A stretch of 64,000 nucleotides of DNA, taken from the NCBI GenBank assembly GCA_934525675.1, contig CAKSZH010000011.1:25173-89172 (forward strand). The letters run 5' to 3'. The position numbers were made by a program, and so were the translations under genes. Positions 1 to 64,000 of the stretch are shown here, piece after piece (positions within the stretch are counted from its first letter, which is position 1; each line of letters starts with the position of its first letter). The DNA is from an uncultured Eubacteriales bacterium. Lineage in GTDB: Bacteria > Bacillota > Clostridia > Oscillospirales > CAG-272. The notes beneath the pieces were generated by a model. It saw only the letters and a list, made by a program, of their open reading frames with translations, made no database searches and was not told the origin of the DNA.

Positions 1-195
1 GGAACCGATTCCGCTAAAGACGCAGAGCGTCAGGCGGAAAAGTCCGCGGAGAAACCGGCGGACAAGTCTGCAAAAGCCCCGGAGAAGACATCGGACAAGC
101 CTGCAAAAGCCCCGGAGAAGACATCGGACAAGCCCGCAACCAAGGAAGTTCCTGACGACCGGATCAAAGAACTGTTTGACACGAAGAAATCTTAA
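1..195 (+). CDS. 3' end of a protein with a Lys/Pro/Ala/Glu-rich repetitive C-terminus (5' end outside the window)
   Basis: Frame 1 is open from base 1 to TAA at 193-195 (...DKSAKAPEKTSDKPAKAPEKTSDKPATKEVPDDRIKELFDTKKS*). A hairpin terminator follows. Not in the ORF track because there is no start in the window. Confidence 0.5.
   Translation, partial: GTDSAKDAERQAEKSAEKPADKSAKAPEKTSDKPAKAPEKTSDKPATKEVPDDRIKELFDTKKS
61..139 (+). repeat. 33-bp in-frame tandem repeat (2.4 copies) encoding DK(S/P)AKAPEKTS
   Basis: gacaag(t/c)ctgcaaaagccccggagaagacatcg occurs at 61-93 and 94-126. A partial third copy is at 127-139. Confidence 0.85.
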
Positions 196-200
196 CATTT

Positions 201-238
201 GCCCAGCCTGTCGCATACGGCAGGCTGGGCTTTGTATT
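201..238 (+). terminator. Rho-independent terminator of the upstream partial gene
   Basis: Hairpin gcccagcctg-tcgcatacgg-caggctgggc (201-230) followed by tttgtatt. Confidence 0.7.
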
Positions 239-401
239 CATGGGAGCGCCCGCCAAGCGGGGAATACGGAAAATGCTTCGTCGTTATTCCGACAAAAAGG
301 TGTTGTCACCGTCCCCGCAGGCTTGCCGCCTCTCTCCCGATCGGTGTATCCGGCAAATGTGCACCTGTCCGCCGGACTCCTGCATCGCCGCCGGGACAAA
401 C

Positions 402-428
402 AAAAAACCAGAGGTGCTTCCTCTGGTT
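402..428 (-). terminator. Rho-independent terminator downstream of tRNA-Ser
   Basis: The minus strand reads aaccagagg-aagca-cctctggtt followed by a T-run (plus-strand A-run at 402-407), immediately 3' of the tRNA. Confidence 0.6.
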
Positions 429-433
429 TATGC

Positions 434-523
434 TGGCGGAGAAGGCGGGGATTGAACCCGCGCGCCGGTTACCCGACCTAACAGTTTAGCAAACTGCCCC
501 CTTAACCACTTGGGTACTTCTCC
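434..523 (-). tRNA. tRNA-Ser (anticodon GCU), class II with long variable arm, CCA encoded
   Basis: Reverse complement: GGAGAAGTACCCAAGTGGTTAAGGGGGCAGTTTGCTAAACTGTTAGGTCGGGTAACCGGCGCGCGGGTTCAATCCCCGCCTTCTCCGCCA. Acceptor stem GGAGAAG/CTTCTCC. Anticodon loop TTGCTAA. T-loop GGTTCAATCC. Long extra arm. Confidence 0.9.
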
Positions 524-559
524 ATATGAACACAGGCGGTTCAACGAACCACGTTCAAT

Positions 560-588
560 ATTATAACGGATTCGGCGGGTGTTGTCAA
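560..588 (-). promoter_or_regulatory. Consensus sigma-70-type promoter for tRNA-Ser
   Basis: The minus strand reads TTGACA (583-588), a 17-nt spacer, then TATAAT (560-565), about 35 nt upstream of the tRNA 5' end. Confidence 0.75.
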
Positions 589-1005
589 GGGCTTTTTACA
601 AAAACATCCGGAAAATCGGCGCGGCGTGGGTGCGCGGAAGCATTTCCGGAATCCCGCGGACGGAGTCCGGCAGAAGTCTTTTTGCATTCCTGTCGGGCGG
701 ACGGCGGAACCGTCCCTGTGTTTTTGTGCAAAGAAACGGCTGTCGTGTATCCCTGCGGTAACCTTTACAGAGTTTCTCAGTTCTGCTATACTTCAGGTAG
801 AGAGATCCCACTCCCGGACGTAACCCGCCGCCGGGACCGGAACGGGCTGCGGCGGCACGCCGGACAGGCTGTCTGACCGGTACATCGGCACATCGGGGGA
901 CAATTGCGCTGCCCCGGCAGGTGCCAACGCGACCGGTGCCTTCCGGGATGTTTCCCCGGCGGCAGAAGCCTTTACGGGCAAAAGAAACATATGCAGGAAT
1001 GAGGG

Positions 1006-1530
1006 GTGGTGAAGGATTTGTGCAATCAATCTTCAACGGAAGAACAACAGAATCAGTTCTGGAGTAATTATCGGAAAAATACCCGCGCAAATCTGAAAAA
1101 GAATTTGGTAGTTGTCTTTTGTGTCGTCTGTCTTGTGCCGATTGTGATGTATATTTCTTCGGGGCTTGATGACGAGTATGTCTTTGATGCCTCGGTTTGT
1201 CAGCAAAACGGGGACATTGCAATTGTCGTTCGGACGGATGAATTGCATATTATCGTTTTTGACCGTGACGGAAATGAAAAACAACGTATTCGTGTGGATT
1301 CTTCCGGAGGCGGGTATGCACATGTGGATTACATTGGGACAGAACTGTATCTTTATGTTTTACGAGAGCAATCCGTTTACAAGGTGACAACGGAAGGAGA
1401 ACTGGTTACGCCGGACTCTGTTCCGGAGGGTGTTTGTAAGGACAGCTGGAACGAAAACTGGGAAAATACCTATTATACAAAGCAATGGTCGGCGGAAAAA
1501 TTATTTATTTGCATCGGTCATGTGATTTAA
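1006..1530 (+). CDS. Hypothetical membrane-anchored protein (paralog of 2311..2868)
   Basis: GTG start. N-terminal hydrophobic helix VVVFCVVCLVPIVMYI, then a soluble domain. Shares the pattern GDIA...DG.(E/K)K...GE(L/V)V...PEG with 2311..2868. No family recognised. Confidence 0.55.
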   Translation: MVKDLCNQSSTEEQQNQFWSNYRKNTRANLKKNLVVVFCVVCLVPIVMYISSGLDDEYVFDASVCQQNGDIAIVVRTDELHIIVFDRDGNEKQRIRVDSSGGGYAHVDYIGTELYLYVLREQSVYKVTTEGELVTPDSVPEGVCKDSWNENWENTYYTKQWSAEKLFICIGHVI

Positions 1531-1589
1531 TCTGCATAGGCATCGATTTGCCGGATCATACGTTAGTTCGTTTTCACATTCAGACTCTC

Positions 1590-1910
1590 ATGCGAATCAT
1601 ACAAAAGTCAAAAGTGATTCTGTCATCGGAAGATATGTACGTGTGCGGATTCGAAGAAAAAGGTAACGATTTTCAGTGGGATAAACCCGGGGATTCCCTC
1701 TATGATCTTACCCTTAAACAGATTTCCCCGCTGTTATTAAAATCTCCAATAGTGAGGGTATGCCCCAAAAAGACAATGGACTTGTTTGTCTATCTGGAAA
1801 ACGGTCTTTGCCTGCAGGTGTTGAATTACACCGTGAGGGACGTGGAACGATATCGGATTTTTGACGATTATGTCGACCACGACATCATTGTCCCCGACTT
1901 GTGGGAATGA
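1590..1910 (+). CDS. Hypothetical protein
   Basis: Track ORF 1485..1910. I chose the internal ATG (MRIIQKSK...) to avoid overlap with the upstream gene, so the start is uncertain. No recognised family. Confidence 0.4.
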   Translation: MRIIQKSKVILSSEDMYVCGFEEKGNDFQWDKPGDSLYDLTLKQISPLLLKSPIVRVCPKKTMDLFVYLENGLCLQVLNYTVRDVERYRIFDDYVDHDIIVPDLWE

Positions 1911-1967
1911 ATGTCATGCCGGATCTCATCCGGCGGCTTGTACCGATCAAAGGAGGATTTCATACAT

Positions 1968-2279
1968 ATGGATGCAAGGGCAAATAAGGTTCTGAGAATA
2001 CTGCAGGGCATTTTTCTGGTGCCGTTGGCGTTCGGCTGTATCATGCTGACCCTGTATGAACTGGTGGGAACCCCCGGGATGGATGCCTTTCTTCTGCGGA
2101 TTCATATCCCGATTACTTATCATTTTGTCATAATCTTTTCTGCCGTTTCATTTGTCTGTGAGGCGATCATCATTGTGTTGCGCCGGAAACTTGCAAAACG
2201 ATTTACAGAAGGAACCGACAGGGCGGGGGAGGTACTGCCATCCGGGGAGAACCATGCAGACGGTCCCGAAAAACGGTGA
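1968..2279 (+). CDS. Hypothetical small membrane protein (two predicted helices)
   Basis: ATG at 1968 is preceded by AGGAGG (1951-1956). Hydrophobic segments ILQGIFLVPLAFGCIMLTLY and HFVIIFSAVSFVCEAIIIVL. Confidence 0.5.
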   Translation: MDARANKVLRILQGIFLVPLAFGCIMLTLYELVGTPGMDAFLLRIHIPITYHFVIIFSAVSFVCEAIIIVLRRKLAKRFTEGTDRAGEVLPSGENHADGPEKR

Positions 2280-2310
2280 ACCGTCTGATCGTAACGACCG
2301 AAGGTGTGAA

Positions 2311-2868
2311 ATGAAGAAAGAAATTCCCGAGAAACGCATTGCGGTTCTCTGTATGATCGGTATTGCCCTGGTTGTTGTCGGAGCCAGCCTCGGTTCCAAC
2401 TACGGTAAGTTTCAGCGTATCGGTGACGCGGCTGTCGACCCCGGAACCGGCGATATTGCATTCGGGTATGCGGAGAGAAACGGATATGTTATTTCGGTTT
2501 ACGAAAACGACGGAACCAAAAAGTTTTCCAAACGGATTAACGCAACCGGAGATGTCATCAGATTGTGTTACCGGGACGAAATTCTGTATGCCAAAGTGGG
2601 CAGAGAAAAACTTCTCCCGGCATTTGACCGTTCCGGGGAAGTGGTATCTTACGGGCAGGAACCGGAAGGCGGGTTTGCATATGGTACATTTGACGGTTGG
2701 ACACAGAAAAACGGGGATTCTTCTTTCCGGTTCGGTACCACGGGTTACCGGTATTCGGAATCTTCCGTGTTCGTCAAATGCTTTGCCGGAAAGGGTGTGA
2801 ACCGCCTGTACCTCGTGACGGAATCGGGAGAAGAAATCGAATTGTTCCGGAATGAAGGTCATTCCTGA
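2311..2868 (+). CDS. Hypothetical membrane-anchored protein (paralog of 1006..1530)
   Basis: Internal ATG (MKKEIPEKRIAVLCMIGIALVVVGA...) of track ORF 2152..2868. N-terminal TM helix, then a soluble domain with the same conserved pattern as 1006..1530. Confidence 0.6.
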   Translation: MKKEIPEKRIAVLCMIGIALVVVGASLGSNYGKFQRIGDAAVDPGTGDIAFGYAERNGYVISVYENDGTKKFSKRINATGDVIRLCYRDEILYAKVGREKLLPAFDRSGEVVSYGQEPEGGFAYGTFDGWTQKNGDSSFRFGTTGYRYSESSVFVKCFAGKGVNRLYLVTESGEEIELFRNEGHS

Positions 2869-2934
2869 CGGTCAGCCGTTTTCCCGGTTTCGGGTTTCTG
2901 ACGGACAGATTTTAATTACTTTTTTGGGGGCATT

Positions 2935-3198
2935 ATGGAACAGAAATTTCGTTCTTTTGACGAATTGTTTGAAACAATGACCAGAGGAAATGAGGTTGTA
3001 TTCGAGTGGGACGGTCGCAGGTACTGCTTATTTGCGGAATTCGAGGGGCAACGGCAGACAGGGTATCTGATCGGACCGACTTACAGTGAAGAGATGACTT
3101 TTTGTAAAAACAAGCAGGAACTGAGCCAATACCGGATCGGCGGTCGGAGTTTTTGCGATATTGTTCCGGAAATTTGTGTGATTGAACGGACCATATAG
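2935..3198 (+). CDS. Hypothetical small cytoplasmic protein
   Basis: 87-aa ORF with an ATG start, same strand and spacing as its neighbours. No family recognised. Confidence 0.45.
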   Translation: MEQKFRSFDELFETMTRGNEVVFEWDGRRYCLFAEFEGQRQTGYLIGPTYSEEMTFCKNKQELSQYRIGGRSFCDIVPEICVIERTI

Positions 3199-3288
3199 AT
3201 TTCTGATATCGGGAAGTGATGGGACGGGAACCGCGGAATGCTCCTTGCGCTACGGCGGATCCGATGACATGAAAACGGAGGACGACTT

Positions 3289-3576
3289 ATGCAGAAAACA
3301 AAACATCTCGCTTTGAAGATTACGCTGATCGTACTTGCGTGCTTGCTCCTGGCAATTATCATCTGGGTGTCAGATATTCTGATTTATACTTATAATCATT
3401 TTGTTGTTCCGACGGAAATGGAATGCGAACATTGTCATCAGGTAAAAACCAGCCGTTGGTATCATGACGAGCTCGGATTAAGAATGTGCGAAGATTGCCA
3501 CAAGGCTTACAATCGGGGAGAGTGGGGCGACGATTCCGGGACCACTGTACCCGGTATGACCGAACGGGGGAACTGA
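3289..3576 (+). CDS. Hypothetical membrane-anchored zinc-ribbon-like protein
   Basis: TM helix ITLIVLACLLLAIIIWV followed by CEHC...CEDC (CxxC-N18-CxxC). The stop overlaps the next start (ATGA at 3574-3578). Confidence 0.55.
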   Translation: MQKTKHLALKITLIVLACLLLAIIIWVSDILIYTYNHFVVPTEMECEHCHQVKTSRWYHDELGLRMCEDCHKAYNRGEWGDDSGTTVPGMTERGN

Positions 3577-4292
3577 TGCGATCCGTGGAGGAGATAAAAG
3601 AGATGATACACGCCAATCGTAAAATGCAGGAGATTTTGTCCCGGCGCGACAGCGCCCCGGCGTCCTTGTCTTTTATCCGGGAAATAGATGACTTTGTCGC
3701 AGGTTCCGGGGAACGGGTGGGGTGTATCCTTGCAACCGACTGCAATCCGGAGTATTCTTTGACGGATATACGGAAAGTGTATCAGGACCAGACCGGTTAT
3801 GAATGCTGTTGCAATGAATTTTACATTTGCCCGGAAGAAATAGATGGTCATTACGCCTGGACAATCCGGACATTGTTGGATCGGTTCGTCCGGAATCTGG
3901 AAAAGAAATACCCGGGCGAAATTTTTTGCCTGATATGCTCTGTTGGCATTCAGGAGGAGCTTGACGGAATTACGGCACGCTTCCATTTGTACCGCGAGGG
4001 CGAATTCTACATCTGCAAAGATCTGGAGGGTTTCCCCGAACCGGTTCTGTATTGTATATTCGGAGCCCCGGAAGTTTCGCCGCGTGAACATGAGTCCCGG
4101 AAACCGTCAGAGGTGGATGCCGATGGAGAATCAAGCGGGGAAGCTTTCCGTGCGTCGGGACCGGGAAGCATCCGCAGCACTTCCCGGCAGGAACTGACCG
4201 GACATCCCTCCCGCCCTTGTAAAACGTCCCGCGCTGTGGTATACTGGAAACAGAAGCGGCAGCGCGGTACGATAACCCGCGCTTTGCCATAG
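3576..4292 (+). CDS. Hypothetical protein with a Cys-rich core and a disordered GC-rich tail
   Basis: In-frame ATG at 3576 within track ORF 3486..4292, coupled to the upstream gene. The last ~70 codons are compositionally different (GC-rich, Ser/Arg/Pro-rich), so the true C-terminus is uncertain. Confidence 0.45.
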   Translation: MRSVEEIKEMIHANRKMQEILSRRDSAPASLSFIREIDDFVAGSGERVGCILATDCNPEYSLTDIRKVYQDQTGYECCCNEFYICPEEIDGHYAWTIRTLLDRFVRNLEKKYPGEIFCLICSVGIQEELDGITARFHLYREGEFYICKDLEGFPEPVLYCIFGAPEVSPREHESRKPSEVDADGESSGEAFRASGPGSIRSTSRQELTGHPSRPCKTSRAVVYWKQKRQRGTITRALP

Positions 4293-4315
4293 AGACACGA
4301 ACAAAGGAGGCAGAA

Positions 4316-5212
4316 ATGGAACTTTCCCGTCTTACTTCCGCCCGCGACGGTTTGTCGCTTGAGGTTGCCTGGCTCGCCCCCGCAGGGGAGCCGCGGGGAA
4401 TCGTACAGCTTTCCCACGGCATGGCGGAGCACAAGGAACGCTATTTCCCGTTTATGGAATATCTTTCGGCACACGGCTATGTGACCGTCATCCATGACCA
4501 CAGAGGACACGGCGCGAGCGTAAAAGACAAGGGCGACCTCGGTTACTTTTACACCGAACGTCCCGCGGACATTGCGGAAGACCTGTATCAGGTCAACCGG
4601 TGGGCGCACGAACGGTATCCGGACCTGCCGATCCTGCTCTTTTCCCACAGCATGGGAACGCTGGTCGCGCGGGTGTTCCTCGAAAGTCACGATGACGCGG
4701 TGGCGAAGGCGGTGCTCTGCGGTCCTCCGACCGAAAACAAACTCGCGCCCGTCGGGATTGCTCTGGCGAAGCTCAACGCGTGCTTTTTCGGCATGAACCA
4801 CCGGAGTGCGTTTCTCAACCGTCTGACCTTCGGCACCTACACGAACCGCGGAGAAGCGGAAAACGCGTGGGTCTGCTCCAACCCGGAGGTGCTCGCCGCA
4901 TACGGGGAGGATGATCTTTGCGGCTATATCTTCACGGACAACGGCTTTCTCAATCTTTACCGCCTCATGCGGGAAGCCTTCCGCAAGAGTGCATGGCAGG
5001 TGAAGAATCCGTCGCTCCCGCTTCTGCTCATTGCCGGGGAAGAGGACCCCGTGATCGGAAACCGGAAAAAGTTTGACGCGCTGGTCGCGTTCCTCCGCGC
5101 GCGGGGGTACACCGACGTCGGGTCGCGCCTGTATTCCGGACTGCGGCACGAATTGCTCAATGAGATCGGCAAGGAGAAGATCTGGGAGGACGTGCTCGGA
5201 TTTTTGGAATAA
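4316..5212 (+). CDS. Alpha/beta hydrolase (lysophospholipase / monoacylglycerol-lipase-like)
   Basis: HGMAEHKERY...HRGHGAS, nucleophile elbow SHSMGT, 298 aa. RBS AAGGAGG lies upstream. Confidence 0.8.
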   Translation: MELSRLTSARDGLSLEVAWLAPAGEPRGIVQLSHGMAEHKERYFPFMEYLSAHGYVTVIHDHRGHGASVKDKGDLGYFYTERPADIAEDLYQVNRWAHERYPDLPILLFSHSMGTLVARVFLESHDDAVAKAVLCGPPTENKLAPVGIALAKLNACFFGMNHRSAFLNRLTFGTYTNRGEAENAWVCSNPEVLAAYGEDDLCGYIFTDNGFLNLYRLMREAFRKSAWQVKNPSLPLLLIAGEEDPVIGNRKKFDALVAFLRARGYTDVGSRLYSGLRHELLNEIGKEKIWEDVLGFLE

Positions 5213-5347
5213 ACGGCATGGCGATGTCTGTTTCTCTCGTTGCCCGGTATTTTGTGAACGAGCGTACAAAACCGCGCGGATCCCCGGACGGAATTTGTCG
5301 TTTTCATAGAAAAATCAAAGAAACCGCATCCGCCGTCCGAAACCCTC

Positions 5348-5376
5348 TTGACTTTCGGCGGCGGATGTGGTATCCT
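5348..5376 (+). promoter_or_regulatory. Candidate promoter of the pyr operon
   Basis: TTGACT (5348-5353), 17-nt spacer, TGgTATCCT extended -10 (5371-5376). Confidence 0.5.
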
Positions 5377-5568
5377 GTATACAGATGTGAGGTCTGCCGC
5401 GTCATCACGGCGACCGGCTTTCGGACGCGTCCGGGCAGTTGGCGGGCGTTTTCCGGGTGAAAGACGGTCTTACCGGGCGGTTGCGGACCAAACAAAAAAC
5501 ATTCTGCCGAGGCAGTCGGTTGGCAGGAGTACAGGTGCGCCGGGCGTTTTGTGCCCGCGCAAGATCTG

Positions 5569-5593
5569 CTGTCCGCCGCGGGACAGTTTTTTT
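5569..5593 (+). terminator. Candidate leader attenuator/terminator upstream of pyrC
   Basis: ctgtcc-gccgcg-ggacag hairpin followed by seven T. It lies ~90 nt before the pyrC start, inside a ~300-nt untranslated leader. Confidence 0.4.
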
Positions 5594-5680
5594 ATACTGC
5601 GACGCGGTGCAGACGAAAAACAACAGATGTTCCGGACCCGGCTCCGGACAGAATACGAAATACAATACAGAGGACAGAAA

Positions 5681-6940
5681 ATGCAGATGATTTTCAAGGA
5701 TGCCCGTATTTACGAAAACGGCGGATTCACCCGTGGGGACGTAACCGTGACCGACGGTGTTTTGCGCGTTTTCGGGGCGGATACCCCTCATATGAATCAG
5801 GACGGCGGATCGGATACCGCCGTTTTCCGGAATTGTATCATTTTACCCGGCTTTTGCGATGTACACGTACATTTGCGGGAGCCGGGCTTTTCTTACAAGG
5901 AGACCATCGGGACGGGAACTGCCGCCGCCGCGCACGGCGGGTACACGGCGGTGTGTGCCATGCCGAACCTCGACCCCGTGCCGGACAGCCGGGAGCATCT
6001 GGAAAAAGAGCTTGCCCTCATCCGGGAGTCGGCGCACATTCCGGTCTACCCCTACGGCGCGCTGACGGTCGGCGAAAAGGGGGAGATCCCCGCGGCGCTG
6101 GAAGAGCTGTTCCCCGACGTCATCGCGTTCTCGGACGACGGGCGCGGCGTGCAGGACGAGGGGCTCATGCGCGAGCTGATGCGCCGCGTTGCGGCGCTCG
6201 GCGGAATCGTCACGGCGCACTGCGAGGACAACCGCCTGCTTCACGGCGGATACATTCACGACGGGGAGTACGCGCGCCTGCACGGGCATAAGGGGATTCC
6301 CTCCGAGAGCGAATGGCGACCAATTGAGCGCGACCTCCGCCTTGCCCGTGAGACCGGGTGCGCCTACCACGTCTGCCACATCTCCGCAAAGGAGAGCGTT
6401 TCGCTTATCCGCGAAGCAAAGAAGAGCGGCGTGAATGTGACTGCGGAAACCGCGCCGCACTACCTGCTCATGGACGACTCCATGCTGGGGGAGGACGGCA
6501 GATTCAAGATGAACCCGCCGGTGCGGGACAAGAGTGACCGCGAGGCGCTGGTTGCGGGACTGCTTGACGGCACGATCGACATGATCGCCACCGACCATGC
6601 CCCGCATGCAAAAGAGGAAAAGTCGCGTGGGCTTGCGGGCAGCGCGATGGGAATCGTGGGTCTTGAGACCGCGTTCCCGCTGCTTTACACGGGACTTGTC
6701 CGGACGGGAATTCTTCCTGCGGAACGGCTGGTTGAACTCATGGCAATCGCCCCGCGCAAGCGCTTCGGAATCCCGCTGGAGCCGGGCAGCTATTGCGTAT
6801 TTGACACGGAAACGGAATATACGATCGACCCGGAGACGTTTTTGTCACAGGGAAGAGCCACGCCCTTTGCGGGATGGCGGGTACACGGAAAATGTCTTCT
6901 TACGGTATACGGAGGAAAAACGGTATGGCAAACGAAATAA
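5681..6940 (+). CDS. pyrC: Dihydroorotase
   Basis: Internal ATG with RBS (agagga) within track ORF 5348..6940. Motifs DVHVHLREPG and ATDHAPH. Confidence 0.9.
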   Translation: MQMIFKDARIYENGGFTRGDVTVTDGVLRVFGADTPHMNQDGGSDTAVFRNCIILPGFCDVHVHLREPGFSYKETIGTGTAAAAHGGYTAVCAMPNLDPVPDSREHLEKELALIRESAHIPVYPYGALTVGEKGEIPAALEELFPDVIAFSDDGRGVQDEGLMRELMRRVAALGGIVTAHCEDNRLLHGGYIHDGEYARLHGHKGIPSESEWRPIERDLRLARETGCAYHVCHISAKESVSLIREAKKSGVNVTAETAPHYLLMDDSMLGEDGRFKMNPPVRDKSDREALVAGLLDGTIDMIATDHAPHAKEEKSRGLAGSAMGIVGLETAFPLLYTGLVRTGILPAERLVELMAIAPRKRFGIPLEPGSYCVFDTETEYTIDPETFLSQGRATPFAGWRVHGKCLLTVYGGKTVWQTK

Positions 6941-8016
6941 ACGCAAAACTGGTACTGGAGGACGGAAGCGTCTATCCGGGAACGCTCTTCGGAGACGAAG
7001 GTCAGCTCGGACGCGTCGCGGAGCTGGTGTTCAACACGTCCATGGTCGGCTATCAGGAGATCCTGTCCGACCAGTCCTACACCGATCAGTTCGTGGTGAT
7101 GACCTATCCGCTCATCGGCAACTACGGCATGACCGACGAGGACTACGAGACCCACAACCTGACCATCGGCGGCATGATCGTGCGGGAATATAACGATCAA
7201 CCCTCCAACTTCCGCTACACCAAAACGCTCTCGGAGGTCATGATCGAATATCACATCCCGGGACTCTGTGGCATTGACACCAGAAAGCTGACGCGCAGTA
7301 TCCGCGACCACGGCAGCCGCCGCGCGGCGCTGGTTCCGATCGATATGCCCGTTGAGGAGGCAATCGCCCTCATTGAAGCGACCCCCGTGCCGCACGATCA
7401 GGTCAGCCGGGTCAGCTGTAAGAAGCGCTGGTATTCCCGCACGGCGAACGCAGCGTACAACGTAGTGGCAATCGACTGCGGCATCAAGCTCAACATCATC
7501 CGGTCGCTCAACGCGCGCGGCTGCAACGTAACGGTGGTGCCGTACAACACGCCCGCCGAGGAGATCGAGCGCATGAAGCCCGACGGGCTGTTCCTCTCCA
7601 ACGGTCCCGGCGACCCGGAGGACGTGACCGAGGTCATTTCGACCGTCCGGTCGCTCGTCGGCAAGTATCCGCTCTTCGGTATCTGCCTCGGGCATCAGAT
7701 CCTGTCGCTTGCCCTCGGTGCCAAGACCTACAAGCTGAAATTCGGTCACCGTGGCGGCAACCATCCCGTCCGCGACCTGACGACGGGGCGGGTGGAGATC
7801 ACCTCCCAGAATCATTCCTATGCGGTGGACGAATCCACGCTTCCGGGGACCGGGCTGACGGTCACCCACGTCAACCTGCTTGACGGTACGGTGGAGGGCG
7901 TCGCCTGTCCGGAGAAGCGCGCGTTTTCCGTGCAGTATCACCCCGAAAGCGCGCCGGGACCGCAGGACAGCTCCTACCTGTTCGACCGGTTCCTTGACAG
8001 CATGAAGAAAAACTGA
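6925..8016 (+). CDS. carA: Carbamoyl-phosphate synthase small (glutaminase) subunit
   Basis: [19 protein letters not shown]... with GGAGGA RBS at 6911. Amidotransferase motif [10 protein letters not shown]. Overlaps the pyrC end. Confidence 0.92.
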
Positions 8017-8029
8017 GGAGGGCGGAGAA

Positions 8030-11000
8030 ATGCCGAAGAGAACGGATCTGAAGAAAATACTGGTCATCGGTTCGGGACCGATTGTCATCGGTCAGGCGGC
8101 GGAGTTTGACTACGCCGGAACCCAGGCGTGCCTTGCCCTCAAGGAAGAGGGGTACGAGGTGGTGCTCTGCAACTCCAACCCCGCGACCATCATGACGGAT
8201 ACCTCCATCGCCGACAAGGTGTACATGGAGCCGCTGACGCTGGAATATCTTGCCCGCGTCATCCGCTTTGAGCGGCCCGACGCAATTGTCCCCGGCATCG
8301 GCGGGCAGACGGGGCTGAACCTCGCCATGCAGCTGGACAAGAAGGGAATTCTGAAGGAATGCCGCACCGAACTGCTCGGTACCTCCGGCGAGAGCATCGA
8401 GCGGGCGGAGGACAGAGAGCTGTTCAAAAAACTGTGCGAGGAGCTGGGCGAGCCGGTGCTTCCGTCGGTCACGGTACACGAGCTGGAGGAAGGCGTCCGC
8501 GCGGCGGAAGAGATCGGCTACCCGGTCGTCCTGCGTCCTGCGTTCACGCTCGGCGGAACCGGCGGCGGATTTGCCGACAACGAGGCGGAATGCCGCACGC
8601 TTCTCAAGAATGCCCTGAAACTTTCCCCCGTCCACGAGGTACTGGTGGAGAAGAGCATCCGCGGCTACAAGGAGATCGAATACGAGGTGATCCGCGACGC
8701 GGCGGATACCGCCATCACCGTCTGCAACATGGAGAATCTGGATCCCGTCGGCGTGCATACCGGCGACTCCATCGTGGTCTGCCCGTCCCAGACGCTGACC
8801 AACAAGGAATACCAGATGCTCCGCGACAGTGCGCTCCGCATCATCCGTGCCCTGAAAATCGAGGGCGGGTGCAACGTGCAGTTTGCGCTGGACCCCCATT
8901 CCTTCCGTTACTACGTGATCGAGGTCAACCCCCGCGTGTCGCGTTCCTCCGCGCTTGCCTCCAAGGCGAGCGGTTATCCCATTGCCCGTGTGTCCGCCAA
9001 GATCGCGGTCGGCATGCATCTCGACGAGATCCGCATTGCCAACACGCCCGCGGCGTTTGAGCCGACGCTTGACTACGTGGTCACCAAAATGCCTCGCTTC
9101 CCGTTTGATAAATTCGCCACGGCAAACAACAAGCTCTCCACCCAGATGAAAGCGACGGGTGAGGTCATGAGCGTGGGCAGAACCTTTGAAGAGAGCCTGC
9201 TCAAGGCAACGCGGTCGCTGGAGATCGGCGTGTGCCACCTCTATATGGAGAAGTTCAACTCCTACTCCTATGACGAGCTGCTCGACTACATCTCCGAGAG
9301 CCGCGACGACCGCATCTACGCCATCGCCGAGCTGATCTGGCACGGCGCCGACCTCGGCGTGATCTGGGACAAGACCAGGATCGATATGTTCTTCCTTGAA
9401 AAGATCCGCAACATCATCGAAACCGAGACGCGGGTCAAAGCCGCGCCGCGCGATCTTGAAATTCTGAAGGAAGCAAAACGTATGGGATTTTCCGACGCGT
9501 ACATCGCTCATCTGTGGGGATGCGACGAGGAGGAGGTTTACCGGATGCGGGAGGCGCACGAAATATTCCCGGTCTATAAAATGATCGACACCTGCGCGTC
9601 CGAGTTTGAAAGCTATATCCCCTATTTCTACTCCACCTACGAAGAGGAAAACGAATCGGTCGTTTCCGATAAGAAGAAGGTCGTGGTGCTCGGCTCGGGA
9701 CCCATCCGCATCGGGCAGGGCGTGGAATTCGACTATTCGACGGTCCATGCGGTCAAGGCAATCCGCGAGGCGGGGTATGAGGCGATCATTATCAACAACA
9801 ACCCCGAAACGGTCTCCACCGACTACACGACCACCGATAAGCTGTATTTCGAGCCGCTCTGCACCGAGGATGTCATGAATATCCTGCACCTTGAGAAGCC
9901 GGAGGGCGTCATCGCGTCGCTCGGCGGGCAGACTGCCATCAATCTGGCGGCGCCGCTCACCGCGCGGGGTGTCCACCTGATCGGCACCGACTGCGATGCA
10001 ATCGAAAAGGCGGAAAACCGCGACGCATTTGAAAAGGTCCTGCTTGCCCTCGGTATTCCCCAGCCCAAGGGCGAGGCGGTTACCAGGATCGAGGACGGCG
10101 TGCGGGCGGCAAAAGAGATCGGCTACCCCGTGCTGGTGCGCCCCTCCTTCGTGCTCGGCGGCCGCGCCATGCAGATCGTCGCCGATGAGGAACAGCTCCG
10201 CCATTACCTCCGTACCGCCGTTGAGATCGACGAAAAGAAGCCCGTGCTTGTGGACAAGTACATCCAGGGCAAAGAGGTCGAGGTGGATGCGGTGTGCGAC
10301 GGGTGCGACGTGTTCGTCCCCGGCATCATGGAGCTGGTCGAGCGCACGGGCGTGCATTCCGGCGACTCCATCAGCGTGTACCCCTCCTTCAGCCTGTCGG
10401 ATAAGGTCAAAAAGACCATTCTGGATTACACAAAGAAGCTCGGACTCGGCATCGGCATCCGCGGACTCTTCAACATCCAGTTCATCGTGGATAAGGACGA
10501 AAAGGTGTACATCATCGAGGTCAACCCGCGCTCGTCCCGTACCGTGCCGTTCCTCTCCAAGGCGACGGGATACAGCCTTGCCGATATCGGCACCCTCGTC
10601 ATGCTCGGCAAGACGCTCCGCGAGCAGGGGCTGTCCTCCGCATACCCCGCGGAAAAGAAGCGCTACTACGTCAAGGCGCCCGCGTTCTCCTTCTCCAAGC
10701 TGCACGGGCTGGACGCCTACCTCTCCCCGGAAATGAAATCCACGGGCGAGGCGATCGGATATGACAGAAGTCTGACCCGCGCACTCTACAAGGCGCTCCG
10801 CGCCTGCGGCATGAACGTGGTCAACTACGGCACCGTGCTTGCGACCATTGCCGACAAGGACAAAGAAGAGGCACTGCCACTCATCCGCCGCTTCTACAAC
10901 ATGGGCTTCAACATTCAGGCGACAGCCGGAACCGCCGCGTTTCTCAAGGCACACGGTATCCGTACCCACGCGCTCGGCAAGATCAGCGACGGAAGCGAAG

Positions 11001-11212
11001 AGATCCCCGACGCGATCCGCGGCGGGTACGTGACCTATGTCATCAACACACGGGACATGAATTCCTCCGGCGTTTTGTCGGACGGCTACGAAATCCGCCA
11101 GTGCGCGGTGGAAAACAACGTGACCATGTTCACGGCGCTGGACACCGTCAAGGTTCTTTTGGACGTTTTGGAGGAGATGACCATCGGGATCTCCACCATT
11201 GACGGAGAGTGA
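8030..11212 (+). CDS. carB: Carbamoyl-phosphate synthase large subunit
   Basis: 1060 aa. Duplicated ATP-grasp halves ([21 protein letters not shown]... and [21 protein letters not shown]...). MGS-like C-terminus. Confidence 0.95.
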
Positions 11213-11324
11213 CGCCCCGCAGGAAGACCGGAAACACGGGAAAAGCAACAACAAACCGGCAGATCCGGACAGCCGGCAGACGCCGGCTCCGGAATATACA
11301 AGGAAAGGACAAAGGGTATACCGT

Positions 11325-12071
11325 ATGAAACAGGGCTTCTTCCGGGTGACGGAAAACCGTCCCCTGACTAACCCCGGAGGGGGTGGACAGATTTTTCTGA
11401 TGAAGCTGGAGGGCGACACACAGGCGATCACGCGCCCCGGGCAGTTCGTCAACCTGAAGATCGACGGGCTGTATCTCCGCCGCCCGATCTCGGTATGCGA
11501 CTGTGAGGGCGATACGCTGACGCTCATCTACCGCGTGGTCGGCAAGGGAACCGAACGCATGGCGGCGGCTGTCCCCGGCGACCGCTTCGACCTTCTGACG
11601 GGTCTCGGCAACGGATACGATACACAAAAGAGCGGCGACCGTCCGCTGCTCATCGGCGGCGGAGTCGGCATCCCTCCGCTCTACCTGCTCGCAAAAAGGC
11701 TGATCGCAGAGGGCAAACACGTTTCGGTTATCCTCGGCTTCAATTCGGCGGACGAAATGTTTTTCCGCGAAGAGTTTTCCGCCCTCGGCGCGGACGTGAC
11801 CGTCGCCACGGCGGACGGCTCTTACGGAGTGCGCGGCTTTGTGACCGACGCAATGCCGAAGGACGGGTACACCTACTTTTACACCTGCGGACCCGAGCCG
11901 ATGGAAAAGGCGATCGACCGCGTCGCCGTGACGGGCGGACAGTTCAGCTTTGAGGAGCGCATGGGTTGCGGCTTCGGCGCCTGCATGGGCTGTTCCTGCA
12001 AGACCAAATACGGAAACAAACGCATCTGCCGCGACGGACCGGTGCTGGAAAGGGAGGAGATCATATGGTGA
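11325..12071 (+). CDS. pyrK: Dihydroorotate dehydrogenase B electron-transfer subunit
   Basis: Internal ATG (MKQGFFRV...). FAD/NAD-binding fold. C-terminal [2Fe-2S] motif CGFGACMGCSC...C. Confidence 0.88.
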   Translation: MKQGFFRVTENRPLTNPGGGGQIFLMKLEGDTQAITRPGQFVNLKIDGLYLRRPISVCDCEGDTLTLIYRVVGKGTERMAAAVPGDRFDLLTGLGNGYDTQKSGDRPLLIGGGVGIPPLYLLAKRLIAEGKHVSVILGFNSADEMFFREEFSALGADVTVATADGSYGVRGFVTDAMPKDGYTYFYTCGPEPMEKAIDRVAVTGGQFSFEERMGCGFGACMGCSCKTKYGNKRICRDGPVLEREEIIW

Positions 12072-12976
12072 ACACAAGCGTTACGCTGTCGGGCATCCGG
12101 CTCGACAACCCCGTGATCCCCGCGTCGGGCACCTTCGGATACGGATACGAATTCGCGGAGCTGTATGACATCAACTGTCTCGGCAGTCTCAGCTTCAAGG
12201 GCACGACGCGGGAAGCGCGCTTCGGCAACCCAACGCCGCGCATTGCCGACTGCGAGGCGGGAATGCTCAACTCGGTCGGGCTTCAGAATCCCGGCGTGGA
12301 GGCGGTGCTCTCCCGGGAGTTGCCGCGCCTGCGTGCCTGCTTTCACAAGCCGGTCGTGGCAAACGTCAGCGGCTTTTCGGTGGACGAATACACAGAGACC
12401 TGCCGCCTCCTTGACGGGGAAGACTGTATCGGCTGGTTTGAGGTCAATATCTCCTGCCCCAATGTTCACGGCGGCGGAATGAGCTTCGGCACCTCGCCGG
12501 GAGCCGCGGCAGAGGTGACAAGAGCCGTCCGTGCGGCGGTGACAAAGCCGGTCTACATCAAGCTGTCCCCCAATGTAACCGACATTGTTGCAATCGCAAA
12601 AGCGTGCGAGGATGCCGGCGCCGACGGGATCAGCATGATCAATACCCTGATGGGAATGCGGATCGACTTTGCCCGGCGCAAGCCGGTGCTGGCAAACCGT
12701 TCGGGCGGATATTCCGGTCCCGCGATCAAGCCGGTCGCCCTGTCCATGGTGTACCGCGTTTACGAAGCGGTGCGCATCCCGATCATCGGAATGGGCGGGA
12801 TTTCGACGGCGGAGGACGTGATCGAAATGATGCTTGCCGGTGCGACGGCGGTGGAGGTCGGTGCGGCGAATCTCGTCGATCCCTTTGCCTCTAAGAAGAT
12901 CGTGGACGATTTGCCCCGCGTCATGGAAAAGTACGGAATCGAACATCTTACGGATATCATAGGAGGAGCACACTGA
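12065..12976 (+). CDS. pyrD: Dihydroorotate dehydrogenase B catalytic subunit
   Basis: [27 protein letters not shown]..., [13 protein letters not shown]. Overlaps the pyrK stop. Confidence 0.92.
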
Positions 12977-13686
12977 TGGGAAAAGACGTAATCATTGCCT
13001 GCGATTTTGCGGGCAGGGAAGAAACCATGCGCTTCCTCAGCCGGTTCGGCGAGGAAAAGCCGTTTCTCAAGATCGGCATGGAGCTGTTTTACGCTGCGGG
13101 ACCGGATATGGTAAGGGAAATCAAGAGCCTCGGATACCGCGTGTTTCTGGATCTCAAGCTGCACGATATTCCGAATACCGTCAAAAAGGCGATGGCGGTG
13201 CTCTCGGAGCTTCGGGTGGATATGTGCAACCTGCACGCGGCGGGAACCCGCGCCATGATGGAAGCGGCGCTCGAAGGGCTGACCCGTCCCGACGGTAGCC
13301 GTCCGTTGCTCATCGCCGTGACCCAGCTGACCTCGACGAGCGAGGAGCGTATGAAGAACGAACTGCTCATCGACGCGCCCATTGACGAGGTGGTCATGCG
13401 CTACGCGGAAAACGCTCGCGCGGCGGGGCTGGACGGTGTGGTCTGCTCACCTCTGGAATCCCCCAAGGTACACGCCGCCTGCGGGAAGGATTTTCTCACC
13501 GTTACGCCGGGGATCCGGTTTGCCGCGGCGGGCGGGTTCTCCAATGTCGGCGATCAGGTGCGGGTGACCACGCCTGCCGACGCGAAGAAGCTCGGCTCGG
13601 ATTACATTGTGGTCGGCAGACCCATTACCGCCGCCGAGGATCCTGTCACCGCATACCGCCGCGCGATCGCGGAGTTTACCGACTGA
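12976..13686 (+). CDS. pyrF: Orotidine-5'-phosphate decarboxylase
   Basis: IIACDF...[13 protein letters not shown] motif. 1-nt overlap with the pyrD stop (TGATG). Confidence 0.9.
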
Positions 13687-13773
13687 CACGCCGGGAAACG
13701 GATTGCCGGACGGTTCGGGAGCCGGATCCCAAAAAATAAAATCTGTACTGAAACGACAAAGGAGTATCAAGAT

Positions 13774-14421
13774 ATGGAAGCACGGGAAATGAAAATTGCG
13801 GAAGACCTTCTTTCGATCCGGGCGGTATTCTTCCGTCCCAACGAGCCGTTTACATGGGCGAGCGGCATCAAAAGCCCCGTCTATTGCGACAACCGCCTCA
13901 CCCTGACCGCTCCCGCCGTCCGGAACGACGTGGAGACCGGGCTTGCGGAGCTGATCCGCGAAAATTACCCCACCGCCGAGGTGCTGATGGGTACCTCCAC
14001 CGCGGGCATCGCGCACGCCGCGATCACCGCACATCTGCTCGGAATGCCGATGGGATACGTCCGCTCGGGTGCAAAGGACCATGGCAGAGGAAATCAGATT
14101 GAGGGCAAGCTGGAAAAGGGACAGCGCGTTGTGGTGGTGGAGGACCTCATTTCCACCGGCGGCAGTGTGCTGGAGGTCGTCAATGTCCTCAGAGAAGCGG
14201 GTGCCGAGGTGCTCGGCATCGTGTCCATCTTCACCTACGGCATGAAGAAGGGCAGGGAACGCCTTGCCGCCGCCGGTGTCCGGAACATCAGCCTGACCAA
14301 TTTCGACTGCGTTGCCGAGGTCGCCGCGAAGACGGGCTACATCCGCCCCGAGGACGTGAAGCGTCTCATCGCGTTCCGCAACAATCCCTCCGACGAATCC
14401 TGGATCGGAGGCGGCAGATGA
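13774..14421 (+). CDS. pyrE: Orotate phosphoribosyltransferase
   Basis: RBS AAAGGAG 9 nt upstream. PRPP-binding motif [13 protein letters not shown]. Confidence 0.9.
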
Positions 14422-15368
14422 GAAGCCTCACGGACATCCGCGAGCTGTCCGCGGACGAGCTTGACGGACTGATCGCGGTCGCAAACGATATCATTGAAAA
14501 CCCAAAGAAGTACAGCGAGGCGTGCCGCGGCAAAAAGCTGGCAACGCTGTTCTTCGAGCCGTCCACCAGAACCCGCCTCAGCTTCGAGGCGGCAATGTAC
14601 GAGCTCGGCGGAAATGTGCTGTCGGTCGCGTCCGCCGCGTCCTCCTCCGCTTCAAAGGGGGAGAGCGTCGCGGATACGGCAAGGGTCGTTTCCTGTTACG
14701 CGGACATCATCGCCATGCGTCACCCAAAAGAGGGCGCGCCGCTGGTCGCCTCCATGCATGCGACGGTGCCGGTCATCAACGCCGGGGACGGCGGTCACAA
14801 CCACCCGACTCAGACGCTTGCCGATCTTCTGACCATTCAGCGTGAGAAGGGAAGGCTCGGAAATCTGACCGTCGGGCTTTGCGGCGACCTCAAGTTCGGC
14901 AGAACGGTGCATTCTCTTATCGCAGCCCTGTCGCGCTACGAGGGTGTGCGCTTTGTGCTCATTTCGCCCGACGAGCTGAAGCTTCCGAGCTATGTCAAGA
15001 AGGATATTCTGAAGAAAAACAACATTGACTACGTGCAGACCTCCGATCTTTCCTCCGTCATGCCGGAGCTTGACGTGCTCTACATGACGCGGGTCCAGAG
15101 GGAACGCTTCTTCAACGAGGAGGATTACCTCCGTCTGCGCGACAGCTACATCCTGACACCCGACAAGCTGAAGAATGCAAAATCCGATCTCGCCATTCTG
15201 CATCCGCTTCCGCGTGTCAACGAGATTGCGGTCGCCATCGACGACGATCCCCGTGCCTGCTATTTCAAGCAGGTGCTCTACGGCAAGTATATGCGTATGG
15301 CTCTGATCCTCAAACTTTTGGACATCCGCGTGCCGGATGCCGCCGACGGGAAGGAGGTGCGCGCATGA
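14418..15368 (+). CDS. pyrB: Aspartate carbamoyltransferase catalytic subunit
   Basis: Motifs [17 protein letters not shown] and HPLPR. ATGA overlap with pyrE. Confidence 0.93.
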
Positions 15369-15793
15369 ATATCGACGCGATCAGAAACGGAATCGTCATC
15401 GATCACATCACCGCGGGACGCGGGATGGAAATTTACCGTCTGCTTCATCTGGATTCGCTTGACTGTTCGGTTGCCATCATCAAGAACGTGACGAGCGCCA
15501 AGATGGGGAAAAAGGACATCATCAAAATTGATGCCGACCTGCCGCTTGACATGGACATCCTCGGCTACGTCGATCCCGGCATTACGGTGGACATCATCCG
15601 GAACGGAGAGCTTGCCGAAAAGCGCCGCATGGATCTGCCCGAACGTCTGACCAATGTCATCTTCTGCAAGAATCCCCGCTGTATCACCTCTACGGAGCAG
15701 GAATTGCCTCACGTATTCCGCCTCTCCGACAGAGAGGGGCGCGTCTACCGCTGTCTGTACTGCGAAACCAAGGCGAAGACCGCGGAATCATAA
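15365..15793 (+). CDS. pyrI: Aspartate carbamoyltransferase regulatory subunit
   Basis: 142 aa. C-terminal zinc motif CKNPRC...CLYC. ATGA overlap with pyrB. Confidence 0.9.
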
Positions 15794-15821
15794 AACTTAT
15801 GTTTATCCGCCGCGGCGGCGC

Positions 15822-15907
15822 GGTGCCCGCCGGGAGGCTCGCGAAGCCCGTGCCGGGCGCCGCTTCGCCCCCGGATCCCGCGCCGTTCCGCGGCTCCCCC
15901 GTATTCC
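15822..15907. repeat. GC-rich dispersed intergenic repeat, copy A
   Basis: ggtgcccgccgggaggctcgcgaagcc...cccccggatccc...cggctcccccgtattcc aligns with 52681-52760. Confidence 0.7.
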
Positions 15908-15914
15908 TCAATAA

Positions 15915-15955
15915 AAAACGCCCGTACCTCTTTTTTCGGAGGTACGGGTTCTTTA
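15915..15955. terminator. Bidirectional rho-independent terminator between pyrI and the convergent acyltransferase gene
   Basis: aaaaaacg-cccgtacctc-ttttttcg-gaggtacggg-ttcttt: 10-bp stem with an A-run upstream and a T-run downstream. Confidence 0.75.
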
Positions 15956-15982
15956 ATTCTCTTGTTTGCCTGTATCGTTTCT

Positions 15983-16834
15983 TTATTTGTTCGCCGGCTC
16001 CGGCTTGACATCCACGTTCCCGAGACGCTCCTCGCAGGCGACCATCAGCTCTCTTGCCGCCGCACTGATTTCACGGTCGTTGTGCGTGCGGATAAATTCC
16101 TCGTCAAAGGTGCCGAGAATGTCCATACGTACCCGCGTCGCTCTCCACGGTCCCCGGCGGTGTACATCCCGGGAGCCCGACATATGTACAACAACGACCG
16201 GTACCTTCGCCCGCTTCGCGGCAAAGAATACGCCGTCGTGGAAGGGAAGCAGTTCCCCGGTGCGGCTTCTCGTCCCCTCCGGAAAAATACTGTAGGACAG
16301 TTCCCCCGCCTCCATTGCAAGAGATGCGTTGCGGATGGTGCGTACCGCGTTCATCGCGTTTTCCCGGTCGATCGGCAAAAACGCGCTTTCCTGCAGATAC
16401 CTGCCGATCACCGGGATCGCATAGTTCTCCGGCTTGGAAATGAACGCGAGTTTGTGGCGGCGCAGTTTAACCATCATGGTCATGTGATCGTAATTGGAAA
16501 GATGATTGGATACAAGCAGGAACGTCTTTCCGGGCTTCGGCAGATGCTCGGTTCCCGTCACTGTTACCCGGACCCGCATGAAGCGGAGGGCAATGGAGTA
16601 CGCCTCAATCAAAAGAAACCGGTAGAACGGGTTCTGCGGGCGGCGATCCGGCGAGGGCGGATCCACCTTTTTAATCGCAAGCGACGCAATGATCGCAAAA
16701 AGGAAAAACAGTGTACAAAACGCGACAACGTACCCGAAAAACAAGGGGATGGCATACAGAAAATGCATATGCGTGCAAAGCACGGTGACCGCTGCCCCCA
16801 CAAGGGACAGAACGGGAATCAGAACGGAAATCAT
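15983..16834 (-). CDS. 1-acyl-sn-glycerol-3-phosphate acyltransferase family protein (PlsC-like)
   Basis: N-terminal TM helices. HX4D motif NHLSNYD. FPEGTRS motif. Confidence 0.8.
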   Translation of the reverse strand: MISVLIPVLSLVGAAVTVLCTHMHFLYAIPLFFGYVVAFCTLFFLFAIIASLAIKKVDPPSPDRRPQNPFYRFLLIEAYSIALRFMRVRVTVTGTEHLPKPGKTFLLVSNHLSNYDHMTMMVKLRRHKLAFISKPENYAIPVIGRYLQESAFLPIDRENAMNAVRTIRNASLAMEAGELSYSIFPEGTRSRTGELLPFHDGVFFAAKRAKVPVVVVHMSGSRDVHRRGPWRATRVRMDILGTFDEEFIRTHNDREISAAARELMVACEERLGNVDVKPEPANK

Positions 16835-16844
16835 GACATCCTCC

Positions 16845-17438
16845 TCATTGAACGTTGCTCTCCGGGTGGAACAGCTGCGGAATCACCCGGATTCCCTCCA
16901 GCATCAGCCCGGTAATCAGGCGCGAAACCTCGTCAAACGGCAGCTGTTTGCCCTCCCGGATCCAATCCACGTAAACGGCGGCGGCGCCGCCGATGAAATA
17001 TTCCAGCGCGGCGGATGCGGCGCTTTCCCTGCCTTCCGGGACGACGATGGAGTGCAGGATCTGATCCTTGAGCACCTTTTTAAGCTTGTCCGCAATAAAA
17101 GTATAATTGCGCATGGAGACCAGATTTTCGAAAAACTGCGGATTGCTCGCGTAGAGGGTGTTAATAAATTGAAGAAAATGCTGCGGACCGAGACTGTATT
17201 CGTCGATCATCACGTCCTCAAAAAAATAGGCGATGCTTCCGACAATCTCATCCTCCAGCTCTGAGAGAATCTCTTCGGGGCTTGTGTAATGCGAGTAAAA
17301 AGTCTTGCGGTTGATGCACGCCGCGTCCGCGATCTCCTTGACCGTGATCTGCGACAGCGGTTTCTCTTCCAGAATTTTCAGAAGCGCGGACCGGATCTCC
17401 CGCTTGGTTTTGATGACGCGTTTGTCTTCCTGATTCAT
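16845..17438 (-). CDS. TetR/AcrR family transcriptional regulator
   Basis: Internal ATG (MNQEDKRVIKTKREIRSALLKILEEKPLSQITVKEIADAACINRKTFYSHY) gives the typical TetR HTH. The track ORF extends to 17510. Confidence 0.85.
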   Translation of the reverse strand: MNQEDKRVIKTKREIRSALLKILEEKPLSQITVKEIADAACINRKTFYSHYTSPEEILSELEDEIVGSIAYFFEDVMIDEYSLGPQHFLQFINTLYASNPQFFENLVSMRNYTFIADKLKKVLKDQILHSIVVPEGRESAASAALEYFIGGAAAVYVDWIREGKQLPFDEVSRLITGLMLEGIRVIPQLFHPESNVQ

Positions 17439-17538
17439 GCGCGATTCCTTCCGATGAAATTTTTGGAGAAGGTCACGGTTAAGTAACACATCCGTCCGTA
17501 TCTGTCCCATAAACCCCGTTCACGAAAACCCGTGACCG

Positions 17539-17567
17539 TTGACAACCTGTCCGGACTATGGTATATT
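17539..17567 (+). promoter_or_regulatory. Near-consensus promoter of the patatin/ACP/KS operon, divergent from TetR
   Basis: TTGACA (17539-17544), 17-nt spacer, TGgTATATT extended -10 (17562-17567). Confidence 0.7.
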
Positions 17568-17635
17568 ATAAACCACAGGAGAAGAAAAAGCAACACCTGA
17601 TACTTATTTTCCGTCTAAAAAATCGGAGGAAAATC

Positions 17636-18496
17636 GTGAGCGAGAATAAAATCGGACTGGTTCTGGAGGGCGGTGCGCTCCGCGGCGTGTTTACCGCGGG
17701 GGTGCTCGATTACCTCATGGAGGCGGGGGTGACGTTCCCGTATGTCGTCGGCGTTTCCGCCGGCGCGGGAAACGCCGCGGACTTCGTTTCCGGGCAGATC
17801 GGCAGAACCCTGCGCGTCATTACGCATGAGAACGCCGACCCGTACTACGGCCTCGGTCAGCTTTACCGGAGCGGTACTCTGCTTGACCTGGACATTATGA
17901 CATATGAATATTCCTACCGCCAGATCCCGTTTGATTTCGGCACGTATTTTTCTTCGCCGACCGAATGTGAGTTTGTGGTTGCCAACTGCGAAACGGGGCT
18001 TGCGGAGTATCGCAGTGCGGACGAATCGGAGGAACGGCTGCTTGCCCTGTGCAAGGCGTCCTGCTCCATCCCGCTCATCTGCAAGCCGGTCATCATCGAC
18101 GGTAACTACTTCCTTGATGGCAGCCTCATCGACTCGGTTCCCGTCGCCCACACGCTGGAAAAATGCGACAAGGCGGTCGTGGTCCTGACCCGGTACGGCG
18201 ATCAGCCTCCTACCGACTACGCGCGCATCCGGTCACTGCTCAACATCAGTTACCGTTCGCGCTTCCCGAAACTGGTGGACGCCATGCTCCGCCGTAAGGA
18301 GGTCTACGCCCGGCAGATGGCACAGCTTGAAGCCTATGAAAGAGAGGGCAGAGCATTTGTTATCCGTCCCGAGAGCATGAGCATCAGTCATTTTGAAAAC
18401 AATACGGAAAAAATCGGCGTGTTCTATCGCCACGGTAAAGAGGTCATGGAAAAGCACATGAACGATTTGCGGGCATTTCTGGAGGGCAGGGCATGA
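17636..18496 (+). CDS. Patatin-like phospholipase
   Basis: GTG start 5 nt after GGAGGA. Oxyanion motif GLVLEGGALRG. Nucleophile GVSAG. The track ORF starts at 17558. Confidence 0.85.
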   Translation: MSENKIGLVLEGGALRGVFTAGVLDYLMEAGVTFPYVVGVSAGAGNAADFVSGQIGRTLRVITHENADPYYGLGQLYRSGTLLDLDIMTYEYSYRQIPFDFGTYFSSPTECEFVVANCETGLAEYRSADESEERLLALCKASCSIPLICKPVIIDGNYFLDGSLIDSVPVAHTLEKCDKAVVVLTRYGDQPPTDYARIRSLLNISYRSRFPKLVDAMLRRKEVYARQMAQLEAYEREGRAFVIRPESMSISHFENNTEKIGVFYRHGKEVMEKHMNDLRAFLEGRA

Positions 18497-19161
18497 AAAC
18501 GCTCCGGAAAATCGGCAACGCAATCCTCACGGGACTTCTTCACGCAGTATTCTTCCTCTGGGGAGGCGTGACGCGGCTTTTGTATTTCCCGCGCGTGGAG
18601 TGGACGGACAAATCCGCCAAAGACGCAATGAAGCAGGGCGCGATCCTCATCTCCAACCACAAAAGCCACAAGGACGGCTTCTTTATCCCGCAGATGCTTC
18701 CCGCAAAACGCATTTATGTGCTGGTCACGCGGAAGTGGTATGACAAGAAGGGGCTGAATCCCATCTTCCGCCGTCTCAGATATATTCCGATCGACTTAAA
18801 TTCCCCCGACGGCGACAGCGAATGGATGCAGAAAACCGAGGAGGTTCTGAAAAAAGGACACAGCGTCCTCATCTTCCCGGAGGGAAAACTGGAAAAGGAT
18901 GAGGTACCGGAGCCGTTCCATGCGGGATTTCTGCTTCCCGCAAGGCATCTGGATGTCCCCGTGATCCCCATGGCGACCGTGGGTACATACCGCCCGTTTC
19001 ACCGTCAGATACTCCGTATCGGCTCCCCCTTCACCCCGGCGCTCCACGAAAAGGGTCGCCTCTCGCAGGTGCTCGGCGCCGCCTCGGAGGACTGCAAAAA
19101 TCGCGTGTTTTCGCTCCGCGACGGAAAAACACTTCCCGCGGACGACCGCGTGGGCGTGTGA
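18493..19161 (+). CDS. Lysophospholipid/glycerolipid acyltransferase family protein
   Basis: HX4D motif NHKSHKD and an FPEGK motif. ATGA overlap with the patatin gene. Confidence 0.8.
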   Translation: MKTLRKIGNAILTGLLHAVFFLWGGVTRLLYFPRVEWTDKSAKDAMKQGAILISNHKSHKDGFFIPQMLPAKRIYVLVTRKWYDKKGLNPIFRRLRYIPIDLNSPDGDSEWMQKTEEVLKKGHSVLIFPEGKLEKDEVPEPFHAGFLLPARHLDVPVIPMATVGTYRPFHRQILRIGSPFTPALHEKGRLSQVLGAASEDCKNRVFSLRDGKTLPADDRVGV

Positions 19162-19234
19162 CGCCCCCCGATTACTTTGTTTTGCAACCCATGCAAATAA
19201 ATTAAGATTGAATCGAAAGAAAGGAACCAAGGCT

Positions 19235-19483
19235 ATGAACGAACAGGAAATCGCAACCAAGATCAAGGAGCTGCTTTGCAGCAATCTCGGAATTGACGCG
19301 GATGCTCTCACCGATGACATCCCGCTTTTCAGCGACGGTATCGGACTCGACTCCATCGACTCGCTTGAGATCATTGCCGCGATCGACGAGACCTTCGGCG
19401 TTTCCATGACGGGTGTCGGCAAAGAGCCGTTCTACAACGTCAAGAGCCTTGCCGCTTACGTTGCGGCGCACATGGCAAACTGA
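19235..19483 (+). CDS. Acyl carrier protein
   Basis: 82 aa. Phosphopantetheine attachment motif GLDSIDSLE. Internal ATG of track ORF 19208..19483. Confidence 0.85.
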   Translation: MNEQEIATKIKELLCSNLGIDADALTDDIPLFSDGIGLDSIDSLEIIAAIDETFGVSMTGVGKEPFYNVKSLAAYVAAHMAN

Positions 19484-19637
19484 CGGGGAAAGGGGGCTGC
19501 CGCAATTTTTGTGACAGCCCCCGCGTCAGAAATCCGATCAATACGGAATTCCGTGCGGACATTCCGTTTCATATATTTTACGAAATAACCAGTAATAAAA
19601 CGCCGGCGGGTTTTGCGCCGGAAAAGGAGAGAAACAT

Positions 19638-21986
19638 ATGACAAGCAAAGAAAATCGCTGTGTGGTAACGGGGCTTGGTCTTGTCAGCGCGATCGGCGGC
19701 AATGTCGCGGAGTGCTGGGAGAATGCCATCCGTTCCGTCAGCGGGATCAGAGAAACAAATACGGTCGATACCGAAAACTGTTATGCAAACCTTGCGGCGG
19801 AAGTCCGCGACCCCTCTGTCGATGAGGTGCCGGGCGCCGCGGACATGGACCGCGCATCCCGTCTTTGCGTCAAGGCGTCCGCGGAAGCTATGCGCGACGC
19901 GGGACTGGAGACCTTCGGCGATTCGACCCGTGCAAGCGTTATTATGGGCAGCTGCGTCGGCGGCGTGGTCAGCGTGGAGCATTACTACAAGAACGGCAAG
20001 CCTGCGTCCGACGTGGTGAAAATGCCGATCTCCGCGATTGCGAATCAGGTCGCACGCACCTTCGGTGCGGGCGGCGTTGTGACCAACGTGGCAAACGCCT
20101 GCGCGGCGGGCACCATCAGTATTGCCTATGCCTGCGACCTCATCCGCGCGGGAAAGGCGGATGTCGTCATTGCCGGCGGTGCGGACGCATTCGCGTCGGT
20201 GCCGTATGCGGGATTCCTGTCGCTCCATGCGCTGGATGCACAACCCTGCTCCCCCTTCAACCGTTGCAGCGGTATCACGCTCGGTGAAGGCTCTGGCACT
20301 GTCATCGTCGAATCCTACGAGCACGCAAAGGCGCGCGGCGCGAAGATTTATTGCGAGGTGCTGGGTGCCGGCGTCAGCAGTGACGCGCACCACATCACCG
20401 CTCCCCGTCCCGACGGAGAAGGGCAGATGCACGCCATCCGCCGCGCACTCGAAAATTCGGGCCTTACGCCCGCCGATGTGGGCTACATCAACGCGCACGG
20501 AACCGGTACCGCCAAGAACGATGAGGCGGAATTCCTGTCGCTTCACACCATCTTTGACGGTCAGAACGATGATCTCACCGTGACCTCCACCAAAGCCATG
20601 GTCGGTCACTGCCTCGGCGCCGCAGGCGCAGTCGAAGCGGTGTTTGCCATCAAGGCGCTGACCGAGGGAATCATTCCCCCGACGGTCGGTTACACCGAGG
20701 AGGATCTGCCCCGCCTTCAAGAGCGTGCGGGCAAGATTGACTTCTGTCCCAACAAGGCAGAAAAGAAAGAGCTGACGAGCGTCATGAGCAACTCCTTTGC
20801 GTTTGGCGGCAACAACGCAAGCATCCTGTTCTCCAAGACCGAGGGAAATGTACAGCTTCCCGAAAAACGCGAGCGCATCTTTGTCACGGGCCTTGGCATC
20901 GTCTCCCCGATCGGCAACGGCGTGGAGAATTATGTGGACACCGTCAGGGCGGACAAGACGCTTGAGGTGACCTCGGCACAGAGCGCGGTCGGTCAGGCGG
21001 ATTATGCCGCGTGCAATCTCAAGATGGCGTTCTACCGCAAGCTCGATAAGTTCAGCCAACTGCAGGCAGTCTCCGGCATGAGCGCGCTTCTTGACGCGAA
21101 CCTGACCGTGACCGACGAAAACGCGACCGACATCGGTATCGTGGTCGGCACCTCGGACGGACCGCTGTCCACCGTCTGCAATTATGAAGAGGATCTGGTT
21201 GCCAAGGGCAACGCGGCGGGCAGTGCCTTCAAGTTCCCCAACACCGTGTACAACGCGGCGGGCGGCTACCTGTCCATCTGCTCCGGCATCCGCGGCTACA
21301 ACGTCACCGTGACGAGCGGCACCCAGTCGGGGCTTGCCAGCATCGCGTATGCCGTGAACGTCATCCGGAGCGGTCAGGAGAAGGCGGTCCTTGCGACGGG
21401 TACCGATGAAAACAGCGAGATCATCACGGAGCTTTATGAAAAGCTCGGCTGTGTCACCGACGGAAAGAGCGACGGCTTCCGTCTCTCCGACGGCAGTACC
21501 ACGATGGTGCTGGAAAGCGAATCCGGCATGACGGCGCGCGGCGCGAAGGCATACGCCGAAGTCCTCGGCTACGGCATGGCGACAAAGCCCGTTCCGTTCG
21601 GAACGCTTGCAGGCTCGGGCGAGGCGCTCGACGAAGCGATCAGCGCCGCGCTCTCCGACGCCGGTCTTACCGCAAATGACATCGACGGCGTGGTCGGTTT
21701 TGCCGACGGTAAGAAGGTCGTGGATGACATGGAAGCGGCTTCGCTTGCCCGTGTGTTCGGCGACAGAAAACTCCCCGTTTTCAATATCCACAGATATGTG
21801 GGTGAGGGCAGAGCCGCGACCGCGGCACTTTCCGCCGCACACGCCGCGCTCCTGCTTTCGGGCAGACTCGGCGACGAGGTGAAGAGCGAGAACCTCGGTA
21901 CGGTCAGAGCGGACAACCTCAGCAGGCTGCTGGTCATCTCCTACGGTGCCGGCGGCTCCTATGCGGCAGTCATTCTCTCGAAATAA
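19638..21986 (+). CDS. Fused beta-ketoacyl synthase: active KS domain plus Cys-less KS-like (chain-length-factor-like) domain
   Basis: The N-terminal half has ANACAAGT (Cys), SDAHHITAP (His) and NAHGTGT (His). The C-terminal half aligns (ASIAYAVNVIRSG vs ISIAYACDLIRAG) but has TSGTQSG at the Cys site and GFADGKK at the second His site. Confidence 0.85.
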   Translation: MTSKENRCVVTGLGLVSAIGGNVAECWENAIRSVSGIRETNTVDTENCYANLAAEVRDPSVDEVPGAADMDRASRLCVKASAEAMRDAGLETFGDSTRASVIMGSCVGGVVSVEHYYKNGKPASDVVKMPISAIANQVARTFGAGGVVTNVANACAAGTISIAYACDLIRAGKADVVIAGGADAFASVPYAGFLSLHALDAQPCSPFNRCSGITLGEGSGTVIVESYEHAKARGAKIYCEVLGAGVSSDAHHITAPRPDGEGQMHAIRRALENSGLTPADVGYINAHGTGTAKNDEAEFLSLHTIFDGQNDDLTVTSTKAMVGHCLGAAGAVEAVFAIKALTEGIIPPTVGYTEEDLPRLQERAGKIDFCPNKAEKKELTSVMSNSFAFGGNNASILFSKTEGNVQLPEKRERIFVTGLGIVSPIGNGVENYVDTVRADKTLEVTSAQSAVGQADYAACNLKMAFYRKLDKFSQLQAVSGMSALLDANLTVTDENATDIGIVVGTSDGPLSTVCNYEEDLVAKGNAAGSAFKFPNTVYNAAGGYLSICSGIRGYNVTVTSGTQSGLASIAYAVNVIRSGQEKAVLATGTDENSEIITELYEKLGCVTDGKSDGFRLSDGSTTMVLESESGMTARGAKAYAEVLGYGMATKPVPFGTLAGSGEALDEAISAALSDAGLTANDIDGVVGFADGKKVVDDMEAASLARVFGDRKLPVFNIHRYVGEGRAATAALSAAHAALLLSGRLGDEVKSENLGTVRADNLSRLLVISYGAGGSYAAVILSK

Positions 21987-22103
21987 GAGCACCGGTCAGT
22001 CATATCCCGGGGTGCTTCCGGGGGCGGACTGCCGGGATGCCGGGCGGACAGATCAGACGAAGCCCGGAGTATCAAATATTCCGAAGAAAGGAATCACGAA
22101 ATC

Positions 22104-22835
22104 ATGAAGGTTGCGGTTGTTACCGGCGCGTCCCGCGGAATCGGACGTGCCGTGGCGGAACGTCTTGCCGCCGACGGCTATACGGTCGTCATCAATTACA
22201 GTCACAGCGAGGAGGCGGCAAAAGAGGTACTGGAGGGAATCCGTTCCCGCGGCGGCGACGGCATGATCGTCAAAGCCGACGTGTCGGTCTTGGACGAGGT
22301 CAGGCGCATGATCCGCGAGGTCACCGCGGCATACGGACAGATCGACGTGCTCGTCAACAATGCGGGCATCGTCCGCGACGAGTATCTGCTTATGCTGAAC
22401 CCGGAAACGCTTGACAAATGCGTGGATCTCAACATCAAGGGCTACCTTTACTGCGCCCAGCAGGCGGTGCTCAAAATGTTCCGCAGGAAATCCGGCGTTA
22501 TCATCAATATGTCGTCGGTCAGCTCCCGCATGGCGCTGGCAGGGCAGTGCGTGTACAGCGCAACCAAGGGCGCGGTCAACTCCATGACGGCGACCATGGC
22601 GAAGGAGCTGGCACCCTACGGTATCCGCGTCAACGCGGTCGCACCCGGCTTCATTGAGACCGAGATGATCGACGCGCTTCCCGCGGAAAAGAAGGAAGAG
22701 TATCTGAAGGAGGTCCCGCTCGGACGTTTCGGACGCGCCGGGGACGTGGCGGCGGTCGTTTCCATGCTGGCAAGCGATGCCTGCGCGTATATGACGGGAC
22801 AGACGCTCGTGCTGGACGGAGGACTGTCGCTATGA
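22104..22835 (+). CDS. fabG: 3-oxoacyl-ACP reductase (SDR)
   Basis: VTGASRGIGRA cofactor motif. SxnYxxxK (YSATK). 243 aa. Confidence 0.9.
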   Translation: MKVAVVTGASRGIGRAVAERLAADGYTVVINYSHSEEAAKEVLEGIRSRGGDGMIVKADVSVLDEVRRMIREVTAAYGQIDVLVNNAGIVRDEYLLMLNPETLDKCVDLNIKGYLYCAQQAVLKMFRRKSGVIINMSSVSSRMALAGQCVYSATKGAVNSMTATMAKELAPYGIRVNAVAPGFIETEMIDALPAEKKEEYLKEVPLGRFGRAGDVAAVVSMLASDACAYMTGQTLVLDGGLSL

Positions 22836-23284
22836 TGAACATCGTGGACATCAACAGCCGCATCAAACAGCGCCCGCCGTTCCAGATGATCGAGCGCGTG
22901 ACCGACCTGACCCCCGGCGAGAGCGCGGAGGGTATCAAGAACGTTTCGGTCAACGAGCCGTATTTCATGGGACATTTTCCGGGAGCACCGATCATGCCGG
23001 GCGTGCTCATCATCGAAAGCTGTGCGCAGCTCTGCTCGCTCGTCATCGAGGAAGCCCCCGACGAAAATCATTTGTATGTCCTCCTCAAGGTGGACAATTT
23101 CAAGTTTGTCAAGCCGGTGATTCCGGGTGACACGCTTCACATCCATGTAACCAAGACCCGCGCGGCGGGACCTCTCACCTCGTTTGACGCGGTGGTGACG
23201 GTGGACGGTGCAGTGCGCGCCAAGGGGTCGATGACTTTTACCGCGGTGCCGAAGGAAACGGTGTTCGGTCATCCGGAGGCGTAA
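22832..23284 (+). CDS. fabZ: 3-hydroxyacyl-ACP dehydratase
   Basis: Hot-dog motif YFMGHFPGAPIMPGVLIIES. ATGA overlap with fabG. Confidence 0.9.
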   Translation: MMNIVDINSRIKQRPPFQMIERVTDLTPGESAEGIKNVSVNEPYFMGHFPGAPIMPGVLIIESCAQLCSLVIEEAPDENHLYVLLKVDNFKFVKPVIPGDTLHIHVTKTRAAGPLTSFDAVVTVDGAVRAKGSMTFTAVPKETVFGHPEA

Positions 23285-23296
23285 ACCGCGCGGCAT

Positions 23297-23413
23297 CGGG
23301 CAAACAAGACCGCGCGGCGCAGGTGCCGGGCGGACACCCGGCGGGCAGCCCGGCAAACGAAACCCGACGTGGAGCAGGCAACACCGGGCAAACAGCCCGG
23401 CAGCCGGGCAAGC
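23297..23413 (+). repeat. Four copies of a C(C)GGGCAA(A/G)C decamer in the fabZ-fabD spacer
   Basis: cgggcaaac at 23297, cccggcaaac at 23349, ccgggcaaac at 23384, ccgggcaagc at 23404. Confidence 0.7.
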
Positions 23414-23508
23414 GGGACCGTGCCGGAAAAAGAGAATCCGGCGCACGGCGCAATGCCGGGTACTATCAAGGAAAGGAAATCTTCCCGACGGGAAGAGGGG
23501 ATACATCC

Positions 23509-24432
23509 ATGAAAAAGATCGCTTTTCTGTTTGCGGGACAGGGCGCGCAGAGCGCGGGCATGGGCAAAGACCTTTACGGGGCGAATGCCGGGGCGCACGC
23601 GCTGTATGATAACGGCGAGGCGCTCCGTCCGGGAACGCTTCAGACCTGCTTTGAGGGCCCCGGCGACGAGCTGACCAGAACCGAAAACGCACAGCCCTGT
23701 CTCTTTCTCACCGACCTTGCGTTTGCAGAGGCACTGGAAGAGGCGGGCGTGCACGCGTCCTTTGCCGCAGGCTTTTCGCTCGGCGAGATCCCCGCGCTTG
23801 CGTTTACGGGCGTACTCTCCTTTGCGGACGCGTTCCGTCTTGTGACGCTTCGCGGCGAGAGCATGGCAAAGGCGGCAATCGAGCATCCCGGCTCCATGGC
23901 GGCTGCGCTTAAATTGGACAATGAGACCGTCGAATCCGTCTGCCGCGAGTTCCGGGAAATCTGGCCCGTCAACTACAACTGCCCGGGACAGCTTTCCTGC
24001 GCGGGCAGTCTTGACGAGCTGGACGCATTCTGCGAGCGCATCAAGGCATCTGGCGGCAGAGCGGTGCGTCTTGCGGTCAGCGGTGCGTTCCACACCCCGT
24101 ATCTGAGCGGCGTGACCGACATTCTTGCCGGCGCTTTGGAAAAGATGGACGTGAAGGCTCCCCGCATTCCGCTGTACGCGGATCTGACCGGCGAACCTTA
24201 CCCCGCGGACGCGGAGGGAATCCGGGCAACCGTGTCAAGGCAGGTGTCCTCCCCCGTGCGCTGGGAGAAGGCTGTCCGCGCCATGAAGGACGCGGGAGTT
24301 GAGGCGTTCGTGGAGGTCGGACCCGGCAAGACCCTCACGGGACTGGTGAAGAAGACCTTCCCCGATGCGGAAACGTACACGGTCAACGACATTCCGTCCC
24401 TTGAGGCGGCGGTCGCGGCACTGAAGGATTGA
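23509..24432 (+). CDS. fabD: Malonyl-CoA:ACP transacylase
   Basis: MKKIAFLFAGQGAQ start. Active-site GFSLGE. The track ORF 23323.. includes a non-coding-looking extension. Confidence 0.9.
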   Translation: MKKIAFLFAGQGAQSAGMGKDLYGANAGAHALYDNGEALRPGTLQTCFEGPGDELTRTENAQPCLFLTDLAFAEALEEAGVHASFAAGFSLGEIPALAFTGVLSFADAFRLVTLRGESMAKAAIEHPGSMAAALKLDNETVESVCREFREIWPVNYNCPGQLSCAGSLDELDAFCERIKASGGRAVRLAVSGAFHTPYLSGVTDILAGALEKMDVKAPRIPLYADLTGEPYPADAEGIRATVSRQVSSPVRWEKAVRAMKDAGVEAFVEVGPGKTLTGLVKKTFPDAETYTVNDIPSLEAAVAALKD

Positions 24433-24479
24433 TCCCACGGGCAGAATACCCGGGAACGGATCGGATAGGAGAGAACCGA

Positions 24480-25310
24480 ATGGAAACAATGTCCTTAAAG
24501 CACCTGACGCTTGCGGATTACCTCGGAAGCGACAGGACGGTCAGATGCGAGAAATGTAAAGAAGAACTCAAGGAAAGCGAGCTTGCCGCAGGGTCGTTTG
24601 TCTGCCCCCTTTGCGGCAAGTACAACCGGATGCCCGCACGCGTCCGCATTGAATCGCTTGTCGATGAAGGTTCCTTTGAGGAAATGTGGGAAAATGTTGT
24701 CGGCGGAGACCCGATCGGTTTTCCCGATTATCCCGCGAAATGCGAGTCGTCGAGAGAGAAGAGCGGCGAGAGCGAGGGCGTTCTTTGCGGAAGAGCAAAG
24801 ATTGGCGGACACAGGACCTGCCTTTTTGTCATGGAATCAAAGTTTATGATGGGCTCCATGGGCACGGTGGTCGGCGACCGCATCACCGCACTGTTTGAAT
24901 ATGCAACGAGAGAGAAACTGCCCGTGGTCGGCTACACGGTGTCGGGCGGTGCCAGAATGCAGGAGGGAATGCTTTCGCTCATGCAGATGGAGAAGACCTC
25001 CGCGGCGATCCGCCGTCACAACGACGCGGGACTGTTTTACCTCGTTTCCGCGACCGACCCGACCACGGGCGGCGTGACCGCGAGCTTCGCCATGCTGGGG
25101 GATGTCATCATCTCGGAGCCGGGCGCGCAGATCGGCTTTGCCGGCAAGCGCGTGGTGGAGCAGGTGACGGGCGAAAAATTGCCCGAAAACTTCCAGAGCG
25201 CGGAATTTCAGCTCGAAAACGGCTTCCTCGACGCAATCGTTCCCCGCGGGGAACAGCGCGCGTTTGTCCGCCGTATGCTGGAATTTCATGAAGGGGGGAG
25301 ACAAGCATGA
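24480..25310 (+). CDS. accD: Acetyl-CoA carboxylase carboxyltransferase beta subunit
   Basis: N-terminal zinc ribbon CEKC...CPLC. RBS GGAGAG upstream of the ATG at 24480. Confidence 0.9.
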   Translation: METMSLKHLTLADYLGSDRTVRCEKCKEELKESELAAGSFVCPLCGKYNRMPARVRIESLVDEGSFEEMWENVVGGDPIGFPDYPAKCESSREKSGESEGVLCGRAKIGGHRTCLFVMESKFMMGSMGTVVGDRITALFEYATREKLPVVGYTVSGGARMQEGMLSLMQMEKTSAAIRRHNDAGLFYLVSATDPTTGGVTASFAMLGDVIISEPGAQIGFAGKRVVEQVTGEKLPENFQSAEFQLENGFLDAIVPRGEQRAFVRRMLEFHEGGRQA

Positions 25311-26170
25311 GCAACGAAGTGAACGAAATGTCCGTATATGACAAGATCCGCTGTACCCGTAAGGCGGGACGCGCCACGGCAGTGGATTACATCGGCGGAA
25401 TCTTCACGGATTTCACCGAACTGCACGGCGACCGCCGCTTTGGCGACGACCACGCGATTGTCGCGGGAATCGCAAAGTTGGACGGAAAGCCCGTCACGGT
25501 CATCGGAATCGAAAAAGGTCATGACCTGACCGAGCGGATGTACCGCGACTTCGGCTGTGTCCTTCCGGAAGGTTACCGCAAGGCGCTCCGCCTGATGAAG
25601 GAGGCGGAGAAGTTTCATCGTCCCGTCGTATGCTTTGTGGATACCCAGGGCGCAAGCTGCGGCAAGGGCGCGGAGGAAAGAGGCGAGGGCGCCGCAATCG
25701 CGGAGAATCTTTATGAAATTTCCGGGCTCAGAACCCCCGTCATCACGGTGATGATCGGTGAGGGCGGAAGCGGCGGCGCACTTGCGCTTGCCGTGGCGGA
25801 CGAGGTCTGGATGCTGGAGAACGCTTATTATGCGGTGGTTTCCCCCGAAGCCTGCGCAAGCATTCTCTTCAAGGACGCGTCGCGCGCGGACGAGGCGGCG
25901 GAGCATCTGAAGCTGACGGCGAATGATCTCTACGGCTTCGGCATCGTGGAAAAGATCATTCCCGAGCCGAAGGATTTCCGCGACGCGGACGAGGTGGCAA
26001 AGCTGATGAAGCACCTGTCCCGCGAGCTGTCCGCAAAGCTGCATTCGCTTGCAAAGCTTGACGACGAAGCACTGCTTGCCGCGAGATACGAAAAGTACCG
26101 CAAGATCGGCAGATATGAAGAGATCGCCGCGGCGCCGACCGAAAGGCATCGGTTCTTCCGCCATGGATAA
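25307..26170 (+). CDS. accA: Acetyl-CoA carboxylase carboxyltransferase alpha subunit
   Basis: GGSGGALAL motif. ATGA overlap with accD. Confidence 0.9.
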   Translation: MSNEVNEMSVYDKIRCTRKAGRATAVDYIGGIFTDFTELHGDRRFGDDHAIVAGIAKLDGKPVTVIGIEKGHDLTERMYRDFGCVLPEGYRKALRLMKEAEKFHRPVVCFVDTQGASCGKGAEERGEGAAIAENLYEISGLRTPVITVMIGEGGSGGALALAVADEVWMLENAYYAVVSPEACASILFKDASRADEAAEHLKLTANDLYGFGIVEKIIPEPKDFRDADEVAKLMKHLSRELSAKLHSLAKLDDEALLAARYEKYRKIGRYEEIAAAPTERHRFFRHG

Positions 26171-26936
26171 TTCCTTGAACTCTCCCGCGTGGACCTGGGG
26201 TGAACGGCGGGACACAAAAAAGATTCTGGTGCTCAACGGCAGCCCCCGCCGGGGAGGGAGCGCGACTATGCGCGTGACGGGCGCGTTTCTTCGCGGCGTG
26301 ACGGAAACCGCCCCCTGTGAAGTGGAAACGCTGAACGTTTCCGACCTTCACATCAAGCCCTGCATGGGCTGCCTTTCCTGCTGGGGAAGGACCGAGGGGA
26401 CCTGCGTGATCTCGGACGATGACATCCCCGCGCTCAAGCAGAAGATTCTTGACGCGGATGTGATTCTGCTCAGCTATCCGCTGTATTTCTTCGGAATGCC
26501 CGGAACCGTCAAGGTTATGACCGACCGTCTGCTTTCCATGCTGTGTACCTACCGCGGGCAGAAGCCGGTCGAGGGCGAGTCCTTTCACGGAATCCGTTAC
26601 GATATGTCGGGAAAGCGTTTTCTGCTGGTTTCCACCTGCGGTTATGCACAGACCGACCTGATCTATGACGCACTGCTCCGTGAGTACGACTGCATCTGCG
26701 GCACCGGTGGCTATCAGGCGTTGCTTTGCCCGCAGGGCAAGGTGTTTTCGGCGCCGGAGCTGCGCGACCGCACCGACCTGTTTCTTGAAAAATTCACCCG
26801 TGCGGGCGAGGAATTTGCAAAGAACGGCGTGCTTTCGGAGGAAACACTGAAGCATTTGCAGGAGCCGCCGTTCAATGAACGCAGGTTCCGGCTTCTGCTG
26901 AACAAATTCTGGAACGACGAGAAAAACGGACACTGA
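26163..26936 (+). CDS. Flavodoxin-fold NAD(P)H-dependent FMN reductase / iron-sulfur flavoprotein-like protein
   Basis: KKILVLNGSPRRGGS...CMGCLSCW...LLSYPLYFFGMPG. Internal ATG overlapping the accA end. The start is uncertain. Confidence 0.65.
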   Translation: MDNSLNSPAWTWGERRDTKKILVLNGSPRRGGSATMRVTGAFLRGVTETAPCEVETLNVSDLHIKPCMGCLSCWGRTEGTCVISDDDIPALKQKILDADVILLSYPLYFFGMPGTVKVMTDRLLSMLCTYRGQKPVEGESFHGIRYDMSGKRFLLVSTCGYAQTDLIYDALLREYDCICGTGGYQALLCPQGKVFSAPELRDRTDLFLEKFTRAGEEFAKNGVLSEETLKHLQEPPFNERRFRLLLNKFWNDEKNGH

Positions 26937-27062
26937 CGAACCGTGCAGCTTCATCCGGTAATTGCCGGTCGTGTCGCCGCTCCTGTACCCGCAGACGAAA
27001 AAACGGAAGTTTCCCGGGAAAAGTTTTCCCGGCGGAAAAACGACAGAAGGGAGACCGCTTTT

Positions 27063-27809
27063 ATGTTCTGGAAAAAGTTTGAAATCCGTTTCAGTGAGAC
27101 CGACGAAAGCGGCTGTCTTTCCATGTCGGGGCTTCTCCGCCTGTTCCAGGACGTGGGATATTTTCACGCGCTGGCAAGAGGCAGAGGGAACACTCCCGTA
27201 AGAACGTCATCCGGCACCGTGCCGGCTCCCGCGGAAAACCAGAAGCGGACGTGGTATCTGCTCTCCTGGCACATTGAAGCCATGAGAATGCCCGTCTGCG
27301 GCGAGGCGGTTACGGCGGAGACCTGGATTTATTTTTCCGGCGGCTCCATCGCAAAAAAGCAGCTGCTCCTCCGTTCCGCGGACGGCGAGATCCTTGCCGT
27401 CGGCGATACGCGCTGGGTGTACATGGATGTGCTGACGGGACAGCCCGCCATCCCGCCGGAGGGCGTCTGGCTTCCGGAGGACTTCGGCGAGCGGCTGCCG
27501 CTTGCAGAAAAGGTGGAGCGGCTTCGCCCGCGCCGCCCGACGGACGCGGAAACCGTGGCGCTTCCGCACGACTGTGTGGACGCGCGGCTCCTTGACATCA
27601 ACCATCACGCCAACAACGTGCTCTTTACCGAGTACGCCATGACGCTCGCTTCCAGGCGGACGGGGTGCCGTTTCCTTGCGGCGGAGTTTCTCCGGCAGGC
27701 GAAGGCGGGCGCGGAGCTTTGCCCGTATCTTTCCTCTGACGGAGAAGGGAAAACCGTGACGGTCACGGACGGGGAGGGAACTCCTTATGCCGTGTTCCGC
27801 TTTGTGTGA
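27063..27809 (+). CDS. Acyl-ACP thioesterase family protein
   Basis: MFWKKFEIRFSETDESG...LLSWHIE...LDINHHANNVLF. Double hot-dog thioesterase pattern. Confidence 0.78.
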   Translation: MFWKKFEIRFSETDESGCLSMSGLLRLFQDVGYFHALARGRGNTPVRTSSGTVPAPAENQKRTWYLLSWHIEAMRMPVCGEAVTAETWIYFSGGSIAKKQLLLRSADGEILAVGDTRWVYMDVLTGQPAIPPEGVWLPEDFGERLPLAEKVERLRPRRPTDAETVALPHDCVDARLLDINHHANNVLFTEYAMTLASRRTGCRFLAAEFLRQAKAGAELCPYLSSDGEGKTVTVTDGEGTPYAVFRFV

Positions 27810-28018
27810 GCGGGGAAGCCGGAAAGGGTATCCGGCAAAGTCCTTGTCAACCGGAAGAATTCTGCCGGATGGAGAGCGGAAGTCCCGGCTTTGAGGAGGG
27901 GTACCTTGCGGTGCTTGTGCTTCCCCCTTTCCGAGCACGGTTTTTTTGCCCCGGTTGCACGATATGTTGCTTCCGGACATCTCCGGTCAAAACTCTTTTC
28001 CAAAGGATCTGTCCCCGA

Positions 28019-28050
28019 AGAACCACCGTTTTGCACGGCGGTTCTTTTTT
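28019..28050 (+). terminator. Rho-independent terminator after the lipid cluster
   Basis: agaaccaccg-ttttgca-cggcggttct stem (one mismatch) followed by tttttt. A weaker T7-tailed hairpin also lies at ~27908-27947. Confidence 0.6.
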
Positions 28051-28065
28051 GCCGCTCTTTGTCGA

Positions 28066-28094
28066 TTGACATGCGGCGGGGTTCGTGGTATAAT
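28066..28094 (+). promoter_or_regulatory. Consensus promoter of map
   Basis: TTGACA (28066-28071), 17-nt spacer, TGgTATAAT (28089-28094). Confidence 0.75.
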
Positions 28095-28155
28095 CAAAAG
28101 AGAGAGGCGCGGGCGCCGGAATTCTGGCGGGCCGTGACAGAAAGAAGGGATTTCC

Positions 28156-29073
28156 GTGCCGGAAAAAACGAATGATACCGAACGTAAGACGGCGAGAGCC
28201 GTCCGTGTGACCAAGGCGGACAAGCCCTGCTTCTGCGGAAGCGGACTGCCCTATGCCGCCTGCCACGGACCCGTGATGGAAAAGCTGAAGGAGCTTCGCA
28301 CAAAGGGGGAGCAGATCCCTCCGCGCAAGCTCATCAAAAACCGCGGGCAGATCGCGGGGATCCGCGAGGCGGGCAGAATCAATTCGCTGGTGCTGGACGC
28401 AGTCGCCGAGCGCATCCGTCCCGGCATGACCACGGCACAGATCGACGACATTGTGATGGAGCGCACGCACCAGCTCGGCGGCATCCCCACATGCCTTGGG
28501 TTCGAGGGATTTCCGAGAAGCGTCTGCACCTCGGTCAATGACCAGATCTGCCACGGCATCCCGTCGGAAAAGGTGATTCTCCGGGAGGGGGACATTGTGA
28601 ACGTCGATTGCACGACGACATACAATGGGTATGTCGGGGACGCATCGCGGATGTTCGCCATCGGACGGGTCACGCCGAATGCCGAACGCCTCATCCGTGT
28701 AACGCGCGAAGCGGTTGATCTGGCGATCAGCCATCTGTATCCGTACTGCCACCTCGGCGACATCGGCTATTACATCGGGAAATACGCCCATGAAAACGGT
28801 TATACGGTTGTCCGCGAGATCGGCGGGCACGGCTGCGGACTGGAGATGCATGAAGACCCGTATGTCTGCCATGTCGGGCGTCTCGGGACCGGTATGGTGC
28901 TTTGTCCCGGCATGGTGTTTACCATTGAGCCGATGATCAACGAGGGCACCCGCGGCTTCCGCGTGGACGAACGGGACGGCTGGCAGGTGTACACCGCCGA
29001 CGGCAAATTGTCGGCGCAGGTCGAGCATATGGTACTCATTACGGAGGACGGCGTGGAAGTTTTGTCCGAGTAA
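28156..29073 (+). CDS. map: Type I methionine aminopeptidase with N-terminal SEC-C zinc motif
   Basis: GTG start. CFCGSGLPYAACHG, then the MAP core (IKNRGQIAGIREAGR..., GHGCG, EHMVLIT). Confidence 0.9.
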   Translation: MPEKTNDTERKTARAVRVTKADKPCFCGSGLPYAACHGPVMEKLKELRTKGEQIPPRKLIKNRGQIAGIREAGRINSLVLDAVAERIRPGMTTAQIDDIVMERTHQLGGIPTCLGFEGFPRSVCTSVNDQICHGIPSEKVILREGDIVNVDCTTTYNGYVGDASRMFAIGRVTPNAERLIRVTREAVDLAISHLYPYCHLGDIGYYIGKYAHENGYTVVREIGGHGCGLEMHEDPYVCHVGRLGTGMVLCPGMVFTIEPMINEGTRGFRVDERDGWQVYTADGKLSAQVEHMVLITEDGVEVLSE

Positions 29074-29117
29074 GCAGAAAACCGAAAGATAACCCACATG
29101 AAAGAAGGAGGTCAGAC

Positions 29118-29513
29118 ATGATGGAACGTATTTATGAATTTCTGAAGCAGGCGGGAACCTATTATCTGGCAACCGACGAGGACGGCCAGCCGCATATCCG
29201 GCCGTTCGGCACGGTGGACCTCTTTGGCGGGAGACTGTACATCCAGACGGGCAGAAAGAAGAATTGCTACCGCCAGATGAAGAAGAATCCGAAGATTGAG
29301 ATCTGCGCGAGCCTCGGCGGCGAGTGGCTGCGCCTTTCGGCGACCGCGGTGGAGAATACCGATGTGGAGGCGGAACGCCATCTGCTCAATCAGTACCCCG
29401 AGCTTGCCGAGTTATATCGCCCCGGCGACGGCAACACGGTGCTCTTTGCCCTGACCGACGCGGATGCGCGAATCCATTCCTTTACCGCTCCGACCGTGGA
29501 GATCCGATTCTGA
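29118..29513 (+). CDS. Pyridoxamine 5'-phosphate oxidase-like FMN-binding protein
   Basis: 131 aa, YYLATDEDGQPHIRPFG...LYIQTGRKK pattern. RBS GGAGG. Confidence 0.7.
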   Translation: MMERIYEFLKQAGTYYLATDEDGQPHIRPFGTVDLFGGRLYIQTGRKKNCYRQMKKNPKIEICASLGGEWLRLSATAVENTDVEAERHLLNQYPELAELYRPGDGNTVLFALTDADARIHSFTAPTVEIRF

Positions 29514-29853
29514 CAAAGAAAAGTTCCGGGCATTGAGGGGGACCGTGGCGGTTCCCCTCTCAATGCCGGCGTGAACGGGATATGCGGGACAGATGAGCCG
29601 GACTCCTCCGCTCCGGCACCGGTCGACGCGTCAACGCAACGTGGCAGGCGATTGCATTGGTTGCCCCACGTGCGCCGGATACCTGACGGCAGCCCGCTCT
29701 GCCGGGATGTTCCCGCGCGAAAAAGACCGTGCGGAAAAGACAATGTGTTTTCTGACTGAGATGCCGCCTGCGGCGCGGGAAATGCCGCATGATTCTGATA
29801 AGAACTCAGAAAGGAAAAAACTCGTGAAACTCTCCGGAGGGCAGACGCTGAAT

Positions 29854-31224
29854 ATGACCACGGGCGACCCGCGCGGCATGATCCTGCGCTTTGCGGTCCC
29901 GGTGTTCCTCAGCCAACTGTTTCAACAGCTTTACAATACCGTCGATACCCTGACGGTCGGACATATGATTTCCAACGACGCAATGGGCGCGGTCAGCGCG
30001 ACGGGCTCGCTCATTTTCCTGCTCGTCAGCTTCTTTACGGGGGCTTCCATGGGCGTCGGCGTGGTGATCTCCCGCTATTTCGGCGCGGGAAACTACGAAA
30101 AGCTCTCCCGCGCAATCCATACGGGCGTCATCCTCGGACTGATCTCCGGCGTCCTGCTTACCGCGGTCGGCGTTGCCTTTACGCCGGCGATCCTTTCGTG
30201 GATGGTCAAGGACGCAACGGTCCGCCCCATCGCAGTGCAGTATTTCCGCTACTACTTTTTCGGCGTGTCCGCCGTGGTCATGTACAACCTGTTCACGGGT
30301 ATCATGAACGCCGTCGGCGACAGCCGCCGCCCGCTTTACTATCTGCTCCTTTCCTCCGTCCTCAACGTGATTCTTGACATCGTGTTCATTCTTCTGTACC
30401 GCGCGGCGGGGGTGACGGACGAGACCGTACTCGTCCGCGCGCCGGCAATTGCGACCGTGGTGTCGCAGGCGGTCAGCATGGTGCTCTGTCTCATTCACCT
30501 GCTGAAAAAGGGAACGGTGTACCGGATCCGCTTCCGCGATTTGCGGATCGACCGGGAAATGCTGCTTGAGATCGCCCGCTTCGGACTGCCGACCGGAATC
30601 CAGAATTCCGTCATCGGGCTTGCCAATGTCATGGTGCAGAGCAACATCAGCTCATTCGGGAACCTGGCGATGGCGGGGTGCGGGGCGTACTCCAAGATCG
30701 AGGGCTTTGTGTTCCTGCCGATCACCAGCTTTGCCATGGCACTGACGACCTTCATCGGGCAGAACCTCGGCGCAGGGCAGTATGACCGCGCCAGATACGG
30801 TGCCCGCTTCGGCATCGCAACTTCGGTCATCATGGCGGAGATCATCGGTGTGGCGGTGTTTCTTCTGGCGGAGCCGCTCATGCGCATCTTCGTGGACGCG
30901 GGCGACCCGAACGCCGCCGCGATCATTGAAATCGGCGTGAGGCAATGCCGCACCGAGGCGCTGTTCTTCTTCCTGCTCGCCTTTTCTCACTGTATCGCGG
31001 GAATCTGCCGCGGCGCGGGGAAGGCGTTCGTGCCCATGCTCATCATGTTATTGGTTTGGTGCGTGTTCCGCATCATTTACATTGAGGTTGCCATGAGCAT
31101 CCGCCACGAGATCCTGCTTCTCTTCATCGCGTATCCTCTGACCTGGACGATCAGCTCGGCGATCTATCTGATTTATTACAAAAAATCCGACTGGATTCAC
31201 GGGTTTGACAAAAAGAAAGCGTAA
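29854..31224 (+). CDS. MATE family efflux transporter
   Basis: ILRFAVPVFLSQLFQQLYNTVDTLTVG N-terminus typical of MATE, ~12 TM. The track ORF starts at 29593, so the start is uncertain. Confidence 0.85.
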   Translation: MTTGDPRGMILRFAVPVFLSQLFQQLYNTVDTLTVGHMISNDAMGAVSATGSLIFLLVSFFTGASMGVGVVISRYFGAGNYEKLSRAIHTGVILGLISGVLLTAVGVAFTPAILSWMVKDATVRPIAVQYFRYYFFGVSAVVMYNLFTGIMNAVGDSRRPLYYLLLSSVLNVILDIVFILLYRAAGVTDETVLVRAPAIATVVSQAVSMVLCLIHLLKKGTVYRIRFRDLRIDREMLLEIARFGLPTGIQNSVIGLANVMVQSNISSFGNLAMAGCGAYSKIEGFVFLPITSFAMALTTFIGQNLGAGQYDRARYGARFGIATSVIMAEIIGVAVFLLAEPLMRIFVDAGDPNAAAIIEIGVRQCRTEALFFFLLAFSHCIAGICRGAGKAFVPMLIMLLVWCVFRIIYIEVAMSIRHEILLLFIAYPLTWTISSAIYLIYYKKSDWIHGFDKKKA

Positions 31225-31230
31225 AAAACG

Positions 31231-31254
31231 CCCCGCGGGCGAAAGCCCGCGGGG
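31231..31254 (+). terminator. GC-rich hairpin after the MATE gene
   Basis: ccccgcgggc-gaaa-gcccgcgggg, 7 nt after the stop. The T-run is not immediately adjacent. Confidence 0.5.
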
Positions 31255-31257
31255 GGA

Positions 31258-31580
31258 ATGCTGTATTTTGCCGAGGAATACTCCGAAGAGCGGAGGGCAC
31301 AATGTCCGCTCGGCGGACAAGCCGTTCCGCAGAGCAGAATTTGTCATGCCGACGGCGGGTGTCCTCTCCGTCAGGGCGTGGCTGCATTTCACCGAAGGAA
31401 GTCCCGCTCCGCAAAACGGAGGGCACCCTGCCGCTCGGCGGACAAGCCGTTCCGCAGAGCAGAACTTGTCATGCCGACGGCGGGTGTCCCCTCTGTCAGA
31501 GCATTGCTGCATTTCGCCGAAGAAAGCCCCGCTCCGCATAACGGAGGGCACAATGTCCGCTCGGCGGACAAGCCGTTCCG
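31258..31580. repeat. Non-coding tandem repeat, ~125-126-bp unit, about 2.6 copies
   Basis: cggagggcac...ccgttccgcagagcagaa(t/c)ttgtcatgccgacggcgggtgtcc... restarts at 31291, 31417 and 31542. A partial unit lies at 31258-31290. Confidence 0.85.
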
Positions 31581-31634
31581 GGGCAATCCCCGGCAGACGG
31601 CAAACATTGATCCGGCGGACGCTGCCCGAGCTCT

Positions 31635-32261
31635 TTATTTTTCCTCCGGGAAAAAGCGGATGTCTGCGCCGACAAACCGCTCACACAGCCGGTGCGCGGC
31701 AATCAGCCGGTGTCGTTCGAGAAAGAACAGATCGATCGCCTCCCAGATGAACACCCACGCGGCGATTTCCAGAAGATTGGTCATCATCTCACCGAGTCCC
31801 CGGTGCTCCAGAAAGAAGAGCAGGGCGAAGATGAGAACTCCCAACGCCAGCATGATGATCGCGGCGGTCCGGTTGCGGATCACGTCGCGCCGGGTCTGCT
31901 TTCCCCGATTGCGGTAATAATTGCGGATTGCCGCGTCATAAACGCGCGCCTCCTCCCCTGTGATGACATTGCTCCGGATGTGGAGTGCAAGGTCACCCTT
32001 GGGCGGGAGCGCCGATGCCGCGTTGTCGAGAAAGTCCGCGACCTCCGAGGAAATGATCGGGCGCATTCCGCAGTACGGCGACAGAAAATCGCTGTCGTCT
32101 CTCACGGTCATATGTAGGATCGCTCTGCCGTCTTGGTCGCGTTCGGGAGCTTCCATGCCGAACTCCTCTTCAAGGCGCGTGCGGATCCCGGACAGCTCCT
32201 TTGCGGCGTCGGACGGACGCATTCCGTTTTTTTCTTCCTTGTCAGTCAACGGTGAAGCCAT
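31635..32261 (-). CDS. Hypothetical protein with C-terminal membrane helices
   Basis: 208 aa. C-terminal hydrophobic segments AAIIMLALGVLIFALLFFL and LLEIAAWVFIWEAIDLFFL. No family recognised. Confidence 0.55.
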   Translation of the reverse strand: MASPLTDKEEKNGMRPSDAAKELSGIRTRLEEEFGMEAPERDQDGRAILHMTVRDDSDFLSPYCGMRPIISSEVADFLDNAASALPPKGDLALHIRSNVITGEEARVYDAAIRNYYRNRGKQTRRDVIRNRTAAIIMLALGVLIFALLFFLEHRGLGEMMTNLLEIAAWVFIWEAIDLFFLERHRLIAAHRLCERFVGADIRFFPEEK

Positions 32262-32272
32262 GTGCGCCTCCG

Positions 32273-32569
32273 TTACTTTTTCATGACTTCGAACCGGTAG
32301 TCCTGCTTCGACGTCGGGTATCTGCGCTTGTCTACGGGGGAGAGAAACGCCGCAAGCGGACGCGCGAACAGCTTCTTGTCTCCGTAAAGCGCGCGGTACA
32401 CCATCAGACGCTCTCCGGATTCGGTATGCTCCGCGACGCCGATGATCTCATAGAGATACTTGGTCGGTTCTTTCTCGAGCTCCGCTTCGGAAAACGCGTC
32501 TCTCTTGAAGTGGCGCACGGTGTCGCCGGGGTGAAACAATTGTTCTCTTTCCATAGGTTCCATAGCCAT
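32273..32569 (-). CDS. DUF1653-like small protein
   Basis: 98 aa. YEIIGVAEHTESGERLMVYRALYG...RP pattern as I recall for DUF1653. Confidence 0.6.
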   Translation of the reverse strand: MAMEPMEREQLFHPGDTVRHFKRDAFSEAELEKEPTKYLYEIIGVAEHTESGERLMVYRALYGDKKLFARPLAAFLSPVDKRRYPTSKQDYRFEVMKK

Positions 32570-32647
32570 GTCCTTTCCGTGTCTGCCGGTCGCTCATCGC
32601 ATGACGGCTGGGCACAATAAAATCGTTTATGTGATCCGGCGCGGGTT

Positions 32648-33526
32648 TTACGCGCCGTAGATTTTCAGTGTTTTTTCGATCCAGTAATGATAGTCCGGAC
32701 CGGGATGCTCTGCCGCCAGCCGTTTCATGCGGCGGTAGAGGGAAATGCCGTCCGACGGATCATGCCAGAGGTCGGTAAATACCGTGTCAAAGCCGTCCCC
32801 GAGATGCTCCCCGGCATAGGCGAATGCGTCCGCCCGGATCACCCGGAGCTTGTCCCGATGCGGAAACTGCGGGAGAATATACTCCCGGAACAGTCCGATG
32901 ACCCGTTCGTCGCGCTCGACGACCGTGACTTCGGCAACCTCCGGTTTCTCCGACGCGTGCAGTGCAAAGTACCCGAGTCCGAGCCCGAAGGTCAGGACCC
33001 GCCCGTGCGACGCGGCAATCGGTGCCTTCATGGTGTTGATCTCGTTCGGCGTGATGAGCATCCATTCCCGTCCACCTTCCAGTACGGCAGGGTAACGGTA
33101 TTCACGGGGAAAGTATCCGATCGACGGGATCACACGTCCCGCAAAGTCCCGCGCAGGGTCGTCCCGCACAAAGGCTTCATAAGGACGGTAGCGTTTCGTG
33201 CTCAATTCCCACCCGTCCCGGGCGACCTCCGGGATCCGGATCAGCCGGTGATAAAGGTCGTTTTCGTATTCCGCCGGGTCAAGACGTCTGACAGCCGGCA
33301 GAAAATAGCGCCGGAACAACTCCTTGTCCTCCCGGTTGTGATAGATGTCGAGACCGCAGAAGGAGGCGAGCAGAATCGCAAAAACACGTTCCTCGGTCTT
33401 CGGGTTTTCTTCCCCGAGAATGCTGTACATCTGCTCTGCGCGGATGGCGTCCGGCGTGAGGTTGAGGTAACGGGAGAGCAGGGCAAGCACCCGTTCGCTT
33501 TCGCTCCGGATCTCTGCATATTCCAT
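32648..33526 (-). CDS. Spermidine-synthase-like / class I SAM-dependent methyltransferase-fold protein
   Basis: VLTFGLGLGYFA...VTVVERDERVI...IRADAF...VFTDLW Rossmann-type pattern. Confidence 0.55.
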   Translation of the reverse strand: MEYAEIRSESERVLALLSRYLNLTPDAIRAEQMYSILGEENPKTEERVFAILLASFCGLDIYHNREDKELFRRYFLPAVRRLDPAEYENDLYHRLIRIPEVARDGWELSTKRYRPYEAFVRDDPARDFAGRVIPSIGYFPREYRYPAVLEGGREWMLITPNEINTMKAPIAASHGRVLTFGLGLGYFALHASEKPEVAEVTVVERDERVIGLFREYILPQFPHRDKLRVIRADAFAYAGEHLGDGFDTVFTDLWHDPSDGISLYRRMKRLAAEHPGPDYHYWIEKTLKIYGA

Positions 33527-33715
33527 ACCGCTCCCCCCGTTTCTTTACCTTGATTATACACATTTCACGGGGGCTTTTCAAGCCGACGCAAAAAAATTCA
33601 CATCACCGTCACTTGATTTTCTATGTTTGGTCATGAGAAGGGTTTACAATAAAAATCAGAAGGAATTTAACCTTCCCTTTTGTTGCGTCCGCAAAACCCG
33701 AAATTGTGAACAAAT

Positions 33716-33739
33716 ATATCGGTACGTATATATCGATAT
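33716..33739 (+). promoter_or_regulatory. ATATCG-N8-ATATCG direct-repeat operator upstream of adh
   Basis: aaatATATCGgtacgtatATATCGatatg. The same motif occurs at 49320-49339 and 51285-51308. Confidence 0.6.
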
Positions 33740-33752
33740 GCGCGATTTGCAT

Positions 33753-33781
33753 TTTACAACGCCTTCCGACTGTGATAAAAT
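33753..33781 (+). promoter_or_regulatory. Candidate adh promoter
   Basis: TTTACA (33753-33758), 17-nt spacer, TGaTAAAAT (33776-33781). Confidence 0.55.
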
Positions 33782-33814
33782 AATAACGAAAAGAAAATTT
33801 ATTGCCGGGAGGAT

Positions 33815-35038
33815 ATGAACATGGCAAGATTTACATTACCGAGAGACCTGTACCACGGAAAGGGCGCTCTGGAAGCGCTCAAAACCTTTGAAGGCAAGCG
33901 CGCAATGATCTGCGTGGGCGGCGGAAGCATGAAGAAGTTCGGTTTCCTGGACCGCGCGGTTGCGTATCTGAAGGAAGCCGGCATGGAAGTCGAGCTGTTT
34001 GAGGGAATTGAGTCCGATCCGTCCGTGGAAACCGTTATGCGCGGTGCGGACGCAATGCTCAAGTTCCAGCCTGACTGGATCATCGCCATGGGCGGCGGTT
34101 CTCCGATCGACGCTGCAAAGGCAATGTGGATCAAGTACGAGTATCCGGAAACCACCTTTGAGGATATGTGCAAGGTGTTCGGTCTTCCCAAGCTCCGCAA
34201 GAAGGCACATTTCTGCGCAATTTCTTCCACCTCCGGCACCGCAACCGAGGTGACCGCGTTCTCCATCATCACCGATTACCACAAGGGAATCAAGTACCCG
34301 ATTGCCGACTTCGAGATCACGCCCGACGTTGCAATCGTTGATCCCGATCTTGCCGAGACCATGCCCAAGAAGCTGGTTGCTCACACCGGTATGGACGCTA
34401 TGACGCACGCGATCGAAGCATATGTTTCCACCGCGAACTGCGACTACACCGACCCGCTTGCCATCTTTGCCATCAAGATGATCCAGAACGATCTGGTGGA
34501 TTCCTACAACGGCGATATGGCAAAGAGAGATGCAATGCACAATGCACAGTGCCTTGCAGGTATGGCGTTCTCCAATGCTCTGCTCGGCATCGTTCACTCC
34601 ATGGCTCATAAGACCGGCGCTGCTTTCGCTGACTACGGTGCTCACATCATCCACGGCGCTGCAAACGCTATGTACCTGCCGAAGGTCATCGCGTTCAACG
34701 CAAAGGACCCCACCGCGAAGAAGCGTTACGGTGTGATTGCCGACTATATGGGTCTCGGCGGAGCGAACGACGACGAGAAGGTGAAACTCCTCATCGCTTA
34801 TCTGCGTAAGATGAACGACGAGTTGAACATTCCTCACTGCATCAAGAACTACGGCGCGGACAGCTATCCGTGCGCCGAGGGCTTTGTGCCGGAGAAGGTG
34901 TTCCTTGAAAGACTTCCCGAGATCGCTAAGAACGCGATTGCCGATGCCTGCACGGGGTCCAACCCGCGTCAGCCCAGCCAGGAAGAGATGGAGAAGCTGC
35001 TCAAGTGCTGCTACTACGACACCGAGGTCGACTTCTGA
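33815..35038 (+). CDS. Iron-containing alcohol dehydrogenase
   Basis: GGGSPIDAAKAMW motif and metal-binding His residues (HTGMDAMTHAIE, HSMAHK). 407 aa. Confidence 0.9.
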   Translation: MNMARFTLPRDLYHGKGALEALKTFEGKRAMICVGGGSMKKFGFLDRAVAYLKEAGMEVELFEGIESDPSVETVMRGADAMLKFQPDWIIAMGGGSPIDAAKAMWIKYEYPETTFEDMCKVFGLPKLRKKAHFCAISSTSGTATEVTAFSIITDYHKGIKYPIADFEITPDVAIVDPDLAETMPKKLVAHTGMDAMTHAIEAYVSTANCDYTDPLAIFAIKMIQNDLVDSYNGDMAKRDAMHNAQCLAGMAFSNALLGIVHSMAHKTGAAFADYGAHIIHGAANAMYLPKVIAFNAKDPTAKKRYGVIADYMGLGGANDDEKVKLLIAYLRKMNDELNIPHCIKNYGADSYPCAEGFVPEKVFLERLPEIAKNAIADACTGSNPRQPSQEEMEKLLKCCYYDTEVDF

Positions 35039-35276
35039 TAAAAGCCGCATTCAGTGCCTGAACCGGGAAATTTCCCGGTAATAGAACCGACGGGGGAGAC
35101 TGTAAAAACGGTCTTCCCCTGTCGTGGGATAAAGGACATTGTCAATGGACAGGAAAATCGGGTGCTTTTCCGGGGAATATTCCCGGCAAATCCATCCGGC
35201 TTGCCTGTTTGTATATTATGAAAAACCGGGACTGTTCGCCGCGGTGTGGCGGATTCCTTCCGGGAAAGGATCAAAA

Positions 35277-36131
35277 ATGTACAGAATTATTGAGAAGACA
35301 CCGCTGAACCCCACGGTGACCAAGATGGTCATCGAGGCACCGGCAGTTGCCAAGAAGGCAGAGCCGGGTCAATTCATCATTCTGCGTACCGACGCGGAAG
35401 GCGAGCGTATCCCGCTGACTGTTGCGGGCTATGACCGCGACGCCGGCACCGTGACGATCATTTTCCAGATCGTCGGCGCAACCACCTACAAGCTCAACCA
35501 GCTGAACGCGGGCGACAGCCTCCACGATTTCGTGGGTCCCCTCGGCAAGCCCACCGAGCTGGAAGGAAAGAAGAAGGTCTGCATTGTCGGCGGCGGCGTC
35601 GGCTGTGCGATTGCACTTCCCATTGCGCAGAAACTGCATGAAATGGGGGCTGAGGTGACTTCCGTCATCGGCTTCCGTTCCAAGGATCTCCTCATTCTGG
35701 AGGACGAATTCCGCGCGGCTTCCAACCGTCTCTTTGTGATGACGGATGACGGCTCTTACGGCAGACACGGCAACGTCTGCGTCCCGCTGAACGAAATGTT
35801 CGCCGAGGGTGAGAAGTTTGACGAGGTCATCACCATCGGTCCTCTGATCATGATGAAGTTCGTCGTTGCCGCAACCAAGCCGACCGGCATTCCCTGCACG
35901 GTTTCCATGAACCCGATCATGATCGACGGAACGGGTATGTGCGGCGGTTGCCGTCTGACCCTGACCGAAGGCGACAAGAAGGTCACCAAGTTTGCCTGCG
36001 TGGACGGCCCCGATTTCAACGGCTATGAAGTCGATTTCGACGAAGCAATGTCCCGCGGGGCCATGTACCGTGATTTTGAGAAGCACGCATACGATGAAGC
36101 GTGCAACCTCTTCAAAAAGGAGGCAAACTGA
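35277..36131 (+). CDS. nfnA: NADH-dependent reduced ferredoxin:NADP+ oxidoreductase subunit A (PyrK-like FAD/[2Fe-2S] protein)
   Basis: Internal ATG with RBS. GGGVGCA nucleotide motif. C-terminal DGTGMCGGCR...C cluster. Paired with a GltD-like subunit. Confidence 0.75.
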   Translation: MYRIIEKTPLNPTVTKMVIEAPAVAKKAEPGQFIILRTDAEGERIPLTVAGYDRDAGTVTIIFQIVGATTYKLNQLNAGDSLHDFVGPLGKPTELEGKKKVCIVGGGVGCAIALPIAQKLHEMGAEVTSVIGFRSKDLLILEDEFRAASNRLFVMTDDGSYGRHGNVCVPLNEMFAEGEKFDEVITIGPLIMMKFVVAATKPTGIPCTVSMNPIMIDGTGMCGGCRLTLTEGDKKVTKFACVDGPDFNGYEVDFDEAMSRGAMYRDFEKHAYDEACNLFKKEAN

Positions 36132-36132
36132 T

Positions 36133-37551
36133 ATGCCGAACATGAGTCTGAAAAAGAATCCGATGCCGACGCAGGAGCCCGAGGTCAGAGCGCATAACTT
36201 CAAGGAAGTTGCACTCGGCTACGCAAAGGACACCGCGCTTGACGAGGCTGCAAGATGCCTGAACTGCAAGAATATGCCCTGTGTTACCGGCTGCCCGGTC
36301 AACATTCACATCCCCGAATTTATCGCAAAGATCAAGGAAGGCGACTTTGAGGGCGCTTACCAGGTGATTTCCAAGAACTCCGCGCTTCCCGCTGTCTGCG
36401 GTCGTGTCTGCCCGCAGGAGACCCAGTGCGAGAGCAAGTGCGTCCGCGGTATCAAGGGCGAGCCTGTCGGTATCGGCAGACTGGAGCGCTTTGTCGCCGA
36501 CTGGCATAACGAACATTCGACCGAGAAGCCGGTCGTCGCTCCCGCAAACGGTCACCGTGTGGCAATCGTTGGTTCCGGTCCTTCCGGTCTGACCTGCGCA
36601 GGCGATCTCGCAAGAAAGGGCTACAAGGTCACCGTGTTTGAAGCGCTGCACACCGCAGGCGGCGTGCTGGTGTACGGTATCCCCGAATTCCGTCTTCCCA
36701 AGGCAATCGTTCAGAAGGAAGTCGATAACCTTTCCGCGATGGGCGTGGATGTTGAGACCAACATGGTCATCGGCAAGACCCTGACCATCGACGAACTGTT
36801 TGAAGACGGTTATGAGGCGGTGTTCATCGGTTCCGGCGCAGGACTTCCCAACTTCATGGGAATCCCCGGCGAAGCATACAAGGGCGTTTACTCCGCGAAC
36901 GAGTTCCTGACCCGTTCCAACCTCATGAAGGCATACCGCGACGATCCCGTCACCCCGATCATGAAGGGCGGCAAGGTCGCTGTCGTCGGCGGCGGTAACG
37001 TCGCAATGGACGCCGCGCGTACCGCGCTCCGTCTGGGTGCCGAGAAGGTATACATTGTCTATCGTCGTTCCGAGGCAGAGCTTCCCGCACGTCGTGAGGA
37101 AGTCGAGCACGCGAAGGAAGAGGGAATTGAGTTCAAGCTGCTCAATAACCCCGTTGAGATTCTCGGCTACAACAATCCCGACGACAAGCGTGACCCGAAG
37201 AACGGTTTCGTGACCGGCATGAAGTGCATCCGCATGGAGCTGGGCGAGCCCGACGCGAAGGGCAGACGCCGTCCTGTTCCGATCGAAGGCAGTGAATTTG
37301 TCCTCGATGTGGATACGGTCGTCATCTCGATCGGTACCTCCCCGAACCCGCTTATCAAGTCCACCACCAAGGGACTGGATGTCAACGCACACGGCGGTAT
37401 CATCGTCGAAGAGGATACCGGCAAGACTTCCCGCGATGCCGTTTACGCAGGCGGTGACGCCGTGACCGGTGCTGCTACGGTTATTTCCGCAATGGGCGCC
37501 GGAAAGGTTGCCGCAAAGGCAATCGACGAGTTCCTCTCGAAGAAGAACTGA
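36133..37551 (+). CDS. nfnB: NfnB / homotetrameric-type glutamate synthase small-chain-like subunit
   Basis: Starts 1 nt after the nfnA stop. Two [4Fe-4S] motifs (CLNCKNMPCVTGCP, CGRVCPQETQCESKC). GSGPSGL and GGGNVAMD dinucleotide motifs. Confidence 0.8.
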   Translation: MPNMSLKKNPMPTQEPEVRAHNFKEVALGYAKDTALDEAARCLNCKNMPCVTGCPVNIHIPEFIAKIKEGDFEGAYQVISKNSALPAVCGRVCPQETQCESKCVRGIKGEPVGIGRLERFVADWHNEHSTEKPVVAPANGHRVAIVGSGPSGLTCAGDLARKGYKVTVFEALHTAGGVLVYGIPEFRLPKAIVQKEVDNLSAMGVDVETNMVIGKTLTIDELFEDGYEAVFIGSGAGLPNFMGIPGEAYKGVYSANEFLTRSNLMKAYRDDPVTPIMKGGKVAVVGGGNVAMDAARTALRLGAEKVYIVYRRSEAELPARREEVEHAKEEGIEFKLLNNPVEILGYNNPDDKRDPKNGFVTGMKCIRMELGEPDAKGRRRPVPIEGSEFVLDVDTVVISIGTSPNPLIKSTTKGLDVNAHGGIIVEEDTGKTSRDAVYAGGDAVTGAATVISAMGAGKVAAKAIDEFLSKKN

Positions 37552-37576
37552 GTTTTGGCGTAACATAAATAACACA

Positions 37577-37614
37577 CAGCCCCCGACGGCTTTGCCGTCG
37601 GGGACTGTTGTGTT
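37577..37614 (+). terminator. Rho-independent terminator of nfnAB
   Basis: ccccgacgg-ctttg-ccgtcgggg hairpin followed by a T-rich tract. Confidence 0.6.
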
Positions 37615-37771
37615 GGGGGAAAAGCCGCCCGGAGTTGTTTTGATTTGCCGAGGGATATTTCCCGGCGCCTGCAACAGGGCTTTATCGGGAATTTGTCATT
37701 GGTAAATACGTCCGGGAAAATCAGGGTATCATGTTTTGCAGGCGGGAAAAACGGATTATGCGGGCGGAATT

Positions 37772-37849
37772 CCGTAAACGGTGATTCGCCGTAAATGATG
37801 ACTTACCGCAGGCGCGACCCGTTGAAAACGGCGACTCCGTAAATGGTGA
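37772..37849 (+). repeat. Three 13-nt direct repeats CCGTAAAYGRTGA
   Basis: ccgtaaacggtga at 37772-37784, ccgtaaatgatga at 37789-37801, ccgtaaatggtga at 37837-37849. Confidence 0.75.
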
Positions 37850-37939
37850 AGGGAATCGTCATTTCTTTATGCGCCGGTTGCATAACCGTATGTCAAACCG
37901 GCATTTCCGCGCGGAAAGTAACCGTGTTATAATAAATAT

Positions 37940-38059
37940 AACGGAGATTGGATCCTCCGGTGGAAGCGCAAGTTCCGGCATGGGGATGCCGGGATTTGAT
38001 GTAAGCCTTCCGAACATTGTATTTCCGTCGGCTTCTTTGGGCAGAAGCCGACGGTTTTT
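37940..38059 (+). ncRNA. Candidate orphan small RNA (promoter plus intrinsic terminator, no ORF)
   Basis: TGtTATAAT extended -10 at 37925-37933. Internal hairpin ccggcat-gggg-atgccgg. Terminator ccgtcggcttct-ttgggc-agaagccgacgg plus TTTTT (38025-38059). No plus-strand gene downstream. Family unknown. Confidence 0.3.
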
Positions 38060-38505
38060 ATATTCGGGAAACCGGGTACGCTATCAAAAAACGGGGTACC
38101 TCAAAGAGCCGGGATTCATCCCGCCTGGGGCGACTTCCGCCCCCGCCGCGCCAACTCCGGCGGCGCGCCGGGGACTTCCGCCGCCCCGGGCGGGGCGGTG
38201 AAGTATGCCGTTTCCCCTCGCCCGCCCCGCCGTCGGATTCCCGCTTTCGCGGGTGCCCCGCCGACAGGCGGGGCGGGCGGCTCGGTTTCCGATGCTCAAA
38301 CAGAAAGCCGCGGAGGGATTCCCCCTCCGCGGCTTTGCAGCCGGACGACAACCGGATCACATCGCCGGATAACGGCAAATCAATCGGTGCCAACCGGGCG
38401 ACATCGCTTCAGACGACAGAATCGGGTACAGTGAAAAGAACCCGCTCGGTTTCCGGCAAAACCCGCCCGACTCAGATCCGGTACTCCCGACAGACCCCAT
38501 CTGCC

Positions 38506-39051
38506 TTAAATCCGGTACTCCCGGTAACTTCCGCCCCCGTCAAGATCCTTCCAGAGGAACAAGCCGTCCTCAAACGTCATGTAGCTGTGCGGGGAGTTCT
38601 CCTTGGGAATGGATACACTGCCCGGATTGAGGTGCAGATAACCCTCCTTCTCTTCGCACATCGGCACGTGGGTGTGCCCTTGCAGATAAATGCTTCCGGT
38701 TCCCGTCAGATACGGAACCACCGCCTCCGGGTGATGCCCGTGCGAGGCGTAAATGAGCCGGTCGCCTGCCGTGAGAACCGCGTAGTCCGCAAGAATCGGG
38801 AAGGGAAGCACCATCTGGTCTACCTCCGTATCGCAGTTGCCGCGGACACAGAGAAGACGCTTTGCAAGCGGGGAGAGCAGCGAGATGACCTCCTTCGGCG
38901 CATAATCGCGCGGCAGGTCGTTGCGGGGACCGTGATAGAGCAGGTCGCCGAGCAGAAGAATGCGTTCGGGCGCCTCGGCGGAAATGGCTTCCGTGAGCCT
39001 CCGCGTCCAGTATGCGGAACCGTGCAGGTCGGATGCAATCAGTATTTTCAT
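38506..39051 (-). CDS. YfcE/MJ0936-type metallophosphoesterase
   Basis: MKILIASDLHGS...GDLLYHGPRN...RGNCD...GHTH motifs. Internal ATG with GGAGAA RBS. The track ORF extends to 39165. Confidence 0.85.
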   Translation of the reverse strand: MKILIASDLHGSAYWTRRLTEAISAEAPERILLLGDLLYHGPRNDLPRDYAPKEVISLLSPLAKRLLCVRGNCDTEVDQMVLPFPILADYAVLTAGDRLIYASHGHHPEAVVPYLTGTGSIYLQGHTHVPMCEEKEGYLHLNPGSVSIPKENSPHSYMTFEDGLFLWKDLDGGGSYREYRI

Positions 39052-39229
39052 AGGATTCTCCTTGTCGAATATTGTGATTTTCAGCGGCGGAATCGCCGCA
39101 ACTTTGGACAGAATTGCGCTTGAAACCGGATGCCGTTTTGCGGTATGATGGAAACAGACAAACAAAACGTTTCGCCGGAATGCGCCCGATACGAAAGGGA
39201 TAATTCCCGGGAAATCGAATGGAGGACGT

Positions 39230-40609
39230 ATGAATCAGGACCTGACAGTCGGAAAACCCGGTCGTGTGCTGTGGAAATTTTGCCTGCCGCTCTTCGGCAG
39301 TATCATTTTTCAGCAACTATATAACATTGCGGACAGCCTTGTCGCCGGAAAATTCATCGGCGAAAATGCGCTCGCAGCAGTCGGAAACAGCTACGAGATC
39401 ACCCTGATCTTCCTTGCGTTCGCGTTCGGCTGCAACATCGGCGTGTCCGTCATCGTGTCCCAGCTCTTCGGCGCAAAGGAATACGGTAAAATGAAAACAG
39501 CCGTTTCCACAGCGAGCATCGCGGGTGCGGTGCTTTGCGCCGTGCTCATGCTCTGCGGCTTCCTCTTTACCGATCCTCTGCTTGCGCTCATCAATACGCC
39601 CGCGGAGATTCTCGACGATTGCCGCCTGTACCTCGATATTTATGTGGCGGGTCTGCCGTTCGTCTTCTTTTATAACATTGCGACCGGTATTTTCTCCGCG
39701 CTCGGCGATTCCCGCACGCCGTTCTGGTTTCTTGCCGCTTCGTCTACGGCGAACATCGGCGCGGATATTCTGTTCGTGACCACATTTCGGATGGGTGTTG
39801 CCGGTGTTGCGTGGGCTACCTTCATCTGTCAGGGCGTCAGTTGTGTGCTCGCCGTGCTGTTCGTGGTCAAACGGCTTGCCGGATTCCGCGGAACGGGAAA
39901 ACTGCAGATCTTTTCCGCCTCGCTCCTCGGGCGCATCGCCGTCATCGCAATCCCGAGTATTTTGCAACAGAGCTTCGTTTCGGTCGGTAACATCATGATT
40001 CAGAGTGTCATCAACAACTTCCGCGCAACCGTCATTGCCGGCTATTCCGCCGCCATCAAGCTCAATAACCTGGCACTTACGTCCTTTACCACCATCGGCA
40101 ACGGAATCTCCAACTACACGGCGCAGAACCGCGGAGCGGGGAAGTACGACCGCATCCGCGCGGGATTCCCGGCGGCGGTGCGTATGATTCTGTGTATCGC
40201 CGTCCCGTTCGCCGCCCTGTTCCTGCTTGGCGGCAGACCCCTCGTCTCGCTCTTCATGGAGCACCCGGAGGGCGGAGCCATGGATGTCGCTCTGGAATTT
40301 TTGCGCATTGTCTCGCCGTTCTATCTGGTCATCTCTGTCAAGATGATCGCGGACGGCATCCTGCGCGGTTCCGGCAAGATGGTGCGGTTCATGATCGCGA
40401 CCTTCACCGACCTGATTCTGCGCGTGGTGCTTGCCACTGTCCTGTCTAAACCGTTCGGCACAACGGGTATCTGGTCGGCGTGGCCGGTCGGCTGGTGCAT
40501 TGCGACCGTGGTGTCGTTGGTGTTCTGCCTCCTTGCCATCCGCAAGAAGCATGACCCGAAGCCGCTGACTCCCCTGGAAGAGGCAGAGAAGCAGGAGGAT
40601 GTTGCCTGA
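39230..40609 (+). CDS. MATE family efflux transporter
   Basis: LWKFCLPLFGSIIFQQLYNIADSLVAG N-terminus, ~12 TM, 459 aa. Confidence 0.85.
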   Translation: MNQDLTVGKPGRVLWKFCLPLFGSIIFQQLYNIADSLVAGKFIGENALAAVGNSYEITLIFLAFAFGCNIGVSVIVSQLFGAKEYGKMKTAVSTASIAGAVLCAVLMLCGFLFTDPLLALINTPAEILDDCRLYLDIYVAGLPFVFFYNIATGIFSALGDSRTPFWFLAASSTANIGADILFVTTFRMGVAGVAWATFICQGVSCVLAVLFVVKRLAGFRGTGKLQIFSASLLGRIAVIAIPSILQQSFVSVGNIMIQSVINNFRATVIAGYSAAIKLNNLALTSFTTIGNGISNYTAQNRGAGKYDRIRAGFPAAVRMILCIAVPFAALFLLGGRPLVSLFMEHPEGGAMDVALEFLRIVSPFYLVISVKMIADGILRGSGKMVRFMIATFTDLILRVVLATVLSKPFGTTGIWSAWPVGWCIATVVSLVFCLLAIRKKHDPKPLTPLEEAEKQEDVA

Positions 40610-40755
40610 TCCGCCCGGATGGGAAACTTCCCGGAGCGAGCGGAGACATGACACTGCGTTTTTTCCGGAACGGAAAGAAGCTGACATCAAGTCTCATCCG
40701 GGGCGGCACATAGCGGTATCGCGTCCGCGGCTCCGGAACAATCGGATACAAACCA

Positions 40756-40782
40756 ATCCCCGCCGTCAGGCGGGGATTTTTT
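40756..40782. terminator. Terminator between the convergent MATE and hydrogenase genes
   Basis: atccccgcc-gtca-ggcggggat followed by tttttt. Confidence 0.7.
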
Positions 40783-40858
40783 ATTACGGTAGGGCGGGAA
40801 AAAACGAGTGCCGCAAGAACCCCGGAAGAGGGGAGCGCGGATCGCGGGATCGCCTTTA

Positions 40859-42304
40859 TCAGTTGTGCTTGAGAATCCCGATTGCATCGGAAATGCGCTT
40901 CTCGTGCGCGAGCTTTCCGTATTCGTCTACTTCGGCACGGTTCTTCTCTCCGTGCGTCAGGCATCCGGCACCGCCGATACAACCGCCGACGCACGCCATG
41001 CCTTCAATGAAGTTGGCATCCAGCACGCCCTTGGAAAGCCGGAGCAGTGCCATGCGGCATTCCTCAATGCCGTCGCAGGAGACCGGCTTGTAGTCAAATT
41101 CCGTGTCCCCGTGTTCGGCAATCCCTTCGCGTACCGCGTCGGCAAGTCCGCCGCTGCGTGCAAAGATCCGCCCGAAATAGGACGCATTGTCAAGCGAGTT
41201 TTCTTCAAGCGACATAATGTCAATGTCCCGGCTGTCAAAGAGCGCCTGCAATTCCTCGAAGGTGATCACGCTGTCCACGTAAGGGCGCACCTCCGGCTTC
41301 TGAAACTCCATTTTCTTTGCGGTGCAGGGACCGATGAAAACGACACGTGCCTTGTCGTCGGAGGATTTGATGTATTTTGCGATCGCAGCCATCGGAGAGA
41401 GCGTTCCGGAAACCAGATCGGCAAGCGCGGGGAACTGCTTCTTGACATATGCCACGAACGCAGGACAACAGGAGCTGGTCAGCTTACCCTTCTTCACCAG
41501 CTCGCGGGATTCCTCATCCGCAACCATATCCGCGCCGAGCGCCGCTTCCACAACGGTGTGGAACCCGAGCGCCTTGATGCCGGATACTACCTGACCAAGC
41601 TTTGCATAAGTGAACTGACTGGAGATGGACGGCGCGACCACCGCGTATACGCGGGTCCCGGCGGCAGGACTTTTCTTGAGAAGGTCAATGACGTTGAGGA
41701 TGTACGATTTGTCCGAAATGGCACCAAACGGGCACTGGTAAACACAGGCGCCGCAGGAAATGCACTTTTCGTTGTCGATGGATGCGGCGCTGTCGGCGTT
41801 GACCGAGATCGCCTTGACCTTACAGGAGCTGACGCAGGGACGCTTGAAATTCATGATCGCGCTGTACGGACAGACCTTGGCGCACGCGCCGCACTCCACG
41901 CATTTGGTTTTGTCGATGTGGGCGACGTGGTTTTCGTCGAGCGTGATCGCTCCGCGGCGGCAGACATCCTCACAGCGGTGTGCAAGACAGCCGCGGCAGG
42001 CGTTGGTCACCTCGTAGCCGCCCATCGGGCATTCGTCGCAGGCGATGTCGATGACCTCGATGACATTGGGGTTTTCCTTGTTTCCGCCCATGGCGAGCTT
42101 GACGCGCTCTCCGAGAATCGCACGCTCCTTGTAGACACAGCAACGCATGGTCGGCACCTTGCCGGGGGCAATGATCTTGGGAATGTCCGTCACCTTTTCA
42201 AGCAGCGTTCCGTTCCAGGTGCATCTTGCAACCTCGCGGAGCACCTTGTATTTGAGATGCTGGACTTTGGTATCGAATTTTCTCAGCTTCGGGGTATCCT
42301 GCAT
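40859..42304 (-). CDS. [FeFe]-hydrogenase with canonical H-cluster motifs and N-terminal multi-[4Fe-4S] region
   Basis: L1 TSSCCPAF, L2 GPCTAKKME, L3 EGMACVGGCIGG. Ferredoxin motifs CVECGACAKVCP and CISCGACVYQCP. Confidence 0.85.
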   Translation of the reverse strand: MQDTPKLRKFDTKVQHLKYKVLREVARCTWNGTLLEKVTDIPKIIAPGKVPTMRCCVYKERAILGERVKLAMGGNKENPNVIEVIDIACDECPMGGYEVTNACRGCLAHRCEDVCRRGAITLDENHVAHIDKTKCVECGACAKVCPYSAIMNFKRPCVSSCKVKAISVNADSAASIDNEKCISCGACVYQCPFGAISDKSYILNVIDLLKKSPAAGTRVYAVVAPSISSQFTYAKLGQVVSGIKALGFHTVVEAALGADMVADEESRELVKKGKLTSSCCPAFVAYVKKQFPALADLVSGTLSPMAAIAKYIKSSDDKARVVFIGPCTAKKMEFQKPEVRPYVDSVITFEELQALFDSRDIDIMSLEENSLDNASYFGRIFARSGGLADAVREGIAEHGDTEFDYKPVSCDGIEECRMALLRLSKGVLDANFIEGMACVGGCIGGAGCLTHGEKNRAEVDEYGKLAHEKRISDAIGILKHN

Positions 42305-42313
42305 ATTGACTCC

Positions 42314-43495
42314 TTAAAAATAACTGACCTTGACGCGCTTTCCCATTTTGGTAAGGCAATCGGAAAGCTCGGTGACAAGCTGCATTTTGATGTTGAAATT
42401 GATGGGCAGATCGGGGTTCTGGTGCGCCGGGTTGATGGCTCTGCCCACGAAGAAATTGATGTCGGTCGCTTCCTCAAAGAGAAGCCGCGCGATCATGGAC
42501 GCGCCGTCCCGCTTGAAGCTCCATTGCTCGTAGCTCTTGTTGTCGGCGAGGTAATCCTTGGCGTACTCCAGGACGCGGTTGATTGTGATGACGCCCTCCG
42601 TGACCAGATCGACGCCCTCCAGCGTCGCGGTCGGCGGGATGCCCTTGTCCTCGAAATCAAGGCTCGGAATGAGCGGCTTGTTCAGGTACTTTGCGGCAAT
42701 GGACGAGGTGGTTCCGCCGCAGACGATGTGCTTGCCTTCCTTGGAAAAGAACAGTGCCATCATCTTGTTGCAATCGTCGCGGTGGGAGGGCGGACCGAAG
42801 AGAATGTTCATCGGCTCTCTCTTGCGGATCCGCACCATGCACGCGGTCGCGTCGTCGCCGGGGTGTTTGCCGTAGAGCTTGTTTACCTCGTCGATGAAGA
42901 TGGTGGACAGCGTTTTGGCGGTGTACCCGACCCCTTCAAAGGTGCCGAGAAATTCGATGATGTCCTCTCTCTTCCAGCCGAAATTGTAGGTCACGCCGAT
43001 TCCCGCGTGGGGACAGCCGTCGCTCATCAGCACAAAGAGATCATTTTCCCGGAGCGGGAGGACGGATTTGTAGATCTTTTTTCCGCCGATGCTGATCTCG
43101 GTCCTCGGATAATCGTAATTTGCGCCGTCCCGGAACAGAATGACCTGCGGATTGTCGTACTGCATCAGCTCCGCCTCGGTACTGTCGGGGGAAATGTGCA
43201 GAACGGTGAAGGTCGAATAGGCAACTCCGCGTACCGAACAGACCGGGAGCGTAGCCGCGATGGTGGATACGCAGTCCTCCAGCGCCAGCCCCTCCGCCAT
43301 CATGGTGGAGATGATCTTGGCGGTCAGGGTGGACAGGATGCTTGCCTTGACCCCGCTTCCGAGCCCGTCGGCAAGCACGACGACGGTGGAGCCGTCCTCC
43401 GCCGCTGCCACGTCGATGTGATCCCCGCAGAGCACCTCGCCGTCGTGGTTGATGCTCTTGTAGCCGATGTCGGCGCAGAAGTTATTCATCATCAT
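42314..43495 (-). CDS. PP2C/SpoIIE-family serine phosphatase
   Basis: GDHIDV...VVVLADGLGSGVKASI... Overlaps the hydS stop by 14 nt. 9 nt before the downstream hydrogenase start. Confidence 0.85.
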   Translation of the reverse strand: MMMNNFCADIGYKSINHDGEVLCGDHIDVAAAEDGSTVVVLADGLGSGVKASILSTLTAKIISTMMAEGLALEDCVSTIAATLPVCSVRGVAYSTFTVLHISPDSTEAELMQYDNPQVILFRDGANYDYPRTEISIGGKKIYKSVLPLRENDLFVLMSDGCPHAGIGVTYNFGWKREDIIEFLGTFEGVGYTAKTLSTIFIDEVNKLYGKHPGDDATACMVRIRKREPMNILFGPPSHRDDCNKMMALFFSKEGKHIVCGGTTSSIAAKYLNKPLIPSLDFEDKGIPPTATLEGVDLVTEGVITINRVLEYAKDYLADNKSYEQWSFKRDGASMIARLLFEEATDINFFVGRAINPAHQNPDLPINFNIKMQLVTELSDCLTKMGKRVKVSYF

Positions 43496-45179
43496 TGGTG
43501 GACTCCTTGAGCTTGGTCAGGGCGATCTTGGTCTCCGCGGCGGTTTCGCCGAGCAGGGATGCGATCTCCTGTACGATGCGCATCTGCTTTTCCACCACGC
43601 GGTCAGCGGTCTCCACCGTCTGGCGGCGGAGATTCTCCTTCTTTTCGCGCGCCTCCTGCTCGTCGGTCACGTCGCGGAGCGTGCAGAGCAACGTGTGATC
43701 GTCGCGGCTGCGCGTGATGGTCATGACCACGTAGCGTCCGTATTCCGCAAGATAGGTGCGGCGGTCGAAAATGCCGCGCCCGGTGTTCTCCACCTGCACG
43801 AAATCCTTGGGGTCAAGGATGCGGTTGACCGGCTCGCCGAGCACATCGGATGCCGAGCGGAGGTTGAGGATTTTGCGCGCGGCAAGGTTGATCTGCTGGA
43901 CCTCCAGGTCACCGTTGATGACGAGAATACCGTCTGGACTGTTATTCAGAATGTTGTCCGAAAAGCTCTCGGCACGGCGGGTCAGATACGGCATACACAT
44001 GGACGGATCGGCTTTCCCGCGGAATACCGCAATTGCCTTTTCCCGGCAGGTGTCGTAGCCGCAGGAGCCGCAGTTGAGCTCGTCCTCGGGGCGGCTCTTG
44101 CCCATTTTGAGAAGGATTTGCTTCAGCTCCTCCTCGGTTGGGAGCGTTTCGGAACGATACAGATCCGTCATGGGCTTGCGGAGCGCAGAGGGGAAGGGCT
44201 GCTCCACGGGGAAATCCTCCTCTCCCGTATAACGGCTGACCGCAATGTACTCCTCTACCGGCTTGCGGTGATATTTTTCCATCACAGGTCCGCCGACACA
44301 GCTTCCGTAGCAGGCGGACAGCTCGATCATGCAGTGGTGCACCTTTCCGCTTATCACGTCGCGGAGTACCGCAATGCAGTTCTCGGTGCCGTCCACGGCA
44401 AGATAGGTATAGTCGCTCAGCCGCTCGGTCAGTGAGCGCAGAACGCCGCCAGTCGTCGGAAAGCTGCGTGCTCTGCCGGTCCTCTCCCGCTTTTCGGGTG
44501 CGCCGTCTGCGGGGGACTCCGGGAGCGCAATGTGTTCTGCCTCCAGCCACCTGGACAATTGCTCAAAGGTCAGCACTGCGTCCACAAGGTCGCCGCAGGT
44601 TGCTGCTTCATCCTTTTTCGCAACGCAGGGACCGATGAACACGGTCTTCGCGCCGGGAATCCGCTCCTTGATGTCGCGGCAGTGTGCCTGCATCGGGGAG
44701 AGCACGTCCGCAAGGTAGGGAAGTGCTTCCGGGAAATGCTTTTCGATGAGCAGATTGACCGCGTGACAGCAGGAAGTCAGCAGAATGTCGCGGTGTTCCT
44801 CGCGGAGGATGCGCTCGTATTCCCGTTTGACAAAGGTAGCGCCGACGGCGGTCTCCTCCACGCCGGCAAAGCCGAGCTTTGTGAGTGCCCCGCGCATGGC
44901 TTCAATGGTCAGCCCGTTGTAGTTGGCAACAAAGGACGGCGCAAGGCTGACATATACCGGATCCCCGGACTGAATCAGCACACGCACCTTTTCGGTCTCG
45001 TCCCCGATCTGCTTTGCCCCTTGCGGGCAGACCACGAAGCACTGTCCGCAGAGGATACAGTCCTCGGGGACGATGTGCGCCTGGTTGCCGGAAAACCGGA
45101 TCGACTTGACGGGGCAGTGGCGGATGCATTTATAACAATTCTTGCAGTTGGATTTCTTGAGGCTGAGACATTCAGTCAT
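43482..45179 (-). CDS. hydS: Sensory-type [FeFe]-hydrogenase homolog with C-terminal 4-Cys motif and PAS domain
   Basis: N-terminal CKNCYKCIRHCP/CILCGQCFVVCP. Degenerate H-cluster motifs TSCCHA, GPCVAKKDE, ELSACYGSCVGG. CGSCGYDTC then a PAS-like region (NSPDGILVINGDLEVQQINLAARKIL). ATG at 45179 preferred; the track start at 45209 is TTG. Confidence 0.85.
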   Translation of the reverse strand: MTECLSLKKSNCKNCYKCIRHCPVKSIRFSGNQAHIVPEDCILCGQCFVVCPQGAKQIGDETEKVRVLIQSGDPVYVSLAPSFVANYNGLTIEAMRGALTKLGFAGVEETAVGATFVKREYERILREEHRDILLTSCCHAVNLLIEKHFPEALPYLADVLSPMQAHCRDIKERIPGAKTVFIGPCVAKKDEAATCGDLVDAVLTFEQLSRWLEAEHIALPESPADGAPEKRERTGRARSFPTTGGVLRSLTERLSDYTYLAVDGTENCIAVLRDVISGKVHHCMIELSACYGSCVGGPVMEKYHRKPVEEYIAVSRYTGEEDFPVEQPFPSALRKPMTDLYRSETLPTEEELKQILLKMGKSRPEDELNCGSCGYDTCREKAIAVFRGKADPSMCMPYLTRRAESFSDNILNNSPDGILVINGDLEVQQINLAARKILNLRSASDVLGEPVNRILDPKDFVQVENTGRGIFDRRTYLAEYGRYVVMTITRSRDDHTLLCTLRDVTDEQEAREKKENLRRQTVETADRVVEKQMRIVQEIASLLGETAAETKIALTKLKESTNDDE

Positions 45180-45441
45180 AAGTACTCTCCCCCCGGAGTT
45201 TTTCAACAATATGTGCCCGGAAAAATTCCCGGAAGTTTTCCGGCGTGATGCCGGTCACGATTTCACCATCCACACGGAGGTTGACACCGTTCCGGTTACA
45301 GGCACCGAGGCACAGGCAGCCGATGAGGTCCACCTCGTCGGTCAGTCCTTCCTTGTCCAGTGCCTCGCGGAACAGCCGGATGATCTCCTCGGAGCCTTTG
45401 ATATAACAGGAGCTTCCGACACAAATCTCCACCTGAATCAT
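45172..45441 (-). CDS. Thioredoxin-like [2Fe-2S] ferredoxin-domain protein
   Basis: VCVGSSCYIKGS...CLCLGACNRNG four-Cys pattern. Tandem paralog of 45438..45689. Confidence 0.7.
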   Translation of the reverse strand: MIQVEICVGSSCYIKGSEEIIRLFREALDKEGLTDEVDLIGCLCLGACNRNGVNLRVDGEIVTGITPENFREFFRAHIVEKLRGESTYD

Positions 45442-45689
45442 ACGCCGGCATCCAGCTTTCCGAGGATTTCTTTGGTAAAGAAGTCGTCCACCGTATCCGG
45501 CGAGACGGAATAGGTTTCACCGTCCACCGTGACGTTGACGCCGGTCCGGCATTGTCCCATACAGAAGGTTCCGGCAAGCTCCACGCGATCCTTGAGATGG
45601 TTTTCTGAGATCAGGTAACGAAGGGTCTCCACGATCTGGCGGGAGCCCTTGAGGTGGCAGGAACTGCCGATGCATACCGTAATTTTCAT
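45438..45689 (-). CDS. Thioredoxin-like [2Fe-2S] ferredoxin-domain protein
   Basis: VCIGSSCHLKGS...FCMGQCRTG four-Cys pattern. ATGA overlap with the next gene. Confidence 0.7.
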   Translation of the reverse strand: MKITVCIGSSCHLKGSRQIVETLRYLISENHLKDRVELAGTFCMGQCRTGVNVTVDGETYSVSPDTVDDFFTKEILGKLDAGV

Positions 45690-45833
45690 GGTGTTTTCCT
45701 TTCATGTTGCGTTTTATGCGGTCTGACCGGGACGTTTTTGCGGCATGGAGACGGAAAACCCGGCACCTGATTTTCTGTATTGCGCAGGGAGAACCCCGTA
45801 CCTCCCGGCGCGGGGTTCTTGAAAGAACTTGGA

Positions 45834-46583
45834 TTATTCGTAATCGACGACATTGACCCAGGAGAGCAAGAACTGTCTTTCCTCGGGCTTGCCCTTGACG
45901 GACTGGGAAGCCGCAACGATCGGCATCCAGCTCTGGACGTACTTTTTGGCGGTTCCGCTCTTTTTGCAGAAGAGTTCGAGGTAAGCATTCGCGCCCTCCA
46001 TATCGCCGGAGAGCCAGAAGAGCAGGTAGGTACGCGCGACATCTGCCGAGGCGTTGCCCTGTGTGGCGTGCGACCAGTCGAGGATGTAGGACGTGCCGTC
46101 CGGCGTGATGATGATATTGGACGGATTGAAGTCCCCGTGGCAGAGCTTGTTGTGGCGCGGCATGGATTCCAGCCGCGTGTGCAGGTCGTACCGCGTGGTC
46201 GCATCGAGGTCTGCCTCGCAGATCTTGCGATCCATCTTGTCCTTGAGCTTTTTCAGATCGGGAGCGGTCTTTTTGTGCATCTCCATCTGAAGGTCCACAA
46301 ACAGTTCCAGATACTCCGCTTTCTTGTCGGGATTCTCCTGCATGAGCTGTGCGAGCGTCTTGCCGGGAATGTACTCGGACGTGATCGCCCACTTGCCGTC
46401 GGGTTTGGAAACCTCCAGCACCTTGGGAATGTGCAGCCCGGTCTCCTCGACCAACGCCTGATTGAGTGCCTCGTTGAGGATTCCCGCCTTGGAGTAATCC
46501 TCGTCAAACACCTTGATGACGCGGTCGCCGTCCAGATAAACGGTCTTGGAGGTCCGCACCGCAAGGATCTTGTCTGCTTCCAT
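45834..46583 (-). CDS. Aminoglycoside-phosphotransferase (APH)/choline-kinase-fold protein kinase-like protein
   Basis: Catalytic loop LCHGDFNPSNIII and DWSHA. ATG at 46583 preceded by AAGGAGGAG, only 20 nt after the adhE stop. Confidence 0.75.
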   Translation of the reverse strand: MEADKILAVRTSKTVYLDGDRVIKVFDEDYSKAGILNEALNQALVEETGLHIPKVLEVSKPDGKWAITSEYIPGKTLAQLMQENPDKKAEYLELFVDLQMEMHKKTAPDLKKLKDKMDRKICEADLDATTRYDLHTRLESMPRHNKLCHGDFNPSNIIITPDGTSYILDWSHATQGNASADVARTYLLFWLSGDMEGANAYLELFCKKSGTAKKYVQSWMPIVAASQSVKGKPEERQFLLSWVNVVDYE

Positions 46584-46603
46584 GTTACTCTCCTCCTTGT
46601 GAA

Positions 46604-49231
46604 TCATACGTTCTTGTGTTCGCCGGTATAGGCGTTCAGATACATCTGTTTAATTTCGGAAATGAGCGGGTAACGCGGGTTTGCCCCGGTGCACTGGTCA
46701 TCGAATGCCTGCTCGCTCATAGCGTCCAGACGCGCCATGAAGTCGGCTTCGTCGGGGACGTAATCGCGGATGGTCGGCTTGATGCCGATGCGCGCCTTGA
46801 GCTCGTCGATCTTTGCAATGAGACCTTCCAGCTTTTCTTCGTCGGTCTTGCCCTTGACGCCGAGTGCCGTAGCGATCTCTGCGTAACGTGCAAGCGTGTG
46901 CGGATGATCGTACTGCGAGAAGGTGCCCATCTTGGTGGGAGCCTCTGCGGAGTTGAAGCGGAGCACCTCATCCATCATGAGAGCATTGGCAATGCCGTGC
47001 GGGATGTGGTGGAATGCGCCGAGCTTGTGCGCCATGGAGTGCATGACGCCGAGGAACGCGTTTGCGAATGCCATACCTGCCATGGTAGCGGCGTTTGCCA
47101 TCTTTTCTCTTGCCACGGGGTCGGGCGTACCGGTGACGGCGCTGTCGTATGCACGGGGCAGGTATTCAAAGATGACCTGCAGCGCACGGATCGCAAGTCC
47201 GTCGGTGTAGTCGGTCGCCATGACCGAAGCGTATGCTTCGAGCGCGTGGGAAACGGCATCGATGCCGGAAGCGGAGGTCAGTCCCTTCGGCGCGTTCATC
47301 ATCATGTCCGCGTCAACGATTGCCATATCGGGCATCAGCTCGTAGTCGGCAAGCGGGTACTTGATGCCGGTCTTCTCGTCGGTGATGACGGCGAACGGCG
47401 TGACCTCGGAGCCGGTGCCGGCAGAAGTCGGGACGGCGATGAAGTATGCCTTCTCTCCCATGTGCGGGAAGGTGTAGACTCTCTTGCGGATGTCGATGAA
47501 GCGCATTGCCATATCCGCAAAATCCGCTTCGGGATGCTCATAAAGCACCCACATGATCTTTGCCGCGTCCATTGCGGAGCCGCCGCCGACGGCAATAATG
47601 ACGTCGGGAGCGAAGGCGGTCATCTGACGTGCGCCCTCTCTTGCGCAGGCAAGTGTCGGGTCGGGGGCAACGTCGGAGAAGGTGGTGTGCAGGATTCCCA
47701 TGGAATCGAGCTTTTCCTCCACCACACGGGTGTAGCCGTTCTGATACAGGAAGGAGTCGGTGACGATGAACGCCTTTTTCTTGTGCATGACGGTGCCGAG
47801 CTCGTCGAGCGCGACGGGCAGACAGCCCTTCTTCTGATACACCTTTTCGGGTGCGCGGAACCAAAGCATATTTTCTCTCCTTTCGGCAACCGTCTTGATA
47901 TTGAGCAGGTGCTTGACACCGACGTTTTCGGAAACGCTGTTACCGCCCCAGCTTCCGCAACCGAGCGTCAGGGAAGGGGTCATCTTGAAGTTGTACAGGT
48001 CGCCGATGCCGCCGTGCGAGGAGGGCGTGTTGACGAGAATGCGGCAGGTCTTCATGCGTTCCGCGAACTCATCGAGGATGGGCTTCGCGGTCACGGGGTT
48101 GAGGTAAATGGAAGAGGTGTGTCCGTAGCCGCCGTCGGCGATCAGATGCTCTGCCTTACCGAATGCGTCCTGAATATCTTTTGCGTGGTACATTGCAAGC
48201 ACCGGGGACAGCTTTTCATGCGCGAATTCCTCGGTGATTTCCACGCTTTCGACTTCGCCGATCAGGATCTTTGCGGTTTCGGGAACCGTCACGCCTGCAA
48301 GCGCGGCGATCTTGTGCGCGGGCTGACCGACGATCTTTGCGTTGAGCGAACCGTTGATGAGAATGGTCTTGCGGACCTTCTCGGTTTCCTCGGGGGAGAG
48401 GAAGTAACAGCCGCGGTAGGAAAATTCCTTCTTGACCGCCTTGTAAATGCTGTCGAGCACGATCACCGATTGCTCGGAGGCACAGATCATGCCGTTGTCA
48501 AAGGTCTTGGAGTGGATGATGGAGTTGACGGCGAGCGTGATGTCTGCGCTCTCGTCGATGATGGCGGGCGTGTTGCCTGCGCCGACACCGAGAGCGGGCT
48601 TGCCGCTGGAGTATGCCGCCTTGACCATGCCGGGACCGCCGGTCGCTAAAATGATGTCCGCTTCCTTCATCAGCGTGTTGGTCATATCCAGGGACGGAAC
48701 GTCGATCCAGCCGATGATTCCCTCGGGTGCGCCTGCCTTGACTGCGGCTTCGAGTACCACTTTTGCCGCTTCAATGGTGGATTTCTTTGCGCGGGGGTGA
48801 GGGCTGATGATGATGGCGTTGCGCGTCTTGAGCGCGATCAGCGTCTTGAAGATGGCGGTAGAGGTCGGGTTGGTCGTCGGGATGACCGCGGCAATGACGC
48901 CGATCGGCTCTGCGACCTTTTCCTCGCCGTAAATGGGGTCTTTTTCGATGACTCCGCAGGTCTTGGTGTTCTTATATGCATTGTAAATATATTCGGAAGC
49001 GTAGTTATTTTTGATGACCTTGTCTTCCACAACGCCCATTCCGGTCTCTTCCACCGCGAGCTTTGCGAGCGGGAGACGCGCCTGGTTTGCGGCGATTGCC
49101 GCCGCCTTGAAGATAGCATCTACCTGTTCCTGAGTGTAGTGCGCGTATATCTCCTCCGCCGCGCGGGTACGCGCAAGCAGAGCTTCCAGCGTTTCGGGGC
49201 TGTCGGTGATGGGATACTTCTGATTCTCCAT
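46604..49231 (-). CDS. adhE: Bifunctional acetaldehyde-CoA/alcohol dehydrogenase
   Basis: N-terminal ALDH domain plus C-terminal Fe-ADH domain (GGGSAMDAAKIMW, HSMAHKLG). ATG at 49231 has a GGAGGA RBS; the track start is 49246. Confidence 0.93.
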   Translation of the reverse strand: MENQKYPITDSPETLEALLARTRAAEEIYAHYTQEQVDAIFKAAAIAANQARLPLAKLAVEETGMGVVEDKVIKNNYASEYIYNAYKNTKTCGVIEKDPIYGEEKVAEPIGVIAAVIPTTNPTSTAIFKTLIALKTRNAIIISPHPRAKKSTIEAAKVVLEAAVKAGAPEGIIGWIDVPSLDMTNTLMKEADIILATGGPGMVKAAYSSGKPALGVGAGNTPAIIDESADITLAVNSIIHSKTFDNGMICASEQSVIVLDSIYKAVKKEFSYRGCYFLSPEETEKVRKTILINGSLNAKIVGQPAHKIAALAGVTVPETAKILIGEVESVEITEEFAHEKLSPVLAMYHAKDIQDAFGKAEHLIADGGYGHTSSIYLNPVTAKPILDEFAERMKTCRILVNTPSSHGGIGDLYNFKMTPSLTLGCGSWGGNSVSENVGVKHLLNIKTVAERRENMLWFRAPEKVYQKKGCLPVALDELGTVMHKKKAFIVTDSFLYQNGYTRVVEEKLDSMGILHTTFSDVAPDPTLACAREGARQMTAFAPDVIIAVGGGSAMDAAKIMWVLYEHPEADFADMAMRFIDIRKRVYTFPHMGEKAYFIAVPTSAGTGSEVTPFAVITDEKTGIKYPLADYELMPDMAIVDADMMMNAPKGLTSASGIDAVSHALEAYASVMATDYTDGLAIRALQVIFEYLPRAYDSAVTGTPDPVAREKMANAATMAGMAFANAFLGVMHSMAHKLGAFHHIPHGIANALMMDEVLRFNSAEAPTKMGTFSQYDHPHTLARYAEIATALGVKGKTDEEKLEGLIAKIDELKARIGIKPTIRDYVPDEADFMARLDAMSEQAFDDQCTGANPRYPLISEIKQMYLNAYTGEHKNV

Positions 49232-49273
49232 GATTCGTTCCTCCATGTCTGTTGGGTCTATTGGCTTGTTATA

Positions 49274-49302
49274 ATTTTAACACACTTCCCGCACGAACAC
49301 AA
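49274..49302 (-). promoter_or_regulatory. Candidate adhE promoter
   Basis: Minus strand: TTGTGT (49297-49302), 17-nt spacer, TGtTAAAAT (49274-49279). Confidence 0.55.
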
Positions 49303-49319
49303 CTATGGAAATTACATAA

Positions 49320-49339
49320 CGATATATCTTTATCGATAT
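49320..49339 (-). promoter_or_regulatory. ATATCG-N8-ATATCG direct-repeat operator upstream of adhE
   Basis: The minus strand reads ccctATATCGataaagatATATCGttatg. The proximal repeat is 17 nt from the -35 hexamer, as at adh. Confidence 0.6.
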
Positions 49340-49547
49340 AGGGGAGTTTTTCCCAATTGGCAACCCGTAGCGCCCTCCGCCTGTTATGCGGGGGAGTGCG
49401 GGGAATTCCGCAACCGATCTGCGGTTGTTTTTTGTTGTGTTCGGTCGTGTCCGCAACCGGACCCGTGGTCACGCTTGTCACGGCGCGGCGGACGATGTTT
49501 CGCGGTCGTGTCCGGCGGTGTGTATTGGCGGGGGATCCCGCCGCGTG

Positions 49548-50477
49548 TCAGCCGCCGAGTACCTCGCGCTTGTATGCGGTCAGGCTGTCGATAAATTGGC
49601 AGTCGAGGTCGGTCAGGCGGTAATTTTTACGGTAAATCAGTACGTCGCGGTAGACCTTGTGGTCGTCTTCGCAGGGACGTGTGACCAGATGGTGCTGTTC
49701 CAGAATTCTTTTCGGAATCGGGGAGACCCACATAAACGCGTCGGGCAATTGTTCGAGCAGACCGAACTGACTTCCACGTTCAAATACGAAAATGTGTTTG
49801 TCCACGTATTCCGAAAGCTCGCTCTTGCGCGCCTCGCTTTGCGGCAGATTCGGTACAAACGGGTCACCGTGTGCGATCTCCGTCATGCCGGCAAGTTCCT
49901 CCGAGCGGAAGGATTTCTTTCCCGAAAGCGGGTTCTTTTCCGACATCAGCGCCACGTGCGAAAACTCACAGATCAGTTCGGATGCAAGCCCCTTTTCCGC
50001 AAGCATTGCCTTGAAATAACGGTCGTAGGCGGATTGATAGCGGATGATGCCGATCCGGTAACCGGCTTCCACAATGTTGTTGATGGCGCGCAGGGAATTG
50101 GTTTCCCGATAGAGCAGCTCCATGCGCTCGCTGCCGGATACCGATTTCACGAAATCCGTGAACGCACAGGAAATATAGGTCGCGCGCGGCACCGATGCGG
50201 AAAACAGCTGGGTGTTGGCGCGTTCGCCCTTGTACATCCGTTCCATGGCGTCCACCTGGGAGAGAATGGAGCGGGCATATCCGAGAAATTCCTCGCCTTC
50301 CTCGGTCGGGACGATTCCCTTGGAGGTACGCTTGAAGATCTTGATTCCCAGTTCTTCTTCCAGATCCTTGATGGCGCGGCTGAGGTTGGGTTGACCCATA
50401 TAGAGCGCCTCGGCGGCTTTGGTGATGGAAGTGGTTTTTGCAACCTCCACCGCATACTTCAGGTATAACAGATTCAT
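49548..50477 (-). CDS. LysR-family transcriptional regulator
   Basis: N-terminal HTH MNLLYLKYAVEVAKTTSITKAAEALYMGQPNLSRAIKDLEEELG. 309 aa. Confidence 0.85.
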   Translation of the reverse strand: MNLLYLKYAVEVAKTTSITKAAEALYMGQPNLSRAIKDLEEELGIKIFKRTSKGIVPTEEGEEFLGYARSILSQVDAMERMYKGERANTQLFSASVPRATYISCAFTDFVKSVSGSERMELLYRETNSLRAINNIVEAGYRIGIIRYQSAYDRYFKAMLAEKGLASELICEFSHVALMSEKNPLSGKKSFRSEELAGMTEIAHGDPFVPNLPQSEARKSELSEYVDKHIFVFERGSQFGLLEQLPDAFMWVSPIPKRILEQHHLVTRPCEDDHKVYRDVLIYRKNYRLTDLDCQFIDSLTAYKREVLGG

Positions 50478-50578
50478 ACGGGGATTCCTTTCGGTTGTCC
50501 CGGGCGGGACCGTGGGGCGGTCTTTGCCCGGCAGAACATTGTACGGGGGAAAACGTCGGCGTACCGCCGGTGCGGTCT

Positions 50579-50602
50579 CTTTTCACATTGGGCTGTGAAA
50601 AG
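50579..50602. promoter_or_regulatory. Perfect 9-bp inverted repeat CTTTTCACA-N6-TGTGAAAAG immediately after the rex stop
   Basis: cttttcaca (50579-50587) / tgtgaaaag (50594-50602). No U-run follows on the minus strand. Confidence 0.5.
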
Positions 50603-50605
50603 GGT

Positions 50606-51223
50606 TCAGCGGACGTATTTGGACAGGATTGCGAGAGAGGATGCGAGGTTCTCGTTTTCCACGGCGACCCCGTCGGGGACCCGCAGAATGACGGGCGCAA
50701 AGTTCCAGATTGCCCGGATGCCGCATCCGGCAAGGCGGTCGGCAATGGGCTGTGCCGCGGGGGCGGGAACAGTCAGAATGGCAAGGCGGATGTTCTCCTC
50801 CCGGCAGAAGTTCTCCAGCTGTTCCATGGCAAGCACGGGTTTGTCGGCGAAGCGTTTGCCGACAAGCTCCGGCGAGAAATCAAACGCGGCGCAGATGTCG
50901 AAGCCGTAGTCGAGGAAACCGCCGTAGCAGAGCAGTGCCTGACCGAGATGCCCGGCACCGATCAGCACCGTTTTGGTCATGCGGTCACAGCCGAGACAGG
51001 CTTCGATCTGGGGGATCAGTTCTTCGATGACATAGCCGGTTTTGGGTCTGCCGCTTCCGCTGACCGCCCCGAGGTCCTTCCGGACCTGGACATCGCCGAG
51101 TCCGAATACTTTCGCAAGCGTTGTGGCGGAAATGGTTTCCTGCTCTTCGCGGATTGTGCGCAGGTAGTGCAGGTAGATCGGCAGTCGCCTCAGCGTTTTC
51201 GGTGAAATATTCGCGTTTCCCAT
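50606..51223 (-). CDS. rex: Redox-sensing transcriptional repressor Rex
   Basis: ISPKTLRRLPIYLHYL winged helix, Rossmann motif VLIGAGHLGQAL, 205 aa. Confidence 0.9.
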   Translation of the reverse strand: MGNANISPKTLRRLPIYLHYLRTIREEQETISATTLAKVFGLGDVQVRKDLGAVSGSGRPKTGYVIEELIPQIEACLGCDRMTKTVLIGAGHLGQALLCYGGFLDYGFDICAAFDFSPELVGKRFADKPVLAMEQLENFCREENIRLAILTVPAPAAQPIADRLAGCGIRAIWNFAPVILRVPDGVAVENENLASSLAILSKYVR

Positions 51224-51256
51224 AGTGAGTCCCTCCGCTGTATCGTACTTATATTC

Positions 51257-51308
51257 ATTCTACCATGCGCAGGGAACGGGGACAATATCGATTTATCAAT
51301 ATCGATAT
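51257..51308 (-). promoter_or_regulatory. Candidate rex promoter with an overlapping ATATCG-N8-ATATCGATAT operator
   Basis: Minus strand: ATCGATATtgataaATCGATATTGTCC, 17 nt, then TGgTAGAAT (-10 at 51257-51262). The plus strand reads gacaATATCGatttatcaATATCGatatg (51285-51308). Confidence 0.55.
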
Positions 51309-51328
51309 GTATTTATAGATATGATGCT

Positions 51329-52357
51329 TCAGGGCTTGATTTCAAAGATCCAGCCTTCGGGGGCGGGCAGGCGTCCCATCTGAATGCCGGTCAGGGTATC
51401 ATACAGCTTCTTGGTGACAGGACCCATTTCGCTCATACCGGAGGGGAAGCAGATCTCCTTGCCGTGATCGACGATCTTGCCGACGGGGGAGATGACCGCC
51501 GCAGTGCCGCAGAGTCCGCATTCCGCGAAATCGCCGACCTCTTCCAGCGTGACCTCGCGTTCTTCCGCTTCCAACCCCAGATAATCGCGTGCGACGACCA
51601 TGAGGGAGCGGCGGGTGATCGACGGCAGAATGCTGCCGGATTTGGGCGTGACCACCTTGCCGTCCTTCGTGACGAACAGGATGTTTGCGCCGCCGGTTTC
51701 CTCGATTTTGGTGCGGGTTGCGGGATCGAGATAGATGTTTTCGTCAAAGCCCTGGTTATGCGCGTCCACTATGGCGTGCAGGCTCATGGCGTAGTTCAGT
51801 CCCGCCTTGATGTGACCGGAACCGTGGGGCGCCGCGCGGTCAAAATCGCTGACGCGGAGGGTCAGCGGGCGGACACCGCCCTTGAAATACGGACCGACGG
51901 GCGTGCAGAACATCCGGAATTCATATTCCGACGCGGGCTTGACACCGATGACGGGGTCGGAGCCGAACAGGAAGGGGCGGATATATAAGGTTGCGCCGGA
52001 ACCGTAGGGCGGGACCCACGCGGCGTTGGCGCGGACGGTTTCTTCCACCGCCTTGATGAATCTTTCTTTCGGGAATACGGGCATTTCCAGTCTCTTCGCG
52101 GACTGCTCCATGCGTTCTCCGTTGAGGTCGGGGCGGAAGGTGACGATGCGTCCGTCCTCGGTTGTGTATGCCTTGAGCCCTTCAAAGCAGGTCTGTGCAT
52201 ATTGCAGAACGCCGGCACATTCGCTGATGGTGACGGTTGCATCCTCCGTCAGGGTACCTTCGTCCCACGCTCCGTTTCTGAAACGTGAAACATAACGCTT
52301 GTCGGTTTTCACATAGCCAAATCCAAGATTGCTCCAGTCAAGATTCTTTTTCTCCAT
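51329..52357 (-). CDS. ilvE: Branched-chain amino acid aminotransferase
   Basis: 342 aa; LQYAQTCFEGLKAY...YIRPF...; class IV aminotransferase pattern. Confidence 0.9.
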   Translation of the reverse strand: MEKKNLDWSNLGFGYVKTDKRYVSRFRNGAWDEGTLTEDATVTISECAGVLQYAQTCFEGLKAYTTEDGRIVTFRPDLNGERMEQSAKRLEMPVFPKERFIKAVEETVRANAAWVPPYGSGATLYIRPFLFGSDPVIGVKPASEYEFRMFCTPVGPYFKGGVRPLTLRVSDFDRAAPHGSGHIKAGLNYAMSLHAIVDAHNQGFDENIYLDPATRTKIEETGGANILFVTKDGKVVTPKSGSILPSITRRSLMVVARDYLGLEAEEREVTLEEVGDFAECGLCGTAAVISPVGKIVDHGKEICFPSGMSEMGPVTKKLYDTLTGIQMGRLPAPEGWIFEIKP

Positions 52358-52404
52358 AAGTCAGGGTTCCTTTCTGCCGCACGGCGGATAAAATGCTTAC
52401 TATT

Positions 52405-52432
52405 ATTATACCATCCTTTTTGCAAATGTCCA
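52405..52432 (-). promoter_or_regulatory. Candidate ilvE promoter
   Basis: Minus strand: TGGACA (52427-52432), 16-nt spacer, TGgTATAAT (52405-52410). Confidence 0.6.
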
Positions 52433-52680
52433 TAGAGTACGGCGAACATTTTTCCGAAAATCCAACGGCAAAAATGAATAATTCTTTGTACAACTTGCAA
52501 AATGCGGCACTTGGGGGACCTGCCGCGTTTCTTGCGCAGTGGATTTTCCCGATTGTTTTCGCGCGGCGGGGCACACCAAACGGTGACGGGTACCCCCGGC
52601 TTTCGTACCGCCGGGGCGGTCCGCAAAACGGCGGAGCTTTCCGGTGACTCTCCCTCTCTCCGTCCGCTCCGCCCCGGAGG

Positions 52681-52760
52681 GGTGCCCGCCGGGCGGCTCG
52701 CGCAACCTGCGGCGCGCTCACCCCCGGATCCCCCTCGCGGCGGCTCCGCGTTTTGTAATC
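52681..52760. repeat. GC-rich dispersed intergenic repeat, copy B
   Basis: ggtgcccgccgggcggctcgcgcaacc...cccccggatcccc...cggctccgcgttttgtaatcc aligns with 15822-15907. Confidence 0.7.
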
Positions 52761-52816
52761 CTACTGTCCGGTACCCGTCAAAAACGGCGCAGACCAAACG
52801 GTCTGCGCCGTCATAT

Positions 52817-54373
52817 TCAGTTGTCTCCGGACGTGCCGAGATTACCGGCGGTAGCCGGAATTTCCGAGGGAACCGCGCGGTCGGACTCCGGCGTTTCCGT
52901 AGGGGCGGGGGAGGCGGAAACACTTTCCGCTGTCCTGCTTTCCTCACCGGATTGCTGTTCTGCCGGAACGGGAGTCGCTGTGCCGACTGAAACATCGGTT
53001 GCGGGGGCGGATTCCGTCACCGGAGCTTTCGCACTGTCCGTACCCGGAACCGCACCGTTGTCCGTCAGGACGTCCGTGCCGGAGGGGATACCCGTTCCGT
53101 CGTCTCCACTGTCCGGAAGATCGGAATTTTCCACTTCATTTAGAGAAACGCTGGTGGTATGCGCGATCGGTTTCCATGTTACCTTGGTCAGGAACGCGAC
53201 CCAGCTGATCGGAATGTAGGTCGCCATGAAAATCGGGAAGGTGAAGAACGAAAGTATCTTTTTCCATGCGGGGGCGTGAATGTTCTTCCATTCGTAAATG
53301 CCGGTGGATGCACCGATGATGAACATCAGAAGATACACACTCGCACAGGTTTTGGCAACCTCCCGCAGTTCAATATTCAGAAGCGATGGGTTGATGATGC
53401 CGTAAATAAACGCTGCCGCGTTGACAAGGATTGCAACCGAGCTGATGAAGAACATCGGTGCCACGGTGCAGAACATATCGTAGAACGAAAAGCCCTTGCC
53501 GGTGAAAATCCCCTTGAGGAGCTGCCCGCCGTGCTTGCGGATGACCTGCAAGAAGCCCTTCGACCAGCGCAGTCTCTGGTGCCAGGATTGGCTGAATTTT
53601 TTGGGTTGCTCATCATAGAGCATTGCCGCGTGGCAGTAAGTGATCTTTTCGCCCTTGATGATGTTGTCAATGGTGAATTCAATGTCCTCGGTCAGAAGGT
53701 AATGCTTCCAGCCGCCCTGCTTATTGATGATGTCTTTGCAGACAAGGAATCCCGTGCCGGAGATGGCACAGCTGGTACCGAGCAGGGTACGCGCGTTGTT
53801 GAGGTGGCGCGCCTCGTGCAGGAACCACAGGGAGTATCCGGAAGAAATCCAGTTGTCGCCGTAGTTCTTCGAGTTGCGGTAACTCGTGACAATGCGGTTT
53901 CCGGCGGAGAAACACTTATCCATCTCGCGGACGTATCTGCGGTCGAGCAGGTTGTCGGCATCGATGACAAAGAATCCGTCGTAATAATCTTTCCCCTTCA
54001 GCTTGCGGATACAGCGGAGCAGGTAGTCAAGTGCATAGCCCTTGCCCACCTTCTGCATATTATGGCGCACAAAAACCGTGGCACCGTGTTCCTCTGCGAC
54101 CGTGTGGGTCGAGTCGGTACAGTTGTCGGCTACCACATACGCGTCCAGCAGTTCTGTGGGATAGTCCTGCTCCCGGATACTGTCAAGGAGCTGCCCGATC
54201 ACGTTTTCCTCATTCCGTGCGGAAATCAGAATCGCATATCGGTGAGACGGTTCTACATCCGGATAGGTTTTCGGCTTCCGGAAGCTGGCGACGATCAGGT
54301 ACACGTACTGGTACGCGTACAGGGCGGTAAACAGTATCGCCATCACCAGATTGAATGTTACAATCCATTCCAT
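52817..54373 (-). CDS. Membrane-bound family 2 glycosyltransferase with a Ser/Thr/Pro/Asp-rich C-terminal tail
   Basis: YAILISARNEENVIGQLLDSI...VVADNCTDST (GT-A DxD region). QRLRWSKG-type motif. Multiple TM helices. Low-complexity last ~110 aa. Confidence 0.8.
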   Translation of the reverse strand: MEWIVTFNLVMAILFTALYAYQYVYLIVASFRKPKTYPDVEPSHRYAILISARNEENVIGQLLDSIREQDYPTELLDAYVVADNCTDSTHTVAEEHGATVFVRHNMQKVGKGYALDYLLRCIRKLKGKDYYDGFFVIDADNLLDRRYVREMDKCFSAGNRIVTSYRNSKNYGDNWISSGYSLWFLHEARHLNNARTLLGTSCAISGTGFLVCKDIINKQGGWKHYLLTEDIEFTIDNIIKGEKITYCHAAMLYDEQPKKFSQSWHQRLRWSKGFLQVIRKHGGQLLKGIFTGKGFSFYDMFCTVAPMFFISSVAILVNAAAFIYGIINPSLLNIELREVAKTCASVYLLMFIIGASTGIYEWKNIHAPAWKKILSFFTFPIFMATYIPISWVAFLTKVTWKPIAHTTSVSLNEVENSDLPDSGDDGTGIPSGTDVLTDNGAVPGTDSAKAPVTESAPATDVSVGTATPVPAEQQSGEESRTAESVSASPAPTETPESDRAVPSEIPATAGNLGTSGDN

Positions 54374-54611
54374 TTCAAATAATCCTTATTCAAGGCAAAG
54401 AATCCGCCTGCATAAAACCCGGAATGACCCGACGATCAACATGCCGGATCACGTTTCTGCATGACGCCTCCTGCCGCGGACGGCACGGAGACTGACGGTG
54501 GACGTTATGGGATGCGCTTCGCGGAACCGTTGTTCCGCGCGGCAAACAGGATATTAACTATTCTATCATAGACCAGAATGCGCCAAAAGTCAAGAGCCGG
54601 AGCGAAAAAAG

Positions 54612-56138
54612 TTAACGGAGCGGGAATTTTGACGGGTCGTTCCCGGCTTTTTTCATGCTGCCGAGGACGCCGAGTCCGATGGGAAGCGAGATCACAAGCG
54701 CGAACAGGTCGGAAACGGGCTGCGCGAAGAGAATGCCCGTCAGCGGGTCGCCGCCGCACGACTGCACGATCAGCGGGAGCAGAAGGACGGCGGGAACGAA
54801 GGTCAGTCCCTGGCGCGCCATTGCGACAACCGTGGCGCGGACGGTGAGACCGATGTTCTGGAGCATCATGTTGCACAGGATGACCCAGGACATGAGGGGA
54901 ATGGTGAGGAGCTGGAGGCGGAGCGCCGCGGCGGCAATCCTTGCGGATTCCTCACTGCTGCCGACGACGGCGTGTGTCAGCGGTCCGGCAAAGGCAAAGC
55001 CGACGACGGACAGAACACAGAGCACGAGAAAGGAAATCTTCAGACAGAAATAGTATGCGCGTCTGACGCGGTCATATTTCCCCGCGCCGAAATTGAAGCC
55101 GCAGACCGGCTGAAAGCCCTGCCCGAAGCCGATGAGCGCGGAGGACAGGAACTGCGTGATCTTGGCAACGCCGGTCAGTGCCGCCTGCGCTGCGTCGATC
55201 GCCGCGTCGCCGACAAGGTAAATGCCGACCGCATGGTTGAGGCAGGAGGTCGCCACCGAGGCAAGCCCCTGGCGCGCCAGCGAGGGAAGTCCGCCCTGCA
55301 CGATGCCGCGGAAATAAAACGGGCGGAAGCAGGCGGTTTTGCCGAAGCGGATCTTGACATTGTCGCTTCTCTGCAGCCCGATGAAAAGCAACAGAAAGCT
55401 GACCAGCTGACTGATGATGGTCGCAAGCGCCGCGCCCGCAACGCCCATGCCGAAGCCGTAGGGCATCCGGAAGCCGAAGAGCGGGTCGCCCGTGCGGAAA
55501 ATGAGAATGGGATCGAGTACGATGTTGATTGCCGCGCCGGAACAGAGTCCGATCATGGCGAAGAAGGCATTGCCCTGCATCCGGAGCTGGTTGTTGAGCA
55601 CCAGCGACGCAGTCATCCACGGCGCGCCGATGAGAATGAAGGTCATATAATCAAGCGTTGCCGCAACGGTTGCGTCGGTTTTTGCGCCGAGCAGATGCGC
55701 GAGCGGTGTGCGGAAGAGAAGCCCGAAGACGGCGATTGCAAGTCCGATGAGCGCCGCGTACACAAATCCTGCGGTCGCCATGGTTTCCGCGTCACCGACA
55801 TCCCGTCTGCCGAGCGCACGGGAAATGTAGTTCCCGGAGCCGTGCCCGCAGAAATATCCGAACGCCTGAATGACGGACATGAGCGGCAGGACGATGCCGA
55901 CCGCCGCCACCATGCTGTCCGAATCCAGCTGACGCACAAAAAAGGTGTCGGCGAGATTGTAGAACGAGGTGATGAGCATGCTCACGATGGTGGGGAGCGC
56001 AAACTTTACGACGAGCTTTTCCACCGGCTCGGTCGTCATGCGGATATACTTTGCCTCCGCCGCGGCATCTGTACCGGGTTCCGGTTGCCGCTGTTCTGCC
56101 GGGTTTGTCTGTTTGGTTTTCGGCTGTTCTTCCGGCAT
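54612..56138 (-). CDS. MATE family efflux transporter
   Basis: LVVKFALPTIVSMLITSFYNLADTFFV, ~12 TM. An alternative start at 56039 (MTTEPVEK) would drop the polar extension. Confidence 0.85.
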   Translation of the reverse strand: MPEEQPKTKQTNPAEQRQPEPGTDAAAEAKYIRMTTEPVEKLVVKFALPTIVSMLITSFYNLADTFFVRQLDSDSMVAAVGIVLPLMSVIQAFGYFCGHGSGNYISRALGRRDVGDAETMATAGFVYAALIGLAIAVFGLLFRTPLAHLLGAKTDATVAATLDYMTFILIGAPWMTASLVLNNQLRMQGNAFFAMIGLCSGAAINIVLDPILIFRTGDPLFGFRMPYGFGMGVAGAALATIISQLVSFLLLFIGLQRSDNVKIRFGKTACFRPFYFRGIVQGGLPSLARQGLASVATSCLNHAVGIYLVGDAAIDAAQAALTGVAKITQFLSSALIGFGQGFQPVCGFNFGAGKYDRVRRAYYFCLKISFLVLCVLSVVGFAFAGPLTHAVVGSSEESARIAAAALRLQLLTIPLMSWVILCNMMLQNIGLTVRATVVAMARQGLTFVPAVLLLPLIVQSCGGDPLTGILFAQPVSDLFALVISLPIGLGVLGSMKKAGNDPSKFPLR

Positions 56139-56368
56139 GTCGGTCCCTCGTTACGCTTATTATTCATTTAATTTTAACATATTATATGCGCTTTGTCAAG
56201 CCGGGAACCGGAAAGGCAGGGAAGATGGGCATTTTGCGCGGAAAACCTGTGAAAGGGGGACGCTTTTTCGGCACATCCCTTGACTTGACGCGGCGGAATA
56301 TGGTAAAATCAAACCGATTACCGACAGACCGGGCGGATGAAACACCGGCAGTCGGCGGAGGGAAACAT

Positions 56369-59300
56369 ATGACGGAACAGGAAAAGAAAACAGAACAGAT
56401 GCGGCGTTTTGCAACGGTGGAAGAGCGGCGTGCGCTTGCCGGGCGGATCGCCGCCGGGGGCGCGGTGCTTCTGAAAAACGAAGGAAACCTTTTGCCGTTT
56501 TCGGGGAGCACGCGCGTGGCGGTGTTCGGGCGGACGCAGATCAATACCATCAAGGGCGGCACCGGCTCCGCAAACTGTGATTGCGAGTACACCGTCAGCT
56601 TTCTGGACGGCATCCGCGGGGCGGGAATTCCGGTGGACGAACATCTTGCGGACGTTTACCGAACCTGGACGGCGGCGCACCCCATCCCCAGCTTCGGCGT
56701 GTGGGGAAGCGGAATGCACTGCGCACCGGAAATGTCGCTTGACGATACGATCCTTGCGGACGCGGAGAAAAACGCCGACGCGGCGATTGTCGTGATCGGC
56801 AGGACCGCCGGGGAAAACGAGGATGTTGCCTTTGGCGAGGGAGACTGGTATCTGTCTGCGGACGAGCGGAACATGCTCGGCGCGGTGGTCTCCCGTTTCC
56901 CGGGCAGAACGGCGGTGCTTGTCAACAGCGGGGGACTGATCGATTTTTCCTTTGCGGATACCTTCGGCGTGTCGGCGTTGCTTCTTTGCTTCATGCCGGG
57001 TATGGAAGGCGCGCGGGCGATCGGCGATATTCTCGCAGGTCGTGTGACTCCGTCCGGAAAGCTGACCGCGACCGTGGCAAAGAACTATGAGGATTACCCC
57101 TCCGCGGGGCATTTCGGACAGACGGGCGGCGGCATTATCCAGGACTATGTGGAGGATATCTACGTCGGCTACCGCTATTTCCTGACCTTTGCAAAAGAAA
57201 AGATCCGTTATCCGTTCGGATTCGGACTGTCCTATACGACGTTCGGTTTTTCGGAAAGTTCCGCGTCGGAGAAAGACGGGATCATTACGGTTTCCTGCCG
57301 CGTGACCAACACGGGAGGAACCTATTCCGGGCGCGAGGTCGCGCAGGTGTATTTCTCGTCCCCGCAGCCGGAGGACGGCGCAAAGCTGTACCGCCCCCGC
57401 CGGGTGCTTGCGGGCTTTGCCAAAACAAAAACGCTCCTGCCAGGCGAGAGCGAGACCGTGACCGTTTCGTTCCCCCTCTCCGATCTTGCGTCGTTTGACG
57501 ATACCGGCGTGACGGGACACCGCGACTGCTTTGTCACCGAGGCGGGCGACTATCGTGTCTTCCTCGGGAACTCTTCTTTTGCGGACACCGAAGTCTTTCT
57601 GTATCACCAGAAGGAAACGGTGTTCTCGGAAACACTCACCCACCTCGGTACCTCGCTTCCCGCGCGCCTGTGCGGCGACGGGAGCATGGAAACACTCGAG
57701 ACCATTCCGGTCGATCCCCGGGCGGGACTCCGTATCTCCTCGGACGGAGAGACCGTGGTTCCCGCCGGCGCGGTTGCCGCGTCCGATACGGAGATTGAAG
57801 CCGATCTTTCCGCACTCCATGCGGGACAGTCGGTCACCTACCGCCTCATTGCCGGTGCGTCGGGCGGATATACCCTCCGCTTTGACGGGAACGCTTCCGG
57901 GCGATTTTCGGATTACGGAGAGCTGTCGCTCGGCGGCGTGACGCTTACGGATTTTGATGCCGACCTGTCCTCCGCGGGCGGCGCCGGGATCATCCTGCCG
58001 TCCGGTGCGTCCGATCTGACCGTCACGGCAAAACGGGATTTCCCGCCCGTCACCGCGCTGGTTTTCCGCAAGGTCAATTCCGTGTTCCGCATCAGCGGGA
58101 AGGGAAGCACGACCTTCCCGGCGACCGGGTTCTTTGAAAGCGCTTACGGGCTGAATGTCAAGCACTTTTCGGACGGCGGCGACGGCGCGCCTGTCAGCGT
58201 GCTGTCGAACTTCTGGAATCCCGGAAAGTTTGTTACCTATAAGCTATATGCCGAAGAGGCGGGTATTTACGACCTGACGCTCCGCTACGCCAACTACCGT
58301 GACGATACGGTGCTGTCGGACGCGTGCGCGCTGTTCGTGTCCAACGTCGGACAGCCGATCGCCCCCGTCCCCGTCCGCCATACCTGCGAAAGGGAGGACC
58401 AGCTCCACCTGACCGACGTGACTGCCCCCGTGCAGATCGCGCTTCCCGCGGGAGAATGTTACTTCAAGCTGGTTTCCGCCATGTGGCAGTTCCCGGACGT
58501 GGTCAGCTTTACTCTGACGCGCTCGGAGAAGGGAATGACGATGAAACAGGAGGAGGTTTCCGCCGACGGGAACGCAACCTCCGCCGGCTATGAGCCGAGC
58601 CTCATCTCCGACGACCGCGACGCGCCCCGTGCGCCCGTCACGCTCCCCGATGTGGCGGACGGCAGGCATACGATGGAAGAGCTGCTTGCCGTCATGTCCG
58701 ACGACGACCTTATCCGCCTTGTGTCCGGAAACCCCCGCAACAAGAACGAAACGGGAATCTCCGGCTGCATCTGCCCCGCGTTTCTCCGTTTCGGCATCCC
58801 CCCGCTGGAGACTGCCGACGGACCTCTCGGGCTTCGCATCAACGCGCTGACCACGGCGTTCCCGAGCGGTTCTATGCTCGCAAGCTCGTGGGATCCGGCT
58901 CTTGCCGGGGAATTCGGCGGAGCGATCGGCATGGAGTCGGTGCTCTTCGATGTGGATATCTGGCTGGCGCCCGGCATCAACATCAGCCGCGACCCGCGTT
59001 GCGGACGCAACTTTGAATACTATTCCGAGGACCCGCTTCTCTCTTCCGGGATTGCAGTCGCCGTGACGCGCGGCGTGCAGGCATACGGCACGGCGGTCTG
59101 CGTCAAGCATTTTGCCGTCAACAACACCGAACACGAGCGGCTCAAATCCGACAGCCGTGTATCCGCCCGCGCGGAACGGGAGATCTACCTGCGCAACTTT
59201 GAGCGTGTGCTCCGGGAGGGCGCCCCGTGGAGCGTCATGTCCTCCTATAACCATGTCAACGACCGCAAGGTGAGCGAACAGCGCGAGCTGATCACCGACA

Positions 59301-59548
59301 TCGCCCACGGCGAATGGGGCTGGGACGGCGTAATCCTCTCCGACTGGGACAATGATTCGAGCCATGTCAGGGAGCTGCTTGCGGGGCAGGACATCAAGAT
59401 GTCCGCAGGCGACCCGGAGGCGGTATCTGCGGCGCTTGCCGACGGCACGCTTTCGCGTCGTGATCTGGAGATCCCCGCCGCGCGTATCCTCCGGCTGGTC
59501 ATGAAGACCCGCGCGTTCCGCAGGTACCGGGAACAAAACGGGGTATGA
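56369..59548 (+). CDS. Glycoside hydrolase family 3 with permuted domain order and a large central insert
   Basis: Internal ATG with GGAGGG RBS. The GH3 C-terminal-type domain comes first (LLKNEGNLLPF...FGFGLSYTTF), then an Fn3-like segment (GREVAQVYFS). The catalytic barrel is last (KHFAVNN...GWDGVILSDW). Confidence 0.85.
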   Translation: MTEQEKKTEQMRRFATVEERRALAGRIAAGGAVLLKNEGNLLPFSGSTRVAVFGRTQINTIKGGTGSANCDCEYTVSFLDGIRGAGIPVDEHLADVYRTWTAAHPIPSFGVWGSGMHCAPEMSLDDTILADAEKNADAAIVVIGRTAGENEDVAFGEGDWYLSADERNMLGAVVSRFPGRTAVLVNSGGLIDFSFADTFGVSALLLCFMPGMEGARAIGDILAGRVTPSGKLTATVAKNYEDYPSAGHFGQTGGGIIQDYVEDIYVGYRYFLTFAKEKIRYPFGFGLSYTTFGFSESSASEKDGIITVSCRVTNTGGTYSGREVAQVYFSSPQPEDGAKLYRPRRVLAGFAKTKTLLPGESETVTVSFPLSDLASFDDTGVTGHRDCFVTEAGDYRVFLGNSSFADTEVFLYHQKETVFSETLTHLGTSLPARLCGDGSMETLETIPVDPRAGLRISSDGETVVPAGAVAASDTEIEADLSALHAGQSVTYRLIAGASGGYTLRFDGNASGRFSDYGELSLGGVTLTDFDADLSSAGGAGIILPSGASDLTVTAKRDFPPVTALVFRKVNSVFRISGKGSTTFPATGFFESAYGLNVKHFSDGGDGAPVSVLSNFWNPGKFVTYKLYAEEAGIYDLTLRYANYRDDTVLSDACALFVSNVGQPIAPVPVRHTCEREDQLHLTDVTAPVQIALPAGECYFKLVSAMWQFPDVVSFTLTRSEKGMTMKQEEVSADGNATSAGYEPSLISDDRDAPRAPVTLPDVADGRHTMEELLAVMSDDDLIRLVSGNPRNKNETGISGCICPAFLRFGIPPLETADGPLGLRINALTTAFPSGSMLASSWDPALAGEFGGAIGMESVLFDVDIWLAPGINISRDPRCGRNFEYYSEDPLLSSGIAVAVTRGVQAYGTAVCVKHFAVNNTEHERLKSDSRVSARAEREIYLRNFERVLREGAPWSVMSSYNHVNDRKVSEQRELITDIAHGEWGWDGVILSDWDNDSSHVRELLAGQDIKMSAGDPEAVSAALADGTLSRRDLEIPAARILRLVMKTRAFRRYREQNGV

Positions 59549-59606
59549 TTGTATTTGCCCGGCACGGTCTGCGTACTGCCCGGAAACCGATGTCATTCTC
59601 TGTGTA

Positions 59607-59640
59607 AAAGCCGACGGGATCCCCGTCGGCTTTCCTTGCG
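59607..59640 (+). terminator. Terminator of the GH3 gene
   Basis: aaagccgacggg-atc-cccgtcggcttt 12-bp stem. Confidence 0.6.
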
Positions 59641-59674
59641 TATTTCGAGAAATGTGACATTTCTTCAAAACAGT

Positions 59675-59718
59675 ATTGTGCAAATTGCACAATTCAAATA
59701 TTAGTGCAATTTGCACAA
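59675..59718. promoter_or_regulatory. Two adjacent palindromic operator-like sites (TTGTGCAA-N-TTGCACAA)
   Basis: attgtgcaa-a-ttgcacaat is a perfect 19-bp palindrome (59675-59693). tagtgcaa-t-ttgcacaa has one mismatch (59702-59718). Confidence 0.6.
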
Positions 59719-59849
59719 CTATTTCTATCGATTCTGTGCAGAAATAACACACCAAACAAAAAAGCGGTTACAAAAACGGGAATTACGTCTAATCATGACA
59801 AAAAAGTTGCGTTTGTTTGCTTTTTGTTTGTTAAATTTTGAAAAAAGTA

Positions 59850-59878
59850 TTGCATTTTGTGAGGGAATGTGCTACAAT
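59850..59878 (+). promoter_or_regulatory. Candidate promoter of the large secreted protein gene
   Basis: TTGCAT (59850-59855), 17-nt spacer, TGcTACAAT (59873-59878). Confidence 0.6.
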
Positions 59879-59982
59879 GTAAGACACAAAGATGCCCTTT
59901 TCGTGCTCCTTTGTACATCTGACGTATTTTCGGACCGTATCGGATCCGGGGATCAATATTTTTTTCATATGGAGGGAAAACA

Positions 59983-62900
59983 ATGAAAAAATTCTTGGCA
60001 GTTGTTCTTGCTGTCCTGATGGTAGCCGGCGTTTGCATGGTTCCCGTTATGGCAGAAGAACAGGAAACCCTGCCGGACGCATTCTATGTCTATTCCGGTG
60101 AGACCGGCGTGACACAGATGTCCGGTGTTCCCGCAATGAGCGGGTGGACGGTCTGCCAGACCGTCAATATCGACGCATCGACCGGGAAGGTCGGCATAGC
60201 TCAGCTTTCTCCCAACGGAGAATTCTGGGATACCGGTGTGATTTACGACATCGCAACCGGCATGATCTCTTCCCAGCTCGGCGAATCCGTTACGGTTTCG
60301 ACGTCCAAGGTTACCGCCGCAGGCCCGACTTTCTTTGCGGTAACGTTTGACGGAACCACCGAACTGGTGTATGTCAACGGCGTGCTTGCCGCTACCATCA
60401 CCGGATTCGACGCGGCAAGCGTTCCGGAATACCTCGCTCCCGCATATGTCTGCGCGGACGGTTGCTACGACGCAACCAAGCCCGGCTTCACGACCGATGC
60501 ACAGATTACGACGGCGGCTCTGTCCGTGTTCTCCCGTGTACTGAGCGCCGTGCAGATCGCAACCATTTACGATTCCCTCGGACTCGGCGATTCCAACTAT
60601 TCGTCCGTTGTCTCCGACGCAAACGTGTGGTACAGCATTGACAATACCAAGGAACTGGTTGTCAAGCATCAGGTCATTGATATGGCTTCCATCAAGGCGG
60701 ATACCTCCTTTATGGCGAACGGCTATACCAAGGTCACGACCATCATGATCCCCGAGAAGACCTATGAGGAAGGTTCCATGATCGGTATCGCACAGATCCG
60801 TGGCGCAGTCGCAGGCTCTTTCTATGCCAGCGTTGCGTACGATCTCGGCACCGGTCTGGTCTCCATGCCCTGGATCTACAAGAGCGGCGTTACCTGGTGG
60901 GTCATCGACGAGCAGATTGCACGTCCCGCTACCGGTAACGTGCAGTTCATCGAAACGATGGACGGCAACGGCAACATCTGTGTGTATGTCAACGGTCAGC
61001 TCGCAATGAAGGCGCATCCGAATGCGGAAGCAACCGATGCAAGCGGCTCCCTTGTGTACATCATGAACTTCATCAAGGGTGGCGACGCCTACCAGACTTC
61101 CAACTCGGTCATGGTGCTTGGCGATTACCTGAACCCGAAGCTCACCAACACCTACGACGCGCACTTCTATGATGAAGTCAACGGTGCGTACAACGGCTGG
61201 CAGGGCTCCTACGTGGATAACTCCTACACCAGATACGGCACGATCGTTCTTTCTGCGAAGGGCTACAAGCTGGAAGCCAATGCCGGCGCAATTCCTTCCT
61301 TCTATAAGGGCGGCGCAGGCGTGGATTCGCTCAAGTCCGTGTCCAACCTGAACGTACTCGGCAACTGGTACAATGAGGAGTTCTTCAATCTTTCCAATGT
61401 GGACAACCCGATCATCGGACTGACTGCTCCTTATGAATACACCTACAACAATGACGGCATCAGCCTCGGAAACGGTTATACCAAGGTCGCTGTTTACTAC
61501 ATTCCCGACAATTCCAACGGTAAGATCAAGGAGAACGAGGGCTGGATCAACGTCTTTACGGATGTCTGCGTCAACTCGATCGACGAGACCAATGCATATG
61601 ACGGTATCCGCTATGACATCGGATCCGGTAAGGTTCTCTCCACGCTGACCGCAAACTTCTACCGTTGGGGTCAGGTTGCTCACCCTGTCAAGACGAGCGG
61701 ATTCACCGTATTCGCTATGACCTTTGACGGACACGCACTCAGAGTCTGGGTGAACGGGGAGCTTGCGTTCTACGCGAGCGACAACGAAGCGCTTCCGGCA
61801 AATTCTTTGCCCTACGGCGCTTATGCACAGACCACGGGCAGAGGACTTGGCGAACGCGGACTTACCACCGAGAACCACGCAACCGCAATCAAGAACTCCT
61901 ACAACGGTAATGATGCATACCAGGCGTTCGGCGTTATGCTTTCCTATGAGGCAGGCTACACCGGCGTTGCAAACCAGGGTGCGATCGAAGAGCTGACCGC
62001 TTCCGCGGCGAGGATCGCGTCCAATCTTGCAGGCACGCACATCCACACCTGGGGCGAATGGAACTACACCGGCGAGGGCGCACTGGAGCCCACCTGTACC
62101 AAGGGCGGTGTCCAGACCAGAACCTGCTCCGGATGCGGCAAGCTGGAAACCAAGGCGGTTCCCGCAAACGGTCATACCTGGGGCGCATGGACGGTAACCA
62201 AGGAGCCTACCCTCACCGAGAACGGTTCCAAGTTCAGAACCTGCAGCACCTGTCAGGAAACCCAGACGGTTGAGATCGAACCTCTGATCTCCGCTGTCAA
62301 CTACAACGGTGTGATGGGCAAGACCCCGTACTTCACGTTTGATTTCTCCGAGGAGGGCGGTCTGACCGACATCTTCAAGCAGAATCTTGCGGAAAAGAGC
62401 GAGGCGTTCACCAGCCAGACGAAGATTTCCGTTCTGAAGATCCCGAACCGTGTATATGCATCTGGCTCCCTTGTTGCAATCGCACCTGTTTCCACGGGTG
62501 ACCTCGGCTTTGACATCGGCGCCGCTTACGACCTCGGAACGGGTCTCGTATCTCCCCTCAGCACGTATTATACGGATATTGTCACGCAGAACGCGGTCAA
62601 GGCGACCGGTGTTGTGGAATTCGTTGAGATCGTTACCGCAACCGACCTCAAGGTCTATGTGAACGGCGAACTCGCGCTCCATTCCCAGAACAGCGGTGAC
62701 GCTGAGGCTTACCGCGATCTCTTCACGAGCGGCAAGTACAAGGTACTGCACGCTAACCTTGCAGGCGACAAGGAATCCAACGTGTATGCGCGTTACGGCG
62801 TCAAGACCATGTACGGTGCGGCATACAACGATGTGGAAGTTACGGATGCGATGATCACGAAGATGTACAAGATGTCCACTCCCGCGCTGGAGCAGATCAT

Positions 62901-64000
62901 CGATACCTCCGCAATCCCCGCGTACAAGAATATTACCGGTAAGACTGCATGGAGACCTGCCACCAACTTCCTCACCAGCGGCGGAACCGGACTTGTGACT
63001 AAGGACATGATGTCCTCCAAGATCACCTCTCAGCTGGTGAAGATCACGGTTCTGAACATTCCGGACGTTGCGTACACCGAAGACATGACGGTCGGTATTT
63101 CCCTGCTTTCTCTCCAGTCCGAGACCGGTAGCTATGACTGGTCTGTTCAGTACAACCTCAAGACCGGCGAGGTTTCTCCCGCTACGACGACGGACGGCGC
63201 ACTCTTCTTAAAGGATATTGCAACCTCCGCTCCCGTCAAGGCGACCGGATATGTTCAGTTTGTGGAAATCTTCAACGGTACCCACCTGGATGTATACGTC
63301 AACGGTCAGCTCGCATTCTCCGCAAACGTGGTTGCGGATGACATCAACGCAACGGTTGCCGGCTTCATGGGCGGTACGTACAAACGTCTGACTCTGAATG
63401 CGACCGGCGACGGCAAGAGCGATGCCGCAGAGAAGTGCAACGGTGTCAAGACGATGTACTTTGTCGGCTTTGTGAATCCGACCACTACCATGACTGCCGC
63501 AAGCGTTACGGCAATGCACGAGATGTTCCTTGCCAGCCTGTCCCGCACGGAACAGCCTGATCCGGCACCCAGCTGCACGCATGAGCACACCGAGATCCGC
63601 AATGCAACCGCAGCGGATTGCACGCACACCGGTTACACGGGCGACACCTACTGCACCGATTGCAATGAAAAGCTCGCAAGCGGCGACGTCATCCCCAAGA
63701 CCGATCACAACTACGTGAACGGCGTCTGCACGGTCTGCGGCGCAACTCAGGTGCTTGAAGGCTTCATCACCAAGGACGGCAAGCTGTACTACTACGAAAA
63801 GGGCAAGGTGAAGACCGGCTGGTTCGTGGTGGACGGCAAGACCTACTACGGTTCCTCGGCAACGGGCGTCTGCGTCAACTATGACAAGGTGCTCGGCGGC
63901 AAGCAGTACTTCTGGAACGACGAAACGGGTCTGGTACTCGCGAACGGCTTCTACGAAGTCACCGGCGGCACGGTCTGCTACCAGAACGGTTACCAGGTGA
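59983..64000 (+). CDS. Very large secreted repeat protein (3' end outside the window): signal peptide, five ~100-aa lectin-like modules, Cys-rich knots, cell-wall-binding-type repeats
   Basis: ATG 6 nt after GGAGGG. MKKFLAVVLAVLMVAGVCMVPVMAEE signal. I translated frame 1 by eye from 59983 to ~63210 and saw no stop. Beyond that, the claim that it stays open to base 64000 rests on the ORF track listing no frame-1 ORF in this span. Recurrent ...AYDLGTGLVSP...VKATG.VQFVEI...VYVNGQLA modules. C-terminal GKLYYYEKGKVKTGWFVVDGKTYY repeats. Confidence 0.8.
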   Translation, partial: MKKFLAVVLAVLMVAGVCMVPVMAEEQETLPDAFYVYSGETGVTQMSGVPAMSGWTVCQTVNIDASTGKVGIAQLSPNGEFWDTGVIYDIATGMISSQLGESVTVSTSKVTAAGPTFFAVTFDGTTELVYVNGVLAATITGFDAASVPEYLAPAYVCADGCYDATKPGFTTDAQITTAALSVFSRVLSAVQIATIYDSLGLGDSNYSSVVSDANVWYSIDNTKELVVKHQVIDMASIKADTSFMANGYTKVTTIMIPEKTYEEGSMIGIAQIRGAVAGSFYASVAYDLGTGLVSMPWIYKSGVTWWVIDEQIARPATGNVQFIETMDGNGNICVYVNGQLAMKAHPNAEATDASGSLVYIMNFIKGGDAYQTSNSVMVLGDYLNPKLTNTYDAHFYDEVNGAYNGWQGSYVDNSYTRYGTIVLSAKGYKLEANAGAIPSFYKGGAGVDSLKSVSNLNVLGNWYNEEFFNLSNVDNPIIGLTAPYEYTYNNDGISLGNGYTKVAVYYIPDNSNGKIKENEGWINVFTDVCVNSIDETNAYDGIRYDIGSGKVLSTLTANFYRWGQVAHPVKTSGFTVFAMTFDGHALRVWVNGELAFYASDNEALPANSLPYGAYAQTTGRGLGERGLTTENHATAIKNSYNGNDAYQAFGVMLSYEAGYTGVANQGAIEELTASAARIASNLAGTHIHTWGEWNYTGEGALEPTCTKGGVQTRTCSGCGKLETKAVPANGHTWGAWTVTKEPTLTENGSKFRTCSTCQETQTVEIEPLISAVNYNGVMGKTPYFTFDFSEEGGLTDIFKQNLAEKSEAFTSQTKISVLKIPNRVYASGSLVAIAPVSTGDLGFDIGAAYDLGTGLVSPLSTYYTDIVTQNAVKATGVVEFVEIVTATDLKVYVNGELALHSQNSGDAEAYRDLFTSGKYKVLHANLAGDKESNVYARYGVKTMYGAAYNDVEVTDAMITKMYKMSTPALEQIIDTSAIPAYKNITGKTAWRPATNFLTSGGTGLVTKDMMSSKITSQLVKITVLNIPDVAYTEDMTVGISLLSLQSETGSYDWSVQYNLKTGEVSPATTTDGALFLKDIATSAPVKATGYVQFVEIFNGTHLDVYVNGQLAFSANVVADDINATVAGFMGGTYKRLTLNATGDGKSDAAEKCNGVKTMYFVGFVNPTTTMTAASVTAMHEMFLASLSRTEQPDPAPSCTHEHTEIRNATAADCTHTGYTGDTYCTDCNEKLASGDVIPKTDHNYVNGVCTVCGATQVLEGFITKDGKLYYYEKGKVKTGWFVVDGKTYYGSSATGVCVNYDKVLGGKQYFWNDETGLVLANGFYEVTGGTVCYQNGYQV

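Follow-up and report, generated by a model that had tools for sequence, protein, structure and literature searches.

Organisation of the locus

[quoted passage not shown] The domains and families were assigned with Pfam and NCBIfam; for the latter, scores are given with the equivalog cut-offs.

15983–16834, minus strand: AT1, a membrane PlsC/LPLAT-family acyltransferase, 283 aa (PF01553, E=2e-26; HLSNYD, an HX4D motif, at residue 111; FPEGTRS)
16845–17438, minus strand: TetR-family regulator, 197 aa (TetR_N and TetR_C_8; start at 17438 according to the public gene call)
17479–17494, no strand assigned: Box 1, TTAAGTAACACATCCG, putative TetR operator, located 5′ of the promoter
17539–17567, plus strand: sigma-70-type promoter, TTGACA-17-TATATT with a TG extension (11/12 match)
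17585–17603, no strand assigned: Box 2, AAAAAGCAACACCTGATAC, putative operator, located immediately 3′ of the -10 element
17636–18496, plus strand: patatin-like phospholipase with DUF6363 (PF01734 and PF19890; GTG start at 17636; GGALRG, GVSAG, DGS)
18493–19161, plus strand: AT2, a second PlsC/LPLAT-family acyltransferase (PF01553, E=2e-20; HKSHKD), ATGA-coupled to the patatin gene
19235–19483, plus strand: acyl carrier protein (ACP), 82 aa (PF00550; GLDSIDSLE)
19638–21986, plus strand: KS–KS′ fusion, 782 aa (two ketoacyl-synt N+C domain pairs)
22104–22835, plus strand: FabG-type 3-oxoacyl-ACP reductase (adh_short_C2, E=1e-62; TIGR01830, 265 vs cut-off 298)
22832–23284, plus strand: FabZ 3-hydroxyacyl-ACP dehydratase (NF000582, 136.3, above the equivalog cut-off of 113)
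23509–24432, plus strand: FabD malonyl-CoA:ACP transacylase (PF00698; TIGR00128, 250.8 vs cut-off 260.9)
24480–25310, plus strand: AccD carboxyltransferase beta subunit (Carboxyl_trans and Zn ribbon; TIGR00515, 291.9 vs cut-off 317)
25307–26170, plus strand: AccA carboxyltransferase alpha subunit (NF004344, 361, cut-off 357; TIGR00513, 335.6, cut-off 319.3)
26163–26936, plus strand: Flav, an Fe-S flavodoxin-fold protein, 257 aa (Flavodoxin_2/FMN_red; carries CMGCLSCWGRTEGTC)
27063–27809, plus strand: acyl-ACP thioesterase, FatA/B-type hot-dog (PF01643)
28025–28054, plus strand: terminator-like stem-loops with a T-run, closing the operon; the 12/12 promoter of the following gene comes immediately after

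All the genes named in an earlier sequence-only reading of this DNA are present, in the order and on the strand it gave. FabZ and AccA score above the equivalog cut-offs and KS, FabD and AccD slightly below; ACP and FabG are also below, the ACP under all AcpP cut-offs (its top match is NF006617), and AT1 is under every NCBIfam equivalog cut-off. The operon consists of one strong promoter, translational coupling at several genes and a terminator. Three junctions are ATGA overlaps (patatin/AT2, FabG/FabZ and AccD/AccA) and AccA/Flav overlap by ATGGATAA, so that the earlier description of 'many' overlaps is fair, although 'most' would not be; the remaining junctions have gaps of 47–225 nt. A strong stem-loop is located 3′ of the ACP gene.

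The divergent pair of TetR and AT1, the latter downstream of TetR in the same orientation, does face a near-consensus promoter, as previously noted. Its -35 and -10 columns are conserved in an alignment of eight species (the window and seven others); since shuffled regions also yield weaker promoter-like sites (about 3.6 per region), the promoter is credible on the grounds of its position and conservation. A sequence related to Box 1, (A/G)GTAACAnATGT, is found 5′ of the -35 element in the seven other species, and its counterpart in locus L014 is a perfect palindrome, GGTAACAAATGTTACC. Concerning Box 2, AAAAAGCAACA..TG is invariant in all eight aligned species. The core pattern occurs once in the window, but one or more matches also turn up in 29 of 100 shuffled sequences, so the support for Box 2 is its conservation, not the occurrence count. 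A divergent TetR is seen at 22 related loci, and the regulator would be expected to control the operon.

The condensing enzyme and the genes absent from the window

The KS half of the fusion (residues 1–400) is a FabF-like ketosynthase with C155, H252, H287 and K319, and the fusion scores 490.3 against the fabF model TIGR03150 (cut-off 493.75). The C/H/H/K residues are kept in all 74 aligned sequences; at locus level, Cys-His-His is found in 73/73 loci with a full-length gene. The KS′ half (residues ~405–782) is KS-like and Cys-less, with Gln563 at the Cys position (70/74 sequences), and is 28% identical to the KS half. These features support the earlier assignment of KS′ as a Cys-less, CLF-like partner domain. 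The second catalytic His is absent from KS′ in all relatives and the window KS′ also lacks the His at the first position; KS′ is nearer to FabF (E=1e-31) than to the actinorhodin CLF (E=5e-13). The proposal that KS′ primes synthesis by malonyl decarboxylation is therefore weakened, and the priming mechanism is uncertain, since KS′ lacks the His residues on which decarboxylation normally depends. FabF/FabB-type KS enzymes are able to self-prime (PMC10869286).

We searched the 64-kb window by tblastn with FabH, FabK, FabI, AccB and AccC (FabV was outside the query set), and only FabG and CarB were matched. The FabH, FabK and FabI queries were approximate, and were validated by their recovery of the true FabH and FabK of locus L080. 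Pfam was run on 38 ORFs of the window, among them every ORF above 200 aa that a GC3-based filter picked out, and revealed no FAS gene beyond the cluster; the other ORFs belong to pyrimidine biosynthesis, hydrogenases, AdhE and similar functions. The reported lack of FabH, FabI/K, AccB and AccC in the window is thus borne out, and the description of the cluster as non-canonical is supported. The source genome must encode AccB and AccC at another site, which by itself makes the pathway a split one. A canonical FabK/FabI and FabH may likewise lie outside the window. Our literature search found no paper describing a FabH-less KS/KS′–Flav cluster.

Distribution of the cluster across bacterial lineages

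The synteny survey proposed alongside the sequence-only reading places the core ACP–KS/KS′–FabG–FabZ–Flav (tblastn) in at least 570 GTDB species of Clostridia, Mollicutes-like Bacilli and Treponema. Among these matches, 80 retrieved species loci were compared in detail, and the core recurs in all of them, individual Flav absences apart. Flav is found in 72 of the 80 loci, and six of the eight loci without it are cut off by a contig end; FabG is found in 70 of 73. L026 and L061 contain the KS/KS′ core with no Flav nearby. Over the 80 loci, Flav is kept to the same extent as FabG and FabZ, and a search starting from Flav instead of KS/KS′ returns the same clusters. Judged from these sequences, the cluster is a distinct type II FAS variant, widely conserved in hundreds of species of gut anaerobes. 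Cultured carriers include Lachnospiraceae bacterium G41 and Ruminococcaceae bacterium P7.

The accompanying genes vary. Patatin is present in 19 related loci, AT2 adjoins the ACP gene in 40, and the thioesterase also follows Flav in L005, L007–L009, L024, L083 and L085. Nine loci from Mollicutes-like bacteria, Acutalibacteraceae or Erysipelotrichaceae also encode AccB and AccC, and in some of these BioY and BirA are present as well; PlsX is directly 3′ of Flav in eleven loci, of which L087 additionally contains DegV/FakB. In such relatives the operon would form a complete primary pathway without a known enoyl reductase or FabH. None of the 80 loci has a known enoyl reductase inside the cluster, even where AccBCDA, FabD, BioY, BirA or PlsX is present. 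Canonical FabH/FabK are near one locus only (L080), in which fabH–fabK–fabD–fabG is ~3 kb from the KS/KS′–FabG–Flav set; the KS/KS′–Flav cluster can therefore coexist with fabH–fabK. The Oscillospiraceae loci encode an Sfp-type PPTase of their own and have neither FabD nor ACC; Butyrivibrio-type loci have an AMP-binding ligase directly upstream of ACP. The Mollicutes-like loci lack the lipase and acyltransferase genes, yet contain the full core and ACC. By gene content, the Mollicutes-like and PlsX-linked loci look like primary metabolism, and the Oscillospiraceae loci and L080 look auxiliary; the family seems to serve as a primary FAS in some cases and as an auxiliary one in others.

Flav and the function of the operon

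Flav contains the four-Cys motif CX2CX2CX7C (C67-X2-C70-X2-C73-X7-C81); these Cys residues, C159, R122 and R145 are conserved in 64–65 of 65 sequences. The AF2 model, a confident one (pLDDT 90.5), shows the fold of FMN two-electron reductases, the top Foldseek matches being the FMN azoreductase/NQO folds of azo- and quinone reductases. The best PDB sequence match is FLR (7d38; E=5.7e-10 over ~100 residues), which ranks 46 by fold search. FLR is a gut flavone reductase, an FMN ene-reductase which saturates an alpha,beta-unsaturated carbonyl (PMC7862272). In related loci, Flav frequently adjoins or overlaps the FabZ gene and is often translationally coupled. Of ten longer relatives, sampled among the best 150 matches to the Flav profile, seven are fused to an SCP2 lipid-binding domain; a GDSL lipase and AccA are the fusion partners in one case each. 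Gene context and distant homology thus make Flav a candidate enoyl-ACP reductase, and of the earlier proposals that of a surrogate reductase gains most: the protein is as conserved as FabG and FabZ, is often coupled to FabZ and has an ene-reductase as its nearest solved relative. Flav may represent a class, so far unrecognised, of an enzyme known as an antibiotic target.

The most likely reading, to which we give about an even chance, is a type II FAS of non-canonical make-up in which Flav takes the place of the enoyl reductase. Malonyl-CoA would be produced by AccD/AccA with biotin carboxylase and BCCP encoded elsewhere, and FabD would load malonyl onto the dedicated ACP. All condensations would be carried out by one polypeptide, in which the active FabF-type KS and the inactive CLF-like KS′ form an intramolecular pseudo-heterodimer; the first would be independent of FabH, the condensing enzyme probably generating the primer by decarboxylating malonyl-ACP. 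After keto-reduction by FabG and dehydration by FabZ, trans-2-enoyl-ACP would be reduced by the Fe-S/FMN protein Flav, with NAD(P)H as a possible electron donor, or reduced ferredoxin acting through a 4Fe-4S cluster of Flav. The saturated acyl-ACP would be released by the thioesterase or transferred onto glycerolipids by the two PlsC-like acyltransferases, with lyso-lipid acceptors supplied by patatin.

It is unlikely that the operon belongs to an ordinary housekeeping FAS II whose genes are scattered along the chromosome, with FabH, AccBC and an enoyl reductase of established type (FabK/FabI/FabV) elsewhere and Flav as an accessory redox protein. This reading fits the necessarily distant AccB and AccC, the neighbouring fabH–fabK of L080 and the azo- and quinone-reductase fold matches; Flav could then be a FabX-like dehydrogenase/isomerase introducing the double bond of anaerobic unsaturated fatty acid (UFA) synthesis, or a co-transcribed quinone/electrophile reductase. 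Helicobacter FabX, an FMN and 4Fe-4S enzyme of UFA synthesis, is a precedent for this cofactor pair in FAS outside the enoyl-reductase step, but has a FabK/NMO fold, whereas that of Flav is flavodoxin. An accessory role is also hard to square with the retention of Flav in 72 of 80 loci from three phyla-level groups, and with clusters devoid of a known enoyl reductase even beside AccBCDA, FabD, BioY, BirA or PlsX.

Somewhat more doubtful still is a system for chain elongation or remodelling rather than de novo synthesis, which would start from ready-made acyl chains and for this reason have no FabH. Possible primers are short- and branched-chain acids of the gut or rumen, fatty acids from the diet and chains that patatin releases; once on ACP, they would be extended, with KS′ determining the final length, and the acyltransferases would return them to lipids. 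The co-transcription of patatin and two LPLAT-type acyltransferases with the synthase, the Butyrivibrio-type ligase and the link to PlsX and DegV/FakB in L087, the Firmicutes route from exogenous fatty acids to acyl-ACP, are consistent with this. However, the window operon contains neither an acyl-ACP synthetase/ligase nor FakA/B, the Mollicutes-like loci keep core and ACC without lipase or acyltransferases, and FabF/FabB-type KS enzymes are capable of priming themselves.

A specialised PKS-like pathway without enoyl reduction, modelled on streptococcal cyl/granadaene and aryl-polyene systems, in which the acyltransferases anchor a polyene or unsaturated acyl chain to lipid and Flav is a tailoring redox enzyme, is very improbable. 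KS with a Cys-less partner, FabG, FabZ (which also matches the ApeI-like family), a dedicated sub-cut-off ACP and the adjacent LPLAT acyltransferase agree with it, as does the PPTase of the Oscillospiraceae loci, which without FabD and ACC resemble secondary metabolism; the cyl operon shares the FabD/FabG/ACP/FabZ/KS/PPTase logic (PMC4315905). In related loci, the core has no conserved association with a transporter, glycosyltransferase, second dehydratase or adenylation/aryl-starter gene; the conserved partners are instead those of primary metabolism (AccBCDA, BirA, BioY, PlsX, FakB and a FatA-type thioesterase). Since these occur in relatives' operons and a candidate reductase is kept with the core, the polyene or unsaturated product considered in the sequence-only reading is disfavoured, and the closeness of KS′ to FabF points the same way.

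Genes and expression signals of the cluster

We used Pfam and NCBIfam scans to assign the genes at 15983-27809, and the gene list of the sequence-only reading was matched exactly. Gene starts were corrected from public gene calls on identical metagenome contigs and by inspection of ribosome-binding sites and ATG codons. AT1 and AT2 denote the two acyltransferases, Flav (257 aa) the flavodoxin-fold protein with a putative Fe-S site, and KS–KS′ (also KS/KS′) a fused double ketosynthase with a Cys-less C-terminal half, KS′.

Features of the cluster, in order along the window
15920-15949: bidirectional terminator between AT1 and the upstream pyrimidine operon
minus strand: AT1, PlsC/LPLAT-type acyltransferase (HLSNYD and FPEGTRS motifs intact)
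16845-17438, minus strand: TetR regulator (Pfam/NCBIfam, corrected start)
17479-17494 and 17585-17603: candidate TetR operator boxes
17539-17567: promoter, 11/12 match with a TG extension
17636-18496, plus strand: patatin-like lipase with DUF6363 (GGALRG, GVSAG and DGS motifs intact)
plus strand, after the patatin gene: AT2, second LPLAT-type acyltransferase (HKSHKD motif)
19235-19483, plus strand: ACP (PF00550, serine motif GLDSIDS)
plus strand, after ACP: KS–KS′, 782 aa (two complete ketosynthase domain pairs)
plus strand, after KS–KS′: FabG (Pfam-level match; TIGR01830 score 265, cut-off 298)
plus strand, after FabG: FabZ (NF000582 equivalog, score 136, above the cut-off of 113)
23509-24432, plus strand: FabD (Pfam/NCBIfam)
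24480-25310, plus strand: AccD (Pfam/NCBIfam)
plus strand, after AccD: AccA (above two equivalog cut-offs)
26163-26936, plus strand: Flav, Flavodoxin_2/FMN_red protein (Pfam PF02525/PF03358)
27063-27809, plus strand: acyl-ACP thioesterase, last gene of the operon order
28025-28054: terminator-like hairpins, directly 5' of the next gene's 12/12 promoter

ATGA overlaps are present at patatin/AT2, FabG/FabZ and AccD/AccA, and the reading frames of AccA and Flav overlap by ATGGATAA. The ACP is divergent, with a score below every AcpP equivalog cut-off. An Rfam scan found no regulatory RNA in the cluster. At 19484-19637 a strong GC stem-loop (GGGGGCTG...CAGCCCCC) lies directly 3' of the ACP stop and a second hairpin precedes the KS gene, both without a T-run; a role in processing or stability, with ACP output raised relative to the enzymes, is conceivable.

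The repeat finder detected no inverted repeats in the spacer between the TetR and patatin genes. Comparison of this spacer between the window and seven other species (loci L005, L007, L008, L009, L014, L024 and L085, whose proteins are only about 65% identical) demonstrated two conserved boxes flanking a conserved promoter. The box upstream of the -35 element reads (A/G)GTAACAnATGT and forms a perfect 16-bp palindrome, GGTAACAAATGTTACC, in L014; the box directly downstream of the -10 element, AAAAAGCAACA..TG, is invariant among the compared species. Based on this phylogenetic footprinting, the two boxes are likely operators of the TetR protein.

Concerning the missing steps, the sequence-only reading had reported no FabH, FabI/K or AccB/AccC gene in the window, and this was borne out by tblastn: the FabH, FabK, FabI, AccB and AccC queries matched nothing but FabG, which is an SDR, and CarB, which has an ATP-grasp fold. 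The FabH, FabK and FabI queries recovered genuine, Pfam-confirmed FabH and FabK in L080, a related locus of one Oscillospiraceae MAG. With FabI and FabK as the explicit reductase queries, no NMO/FabK homologue or second SDR was seen in the window, and no YiiD-type hot-dog or GNAT protein was found at the cluster. For malonyl supply the window contains FabD, AccD and AccA; since these occur there without AccB and AccC, the biotin carboxylase and its carrier are taken to be encoded elsewhere in the genome. Examination of the remaining ORFs of the window revealed no further fatty-acid synthase (FAS) genes. Those upstream are pyrC, carAB, pyrD, pyrF, pyrE, pyrB and pyrI; next come a methionine aminopeptidase, MatE pumps, alcohol dehydrogenases and [FeFe]-hydrogenase-like proteins, and further ones encode AdhE, LysR, Rex and glycosidases.

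We read the locus as a non-canonical type II FAS, and our confidence in this reading, with the steps as proposed here, is evenly balanced between belief and doubt. The TetR protein, probably sensing an acyl-thioester, would gate one long transcript. AccDA with an unlinked BC/BCCP, followed by FabD, would supply malonyl-ACP; the KS/KS′ pseudo-heterodimer would carry out both priming and elongation, and each cycle would be completed by FabG, FabZ and Flav. Flav would use FMN, perhaps with electrons passing through an Fe-S cluster, and the product would enter lipids via the thioesterase, the two acyltransferases and the patatin lipase.

Related loci across bacterial groups

Relatives of KS–KS′ number in the thousands, and a single 90% cluster contains 6345 members. 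The best 120 matches are all two-domain proteins of 764-828 aa with 63-99% identity, nearly all from gut or rumen metagenomes. In GTDB (one genome per species) at least 570 were confirmed, of 600 matched stretches. For the neighbourhood survey 80 loci were retrieved and compared by tblastn with 13 window proteins and by all-against-all ORF clustering. The loci belong to Ruminococcus, Lachnospiraceae (including isolate G41), Butyrivibrio and Oscillospiraceae (including isolate P7); Christensenella-like bacteria, Acutalibacteraceae, Erysipelotrichaceae, Acholeplasmatales, Anaeroplasma, 'Mollicutes' and Treponema are also represented. Ruminococcus sp. YE282 is a further cultured carrier.

The constant core across these loci is ACP–KS/KS′–FabG–FabZ–Flav. 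Flav, which is often directly 3' of FabZ or overlaps it, is found in 72 of the 80 loci. In six of the other eight the contig stops on the side on which Flav would be expected, and Flav is truly lacking nearby in L026 and L061 only. A reverse search from Flav homologues returns to KS/KS′ clusters. L026 and L061 are the only loci with enough flank which keep the KS/KS′–FabG–FabZ core without Flav nearby (in L061 nucleotidyltransferase-like and VanZ-like genes follow FabZ in its stead), and they would be useful natural tests of Flav dispensability.

Other members of the window cluster have a more variable distribution: AT2 is found in 40 loci, FabD in 37, AccD/AccA in 21 (plus 15 with a fused AccDA), TetR in 22, patatin in 19 and the thioesterase in seven. 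The architecture of the window cluster is that of L085, a locus on a 1.69-Mb contig from a prevalent human-gut species. In some close relatives a TldD/PmbA-type peptidase pair, absent in the window, is placed between FabD and AccD (L005 9267-11953, L009 8022-10714, L085 15428-18114); its link to lipid synthesis is not obvious.

AccB and AccC are inside the cluster in nine relatives (Mollicutes-like, Acutalibacteraceae and Erysipelotrichaceae), in the order ACP–KS/KS′–FabG–FabZ–Flav–AccB–AccC–AccD–AccA–FabD, and some of these add a BioY biotin transporter, a second ACP and a BirA-type biotin ligase. PlsX is directly 3' of Flav in 11 loci; in one of them, L087, it scores above the TIGR00182 equivalog cut-off and a DegV/FakB protein comes next. 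AccBC, BioY and BirA, as well as PlsX and FakB, are partners of primary membrane-lipid synthesis. The family seems to serve both as main and as auxiliary FAS: members with AccBC/BirA/BioY or PlsX/FakB resemble the main FAS of a cell. The Oscillospiraceae versions look like an auxiliary module, because they have a private PPTase (Sfp-type, between FabZ and Flav in 9-11 Oscillospiraceae-type loci) and no FabD or acetyl-CoA carboxylase (ACC).

A first alternative is that the window holds one part of a split ordinary FAS, with FabH and an enoyl-ACP reductase encoded elsewhere; Flav would then be an accessory or FabX-like protein. One locus, L080, does contain both kinds of system: at 8110-18214 a KS/KS′–FabG–Flav set without FabZ precedes a canonical fabH–fabK–fabD–fabG cluster by about 3 kb, the interval containing an AraC regulator and a PEBP-family gene, and coexistence of the KS/KS′–Flav system with canonical fabH–fabK is therefore possible. 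L080 is also the only related locus with FabK. KAS III (FabH) was found neither in the window nor in 79 of the 80 related loci, and the fuller AccBC- or PlsX-bearing operons contain neither FabH nor a FabI/K/L/V-type reductase. We consider the split arrangement unlikely.

A second alternative is an elongation or remodelling system primed by pre-formed acids. Butyrivibrio-type loci contain an AMP-binding (acyl-AMP/CoA ligase-like) enzyme directly upstream of ACP (L048 6829-8349 and its equivalents in L055, L067, L074 and L077), an insertion which suggests that a pre-formed acid is loaded as starter; these clusters also gain a third acyltransferase directly 5' of ACP. As an account of the window cluster, such a system seems to us decidedly improbable.

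The remaining alternative is a polyene pathway, in line with the polyene or unsaturated product proposed from the sequence. The partners AccBCDA, BirA, BioY, PlsX and FakB are conserved in relatives, and ORF clustering of the loci showed no transporter, glycosyltransferase, extra dehydratase, aryl-starter gene or cyclase conserved with the core; genes of the first four kinds mark aryl-polyene or cyl/granadaene clusters (PMC4315905). With primary-lipid partners kept and no polyene-marker gene conserved, this pathway is therefore disfavoured and deserves very little credence.

The fused ketosynthase and the flavoprotein

On the side of the non-canonical FAS, the two proteins of most interest are KS–KS′ and Flav. 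The KS half (about residues 1-400) is FabF-type, with a TIGR03150 score of 490.3 against a cut-off of 493.75. Its catalytic residues Cys155 (ACAAG), His252, His287 and Lys319 are invariant across 74 sequences from different species. The KS′ half has 28% identity to KS; its Gln563 aligns with Cys155, and this Gln is kept in 70 of the 74 sequences. In KS′ of the window there is no His at the first catalytic His position, and the second position is Asp or Asn. Among solved structures the nearest to KS′ is FabF (E=1.5e-31), whereas the actinorhodin CLF is much further (E=5e-13). Judging from these residues, KS′ would be CLF-like in logic, a silent partner expected to pair with the active KS as a pseudo-heterodimer; in its ancestry it appears to lie outside the PKS CLF clade.

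Of the CLF idea in the sequence-only reading, the Cys-less partner stood (Q563) and priming by KS′ through malonyl decarboxylation was weakened: because the second His is lost, we regard this activity as unproven. It is at least as likely that the active KS primes itself; self-priming is reported for FabB- and FabF-type enzymes, including Pseudomonas putida FabB (PMC10869286).

Three other identities were rejected. KS′ is nearer to FabF than a true actinomycete-type CLF would be, and the halves, at only 28% identity, are too different for a recent internal duplication. KS–KS′ as a PUFA synthase was rejected since the megasynthase architecture is absent: the protein has two KS-type domains and nothing else, and TIGR02813 gives 108 bits against a cut-off of 1010.

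Concerning Flav, databases label its family 'flavodoxin family protein' and nothing more, and no NCBIfam model was significant. The motif C67-X2-C70-X2-C73-X7-C81 is present without exception in the 65 sequences compared, which come from different species; C159, R122 and R145 are likewise conserved, and K117 nearly always. A compact CX2CX2CX4-7C motif, binding a 4Fe-4S cluster, is typical of iron-sulfur flavoproteins (Isf), and the Cys motif of Flav marks a candidate 4Fe-4S site. The AF2 model from the single sequence was unusable (pLDDT 41.7), and an alignment of 31 homologues was used instead (pLDDT 90.5, pTM 0.89). In Foldseek this model matches FMN-dependent two-electron reductases (azoreductases, NQO1/2 and WrbA-like proteins; probability 1.0, TM about 0.55), with the flavone reductase FLR lower in the list (TM about 0.45), and past the flavodoxin core it continues into a helical C-terminal extension.

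Sequence comparison with solved proteins places FLR of Flavonifractor plautii nearest (7D38, E=5.7e-10); about 100 residues align, over the FMN-phosphate loop and the Cys-rich segment. This enzyme of a gut bacterium is an FMN ene-reductase: it acts on alpha,beta-unsaturated carbonyls by hydride transfer to the beta-carbon, and its specificity is due to its C-terminal extension (PMC7862272). An enoyl-ACP reductase would need the same chemistry, the saturation of a C=C bond in conjugation with a carbonyl. FLR and the Isf/WrbA-like reductases (FLR structures PDB 7D38-7D3B) share with Flav the flavodoxin-like FMN fold, and FLR shares in addition an N-terminal region alignable over the Cys-rich segment and a C-terminal helical extension. 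It differs in acting on free flavones and in lying outside an FAS cluster, and it was assayed with FMNH2 supplied by Fre (PMC7862272). Based on sequence and model, Flav is predicted to belong to the Isf/FLR-like flavodoxin-fold reductases.

Among 1.84 billion representatives, a profile search found 302 clusters of Flav relatives at E<=1e-30, and many of the best matches are 530-620 aa long. Ten longer relatives were sampled: seven are SCP2 fusions (P0382, P0386, P0389, P0393, P0446, P0492 and P0500), one is fused to a GDSL lipase (P0369), one is an AccA–Flav fusion (P0371) and one has no Pfam-detected second domain. The Flav–SCP2 proteins of 530-620 aa are a sizeable uncharacterised family. 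Sequence and fold model mark the Flav family as predicted reductases, and the sequences suggest that it handles lipid-like substrates. In the operon, Flav occupies exactly the slot where an enoyl-ACP reductase is missing, and from this gene context we infer that it may be that enzyme.

More tentatively, Flav could be the founder of a class of flavodoxin-fold FMN/4Fe-4S enoyl-ACP reductases and, together with KS–KS′, form a FabH- and FabI/K/L/V-independent primary membrane-lipid FAS of hundreds of gut and rumen anaerobes. The carriers meant are Oscillospirales-like Clostridia, Lachnospiraceae, Christensenellales, RF39/Acholeplasmatales-like Bacilli and Treponema, both cultured and uncultured.

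Known systems and the rest of the window

Canonical FAS II (clostridial/streptococcal fabH-acpP-fabK-fabD-fabG-fabF-accB-fabZ-accC-accD-accA; partial example L080 14944-18214) shares with the window cluster a discrete ACP, a FabF-type Cys-His-His KS, FabG, FabZ, FabD and AccD/AccA, and with relatives of the cluster also the PlsX linkage. The window cluster differs in having neither KAS III nor FabI/K/L/V, and AccB/AccC are not at the locus; its KS is fused to an inactive KS-like domain, its ACP is divergent and a flavodoxin-fold protein with a putative Fe-S site belongs to the constant core. The locus has most of the defining features of FAS II and lacks two, KAS III and a known class of enoyl-ACP reductase.

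The KS–CLF heterodimers (actinorhodin 1TQY, ishigamide-type 6KXD, aryl-polyene, and streptococcal cyl/granadaene) share an active KS with a Gln-for-Cys partner, FabG- and FabZ-like enzymes working on a dedicated ACP, and an LPLAT-type acyltransferase nearby, as in aryl-polyene clusters. Unlike them, the window cluster has both halves in one 782-aa polypeptide, with KS′ nearer FabF than CLFs, and the family has ACC, FabD, PlsX and thioesterase partners plus a reductase candidate, without cyclases, transporters or glycosyltransferases. PUFA synthases are multidomain megasynthases with tandem ACPs, FabA-like DH domains and an NMO/FabK-fold ER (PfaD). Those of the PfaC type share a KS and a CLF-like domain in one chain and anaerobic fatty acyl synthesis, but here all other activities are discrete proteins and the similarity to TIGR02813 is weak. 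Like type II PKS and PUFA synthases, the locus relies on a KS with a silent partner, without being a member of those clades.

Initiation without KAS III, by a KAS I/II-type enzyme or through malonyl-ACP decarboxylation, would be shared with MadA/YiiD, a malonyl-ACP decarboxylase, with P. putida FabB, and with FabY, the FabH-independent initiation enzyme of Pseudomonas aeruginosa; the candidate here is the fused KS–KS′, whose architecture is unlike FabY or FabB. A full-text literature search, with most subscription journals outside its coverage, returned no description of the cluster, the KS–KS′ fusion or Flav in this role.

If the proposal is true, carrier genomes would have been wrongly scored as having incomplete fatty-acid synthesis, and reconstructions which call them fatty-acid auxotrophs on the lack of FabH and FabI/K would need correction. 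No other FAS II step is known to have undergone as many non-orthologous replacements as enoyl-ACP reduction; its enzymes are the targets of triclosan, isoniazid, afabicin and the FabK inhibitors in development as microbiome-sparing drugs. If abundant commensals have a further class, forecasts of the gut species that these drugs affect or leave alone would change. In primary FAS, a fused enzyme of the KS–CLF-like type would also represent a living intermediate, placed between homodimeric FabF and the heterodimeric KS–CLF of PKS, and KS–KS′ could offer a tractable system for chain-length setting by a silent partner and for initiation without KAS III. If ferredoxin electrons enter via the Fe-S cluster, lipid synthesis would be wired to fermentation redox balance, a link undescribed for FAS II.

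Elsewhere in the window, the methionine aminopeptidase gene after the cluster is preceded by a perfect 12/12 sigma-70 consensus promoter with a TG extension (28066-28094), and its product has an N-terminal SEC-C zinc motif. At 40859-45209, on the minus strand, an [FeFe]-hydrogenase-like protein with PAS, a SpoIIE/PP2C phosphatase and a second hydrogenase-like protein stand in a row, adjoining AdhE (46604-49246); this looks like a sensory-hydrogenase signalling module. The left end (1-4000) has lower GC (49-50% vs 58-60%), a tRNA-Ser (434-523) and small ORFs. The left segment differs in L088/L089 (1-9900), from other samples of the same species, where Imm53- and PM0498-like small proteins are found, and beyond the left edge the sequence continues as a variable island with small ORFs, GtrA and CysS. 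The left end of the window appears to be a variable island adjoining the pyrimidine operon.

Follow-up and report, generated by a model that had tools for sequence, protein, structure and literature searches.

Which protein reads the short ATATCG repeat that recurs upstream of adh, adhE and rex at this locus, and what would such a protein do from the positions at which the repeat is found? A sequence-only reading of the window, by which is meant the whole 64-kb stretch of DNA that was analysed, had placed an ATATCG-N8-ATATCG pair before each of these three genes and had proposed either the neighbouring LysR-type regulator or an atypical Rex as its binder. All three pairs were recovered, and a pattern search of the 64-kb window gives just these 3 matches, 5' of adh, adhE and rex, with 0 expected (none in 100 dinucleotide-preserving shuffles). 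Of the two proposed binders the evidence favours an atypical Rex over LysR, because the motif stands at the promoter of a Rex paralog in places where a LysR gene is absent. Sequence comparison thus suggests, with a rough probability of 0.65, that the element serves as operator for the Rex_1799-type paralog that is linked to adhE and hfs.

The full element is a 24-mer, ATATCGATAT-N4-ATATCGATAT (written out, ATATCGATATTTGCATATCGATAT), which can be read as both a direct and an inverted repeat. The 14-bp direct repeat was found independently by a repeat finder at all three sites, as was an interrupted inverted repeat at adh and rex; at adhE the same program detects only short overlapping palindromes. 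The proximal unit reads as a palindrome, complete or nearly so, with the sequence ATATCGATAT at both adh and rex and ATATCGTTAT at adhE, and the distal unit is degenerate. Since the proximal units are palindromic, the element can be described equally well as an inverted repeat (ATATCGAT-N8-ATCGATAT) or as a direct repeat. Inside the 24-mer the form TCGATAT-N4-ATATCGA is present at all 3 window sites and at 60 non-redundant sites.

The gene for an iron-containing alcohol dehydrogenase (adh, 33815-35038, plus strand) is annotated from 33815 but probably starts in reality at the ATG at 33821, from where its product (MARFTLPRD) matches its homologs, and it is followed by NfnAB-like genes at 35139-37551. 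Its operator (33716-33739, plus strand, ATATCGGTAC-gtat-ATATCGATAT) has a dyad at about -60.5 with respect to the predicted start site and lies 5' of a predicted promoter at 33753-33781 on the plus strand (TTTACA, 17 nt, TG-n-TAAAAT), which a promoter scan calls with 10/12 matches and with the TG. The gene for the bifunctional aldehyde/alcohol dehydrogenase AdhE (46604-49246, minus strand) is preceded by an operator at 49316-49339 (minus strand, ATATCGATAA-agat-ATATCGTTAT) and by a predicted promoter at 49274-49302 on the minus strand (weak -35 TTGTGT, 17 nt, TG-n-TAAAAT). The latter comes from reading the sequence and is left uncalled by the promoter scan, because its -35 matches only 3/6, and its position is kept in orthologous promoters. 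The arrangement originally described for these two genes holds to the nucleotide when the sequence is read: ATATCG, 17 nt, TTTACA at adh or TTGTGT at adhE, 17 nt and TG-n-TAAAAT. The adhE copy of this supposedly identical -10 falls within a near-canonical clostridial Rex box (GTGTTAAAATTATAACAA on the minus strand, 49266-49283), the sole match to the canonical Rex pattern in the window and presumably the site of a canonical Rex encoded elsewhere than in the window.

Downstream of adhE, at 40859-46392 on the minus strand, is an hfs/HydS sensory cluster with a 2Fe-2S thioredoxin-like protein, a HydS-type [FeFe] hydrogenase with a PAS domain, a SpoIIE-type PP2C phosphatase and a second [FeFe] hydrogenase, where the kinase position is held by an open reading frame without assignment. 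Upstream of adhE are the genes for a LysR-family regulator (49548-50477, minus strand, with HTH_1 as its only Pfam domain) and for the Rex paralog of the Rex_1799/Cthe_0422 type (50606-51223, minus strand). The rex pair first listed on the plus strand is antisense to rex, whose coding strand reads as three units, ATATCT-N8-ATATCG-N8-AAATCG. The operator of the rex(-lysR) promoter is therefore a three-unit one (51285-51322, minus strand, ATATCTATAA-atac-ATATCGATAT-tgat-AAATCGATAT), and its best pair, 51285-51308, has a dyad near -46.5 that overlaps the -35 of the promoter predicted by the scan at 51257-51285 on the minus strand (TTGTCC, 17 nt, TG-n-TAGAAT). The architecture common to adh and adhE is thus not repeated at rex, where the pair abuts and overlaps the -35 rather than standing 17 nt 5' of it.

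Footprinting of relatives, which had been put forward as a check, reveals that the ATATCG element is kept in dozens of Clostridia loci. It is found in the spacer downstream of lysR in at least 20 of 80 genome loci and at loci L201-L208, and a metagenome scan with the exact 24-mer returned 120 loci, in which a Rex homolog adjoins the motif in 55 and LysR is linked to it in 54, that is, as often as Rex. The primary sequence is conserved across phyla, for instance in Elusimicrobium (L201). In related loci the element precedes rex, adhE, adh, nfnAB and hydrogenase clusters, a target set that equals the classical Rex regulon, and the hfs/HydS cluster accompanies the Rex_1799-type paralog elsewhere too (L201-L204, L207). 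In two lineages the spacer is 5 nt and the period 15 bp (L034, L035 and L051; L068, L072, L074 and L077).

The earlier view that the element occupies a fixed, activator-like spot 5' of the -35 at adh and adhE agrees strongly with the comparative data. Among the 61 non-redundant near-perfect sites, 29 have their best sigma70-like -10 beginning 40-41 nt 3' of the proximal ATATCG, which places the dyad near -60.5 if the predicted start sites are taken; adh, adhE and 27 further promoters have this position and no core-promoter overlap. In front of rex genes that lead an operon, by contrast, the element usually lies across the core promoter, as in the window and at L085, L103, L126, L132, L203 and L204. 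At rex_1799-adhE of C. thermocellum (L203), TTGACT-17-TAAAAT is followed directly by four units (5860-5911), and in Acetivibrio cellulolyticus (A. cellulolyticus, L204) TTGACT-17-TATAAT is followed by three. Canonical Rex boxes share promoters with the motif at the window adhE and at L084, L112, L163, L183, L196, L012 and L026, the last of which also holds a form intermediate between both motif types, ATATCGTTAAAAATATAACGATAT. The two kinds of site would stand side by side because two Rex paralogs each have their own. The argument that a canonical box in a promoter obliges the motif to be LysR's was dropped, given that two Rex paralogs coexist in C. thermocellum.

What, then, is it about this Rex that would suit it to such an element? 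The window protein has the N-terminal winged helix (Pfam PF06971) and the CoA-binding/Rossmann domain (PF02629) of Rex and scores 239 bits against NCBIfam NF003994 (cut-off 130). It aligns over its full length with C. thermocellum Rex_1799 (Cthe_0422) at 50% identity and 205 bits, as against 143 bits with T. ethanolicus Rex. By these comparisons the window rex is a member of the Rex_1799/Cthe_0422 subfamily and not a canonical Rex. Its recognition helix, VQVRKDL, is kept, whereas the wing GAVSGSGRPKTGY replaces SYFGxFGxxGxGY. The subfamily wing signature is xVSxxG(K/R)P(K/R)xGY, and VRKDL together with a wing of the VS..G(K/R)P(K/R).GY type is found in nearly all of 65 non-redundant Rex homologs drawn from loci L001-L202 and the window. 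C. thermocellum holds two Rex paralogs with different properties (PMC8457756). One, Rex_2471, binds TTGTTAANNNNTTAACAA in DAP-seq and EMSA; the other, Rex_1799, the sequence of which was taken as reference from supplementary file 2 of the same paper, is only 34-36% identical to characterised Rex proteins, and a motif for it is unreported there, though it was apparently among the transcription factors tested by DAP-seq (PMC8457756). A literature search found no description of an ATATCG operator and no DNA target for Rex_1799/Cthe_0422.

The structure of T. maritima Rex on DNA offers a guide to how such a site could be read. In it Arg48 reads a G 6.5 bp from the dyad, Lys49 reads the bases at 4.5 and 3.5 bp, and Arg60 and Gly61 of the wing read T4 and T3 in the minor groove (PMC8836258). 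In alignment the equivalents of Arg48 and Lys49 are kept in the window Rex and in the subfamily, and the motif retains G at 6.5 and A at 3.5 and has T at 4.5 as in the clostridial box TTGTTAA. The wing Arg-Gly has become Pro-Lys in the subfamily, and in the motif C stands in place of T4. The statement that the motif does not resemble a Rex box therefore stands for its sequence but not for its geometry, as a 6-N4-6 arrangement centred on the N4, with G at +/-7, is common to both; the N6 spacer given for the canonical box was itself mistaken, since this spacer is 4 nt (TTGTGAA-W4-TTCACAA, PMC2883068). A Rex centred on the CG of a single unit was rejected, as the base 6.5 bp away would then fall in the unconserved spacer. 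The non-coding change of a hydrolysate-tolerant C. thermocellum mutant was likewise set aside as support for the operator on grounds of position, as it lies 12 nt before the Cthe_0422 start codon, near the ribosome-binding site and outside the operator.

In the mechanism that is proposed we infer Rex binding, the binding mode, the sign of regulation and the NADH dependence. The working site would be the 24-mer ATATCGATAT-N4-ATATCGATAT, with a Rex dimer centred on the N4 dyad. Its two recognition helices, in which the Arg-Lys pair is conserved, would each read TCGATAT, whose G is 6.5 bp from the dyad as in TTGTTAA and TTGTGAA, and the changed, more basic wing (K/R-P-K/R) would lie over the outer ATAT. 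Further units at the 14-bp period would provide alternative or additional sites. Where rex comes first in its operon, the array runs over the -35, the -10 or the start site, an arrangement that would fit autorepression, and the rex-lysR operon of the window, where the best site overlaps the -35, would be such a case. At adh(-nfnAB), adhE(-hfs) and rex-adhE the dyad is near -60.5, 5' of a separate promoter whose -10 may also hold a canonical box, meant for the canonical Rex, and from there the paralog could activate in class-I fashion, disturb an UP element or disturb the LysR protein. A fuller and rather doubtful version has the Rex_1799-type paralog in a dual role, with class-I activation or LysR gating of adhE, adh-nfnAB and rex-adhE from -60.5 and self-repression through overlapping copies. 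Its state may be set by the HydS, kinase and PP2C encoded with it as well as by NADH, and the operator would then lie at the DNA end of the postulated H2-sensing route through which these bacteria shift between making hydrogen and making ethanol.

Some observations run counter to a Rex. Rex_1799 was apparently included in the C. thermocellum DAP-seq work, which reported no motif for it, and in the metagenome sample the motif accompanies LysR about as frequently as it does Rex. A Rex repressor would not usually be placed at -60.5 as at adh and adhE, a position equally typical of the recognition site of a LysR-type transcriptional regulator (LTTR). The lineages with N5 would be poorly tolerated by one rigid dimer placed across both units, and the central-CG palindrome of each unit is unneeded if a single dimer is bound.

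The proximity of the LysR gene to the operator is conserved in Oscillospirales, and the most direct alternative, which is unlikely, is that the LysR protein (49548-50477) binds the tandem units, activating adh, adhE and rex-adhE from about -61 and repressing rex-lysR, with Rex confined to canonical boxes of the form TGTTAA-N4-TTAACA. The linkage is considerable. In most Oscillospirales loci the operator comes directly after lysR. Of 80 genome loci selected by LysR, about half have adhE, adh or rex next, and lysR is present in the 54 of 120 motif-selected loci already mentioned. Placement at -60.5 in targets together with core overlap at rex-lysR is the usual LTTR pattern of activating the target and repressing oneself, some of these promoters have a canonical Rex box beside the motif, and loci with LysR only retain a palindrome at the position of the proximal unit. 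Against this, a perfect operator is found at the promoter of the rex paralog in C. thermocellum and A. cellulolyticus, in loci without lysR, and rex occurs with the motif but without lysR within several kb at L124, L184, L185, L127 (metagenome), L206 and L208. That C. thermocellum lacks this LysR family is read from a 12-kb locus and from a published list of its transcription factors, the only LTTR of which is unrelated to the window LysR beyond the HTH. The LysR recognition helix, QPNLSRA, is invariant, yet the palindromes at lysR loci without rex are heterogeneous and degenerate, and a 15-bp T-N11-A box fits none of the conserved columns of the 24-mer. Inspection by eye of 70 of 111 non-redundant upstream regions found no conserved element 5' of lysR genes with their own promoter. 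A test for covariation between the LysR HTH and operator type was abandoned as uninformative, because the recognition helix does not vary across the family.

It is also possible to combine the two proteins, with the Rex paralog on the 24-mer and LysR on an overlapping or adjacent site such as the T-rich tract or the -35-proximal TATATTT/CATTTCACA, although this is quite unlikely. In this arrangement the redox state, by way of Rex, would gate LysR-dependent activation at -60.5, through either anti-activation or co-activation. The idea draws on a T-run and a (T)ATTTCACA(A) segment that are conserved within the -60.5 architecture in at least 29 promoters, on the fact that lysR and the rex paralog very often share an operon or are neighbours, and on C. 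thermocellum and A. cellulolyticus, which lack lysR and show only the promoter-overlapping placement. The -60.5 architecture, however, is also seen without lysR within 6 kb (L206, L208, L084 and L184), many of the -35 hexamers are already good (TTCACA or TTTACA, 5/6), such that the need for an activator is not obvious, and a separate LysR box could not be defined.

Least probable, and very unlikely, is that each 10-14-bp palindrome serves an unlinked third factor, of the LacI type or another small dimer, or that the units form a structural terminator hairpin. Every unit is palindromic around a central CpG, the spacing is 14 bp in some loci and 15 bp in others, the unit GCATATCGATATGC matches the form of a LacI operator (a 14-18-bp palindrome with central CG), and the same palindrome pair lies 5' of a LacI-family gene in unrelated high-GC metagenome contigs; near the clostridial sites, linkage to a LacI gene is absent and neither a LacI-type nor another regulator gene is conserved. 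In many loci the units and their flanks do form a strong hairpin followed by a U-run right after the lysR stop codon, as at L018 (-20.6 kcal/mol, z = -7.2), where the operator doubles as the lysR terminator. The window copies, in contrast, fold at -5 to -8.3 kcal/mol (z = -0.8 to -1.7 against shuffled sequence) and have no U-run, those at adh and adhE lie 5' of the predicted promoters and are so probably untranscribed, and conservation of primary sequence across phyla is not expected of a pure terminator. An Rfam search at the window's sites gave nothing, and on these folding controls together with Rfam an RNA element or terminator was rejected for the window copies.

The Rex paralog of the Rex_1799 type remains the preferred binder, and its importance lies in the metabolism that surrounds it. 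Beside adhE and a putative hydrogen-sensing module of hydrogenase, kinase and phosphatase, a second and divergent Rex is encoded in C. thermocellum, R. albus and many gut Oscillospirales, and control of the split between ethanol and hydrogen is a question both for biofuels and for the rumen and gut (PMC5707799, PMC8457756). The element described here would be a candidate DNA target for the Rex paralog of these ethanol- and hydrogen-producing gut and cellulose-degrading bacteria. With a 24-bp operator and two promoter architectures the question becomes directly testable in C. thermocellum, the regulon of the paralog could be predicted across genomes from a defined operator, and metabolic engineers would have a cis element that can be edited. 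If the reading is correct, the paralog has shifted its operator specificity through the wing while keeping the recognition helix, and it may exemplify a Rex that acts at an activator-type position.

Among known systems, LTTR sites combine a recognition site near -65 with an activation site near -35 around a T-N11-A core. The present element resembles them in having an AT-rich dyad some 60-65 bp 5' of the predicted start and a LysR gene that adjoins the target, but the 15-bp T-N11-A dyad is absent, the LysR gene is co-directional and upstream rather than divergent, and the site persists in genomes and loci without a LysR gene. Class I activator sites, for instance those of CRP or FNR, are centred at -61.5. 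The likeness here is to a dimer-sized palindrome that keeps one helical position, some 61 bp upstream, in many unrelated promoters, with the difference that the start sites in the present case are predicted ones. To our knowledge, activation of transcription by a Rex protein has not been demonstrated.

The canonical Rex operator (ROP) is TTGTGAA-N4-TTCACAA, which in Clostridia takes the form TTGTTAA-N4-TTAACAA. The Rex repressors that bind it sense NAD+/NADH and include those of S. aureus and T. maritima and Rex_2471 of C. thermocellum. The element shares with this operator an inverted repeat with arms of 6-7 nt and a 4-nt spacer (except in the two N5 lineages), G/C at +/-7, and T/A at -5/-4 as in the clostridial box. 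Both precede rex, adhE, adh, nfnAB and hydrogenase genes and overlap the core at rex promoters, and in the protein encoded next to the element the two Pfam domains of Rex and the recognition-helix Arg-Lys are present. In contrast to ROP, the arm TCGATAT agrees with TTGTTAA at 4/7 positions (T-9, G-7, T-5 and A-4) and differs at 3/7, conservation spans the whole 24-mer with each arm itself palindromic, and units recur 2-4 times with a period of 14 bp, or of 15 bp in two lineages. The site in target promoters is near -60.5, whereas ROP lies over the -10 or -35, and the wing of the protein has Pro-Lys where the canonical one has the Arg-Gly that reads the minor groove.

The closest parallel is the Rex_1799/Cthe_0422 system itself, in which rex is co-transcribed with adhE and adjoins hfs (HydS-kinase-phosphatase), and to which the R. 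albus cluster is similar. In the window lysR comes after rex and a separate promoter serves adhE, whereas in C. thermocellum rex-adhE is one operon, the array is just 3' of the -10 and lysR is absent. Common to both are the wing signature, the 50% identity of the proteins, operator units at the promoter, and a neighbourhood of adhE, a 2Fe-2S protein, a HydS with a PAS domain and a PP2C phosphatase.

The ATATCG repeat at adh (plus strand, aaatATATCGgtacgtatATATCGatatg), adhE (minus strand, ccctATATCGataaagatATATCGttatg) and rex (plus strand, gacaATATCGatttatcaATATCGatatg) reads exactly as the sequence-only reading gave it, and a pattern search for ATATCG-N8-ATATCG returns these three matches alone in the 64 kb, with none of 100 dinucleotide-preserving shuffles of the window containing any. 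The element had been described as a direct repeat, and its period and copies are confirmed, but it is equally an inverted repeat, since the unit nearer the promoter is a full or near palindrome at each site (ATATCGATAT for both adh and rex, ATATCGTTAT for adhE), with a degenerate distal unit at all three. The proposed gene identities are borne out, with an iron-containing alcohol dehydrogenase (adh, 33815-35038, plus strand) and, on the minus strand, AdhE (46604-49246), a LysR-family protein (49548-50477) and Rex (50606-51223), and one of the three operators stands in front of each of rex-lysR, adhE-hfs and adh-nfnAB, the nfnAB-like genes lying 3' of adh. Downstream of adhE (40859-46392, minus strand) lie a gene for a thioredoxin-like 2Fe-2S protein, then one for a HydS-type [FeFe] hydrogenase that contains a PAS domain, then a SpoIIE/PP2C phosphatase gene and another for a second [FeFe] hydrogenase. 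At the kinase position of this cluster is an ORF (45517-46392) that has no Pfam match, and its counterparts in four comparison loci (L201-L204) match APH/RIO1 kinase families. The literature on R. albus and C. thermocellum discusses such an adhE-linked cluster as a pathway that might sense hydrogen and act on ethanol formation (PMC5707799).

At adh and adhE the claimed spacing of 17 nt, a -35 hexamer, 17 nt and TG-n-TAAAAT holds. The adh promoter is called by a promoter scan, which makes no call at adhE, where the -35 matches at only 3/6 positions; the identical TG-TAAAAT of adhE is present as read but sits within a near-canonical clostridial Rex box, GTGTTAAAATTATAACAA. The rex site had been read on the plus strand, but rex itself lies on the minus strand, where three units are seen (ATATCT-N8-ATATCG-N8-AAATCG) and the ATATCG pair overlaps the -35 of TTGTCC-17-TAGAAT. 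The best pair there (51285-51308) has its dyad near -46.5, over the -35, with a weaker pair at -60.5. When the best sigma70-like promoter was sought near 61 non-redundant near-perfect sites, the -10 was found to start exactly 40 nt past the proximal ATATCG in 27 and 41 nt past it in 2 more, a group of 29 that takes in the window's adh and adhE and places the N4 dyad at about -60.5 relative to the predicted start. The genes served by these promoters are adhE, adh, nfnAB or rex-adhE, and several, including the window's adhE, have their -10 covered by a canonical Rex box (likewise L084, L112, L163, L183, L196, L012 and L026). In a second architecture the operator lies inside or just past the core promoter, for instance TTGACA-17-TATAAT with the -10 made by the inter-unit spacer. 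These sites belong to operon-heading rex genes (L085, L103, L126, L132, L188 and others), and the window's rex promoter is of this kind. Operator pairs 205-253 bp apart are seen in L188, L206 and L208. Two adh promoters have another palindrome over the -10 in place of the canonical Rex box, a perfect 14-bp GCTATTATAATAGC in L184 (about 2270-2290) and GCTATGATAATAGC in L127, which shares the arm-N4-arm form and so may represent a third operator type.

Orthologs of the window's LysR, at 53-67% identity, are found in many Oscillospirales and related Clostridia. Among 80 genome loci fetched around them, about half have adhE, rex-adhE or adh 3' of lysR on the same strand, and at least 20 have ATATCGATA(T)-N4-ATATCGATAT in the post-lysR spacer. 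A gene-blind metagenome scan for the exact 24-mer gave 120 loci, of which 67 have a Rex (55), LysR (54), AdhE or Adh homolog beside it, 34 have none of these, most being short contigs or plain ATATCG repeats, and 19 form an unrelated high-GC class. Counting bases by column across 60 non-redundant sites yields the consensus ATATCGATAt-nnnn-ATATCGATAT with nearly invariant columns. Two lineages (L034, L035, L051 and L068, L072, L074, L077) space the units by 5 nt, for a 15-bp period, and the second unit is often ATACCGATAT; here the distal unit is shifted by 1 bp and the distance from the proximal unit to the -35 is unchanged. A recurring variant, ATATCGATAAT(G/A)(A/T)TATATCGAA(A/T)AT, has a truncated last unit (L056:6940-6963, L002:7002-7025, L016:2844-2867), and in L056 a second operator, this one complete, follows 205 bp downstream of it. 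In the high-GC class (L082, L086, L093, L102, L105, L107, L118, L121, L129, L130, L135, L146, L148, L155, L157, L162, L164, L168 and L176; metagenome contigs, mostly 60-70% G+C) the 24-mer is held in TGATATCGATATC-NN-GATATCGATATCA, often within a perfect palindrome of about 40 bp. At least 17 of these 19 loci have a LacI-family gene (MADLAELAGVSKITVSRAL...) 40-220 bp downstream. The element probably serves as the operator of that regulator itself and has no relation to the clostridial system.

Which protein, then, binds the clostridial element? Of the two candidates first proposed, a LysR-type regulator and an atypical Rex, the second is now favoured, and at a probability of about 0.65 the element would be the operator of a divergent Rex paralog of the Rex_1799 type. 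Three results favour Rex over LysR: a Rex signature, the literature on two paralogs and operator loci that lack lysR. Nearly all of 65 non-redundant Rex homologs, drawn from the window and loci L001-L202, share VQVRKDL and the wing xVSxxG(K/R)P(K/R)xGY, which in alignment is unlike the SYFGxFGxxGxGY of structurally characterised Rex. According to Hebdon et al. 2021 (PMC8457756), C. thermocellum encodes a pair of Rex paralogs: Rex_2471 is canonical and autoregulated, with the motif TTGTTAANNNNTTAACAA by DAP-seq and EMSA, and Rex_1799 (Cthe_0422) adjoins adhE and hfs genes, is only 34-36% identical to characterised Rex and has no motif reported in that study. The Rex_1799 sequence in its supplement carries the same wing signature as the motif-linked proteins, and the window's Rex is 50% identical to it over its full length. 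In a C. thermocellum ATCC 27405 mutant tolerant of Populus hydrolysate, Cthe_0422 has a non-synonymous change at codon 54, the residue directly after VRKDL at the wing start, and a T-to-G change lies 12 nt before its start codon (PMC3804516 supplement); the authors connect the T-to-G change with rex-adhE expression being maintained. Two Rex_1799-type genes occur in one locus in L205 (Oscillospiraceae bacterium MB08-C2-2), L112 and L187, one heading a rex-lysR operon and the other behind an operator in nfnAB-rex or rex-adhE units.

That the LysR-family regulator binds the element instead is unlikely. It is a very faithful neighbour of the operator, and the canonical Rex boxes in the same promoters, with the activator-like position, first pointed to it. 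The boxes no longer do so, because C. thermocellum has a second, canonical Rex to which those beside the motif can belong. The fixed -60.5 is the classical class I activator position, near the usual LTTR recognition site, and there is no obvious reason for a Rex repressor to be placed there. Against LysR stand the rex_1799 loci fetched from C. thermocellum (L203) and Acetivibrio cellulolyticus (L204), which have operators and no LysR gene upstream. In the former, TTGACT-17-TAAAAT is followed directly by ATATCGATAA, ATATCGATAA, ATACCGATAA and ATATCGATAT at a 14-bp period, and in the latter TTGACT-17-TATAAT by three units. The C. thermocellum transcription factor catalogue holds one LTTR, Clo1313_1684, which matches the window's LysR in the HTH only (35% over 68 residues). 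Six more loci (L124, L184, L185, L127, L206, L208) have motif and rex with no lysR within several kb, and loci with lysR and no rex have merely heterogeneous, degenerate palindromes at the operator's place despite an invariant LysR recognition helix.

This and two further rivals are kept because of the fixed -60.5, the 15-bp period, the palindromic units, and LysR fidelity together with terminator hairpins. The palindromic units would help if adjacent sites share units in arrays of three or four; a single dimer has no need of them. As for the hairpins, which occur in many loci, the lysR stop codon in L018 (6936-6978) is followed by two units with complementary flanks (such as AAACGC...GCGTTT) that form a perfect 16-bp-stem hairpin with a T-run, operator and flanks folding at -20.6 kcal/mol (z = -7.2) ahead of the U-run. 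The same is seen in L010, L016, L020, L023, L045 and L054, with flanks that covary among loci, and the operator therefore doubles as the lysR terminator in those loci. Joint use of the region by Rex and LysR proteins is about as unlikely as LysR alone, and a third factor or structural role is slightly less probable again; the window's operator copies fold no better than shuffled sequence and have no Rfam match. The sole Rfam match in the window is a tRNA gene (437-523, minus strand). On the plus strand at 49408-49428 a hairpin resembling a terminator, with a T-run, was called within the 200-bp G+C-rich spacer from lysR to the adhE operator, with no plus-strand gene evident upstream of it.

Literature searches on the motif string, LysR with adhE, and Clo1313_1799/Cthe_0422 returned neither a description of the operator nor a motif for the paralog. 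On the favoured assignment, which draws on comparative genomics and on analogy with known structure, the element is a putative Rex-family operator whose sequence has shifted and which goes with a divergent Rex subfamily; its fixed upstream placement at target promoters is unusual for its family. The canonical Rex box, given an N6 spacer in the sequence-only reading, has one of 4 nt (PMC2883068), and the motif shares its 6-N4-6 geometry. In the T. maritima Rex-operator complex, Arg48 contacts G at 6.5 bp from the dyad, Lys49 contacts the bases at 4.5 and 3.5 bp, and the wing residues Arg60 and Gly61 make minor-groove contacts to T4 (7.5 bp out) and T3 (8.5 bp out) (PMC8836258). By alignment Rex_1799-type proteins retain Arg48 and Lys49 and have Pro-Lys for Arg60-Gly61, and a hybrid site, ATATCGTTAAAAATATAACGATAT, occurs in L026. 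Read about the N4 centre, the motif arm T-C-G-A-T-A-T has G (6.5), T (4.5) and A (3.5) in common with the clostridial T-T-G-T-T-A-A and differs at 7.5, with C for T, such that the changed part of the protein, the wing, would match the changed part of the site.

Follow-up and report, generated by a model that had tools for sequence, protein, structure and literature searches.

The locus described here raises the question of whether an alcohol dehydrogenase gene, a stand-alone kinase, two [2Fe-2S] proteins, two [FeFe]-hydrogenases and a protein phosphatase, encoded side by side, make up a single H2-responsive phosphorylation switch, as a preliminary description had proposed, and what such a switch would act on. 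The window, that is, the whole 64-kb stretch of DNA that was analysed, holds the following features.

50606..51223, minus strand: rex, redox-sensing (NADH/NAD+) transcriptional repressor (NCBIfam NF003994, 239 bits vs cut-off 130; Pfam Put_DNA-bind_N and CoA_binding)
49548..50477, minus strand: LysR-family transcriptional regulator (Pfam HTH_1, 70 bits)
49266..49283, no strand: Rex-operator-like inverted repeat TTGTTATAATTTTAACAC (consensus match only)
46604..49246, minus strand: adhE, bifunctional acetaldehyde-CoA/alcohol dehydrogenase, 880 aa (NCBIfam NF010378, 1368 bits vs cut-off 951)
45834..46583, minus strand: stand-alone APH/choline-kinase-fold kinase ("AdhE-linked kinase"), 249 aa (Pfam APH, 55 bits)
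45790..45819, minus strand: GC-rich hairpin GAACCCCG...CGGGGTTC in the kinase/trx1 spacer (sequence and fold of the spacer)
45438..45689, minus strand: trx1, thioredoxin-like [2Fe-2S] protein 1, 83 aa (Pfam 2Fe-2S_thioredx, 32.8 bits)
45172..45441, minus strand: trx2, thioredoxin-like [2Fe-2S] protein 2, 89 aa (Pfam 2Fe-2S_thioredx, 29.9 bits)
43482..45179, minus strand: HydS/HfsB-type putative sensory [FeFe]-hydrogenase, group C, phosphatase-linked (Pfam Fe_hyd_lg_C, 162 bits; PF04060 "FeS"; PAS)
42314..43495, minus strand: HfsC-type SpoIIE/PP2C protein phosphatase (Pfam SpoIIE, 60.7 bits)
40859..42304, minus strand: HydA2/HfsD-type monomeric [FeFe]-hydrogenase, predicted group B, 481 aa (Pfam two Fer4 and Fe_hyd_lg_C, 205 bits; NCBIfam TIGR04105)
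40755..40778, no strand: 10-bp GC-rich hairpin between the convergent hydB and MatE genes (terminator scan), likely a bidirectional terminator closing the cluster

The six minus-strand genes that the preliminary description placed behind adhE are all present, each with its domain above the Pfam cut-off; this includes the PAS, SpoIIE and APH domains, for which profile searches had been suggested, and the SpoIIE/PP2C phosphatase between the two hydrogenases. Pfam likewise confirmed the domains of the rex and LysR genes upstream of adhE. From adhE to HydA2, the six junctions measure 20 nt, 144 nt, a 4-nt ATGA overlap (trx2 with trx1), an 8-nt ATGACTGA overlap, an overlap of 11-14 nt (the PP2C gene with hydS) and a 9-nt gap. 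In the earlier description of the spacing, the 144-nt gap, which is not tight, had been left out, and only one of two reported ATGA overlaps is a true ATGA. For the kinase start at 46583, both an AAGGAGG ribosome-binding site and homologue N-termini give support, and such N-termini also support the HydS start at 45179. The kinase/trx1 spacer, with a median of 24 nt in relatives, contains a hairpin at ~45790-45819 with no T-run behind it, and the fold of all 144 nt reaches -42.8 kcal/mol (z = -1.95). As a whole, the gene arrangement is far beyond chance and is seen again in dozens of genomes.

Among these is a cluster with published physiology. By gene content and protein identity (47-76%), the window locus is a gene-for-gene orthologue of the Ruminococcus albus 7 pRUMAL01 cluster, with 76% identity for AdhE, 68% for the kinase, 66% for trx1, 47% for trx2, 63% for HydS, 73% for PP2C and 74% for HydA2. 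According to its published account, that cluster (RUMAL_RS17345-17385) encodes LysR, Rex, AdhE, a "Ser/Thr kinase"/phosphotransferase, two [2Fe-2S] proteins, HydS, a SpoIIE phosphatase and HydA2; eight genes go down 111-fold when H2 is kept low by an H2-removing partner organism and are expressed at high H2, a change that shifts fermentation between two modes, one giving ethanol with H2 made from ferredoxin, the other acetate with H2 from a bifurcating hydrogenase (Zheng et al. 2014 J Bacteriol; Greening et al. 2019, PMC6776011). Because of the orthology to a cluster with H2-dependent expression, together with the hfs-type module described below, the system is not new: the idea of an H2-sensing phospho-switch has already been published as a proposal, for the R. 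albus cluster itself. At the level of annotation the preliminary description was right: it saw a PAS-bearing sensory hydrogenase, a PP2C, an APH kinase and another hydrogenase that are linked with adhE, rex and lysR, and this agrees with the R. albus and hfsABCD proposals.

What is new is that adhE lies beside this kinase gene in many unrelated gut bacteria. Synteny was followed through 181 loci gathered around two query sequences, which is not an unbiased census, with 15 lineages counted at >=40% identity. The adjacency of kinase and adhE had been singled out for a synteny check in the preliminary description; adhE lies directly upstream in 157 of the 169 loci that were informative, and in 13 of the 15 lineages. 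These lineages include Oscillospirales, Mediterraneibacter/Faecalicatena and Collinsella; the pair spreads over Oscillospirales, Lachnospiraceae and Coriobacteriia. The linkage of kinase, phosphatase and hydS is more restricted: among the 84 loci with a kinase at 68-98% identity to that of the window, 66 keep the window's gene order, R. albus and two near-identical contigs included, but the hydrogenase/PP2C (hfs) module lies downstream of the kinase in only 77/164 loci and 4/15 lineages.

The window cluster is therefore made up of two separable modules, adhE-kinase and hfs. Collinsella and Mediterraneibacter isolates carry adhE-kinase with neither hydrogenase nor PP2C nearby, Monoglobus has an hfs module without the kinase, and one MAG holds two adhE-kinase pairs with hfs beside only one of them. 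Since most adhE-kinase pairs lack a PP2C nearby, and the hfs modules of Monoglobus and Thermoanaerobacterium lack a kinase, the kinase and PP2C need not have each other. Both enzymes of the claimed kinase/phosphatase switch are present, as a putative pair. The kinase is tied to hfs too, because in two lineages, at 44% and 49% identity, kinase and hfs stay together at spacings of 15-35 nt with no adhE, and a functional link between the kinase and the hfs module is plausible.

HydS, encoded in the hfs-type module, comprises two [4Fe-4S] clusters, the H-domain, an extra Cys4 "FeS" motif (CGSCGYDTC, PF04060), a PAS domain and a C-terminal helix. All motifs quoted in the preliminary description are present in the sequence. 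In L1, both cysteines are kept and the Pro after them is His; all H-cluster ligands are kept, plus a Cys at the C299-equivalent position. M353 is replaced by Gly, M497 by Ser and the E279 equivalent by Arg, and the two Met substitutions and the loss of E279 are conserved across 64 sequences. A sensor character is indicated because of the PAS and PF04060 domains, these three changes, and the match to Thermotoga maritima HydS at the M353 and M497 positions. Furthermore, among the NCBIfam models for catalytic hydrogenases there is none whose cut-off HydS reaches. On these grounds HydS is classed as a sensory, group C (C3) [FeFe]-hydrogenase, in line with the earlier reading as a PAS-bearing sensory hydrogenase. 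The accompanying trx1 and trx2 each carry Cx4C...Cx3C cysteines (C6, C11, C43 and C47 in trx1); trx2 is missing in some relatives, and several loci have one copy only.

The second hydrogenase had been described as catalytic-type with canonical motifs. The enzyme and the quoted motifs are there, but it carries Gly at the CpI M353 position (GPC) and SSCCP where TSCCP is expected, and its match to NCBIfam TIGR04105 (FeFe_hydrog_B1, 568 bits vs cut-off 450) assigns HydA2 to group B, not group A; presumably, it is ferredoxin-dependent. All 56 relatives have TSSCCP and GPCT[AS]KK; for the L3 motif EGMAC..GC the count is at least 51, the motif search having met a ferredoxin-type Cys motif first in the other five. 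A HydDB C3 plus B arrangement has been reported in Vallitalea. Between the two hydrogenases, the phosphatase has a PP2C fold with intact metal-binding Asp residues (D25, D43-G44, D159-G160 and D214-D215 are invariant), and its AF2 model (pLDDT 77) finds its best PDB matches in SpoIIE, RsbU and RsbX. The PP2C domain (residues 1-225) is followed by a conserved C-terminal alpha/beta domain of 170 aa (residues ~228-393), for which there was no sequence match in Pfam or the PDB.

The kinase forms a family of its own, in which stand-alone proteins of ~250 aa make up 324 clusters at 50% identity (E < 1e-30); none of the 150 best representatives listed is a fusion protein. Close homologues share K24, E38, H149-G150-D151, N156 and D169 without exception, and in one kinase-hfs lineage Asn replaces the catalytic Asp. 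Its fold resembles that of APH and choline kinases, not Hanks kinases, as had been claimed: besides the Pfam APH match, the top 50 PDB neighbours of the AF2 model (pLDDT 82) are APH(3'), APH(4), capreomycin phosphotransferase, LicA and YtaA.

These neighbours bear directly on the substrate. All of them are aminoglycoside, capreomycin or choline kinases, that is, small-molecule kinases, apart from one spore-coat kinase-like protein, YtaA; the best PDB sequence match is the choline kinase LicA, and NCBIfam adds a weak match to thiamine kinase; the TIGR02172 cut-off is not reached. A small-molecule substrate is thus possible, and the kinase may phosphorylate a metabolite, cofactor or adduct linked to AdhE chemistry without being the partner of PP2C, with the HydS-PP2C target phosphorylated by a kinase encoded elsewhere. 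The adhE-kinase pairs without PP2C nearby, in Collinsella, Mediterraneibacter and others, and the kinase-free hfs modules fit this account. However, the operons joining kinase and hfs without adhE speak against it, the route from acetyl-CoA to ethanol offers no obvious small molecule in need of phosphorylation, and partial matches to protein-kinase/ATPase families were found (RIO1, 27.8 bits vs cut-off 22, and Bud32). APH-fold protein kinases such as YihE/SrkA also exist. Altogether, we hold a purely metabolic role of the kinase to be unlikely, though it is the strongest of the alternatives.

Across phyla, the one gene that constantly accompanies the kinase is adhE, in most cases with neither HydS nor PP2C close by. 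AdhE or an AdhE-bound factor would therefore be the likeliest target, and AdhE is the best candidate, on genomic grounds, for what the kinase acts on. The explanation that we favour, with modest confidence for the whole, combines orthology to the R. albus cluster and the two modules with a path from H2 through HydS and PP2C/kinase to control of AdhE. More specifically, H2 would reduce the poorly catalytic H-cluster of HydS, with its accessory clusters, trx1 and trx2 as a likely electron buffer. The state of HydS would reach the translationally coupled PP2C by way of the PAS domain and the C-terminal helix, and PP2C would set the phosphorylation state of a target phosphorylated by the kinase, most likely AdhE itself or an AdhE-bound factor. 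Ethanol flux could then come under H2 control post-translationally, besides transcription through Rex and LysR. Several observations weigh against this mechanism: the resemblance of the kinase to small-molecule kinases, the separate occurrence of kinase and PP2C, the 144 nt with a hairpin that part the kinase from trx1 in the window, and the lineage in which the kinase next to hfs has Asn for the catalytic Asp.

In a purely transcriptional switch, the signal from HydS would instead pass via kinase and PP2C to LysR, Rex or some other DNA-binding regulator, and this regulator would activate the operon when H2 is high; AdhE and HydA2 would then be outputs and not targets of phosphorylation. Control by Ser/Thr phosphorylation is not known for either LysR or Rex. 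Among the 53 informative relatives of the window-like lineage, 46 have lysR and/or rex upstream of adhE (a LysR gene in 38), and a Rex-operator-like repeat, with two mismatches to TTGTTAANNNNTTAACAA, lies 20 nt upstream of the adhE start codon in the window; such sites number only 2 in 64 kb vs 0.76 expected, by consensus match only. Yet the regulators are the least conserved part of the locus: some relatives have both, some have none, and others just lysR or just rex; their order in the window differs from that in relatives, and neither adjoins the Collinsella and Mediterraneibacter adhE-kinase pairs. The published R. albus account proposes this transcriptional model, and the 111-fold transcript change with H2 status agrees with it, as does the 2-3-fold rise of adhE mRNA in hfsA/B mutants, but activity in the hfs mutants changes more than expression does (PMC5707799, PMC11837493). 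We therefore consider control by transcription alone improbable; the published physiology leaves room for the post-translational control that we favour.

[quoted passage not shown]

Several known systems can be compared with the parts of this locus. The phosphatase domain belongs to the same SpoIIE Pfam family as the partner-switching modules SpoIIE-SpoIIAA-SpoIIAB and RsbU-RsbV-RsbW, with SpoIIE, Rv1364c RsbU and RsbX as best structural matches. Unlike in those modules, it adjoins an APH-fold kinase and bears its unique C-terminal domain, and no STAS substrate, GHKL anti-sigma kinase or sigma factor lies near it; by the Pfam list of a near-identical contig (L003), no STAS protein or GHKL anti-sigma kinase occurs within ~10 kb, and the preliminary description was right that an anti-sigma-antagonist gene is missing. 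With the APH/choline-kinase family (APH(3'), APH(4), LicA, Bacillus subtilis YtaA/CotI), the window kinase has in common the fold, the Brenner motif HGDxxxxN and the metal-binding Asp, at an identity of only 12-19% to the family structures, and its own family is set apart by the conserved neighbour adhE.

HydS is comparable to the biochemically characterised sensory [FeFe]-hydrogenase of T. maritima (TmHydS, PMC10055695), which has the same retained cluster ligands, Gly at M353, Ser at M497, altered proton pathway and PAS domain. The window enzyme has Cys at the C299 position, as do ~17% of sensory enzymes, vs Ala in TmHydS (PMC10055695), and its gene, unlike that of TmHydS, is coupled to PP2C.

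The last genes of the cluster, for a predicted group C3 sensory hydrogenase, a SpoIIE-type PP2C and a group B hydrogenase, form an hfs-type module. By description, they resemble the hfsABCD core of Thermoanaerobacterium saccharolyticum and T. thermosaccharolyticum, where HfsB is a PAS-bearing hydrogenase, HfsC a Ser phosphatase and HfsD a ferredoxin-linked hydrogenase (PMC5707799, PMC11837493). There, genetics connects hfsABCD with ethanol yield, ADH activity and the expression of adhE; when hfsB is lost, both adhE expression and the activity of ADH/ALDH go up, an effect for which hfsC and hfsD are required. Unlike the window cluster, hfsABCD is described as a four-gene operon that lacks a kinase and has no adhE beside it, and HfsA is described as aligning poorly with any known protein, vs the two thioredoxin-like [2Fe-2S] proteins here.

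The closest counterpart is the R. albus 7 pRUMAL01 cluster. In contrast to it, the window locus has a G+C content of ~58% and comes from an uncultured human-gut host of Oscillospirales type (the nearest contig is from a Hadza metagenome). The regulators run rex then lysR in the window vs lysR then rex in R. albus, and kinase and trx1 lie 144 nt apart with a hairpin in between, vs 17 nt in R. albus. Both carry the same nine genes on one strand, with an identical order from adhE to hydA2.

The cluster consists of nine minus-strand genes running from position 51223 down to 40859, namely rex, a LysR regulator gene, adhE and six more, with each gene assignment above the curated cut-off of its family model (Pfam and NCBIfam). 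The six genes after adhE encode the following products:

45834-46583, minus strand: APH-family kinase (Pfam)
45438-45689 and 45172-45441, minus strand: two thioredoxin-like [2Fe-2S] proteins, trx1 and trx2 (Pfam/NCBIfam)
43482-45179, minus strand: HydS, a PAS-bearing hydrogenase whose H-domain is accompanied by two [4Fe-4S] motifs and a Cys4 motif of the PF04060 type (Pfam)
42314-43495, minus strand: SpoIIE-type PP2C (Pfam)
40859-42304, minus strand: 481-aa hydrogenase, encoded by hydB (Pfam/NCBIfam)

The kinase start at 46583 is preceded by an AAGGAGG site and agrees with the N-termini of homologues. Going from adhE to hydB, adhE and the kinase gene lie 20 nt apart, and the kinase gene and trx1 144 nt; trx1 and trx2 overlap by 4 nt (ATGA), trx2 and hydS by 8 nt (ATGACTGA), and hydS and the PP2C gene by 11-14 nt; the PP2C gene and hydB are 9 nt apart. 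The tight spacing of the six genes noted in the preliminary description is borne out with minor amendments: one of its two ATGA overlaps reads ATGACTGA, and the 144-nt spacer between kinase and trx1 was absent from its list. This spacer (45690-45833) contains a GC-rich hairpin with no T-run behind it, while the same spacer in 67 relatives has a median length of 24 nt (range 13-331). In the window, the spacer may therefore house an internal promoter, attenuator or processing site, which most relatives would lack. Rfam and tRNA scans gave no match in or near the cluster, and a promoter scan of the cluster returned nothing above chance bar one site upstream of rex. Elsewhere in the window, a tRNA-Ser(GCT) gene lies at 434-523 on the minus strand, and positions 1-4000 have a lower G+C fraction (0.49-0.50 versus about 0.58-0.61) with strong GC skew.

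We collected 181 loci from two collection scans, using the window kinase and a Collinsella homologue, together with individual look-ups, and scored them by tblastn with the nine window proteins. Because this sample is biased to the two queries, lineage counts are more meaningful than locus counts. Of 169 informative loci, 157 have adhE directly upstream of the kinase gene, and so do 13 of the 15 lineages whose kinase identity is at least 40%. The hfs module (the genes for HydS, PP2C and the putative group B hydrogenase, named after Thermoanaerobacterium hfsABCD) follows the kinase in 77 of 164 loci and 4 of 15 lineages.

The window-like lineage (68-98% identity), made up of Oscillospirales/Acutalibacteraceae MAGs and Ruminococcus albus, contains 66 loci with adhE, kinase and hfs, 11 with adhE and kinase only, and 2 with kinase and hfs only. 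Outside this lineage, a kinase followed by hfs was found only at L091 (55%), where adhE is present, and in the lineages L093 (49%) and L097 (44%), which have no adhE but keep the kinase gene at the start of the hfs operon. The adhE-kinase pair occurs without hfs in the Collinsella lineage (46-50% identity; pair in 34/34 loci, hfs in 0/34), in a lineage of 52-56% identity that includes Mediterraneibacter and Faecalicatena isolates (26/30 and 0/30), in a further lineage of 47-49% (pair only, 7/7), and in several singleton lineages. One MAG, MGBC108918, carries two adhE-kinase pairs (L015 and L067; kinases 72% and AdhEs 86% identical), only one of which is accompanied by hfs. Conversely, hfs without the kinase is found in Monoglobus and also in Thermoanaerobacterium (PMC5707799, PMC11837493). 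Kinase homologues below about 38% identity were rejected as adhE-linked, since their contexts are unrelated, and the adhE-linked family therefore ends at about 40% identity. We read the cluster as two fused units, adhE-kinase and hfs, and the most constant partner of the kinase is AdhE, not the PP2C.

All motifs quoted in the preliminary description were found in the sequence. In an alignment with CpI-type enzymes, HydS retains the cluster-binding cysteines and, unusually, a C299-type Cys (CpI numbering), which only about 17% of sensory enzymes keep (PMC10055695). It carries a His behind the CC pair, Gly at M353, Ser at M497 and Arg at E279, and this pattern recurs in 63 relatives, with Arg, Lys or Asn at the E279 position across the set. 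The corresponding motifs in the window and the 63 relatives are GPC (M353 to Gly) and E[LM]SAC.GSC (M497 to Ser). TmHydS likewise has Gly and Ser at these two positions, and sensory enzymes are described as deviating at E279, E282 and S319 of the proton pathway (PMC10055695). The C-terminal part matches PF04060 (E = 1e-10) and PAS (E = 4e-7), both above the Pfam cut-offs. HydS does not reach the cut-off of any NCBIfam model for catalytic hydrogenases, and the refuting result named in the preliminary description, placement in group A together with an intact proton pathway, did not emerge. With its ligands kept and Met replaced, a Cys4 motif followed by PAS, and a PP2C and a fermentative hydrogenase encoded alongside, HydS appears to be a group C, phosphatase-linked C3-type hydrogenase that is sensory by its features.

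The 481-aa enzyme had been described as catalytic-type with canonical motifs. The quoted motifs are present, but L1 reads SSCCP (SSCCPAF) and L2 reads GPC, versus TSCCPxW and MPCxxKxxE in group A. All 56 relatives have both motifs, and at least 51 of them also carry L3 (EGMAC..GC). The protein matches NCBIfam TIGR04105 (FeFe_hydrog_B1, monomeric [FeFe] hydrogenase) over its full length (protein 10-451, model 1-461) with 568 bits against a cut-off of 450, and it remains below the group A cut-offs of TIGR02512 (171/406 bits), NF040762 (120/900) and NF040763 (151/765); HydS scores lower still on the group A models. On these sequence grounds, the enzyme is predicted to be a group B hydrogenase of the monomeric ferredoxin-linked class. 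In Vallitalea, genes assigned by HydDB to 'group C3' and 'group B' are separated by one gene (PMC6163223), which fits the layout of the window. R. albus HydA2 was labelled 'group A1' by Greening et al. 2019 (PMC6776011); the window orthologue, 74% identical to it, scores above the NCBIfam cut-off for group B1 and below those for group A.

The phosphatase belongs to the SpoIIE/PP2C (PPM) family, with a Pfam SpoIIE score of 60.7 bits (cut-off 25) and invariant metal-binding Asp residues D25, D43, D159, D214 and D215. In the AF2 model (pLDDT 77), residues 1-225 resemble SpoIIE (5mqh, Foldseek E = 2e-14), the RsbU domain of Rv1364c and RsbX, and a full-length fold search returned PP2C matches only. 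Residues about 224-393 (window 42314-42826) form a well-predicted C-terminal alpha/beta domain of ~170 aa, whose invariant stretches include CGGTTS, VDLVTEGVIT, EEATDINF and NPAHQNPDLPINF. This domain matches no Pfam family and has no significant PDB sequence match, the nearest being borderline (3k6q, E = 0.025; a SIS-type isomerase, E = 0.18). It is retained in a 37%-identical, unlinked homologue from Acetoanaerobium. On a single replicon of Acetoanaerobium noterae (L182, L006), the gene for this full-length HfsC-like PP2C is separated by about 880 kb from one for a HydS-like protein (34%), and neither adjoins a kinase, adhE or group B hydrogenase gene. No HfsC-like PP2C was found for Collinsella in PLSDB records, which perhaps represent less than the whole genome. 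As stated previously, no STAS/anti-sigma-antagonist gene accompanies the phosphatase: the Pfam list of L003, a near-identical (98-100%) Hadza gut contig, contains no STAS or HATPase_c/GHKL domain within about 10 kb, and the locus does not constitute a partner-switching module of PP2C, STAS antagonist and GHKL anti-sigma kinase.

The kinase is an APH/choline-kinase-like phosphotransferase (PF01636; Pfam APH 55 bits, cut-off 23), and with it all three of the PAS, SpoIIE and APH domains proposed for the cluster score above their Pfam cut-offs. Its top sequence match is the choline kinase LicA, and the top 50 solved structures by fold similarity to its AF2 model (pLDDT 82) are all APH(3'), APH(4), capreomycin phosphotransferase, LicA or YtaA. 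Close homologues show no variation in the catalytic Lys, the HGD-x4-N loop or the metal-binding Asp (HGDFNPSN, LDW). The view that it is not a Hanks-type kinase is upheld by the lack of a Pkinase match in Pfam and of any protein kinase among its top 50 structural neighbours; StkP and MAPK gave only short catalytic-loop matches with E of 1e-3 or weaker. At 50% identity the family falls into 324 clusters (E of 1e-30 or better). No gene fusions were found among the 150 best representatives listed: all are stand-alone proteins, the full-length ones measure about 250 aa with few exceptions, and the longest has 311 aa. TIGR02172, the name given to one homologue by one source, is not supported (55.8 bits, cut-off 228). 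In one kinase-hfs lineage without adhE (L093-L095), the protein P0247 has HGNF in place of HGDF, with the catalytic Asp changed to Asn, and may be a pseudokinase.

The simplest single model would have the kinase act on AdhE or an AdhE-bound factor, with a HydS-controlled PP2C opposing it in hfs-bearing species; everything past a sensor-type hydrogenase beside a PP2C is a step that we infer. In its most specific form, a dedicated AdhE kinase, whose gene immediately follows adhE in Oscillospirales, Lachnospiraceae (Mediterraneibacter, Faecalicatena) and Coriobacteriia (Collinsella), would regulate the ethanol-forming spirosome enzyme post-translationally, and H2-sensing HydS would control the dephosphorylating PP2C in hfs species. 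We consider this form rather unlikely as it stands; if true, H2 partial pressure would set AdhE activity directly, beyond transcription. Due to the APH rather than Hanks fold, protein-kinase activity is an assumption, and the main rival is that the enzyme phosphorylates a small molecule tied to AdhE chemistry, which would suggest unrecognised chemistry linked to AdhE.

A switch acting through transcription only, via LysR or Rex, draws on the transcript-level control documented in R. albus and on a Rex-box-like site, the inverted repeat TTGTTATAATTTTAACAC (49266-49283), which lies 20 nt before the adhE start codon and is one of two such sites in the 64-kb window. This candidate is matched by a clostridial consensus variant only, and a scan with the Rex consensus TTGTGAANNNNTTCACAA gave no meaningful site. 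The transcription-only switch is less favoured because LysR and Rex are the least conserved neighbours: upstream of adhE, 19 loci have both, 19 lysR alone, 8 rex alone and 7 neither. Their order also varies, being rex, lysR, adhE in the window and its near-identical contig (49548-51223) and lysR, rex, adhE in R. albus and 19 relatives. In Mediterraneibacter isolates (L180/L181), the same adhE-kinase pair has a different regulatory setting, with a LacI-family regulator gene (7765-8745) beginning 8 nt past the kinase stop, and a histidine kinase and an AraC-type response regulator encoded upstream of adhE.

How fermenters of gut and rumen divide their output between H2 and ethanol bears on methane emission, on gas formation in gut disease and on the yield of biofuels. 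To our knowledge, HydS/hfs is the leading H2-sensing candidate in Clostridia, with a signalling output that has stayed unknown since 2009-2014. Searchable literature held only unrelated resistance-gene papers for adhE-linked APH kinases, and nothing mechanistic on a sensory hydrogenase, phosphorylation and AdhE together. The comparison of loci turns the unknown phospho-target into the concrete question of whether AdhE is the kinase substrate, and many gut bacteria that can be cultured carry the adhE-linked kinase gene without the hydrogenase module.

The same arrangement as in the window was recovered by tblastn of plasmid records on pRUMAL01 of R. albus 7, in the order LysR, Rex, AdhE, phosphotransferase, two [2Fe-2S] proteins, HydS (annotated as [FeFe]-hydrogenase domain protein), SpoIIE phosphatase and HydA2 (annotated as 4Fe-4S protein). 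The proteins are 47% to 76% identical, and the genes from adhE to hydB share order and strand, with only Rex and LysR swapped. According to PMC5707799 and PMC10838669, H2 sensing by the R. albus cluster was proposed by Zheng et al. 2014. An eight-gene cluster of this locus drops 111-fold when a hydrogenotroph holds H2 low (Greening et al., PMC6776011), and R. albus is the sole known case of such H2-dependent co-expression.

The HydS-PP2C-hydrogenase part corresponds to the hfsB-C-D type module of Thermoanaerobacterium, where strains deleted for hfsB show higher adhE expression, more ADH/ALDH activity and a better ethanol yield, an effect that depends on hfsC and hfsD (PMC5707799, PMC11837493). 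High ethanol yield there needs nfnAB along with hfsD (PMC11837493). The window has an NfnAB-like pair on the plus strand (35277-36131, a DHOD electron-transfer-type subunit, and 36133-37551, a GltD-like subunit), 3.3 kb from hydB; as a conserved link to the cluster it was rejected, being near the kinase in 4 of 181 loci (L003, L016, L027, L066). Tsac_0415, an adhE neighbour induced in hfs mutants, was rejected as a kinase homologue because it is oriented opposite to adhE, has no known function and is confined to Thermoanaerobacterium.

Given the synteny and identity with pRUMAL01 and the likeness to hfs, the window locus is one more example, here from an uncultured gut bacterium, of a system already described, and it brings no new component. 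The H2-sensing switch of the preliminary description is accordingly supported in part, but was already published in outline, and the new point is the adhE-kinase pair that recurs across phyla.
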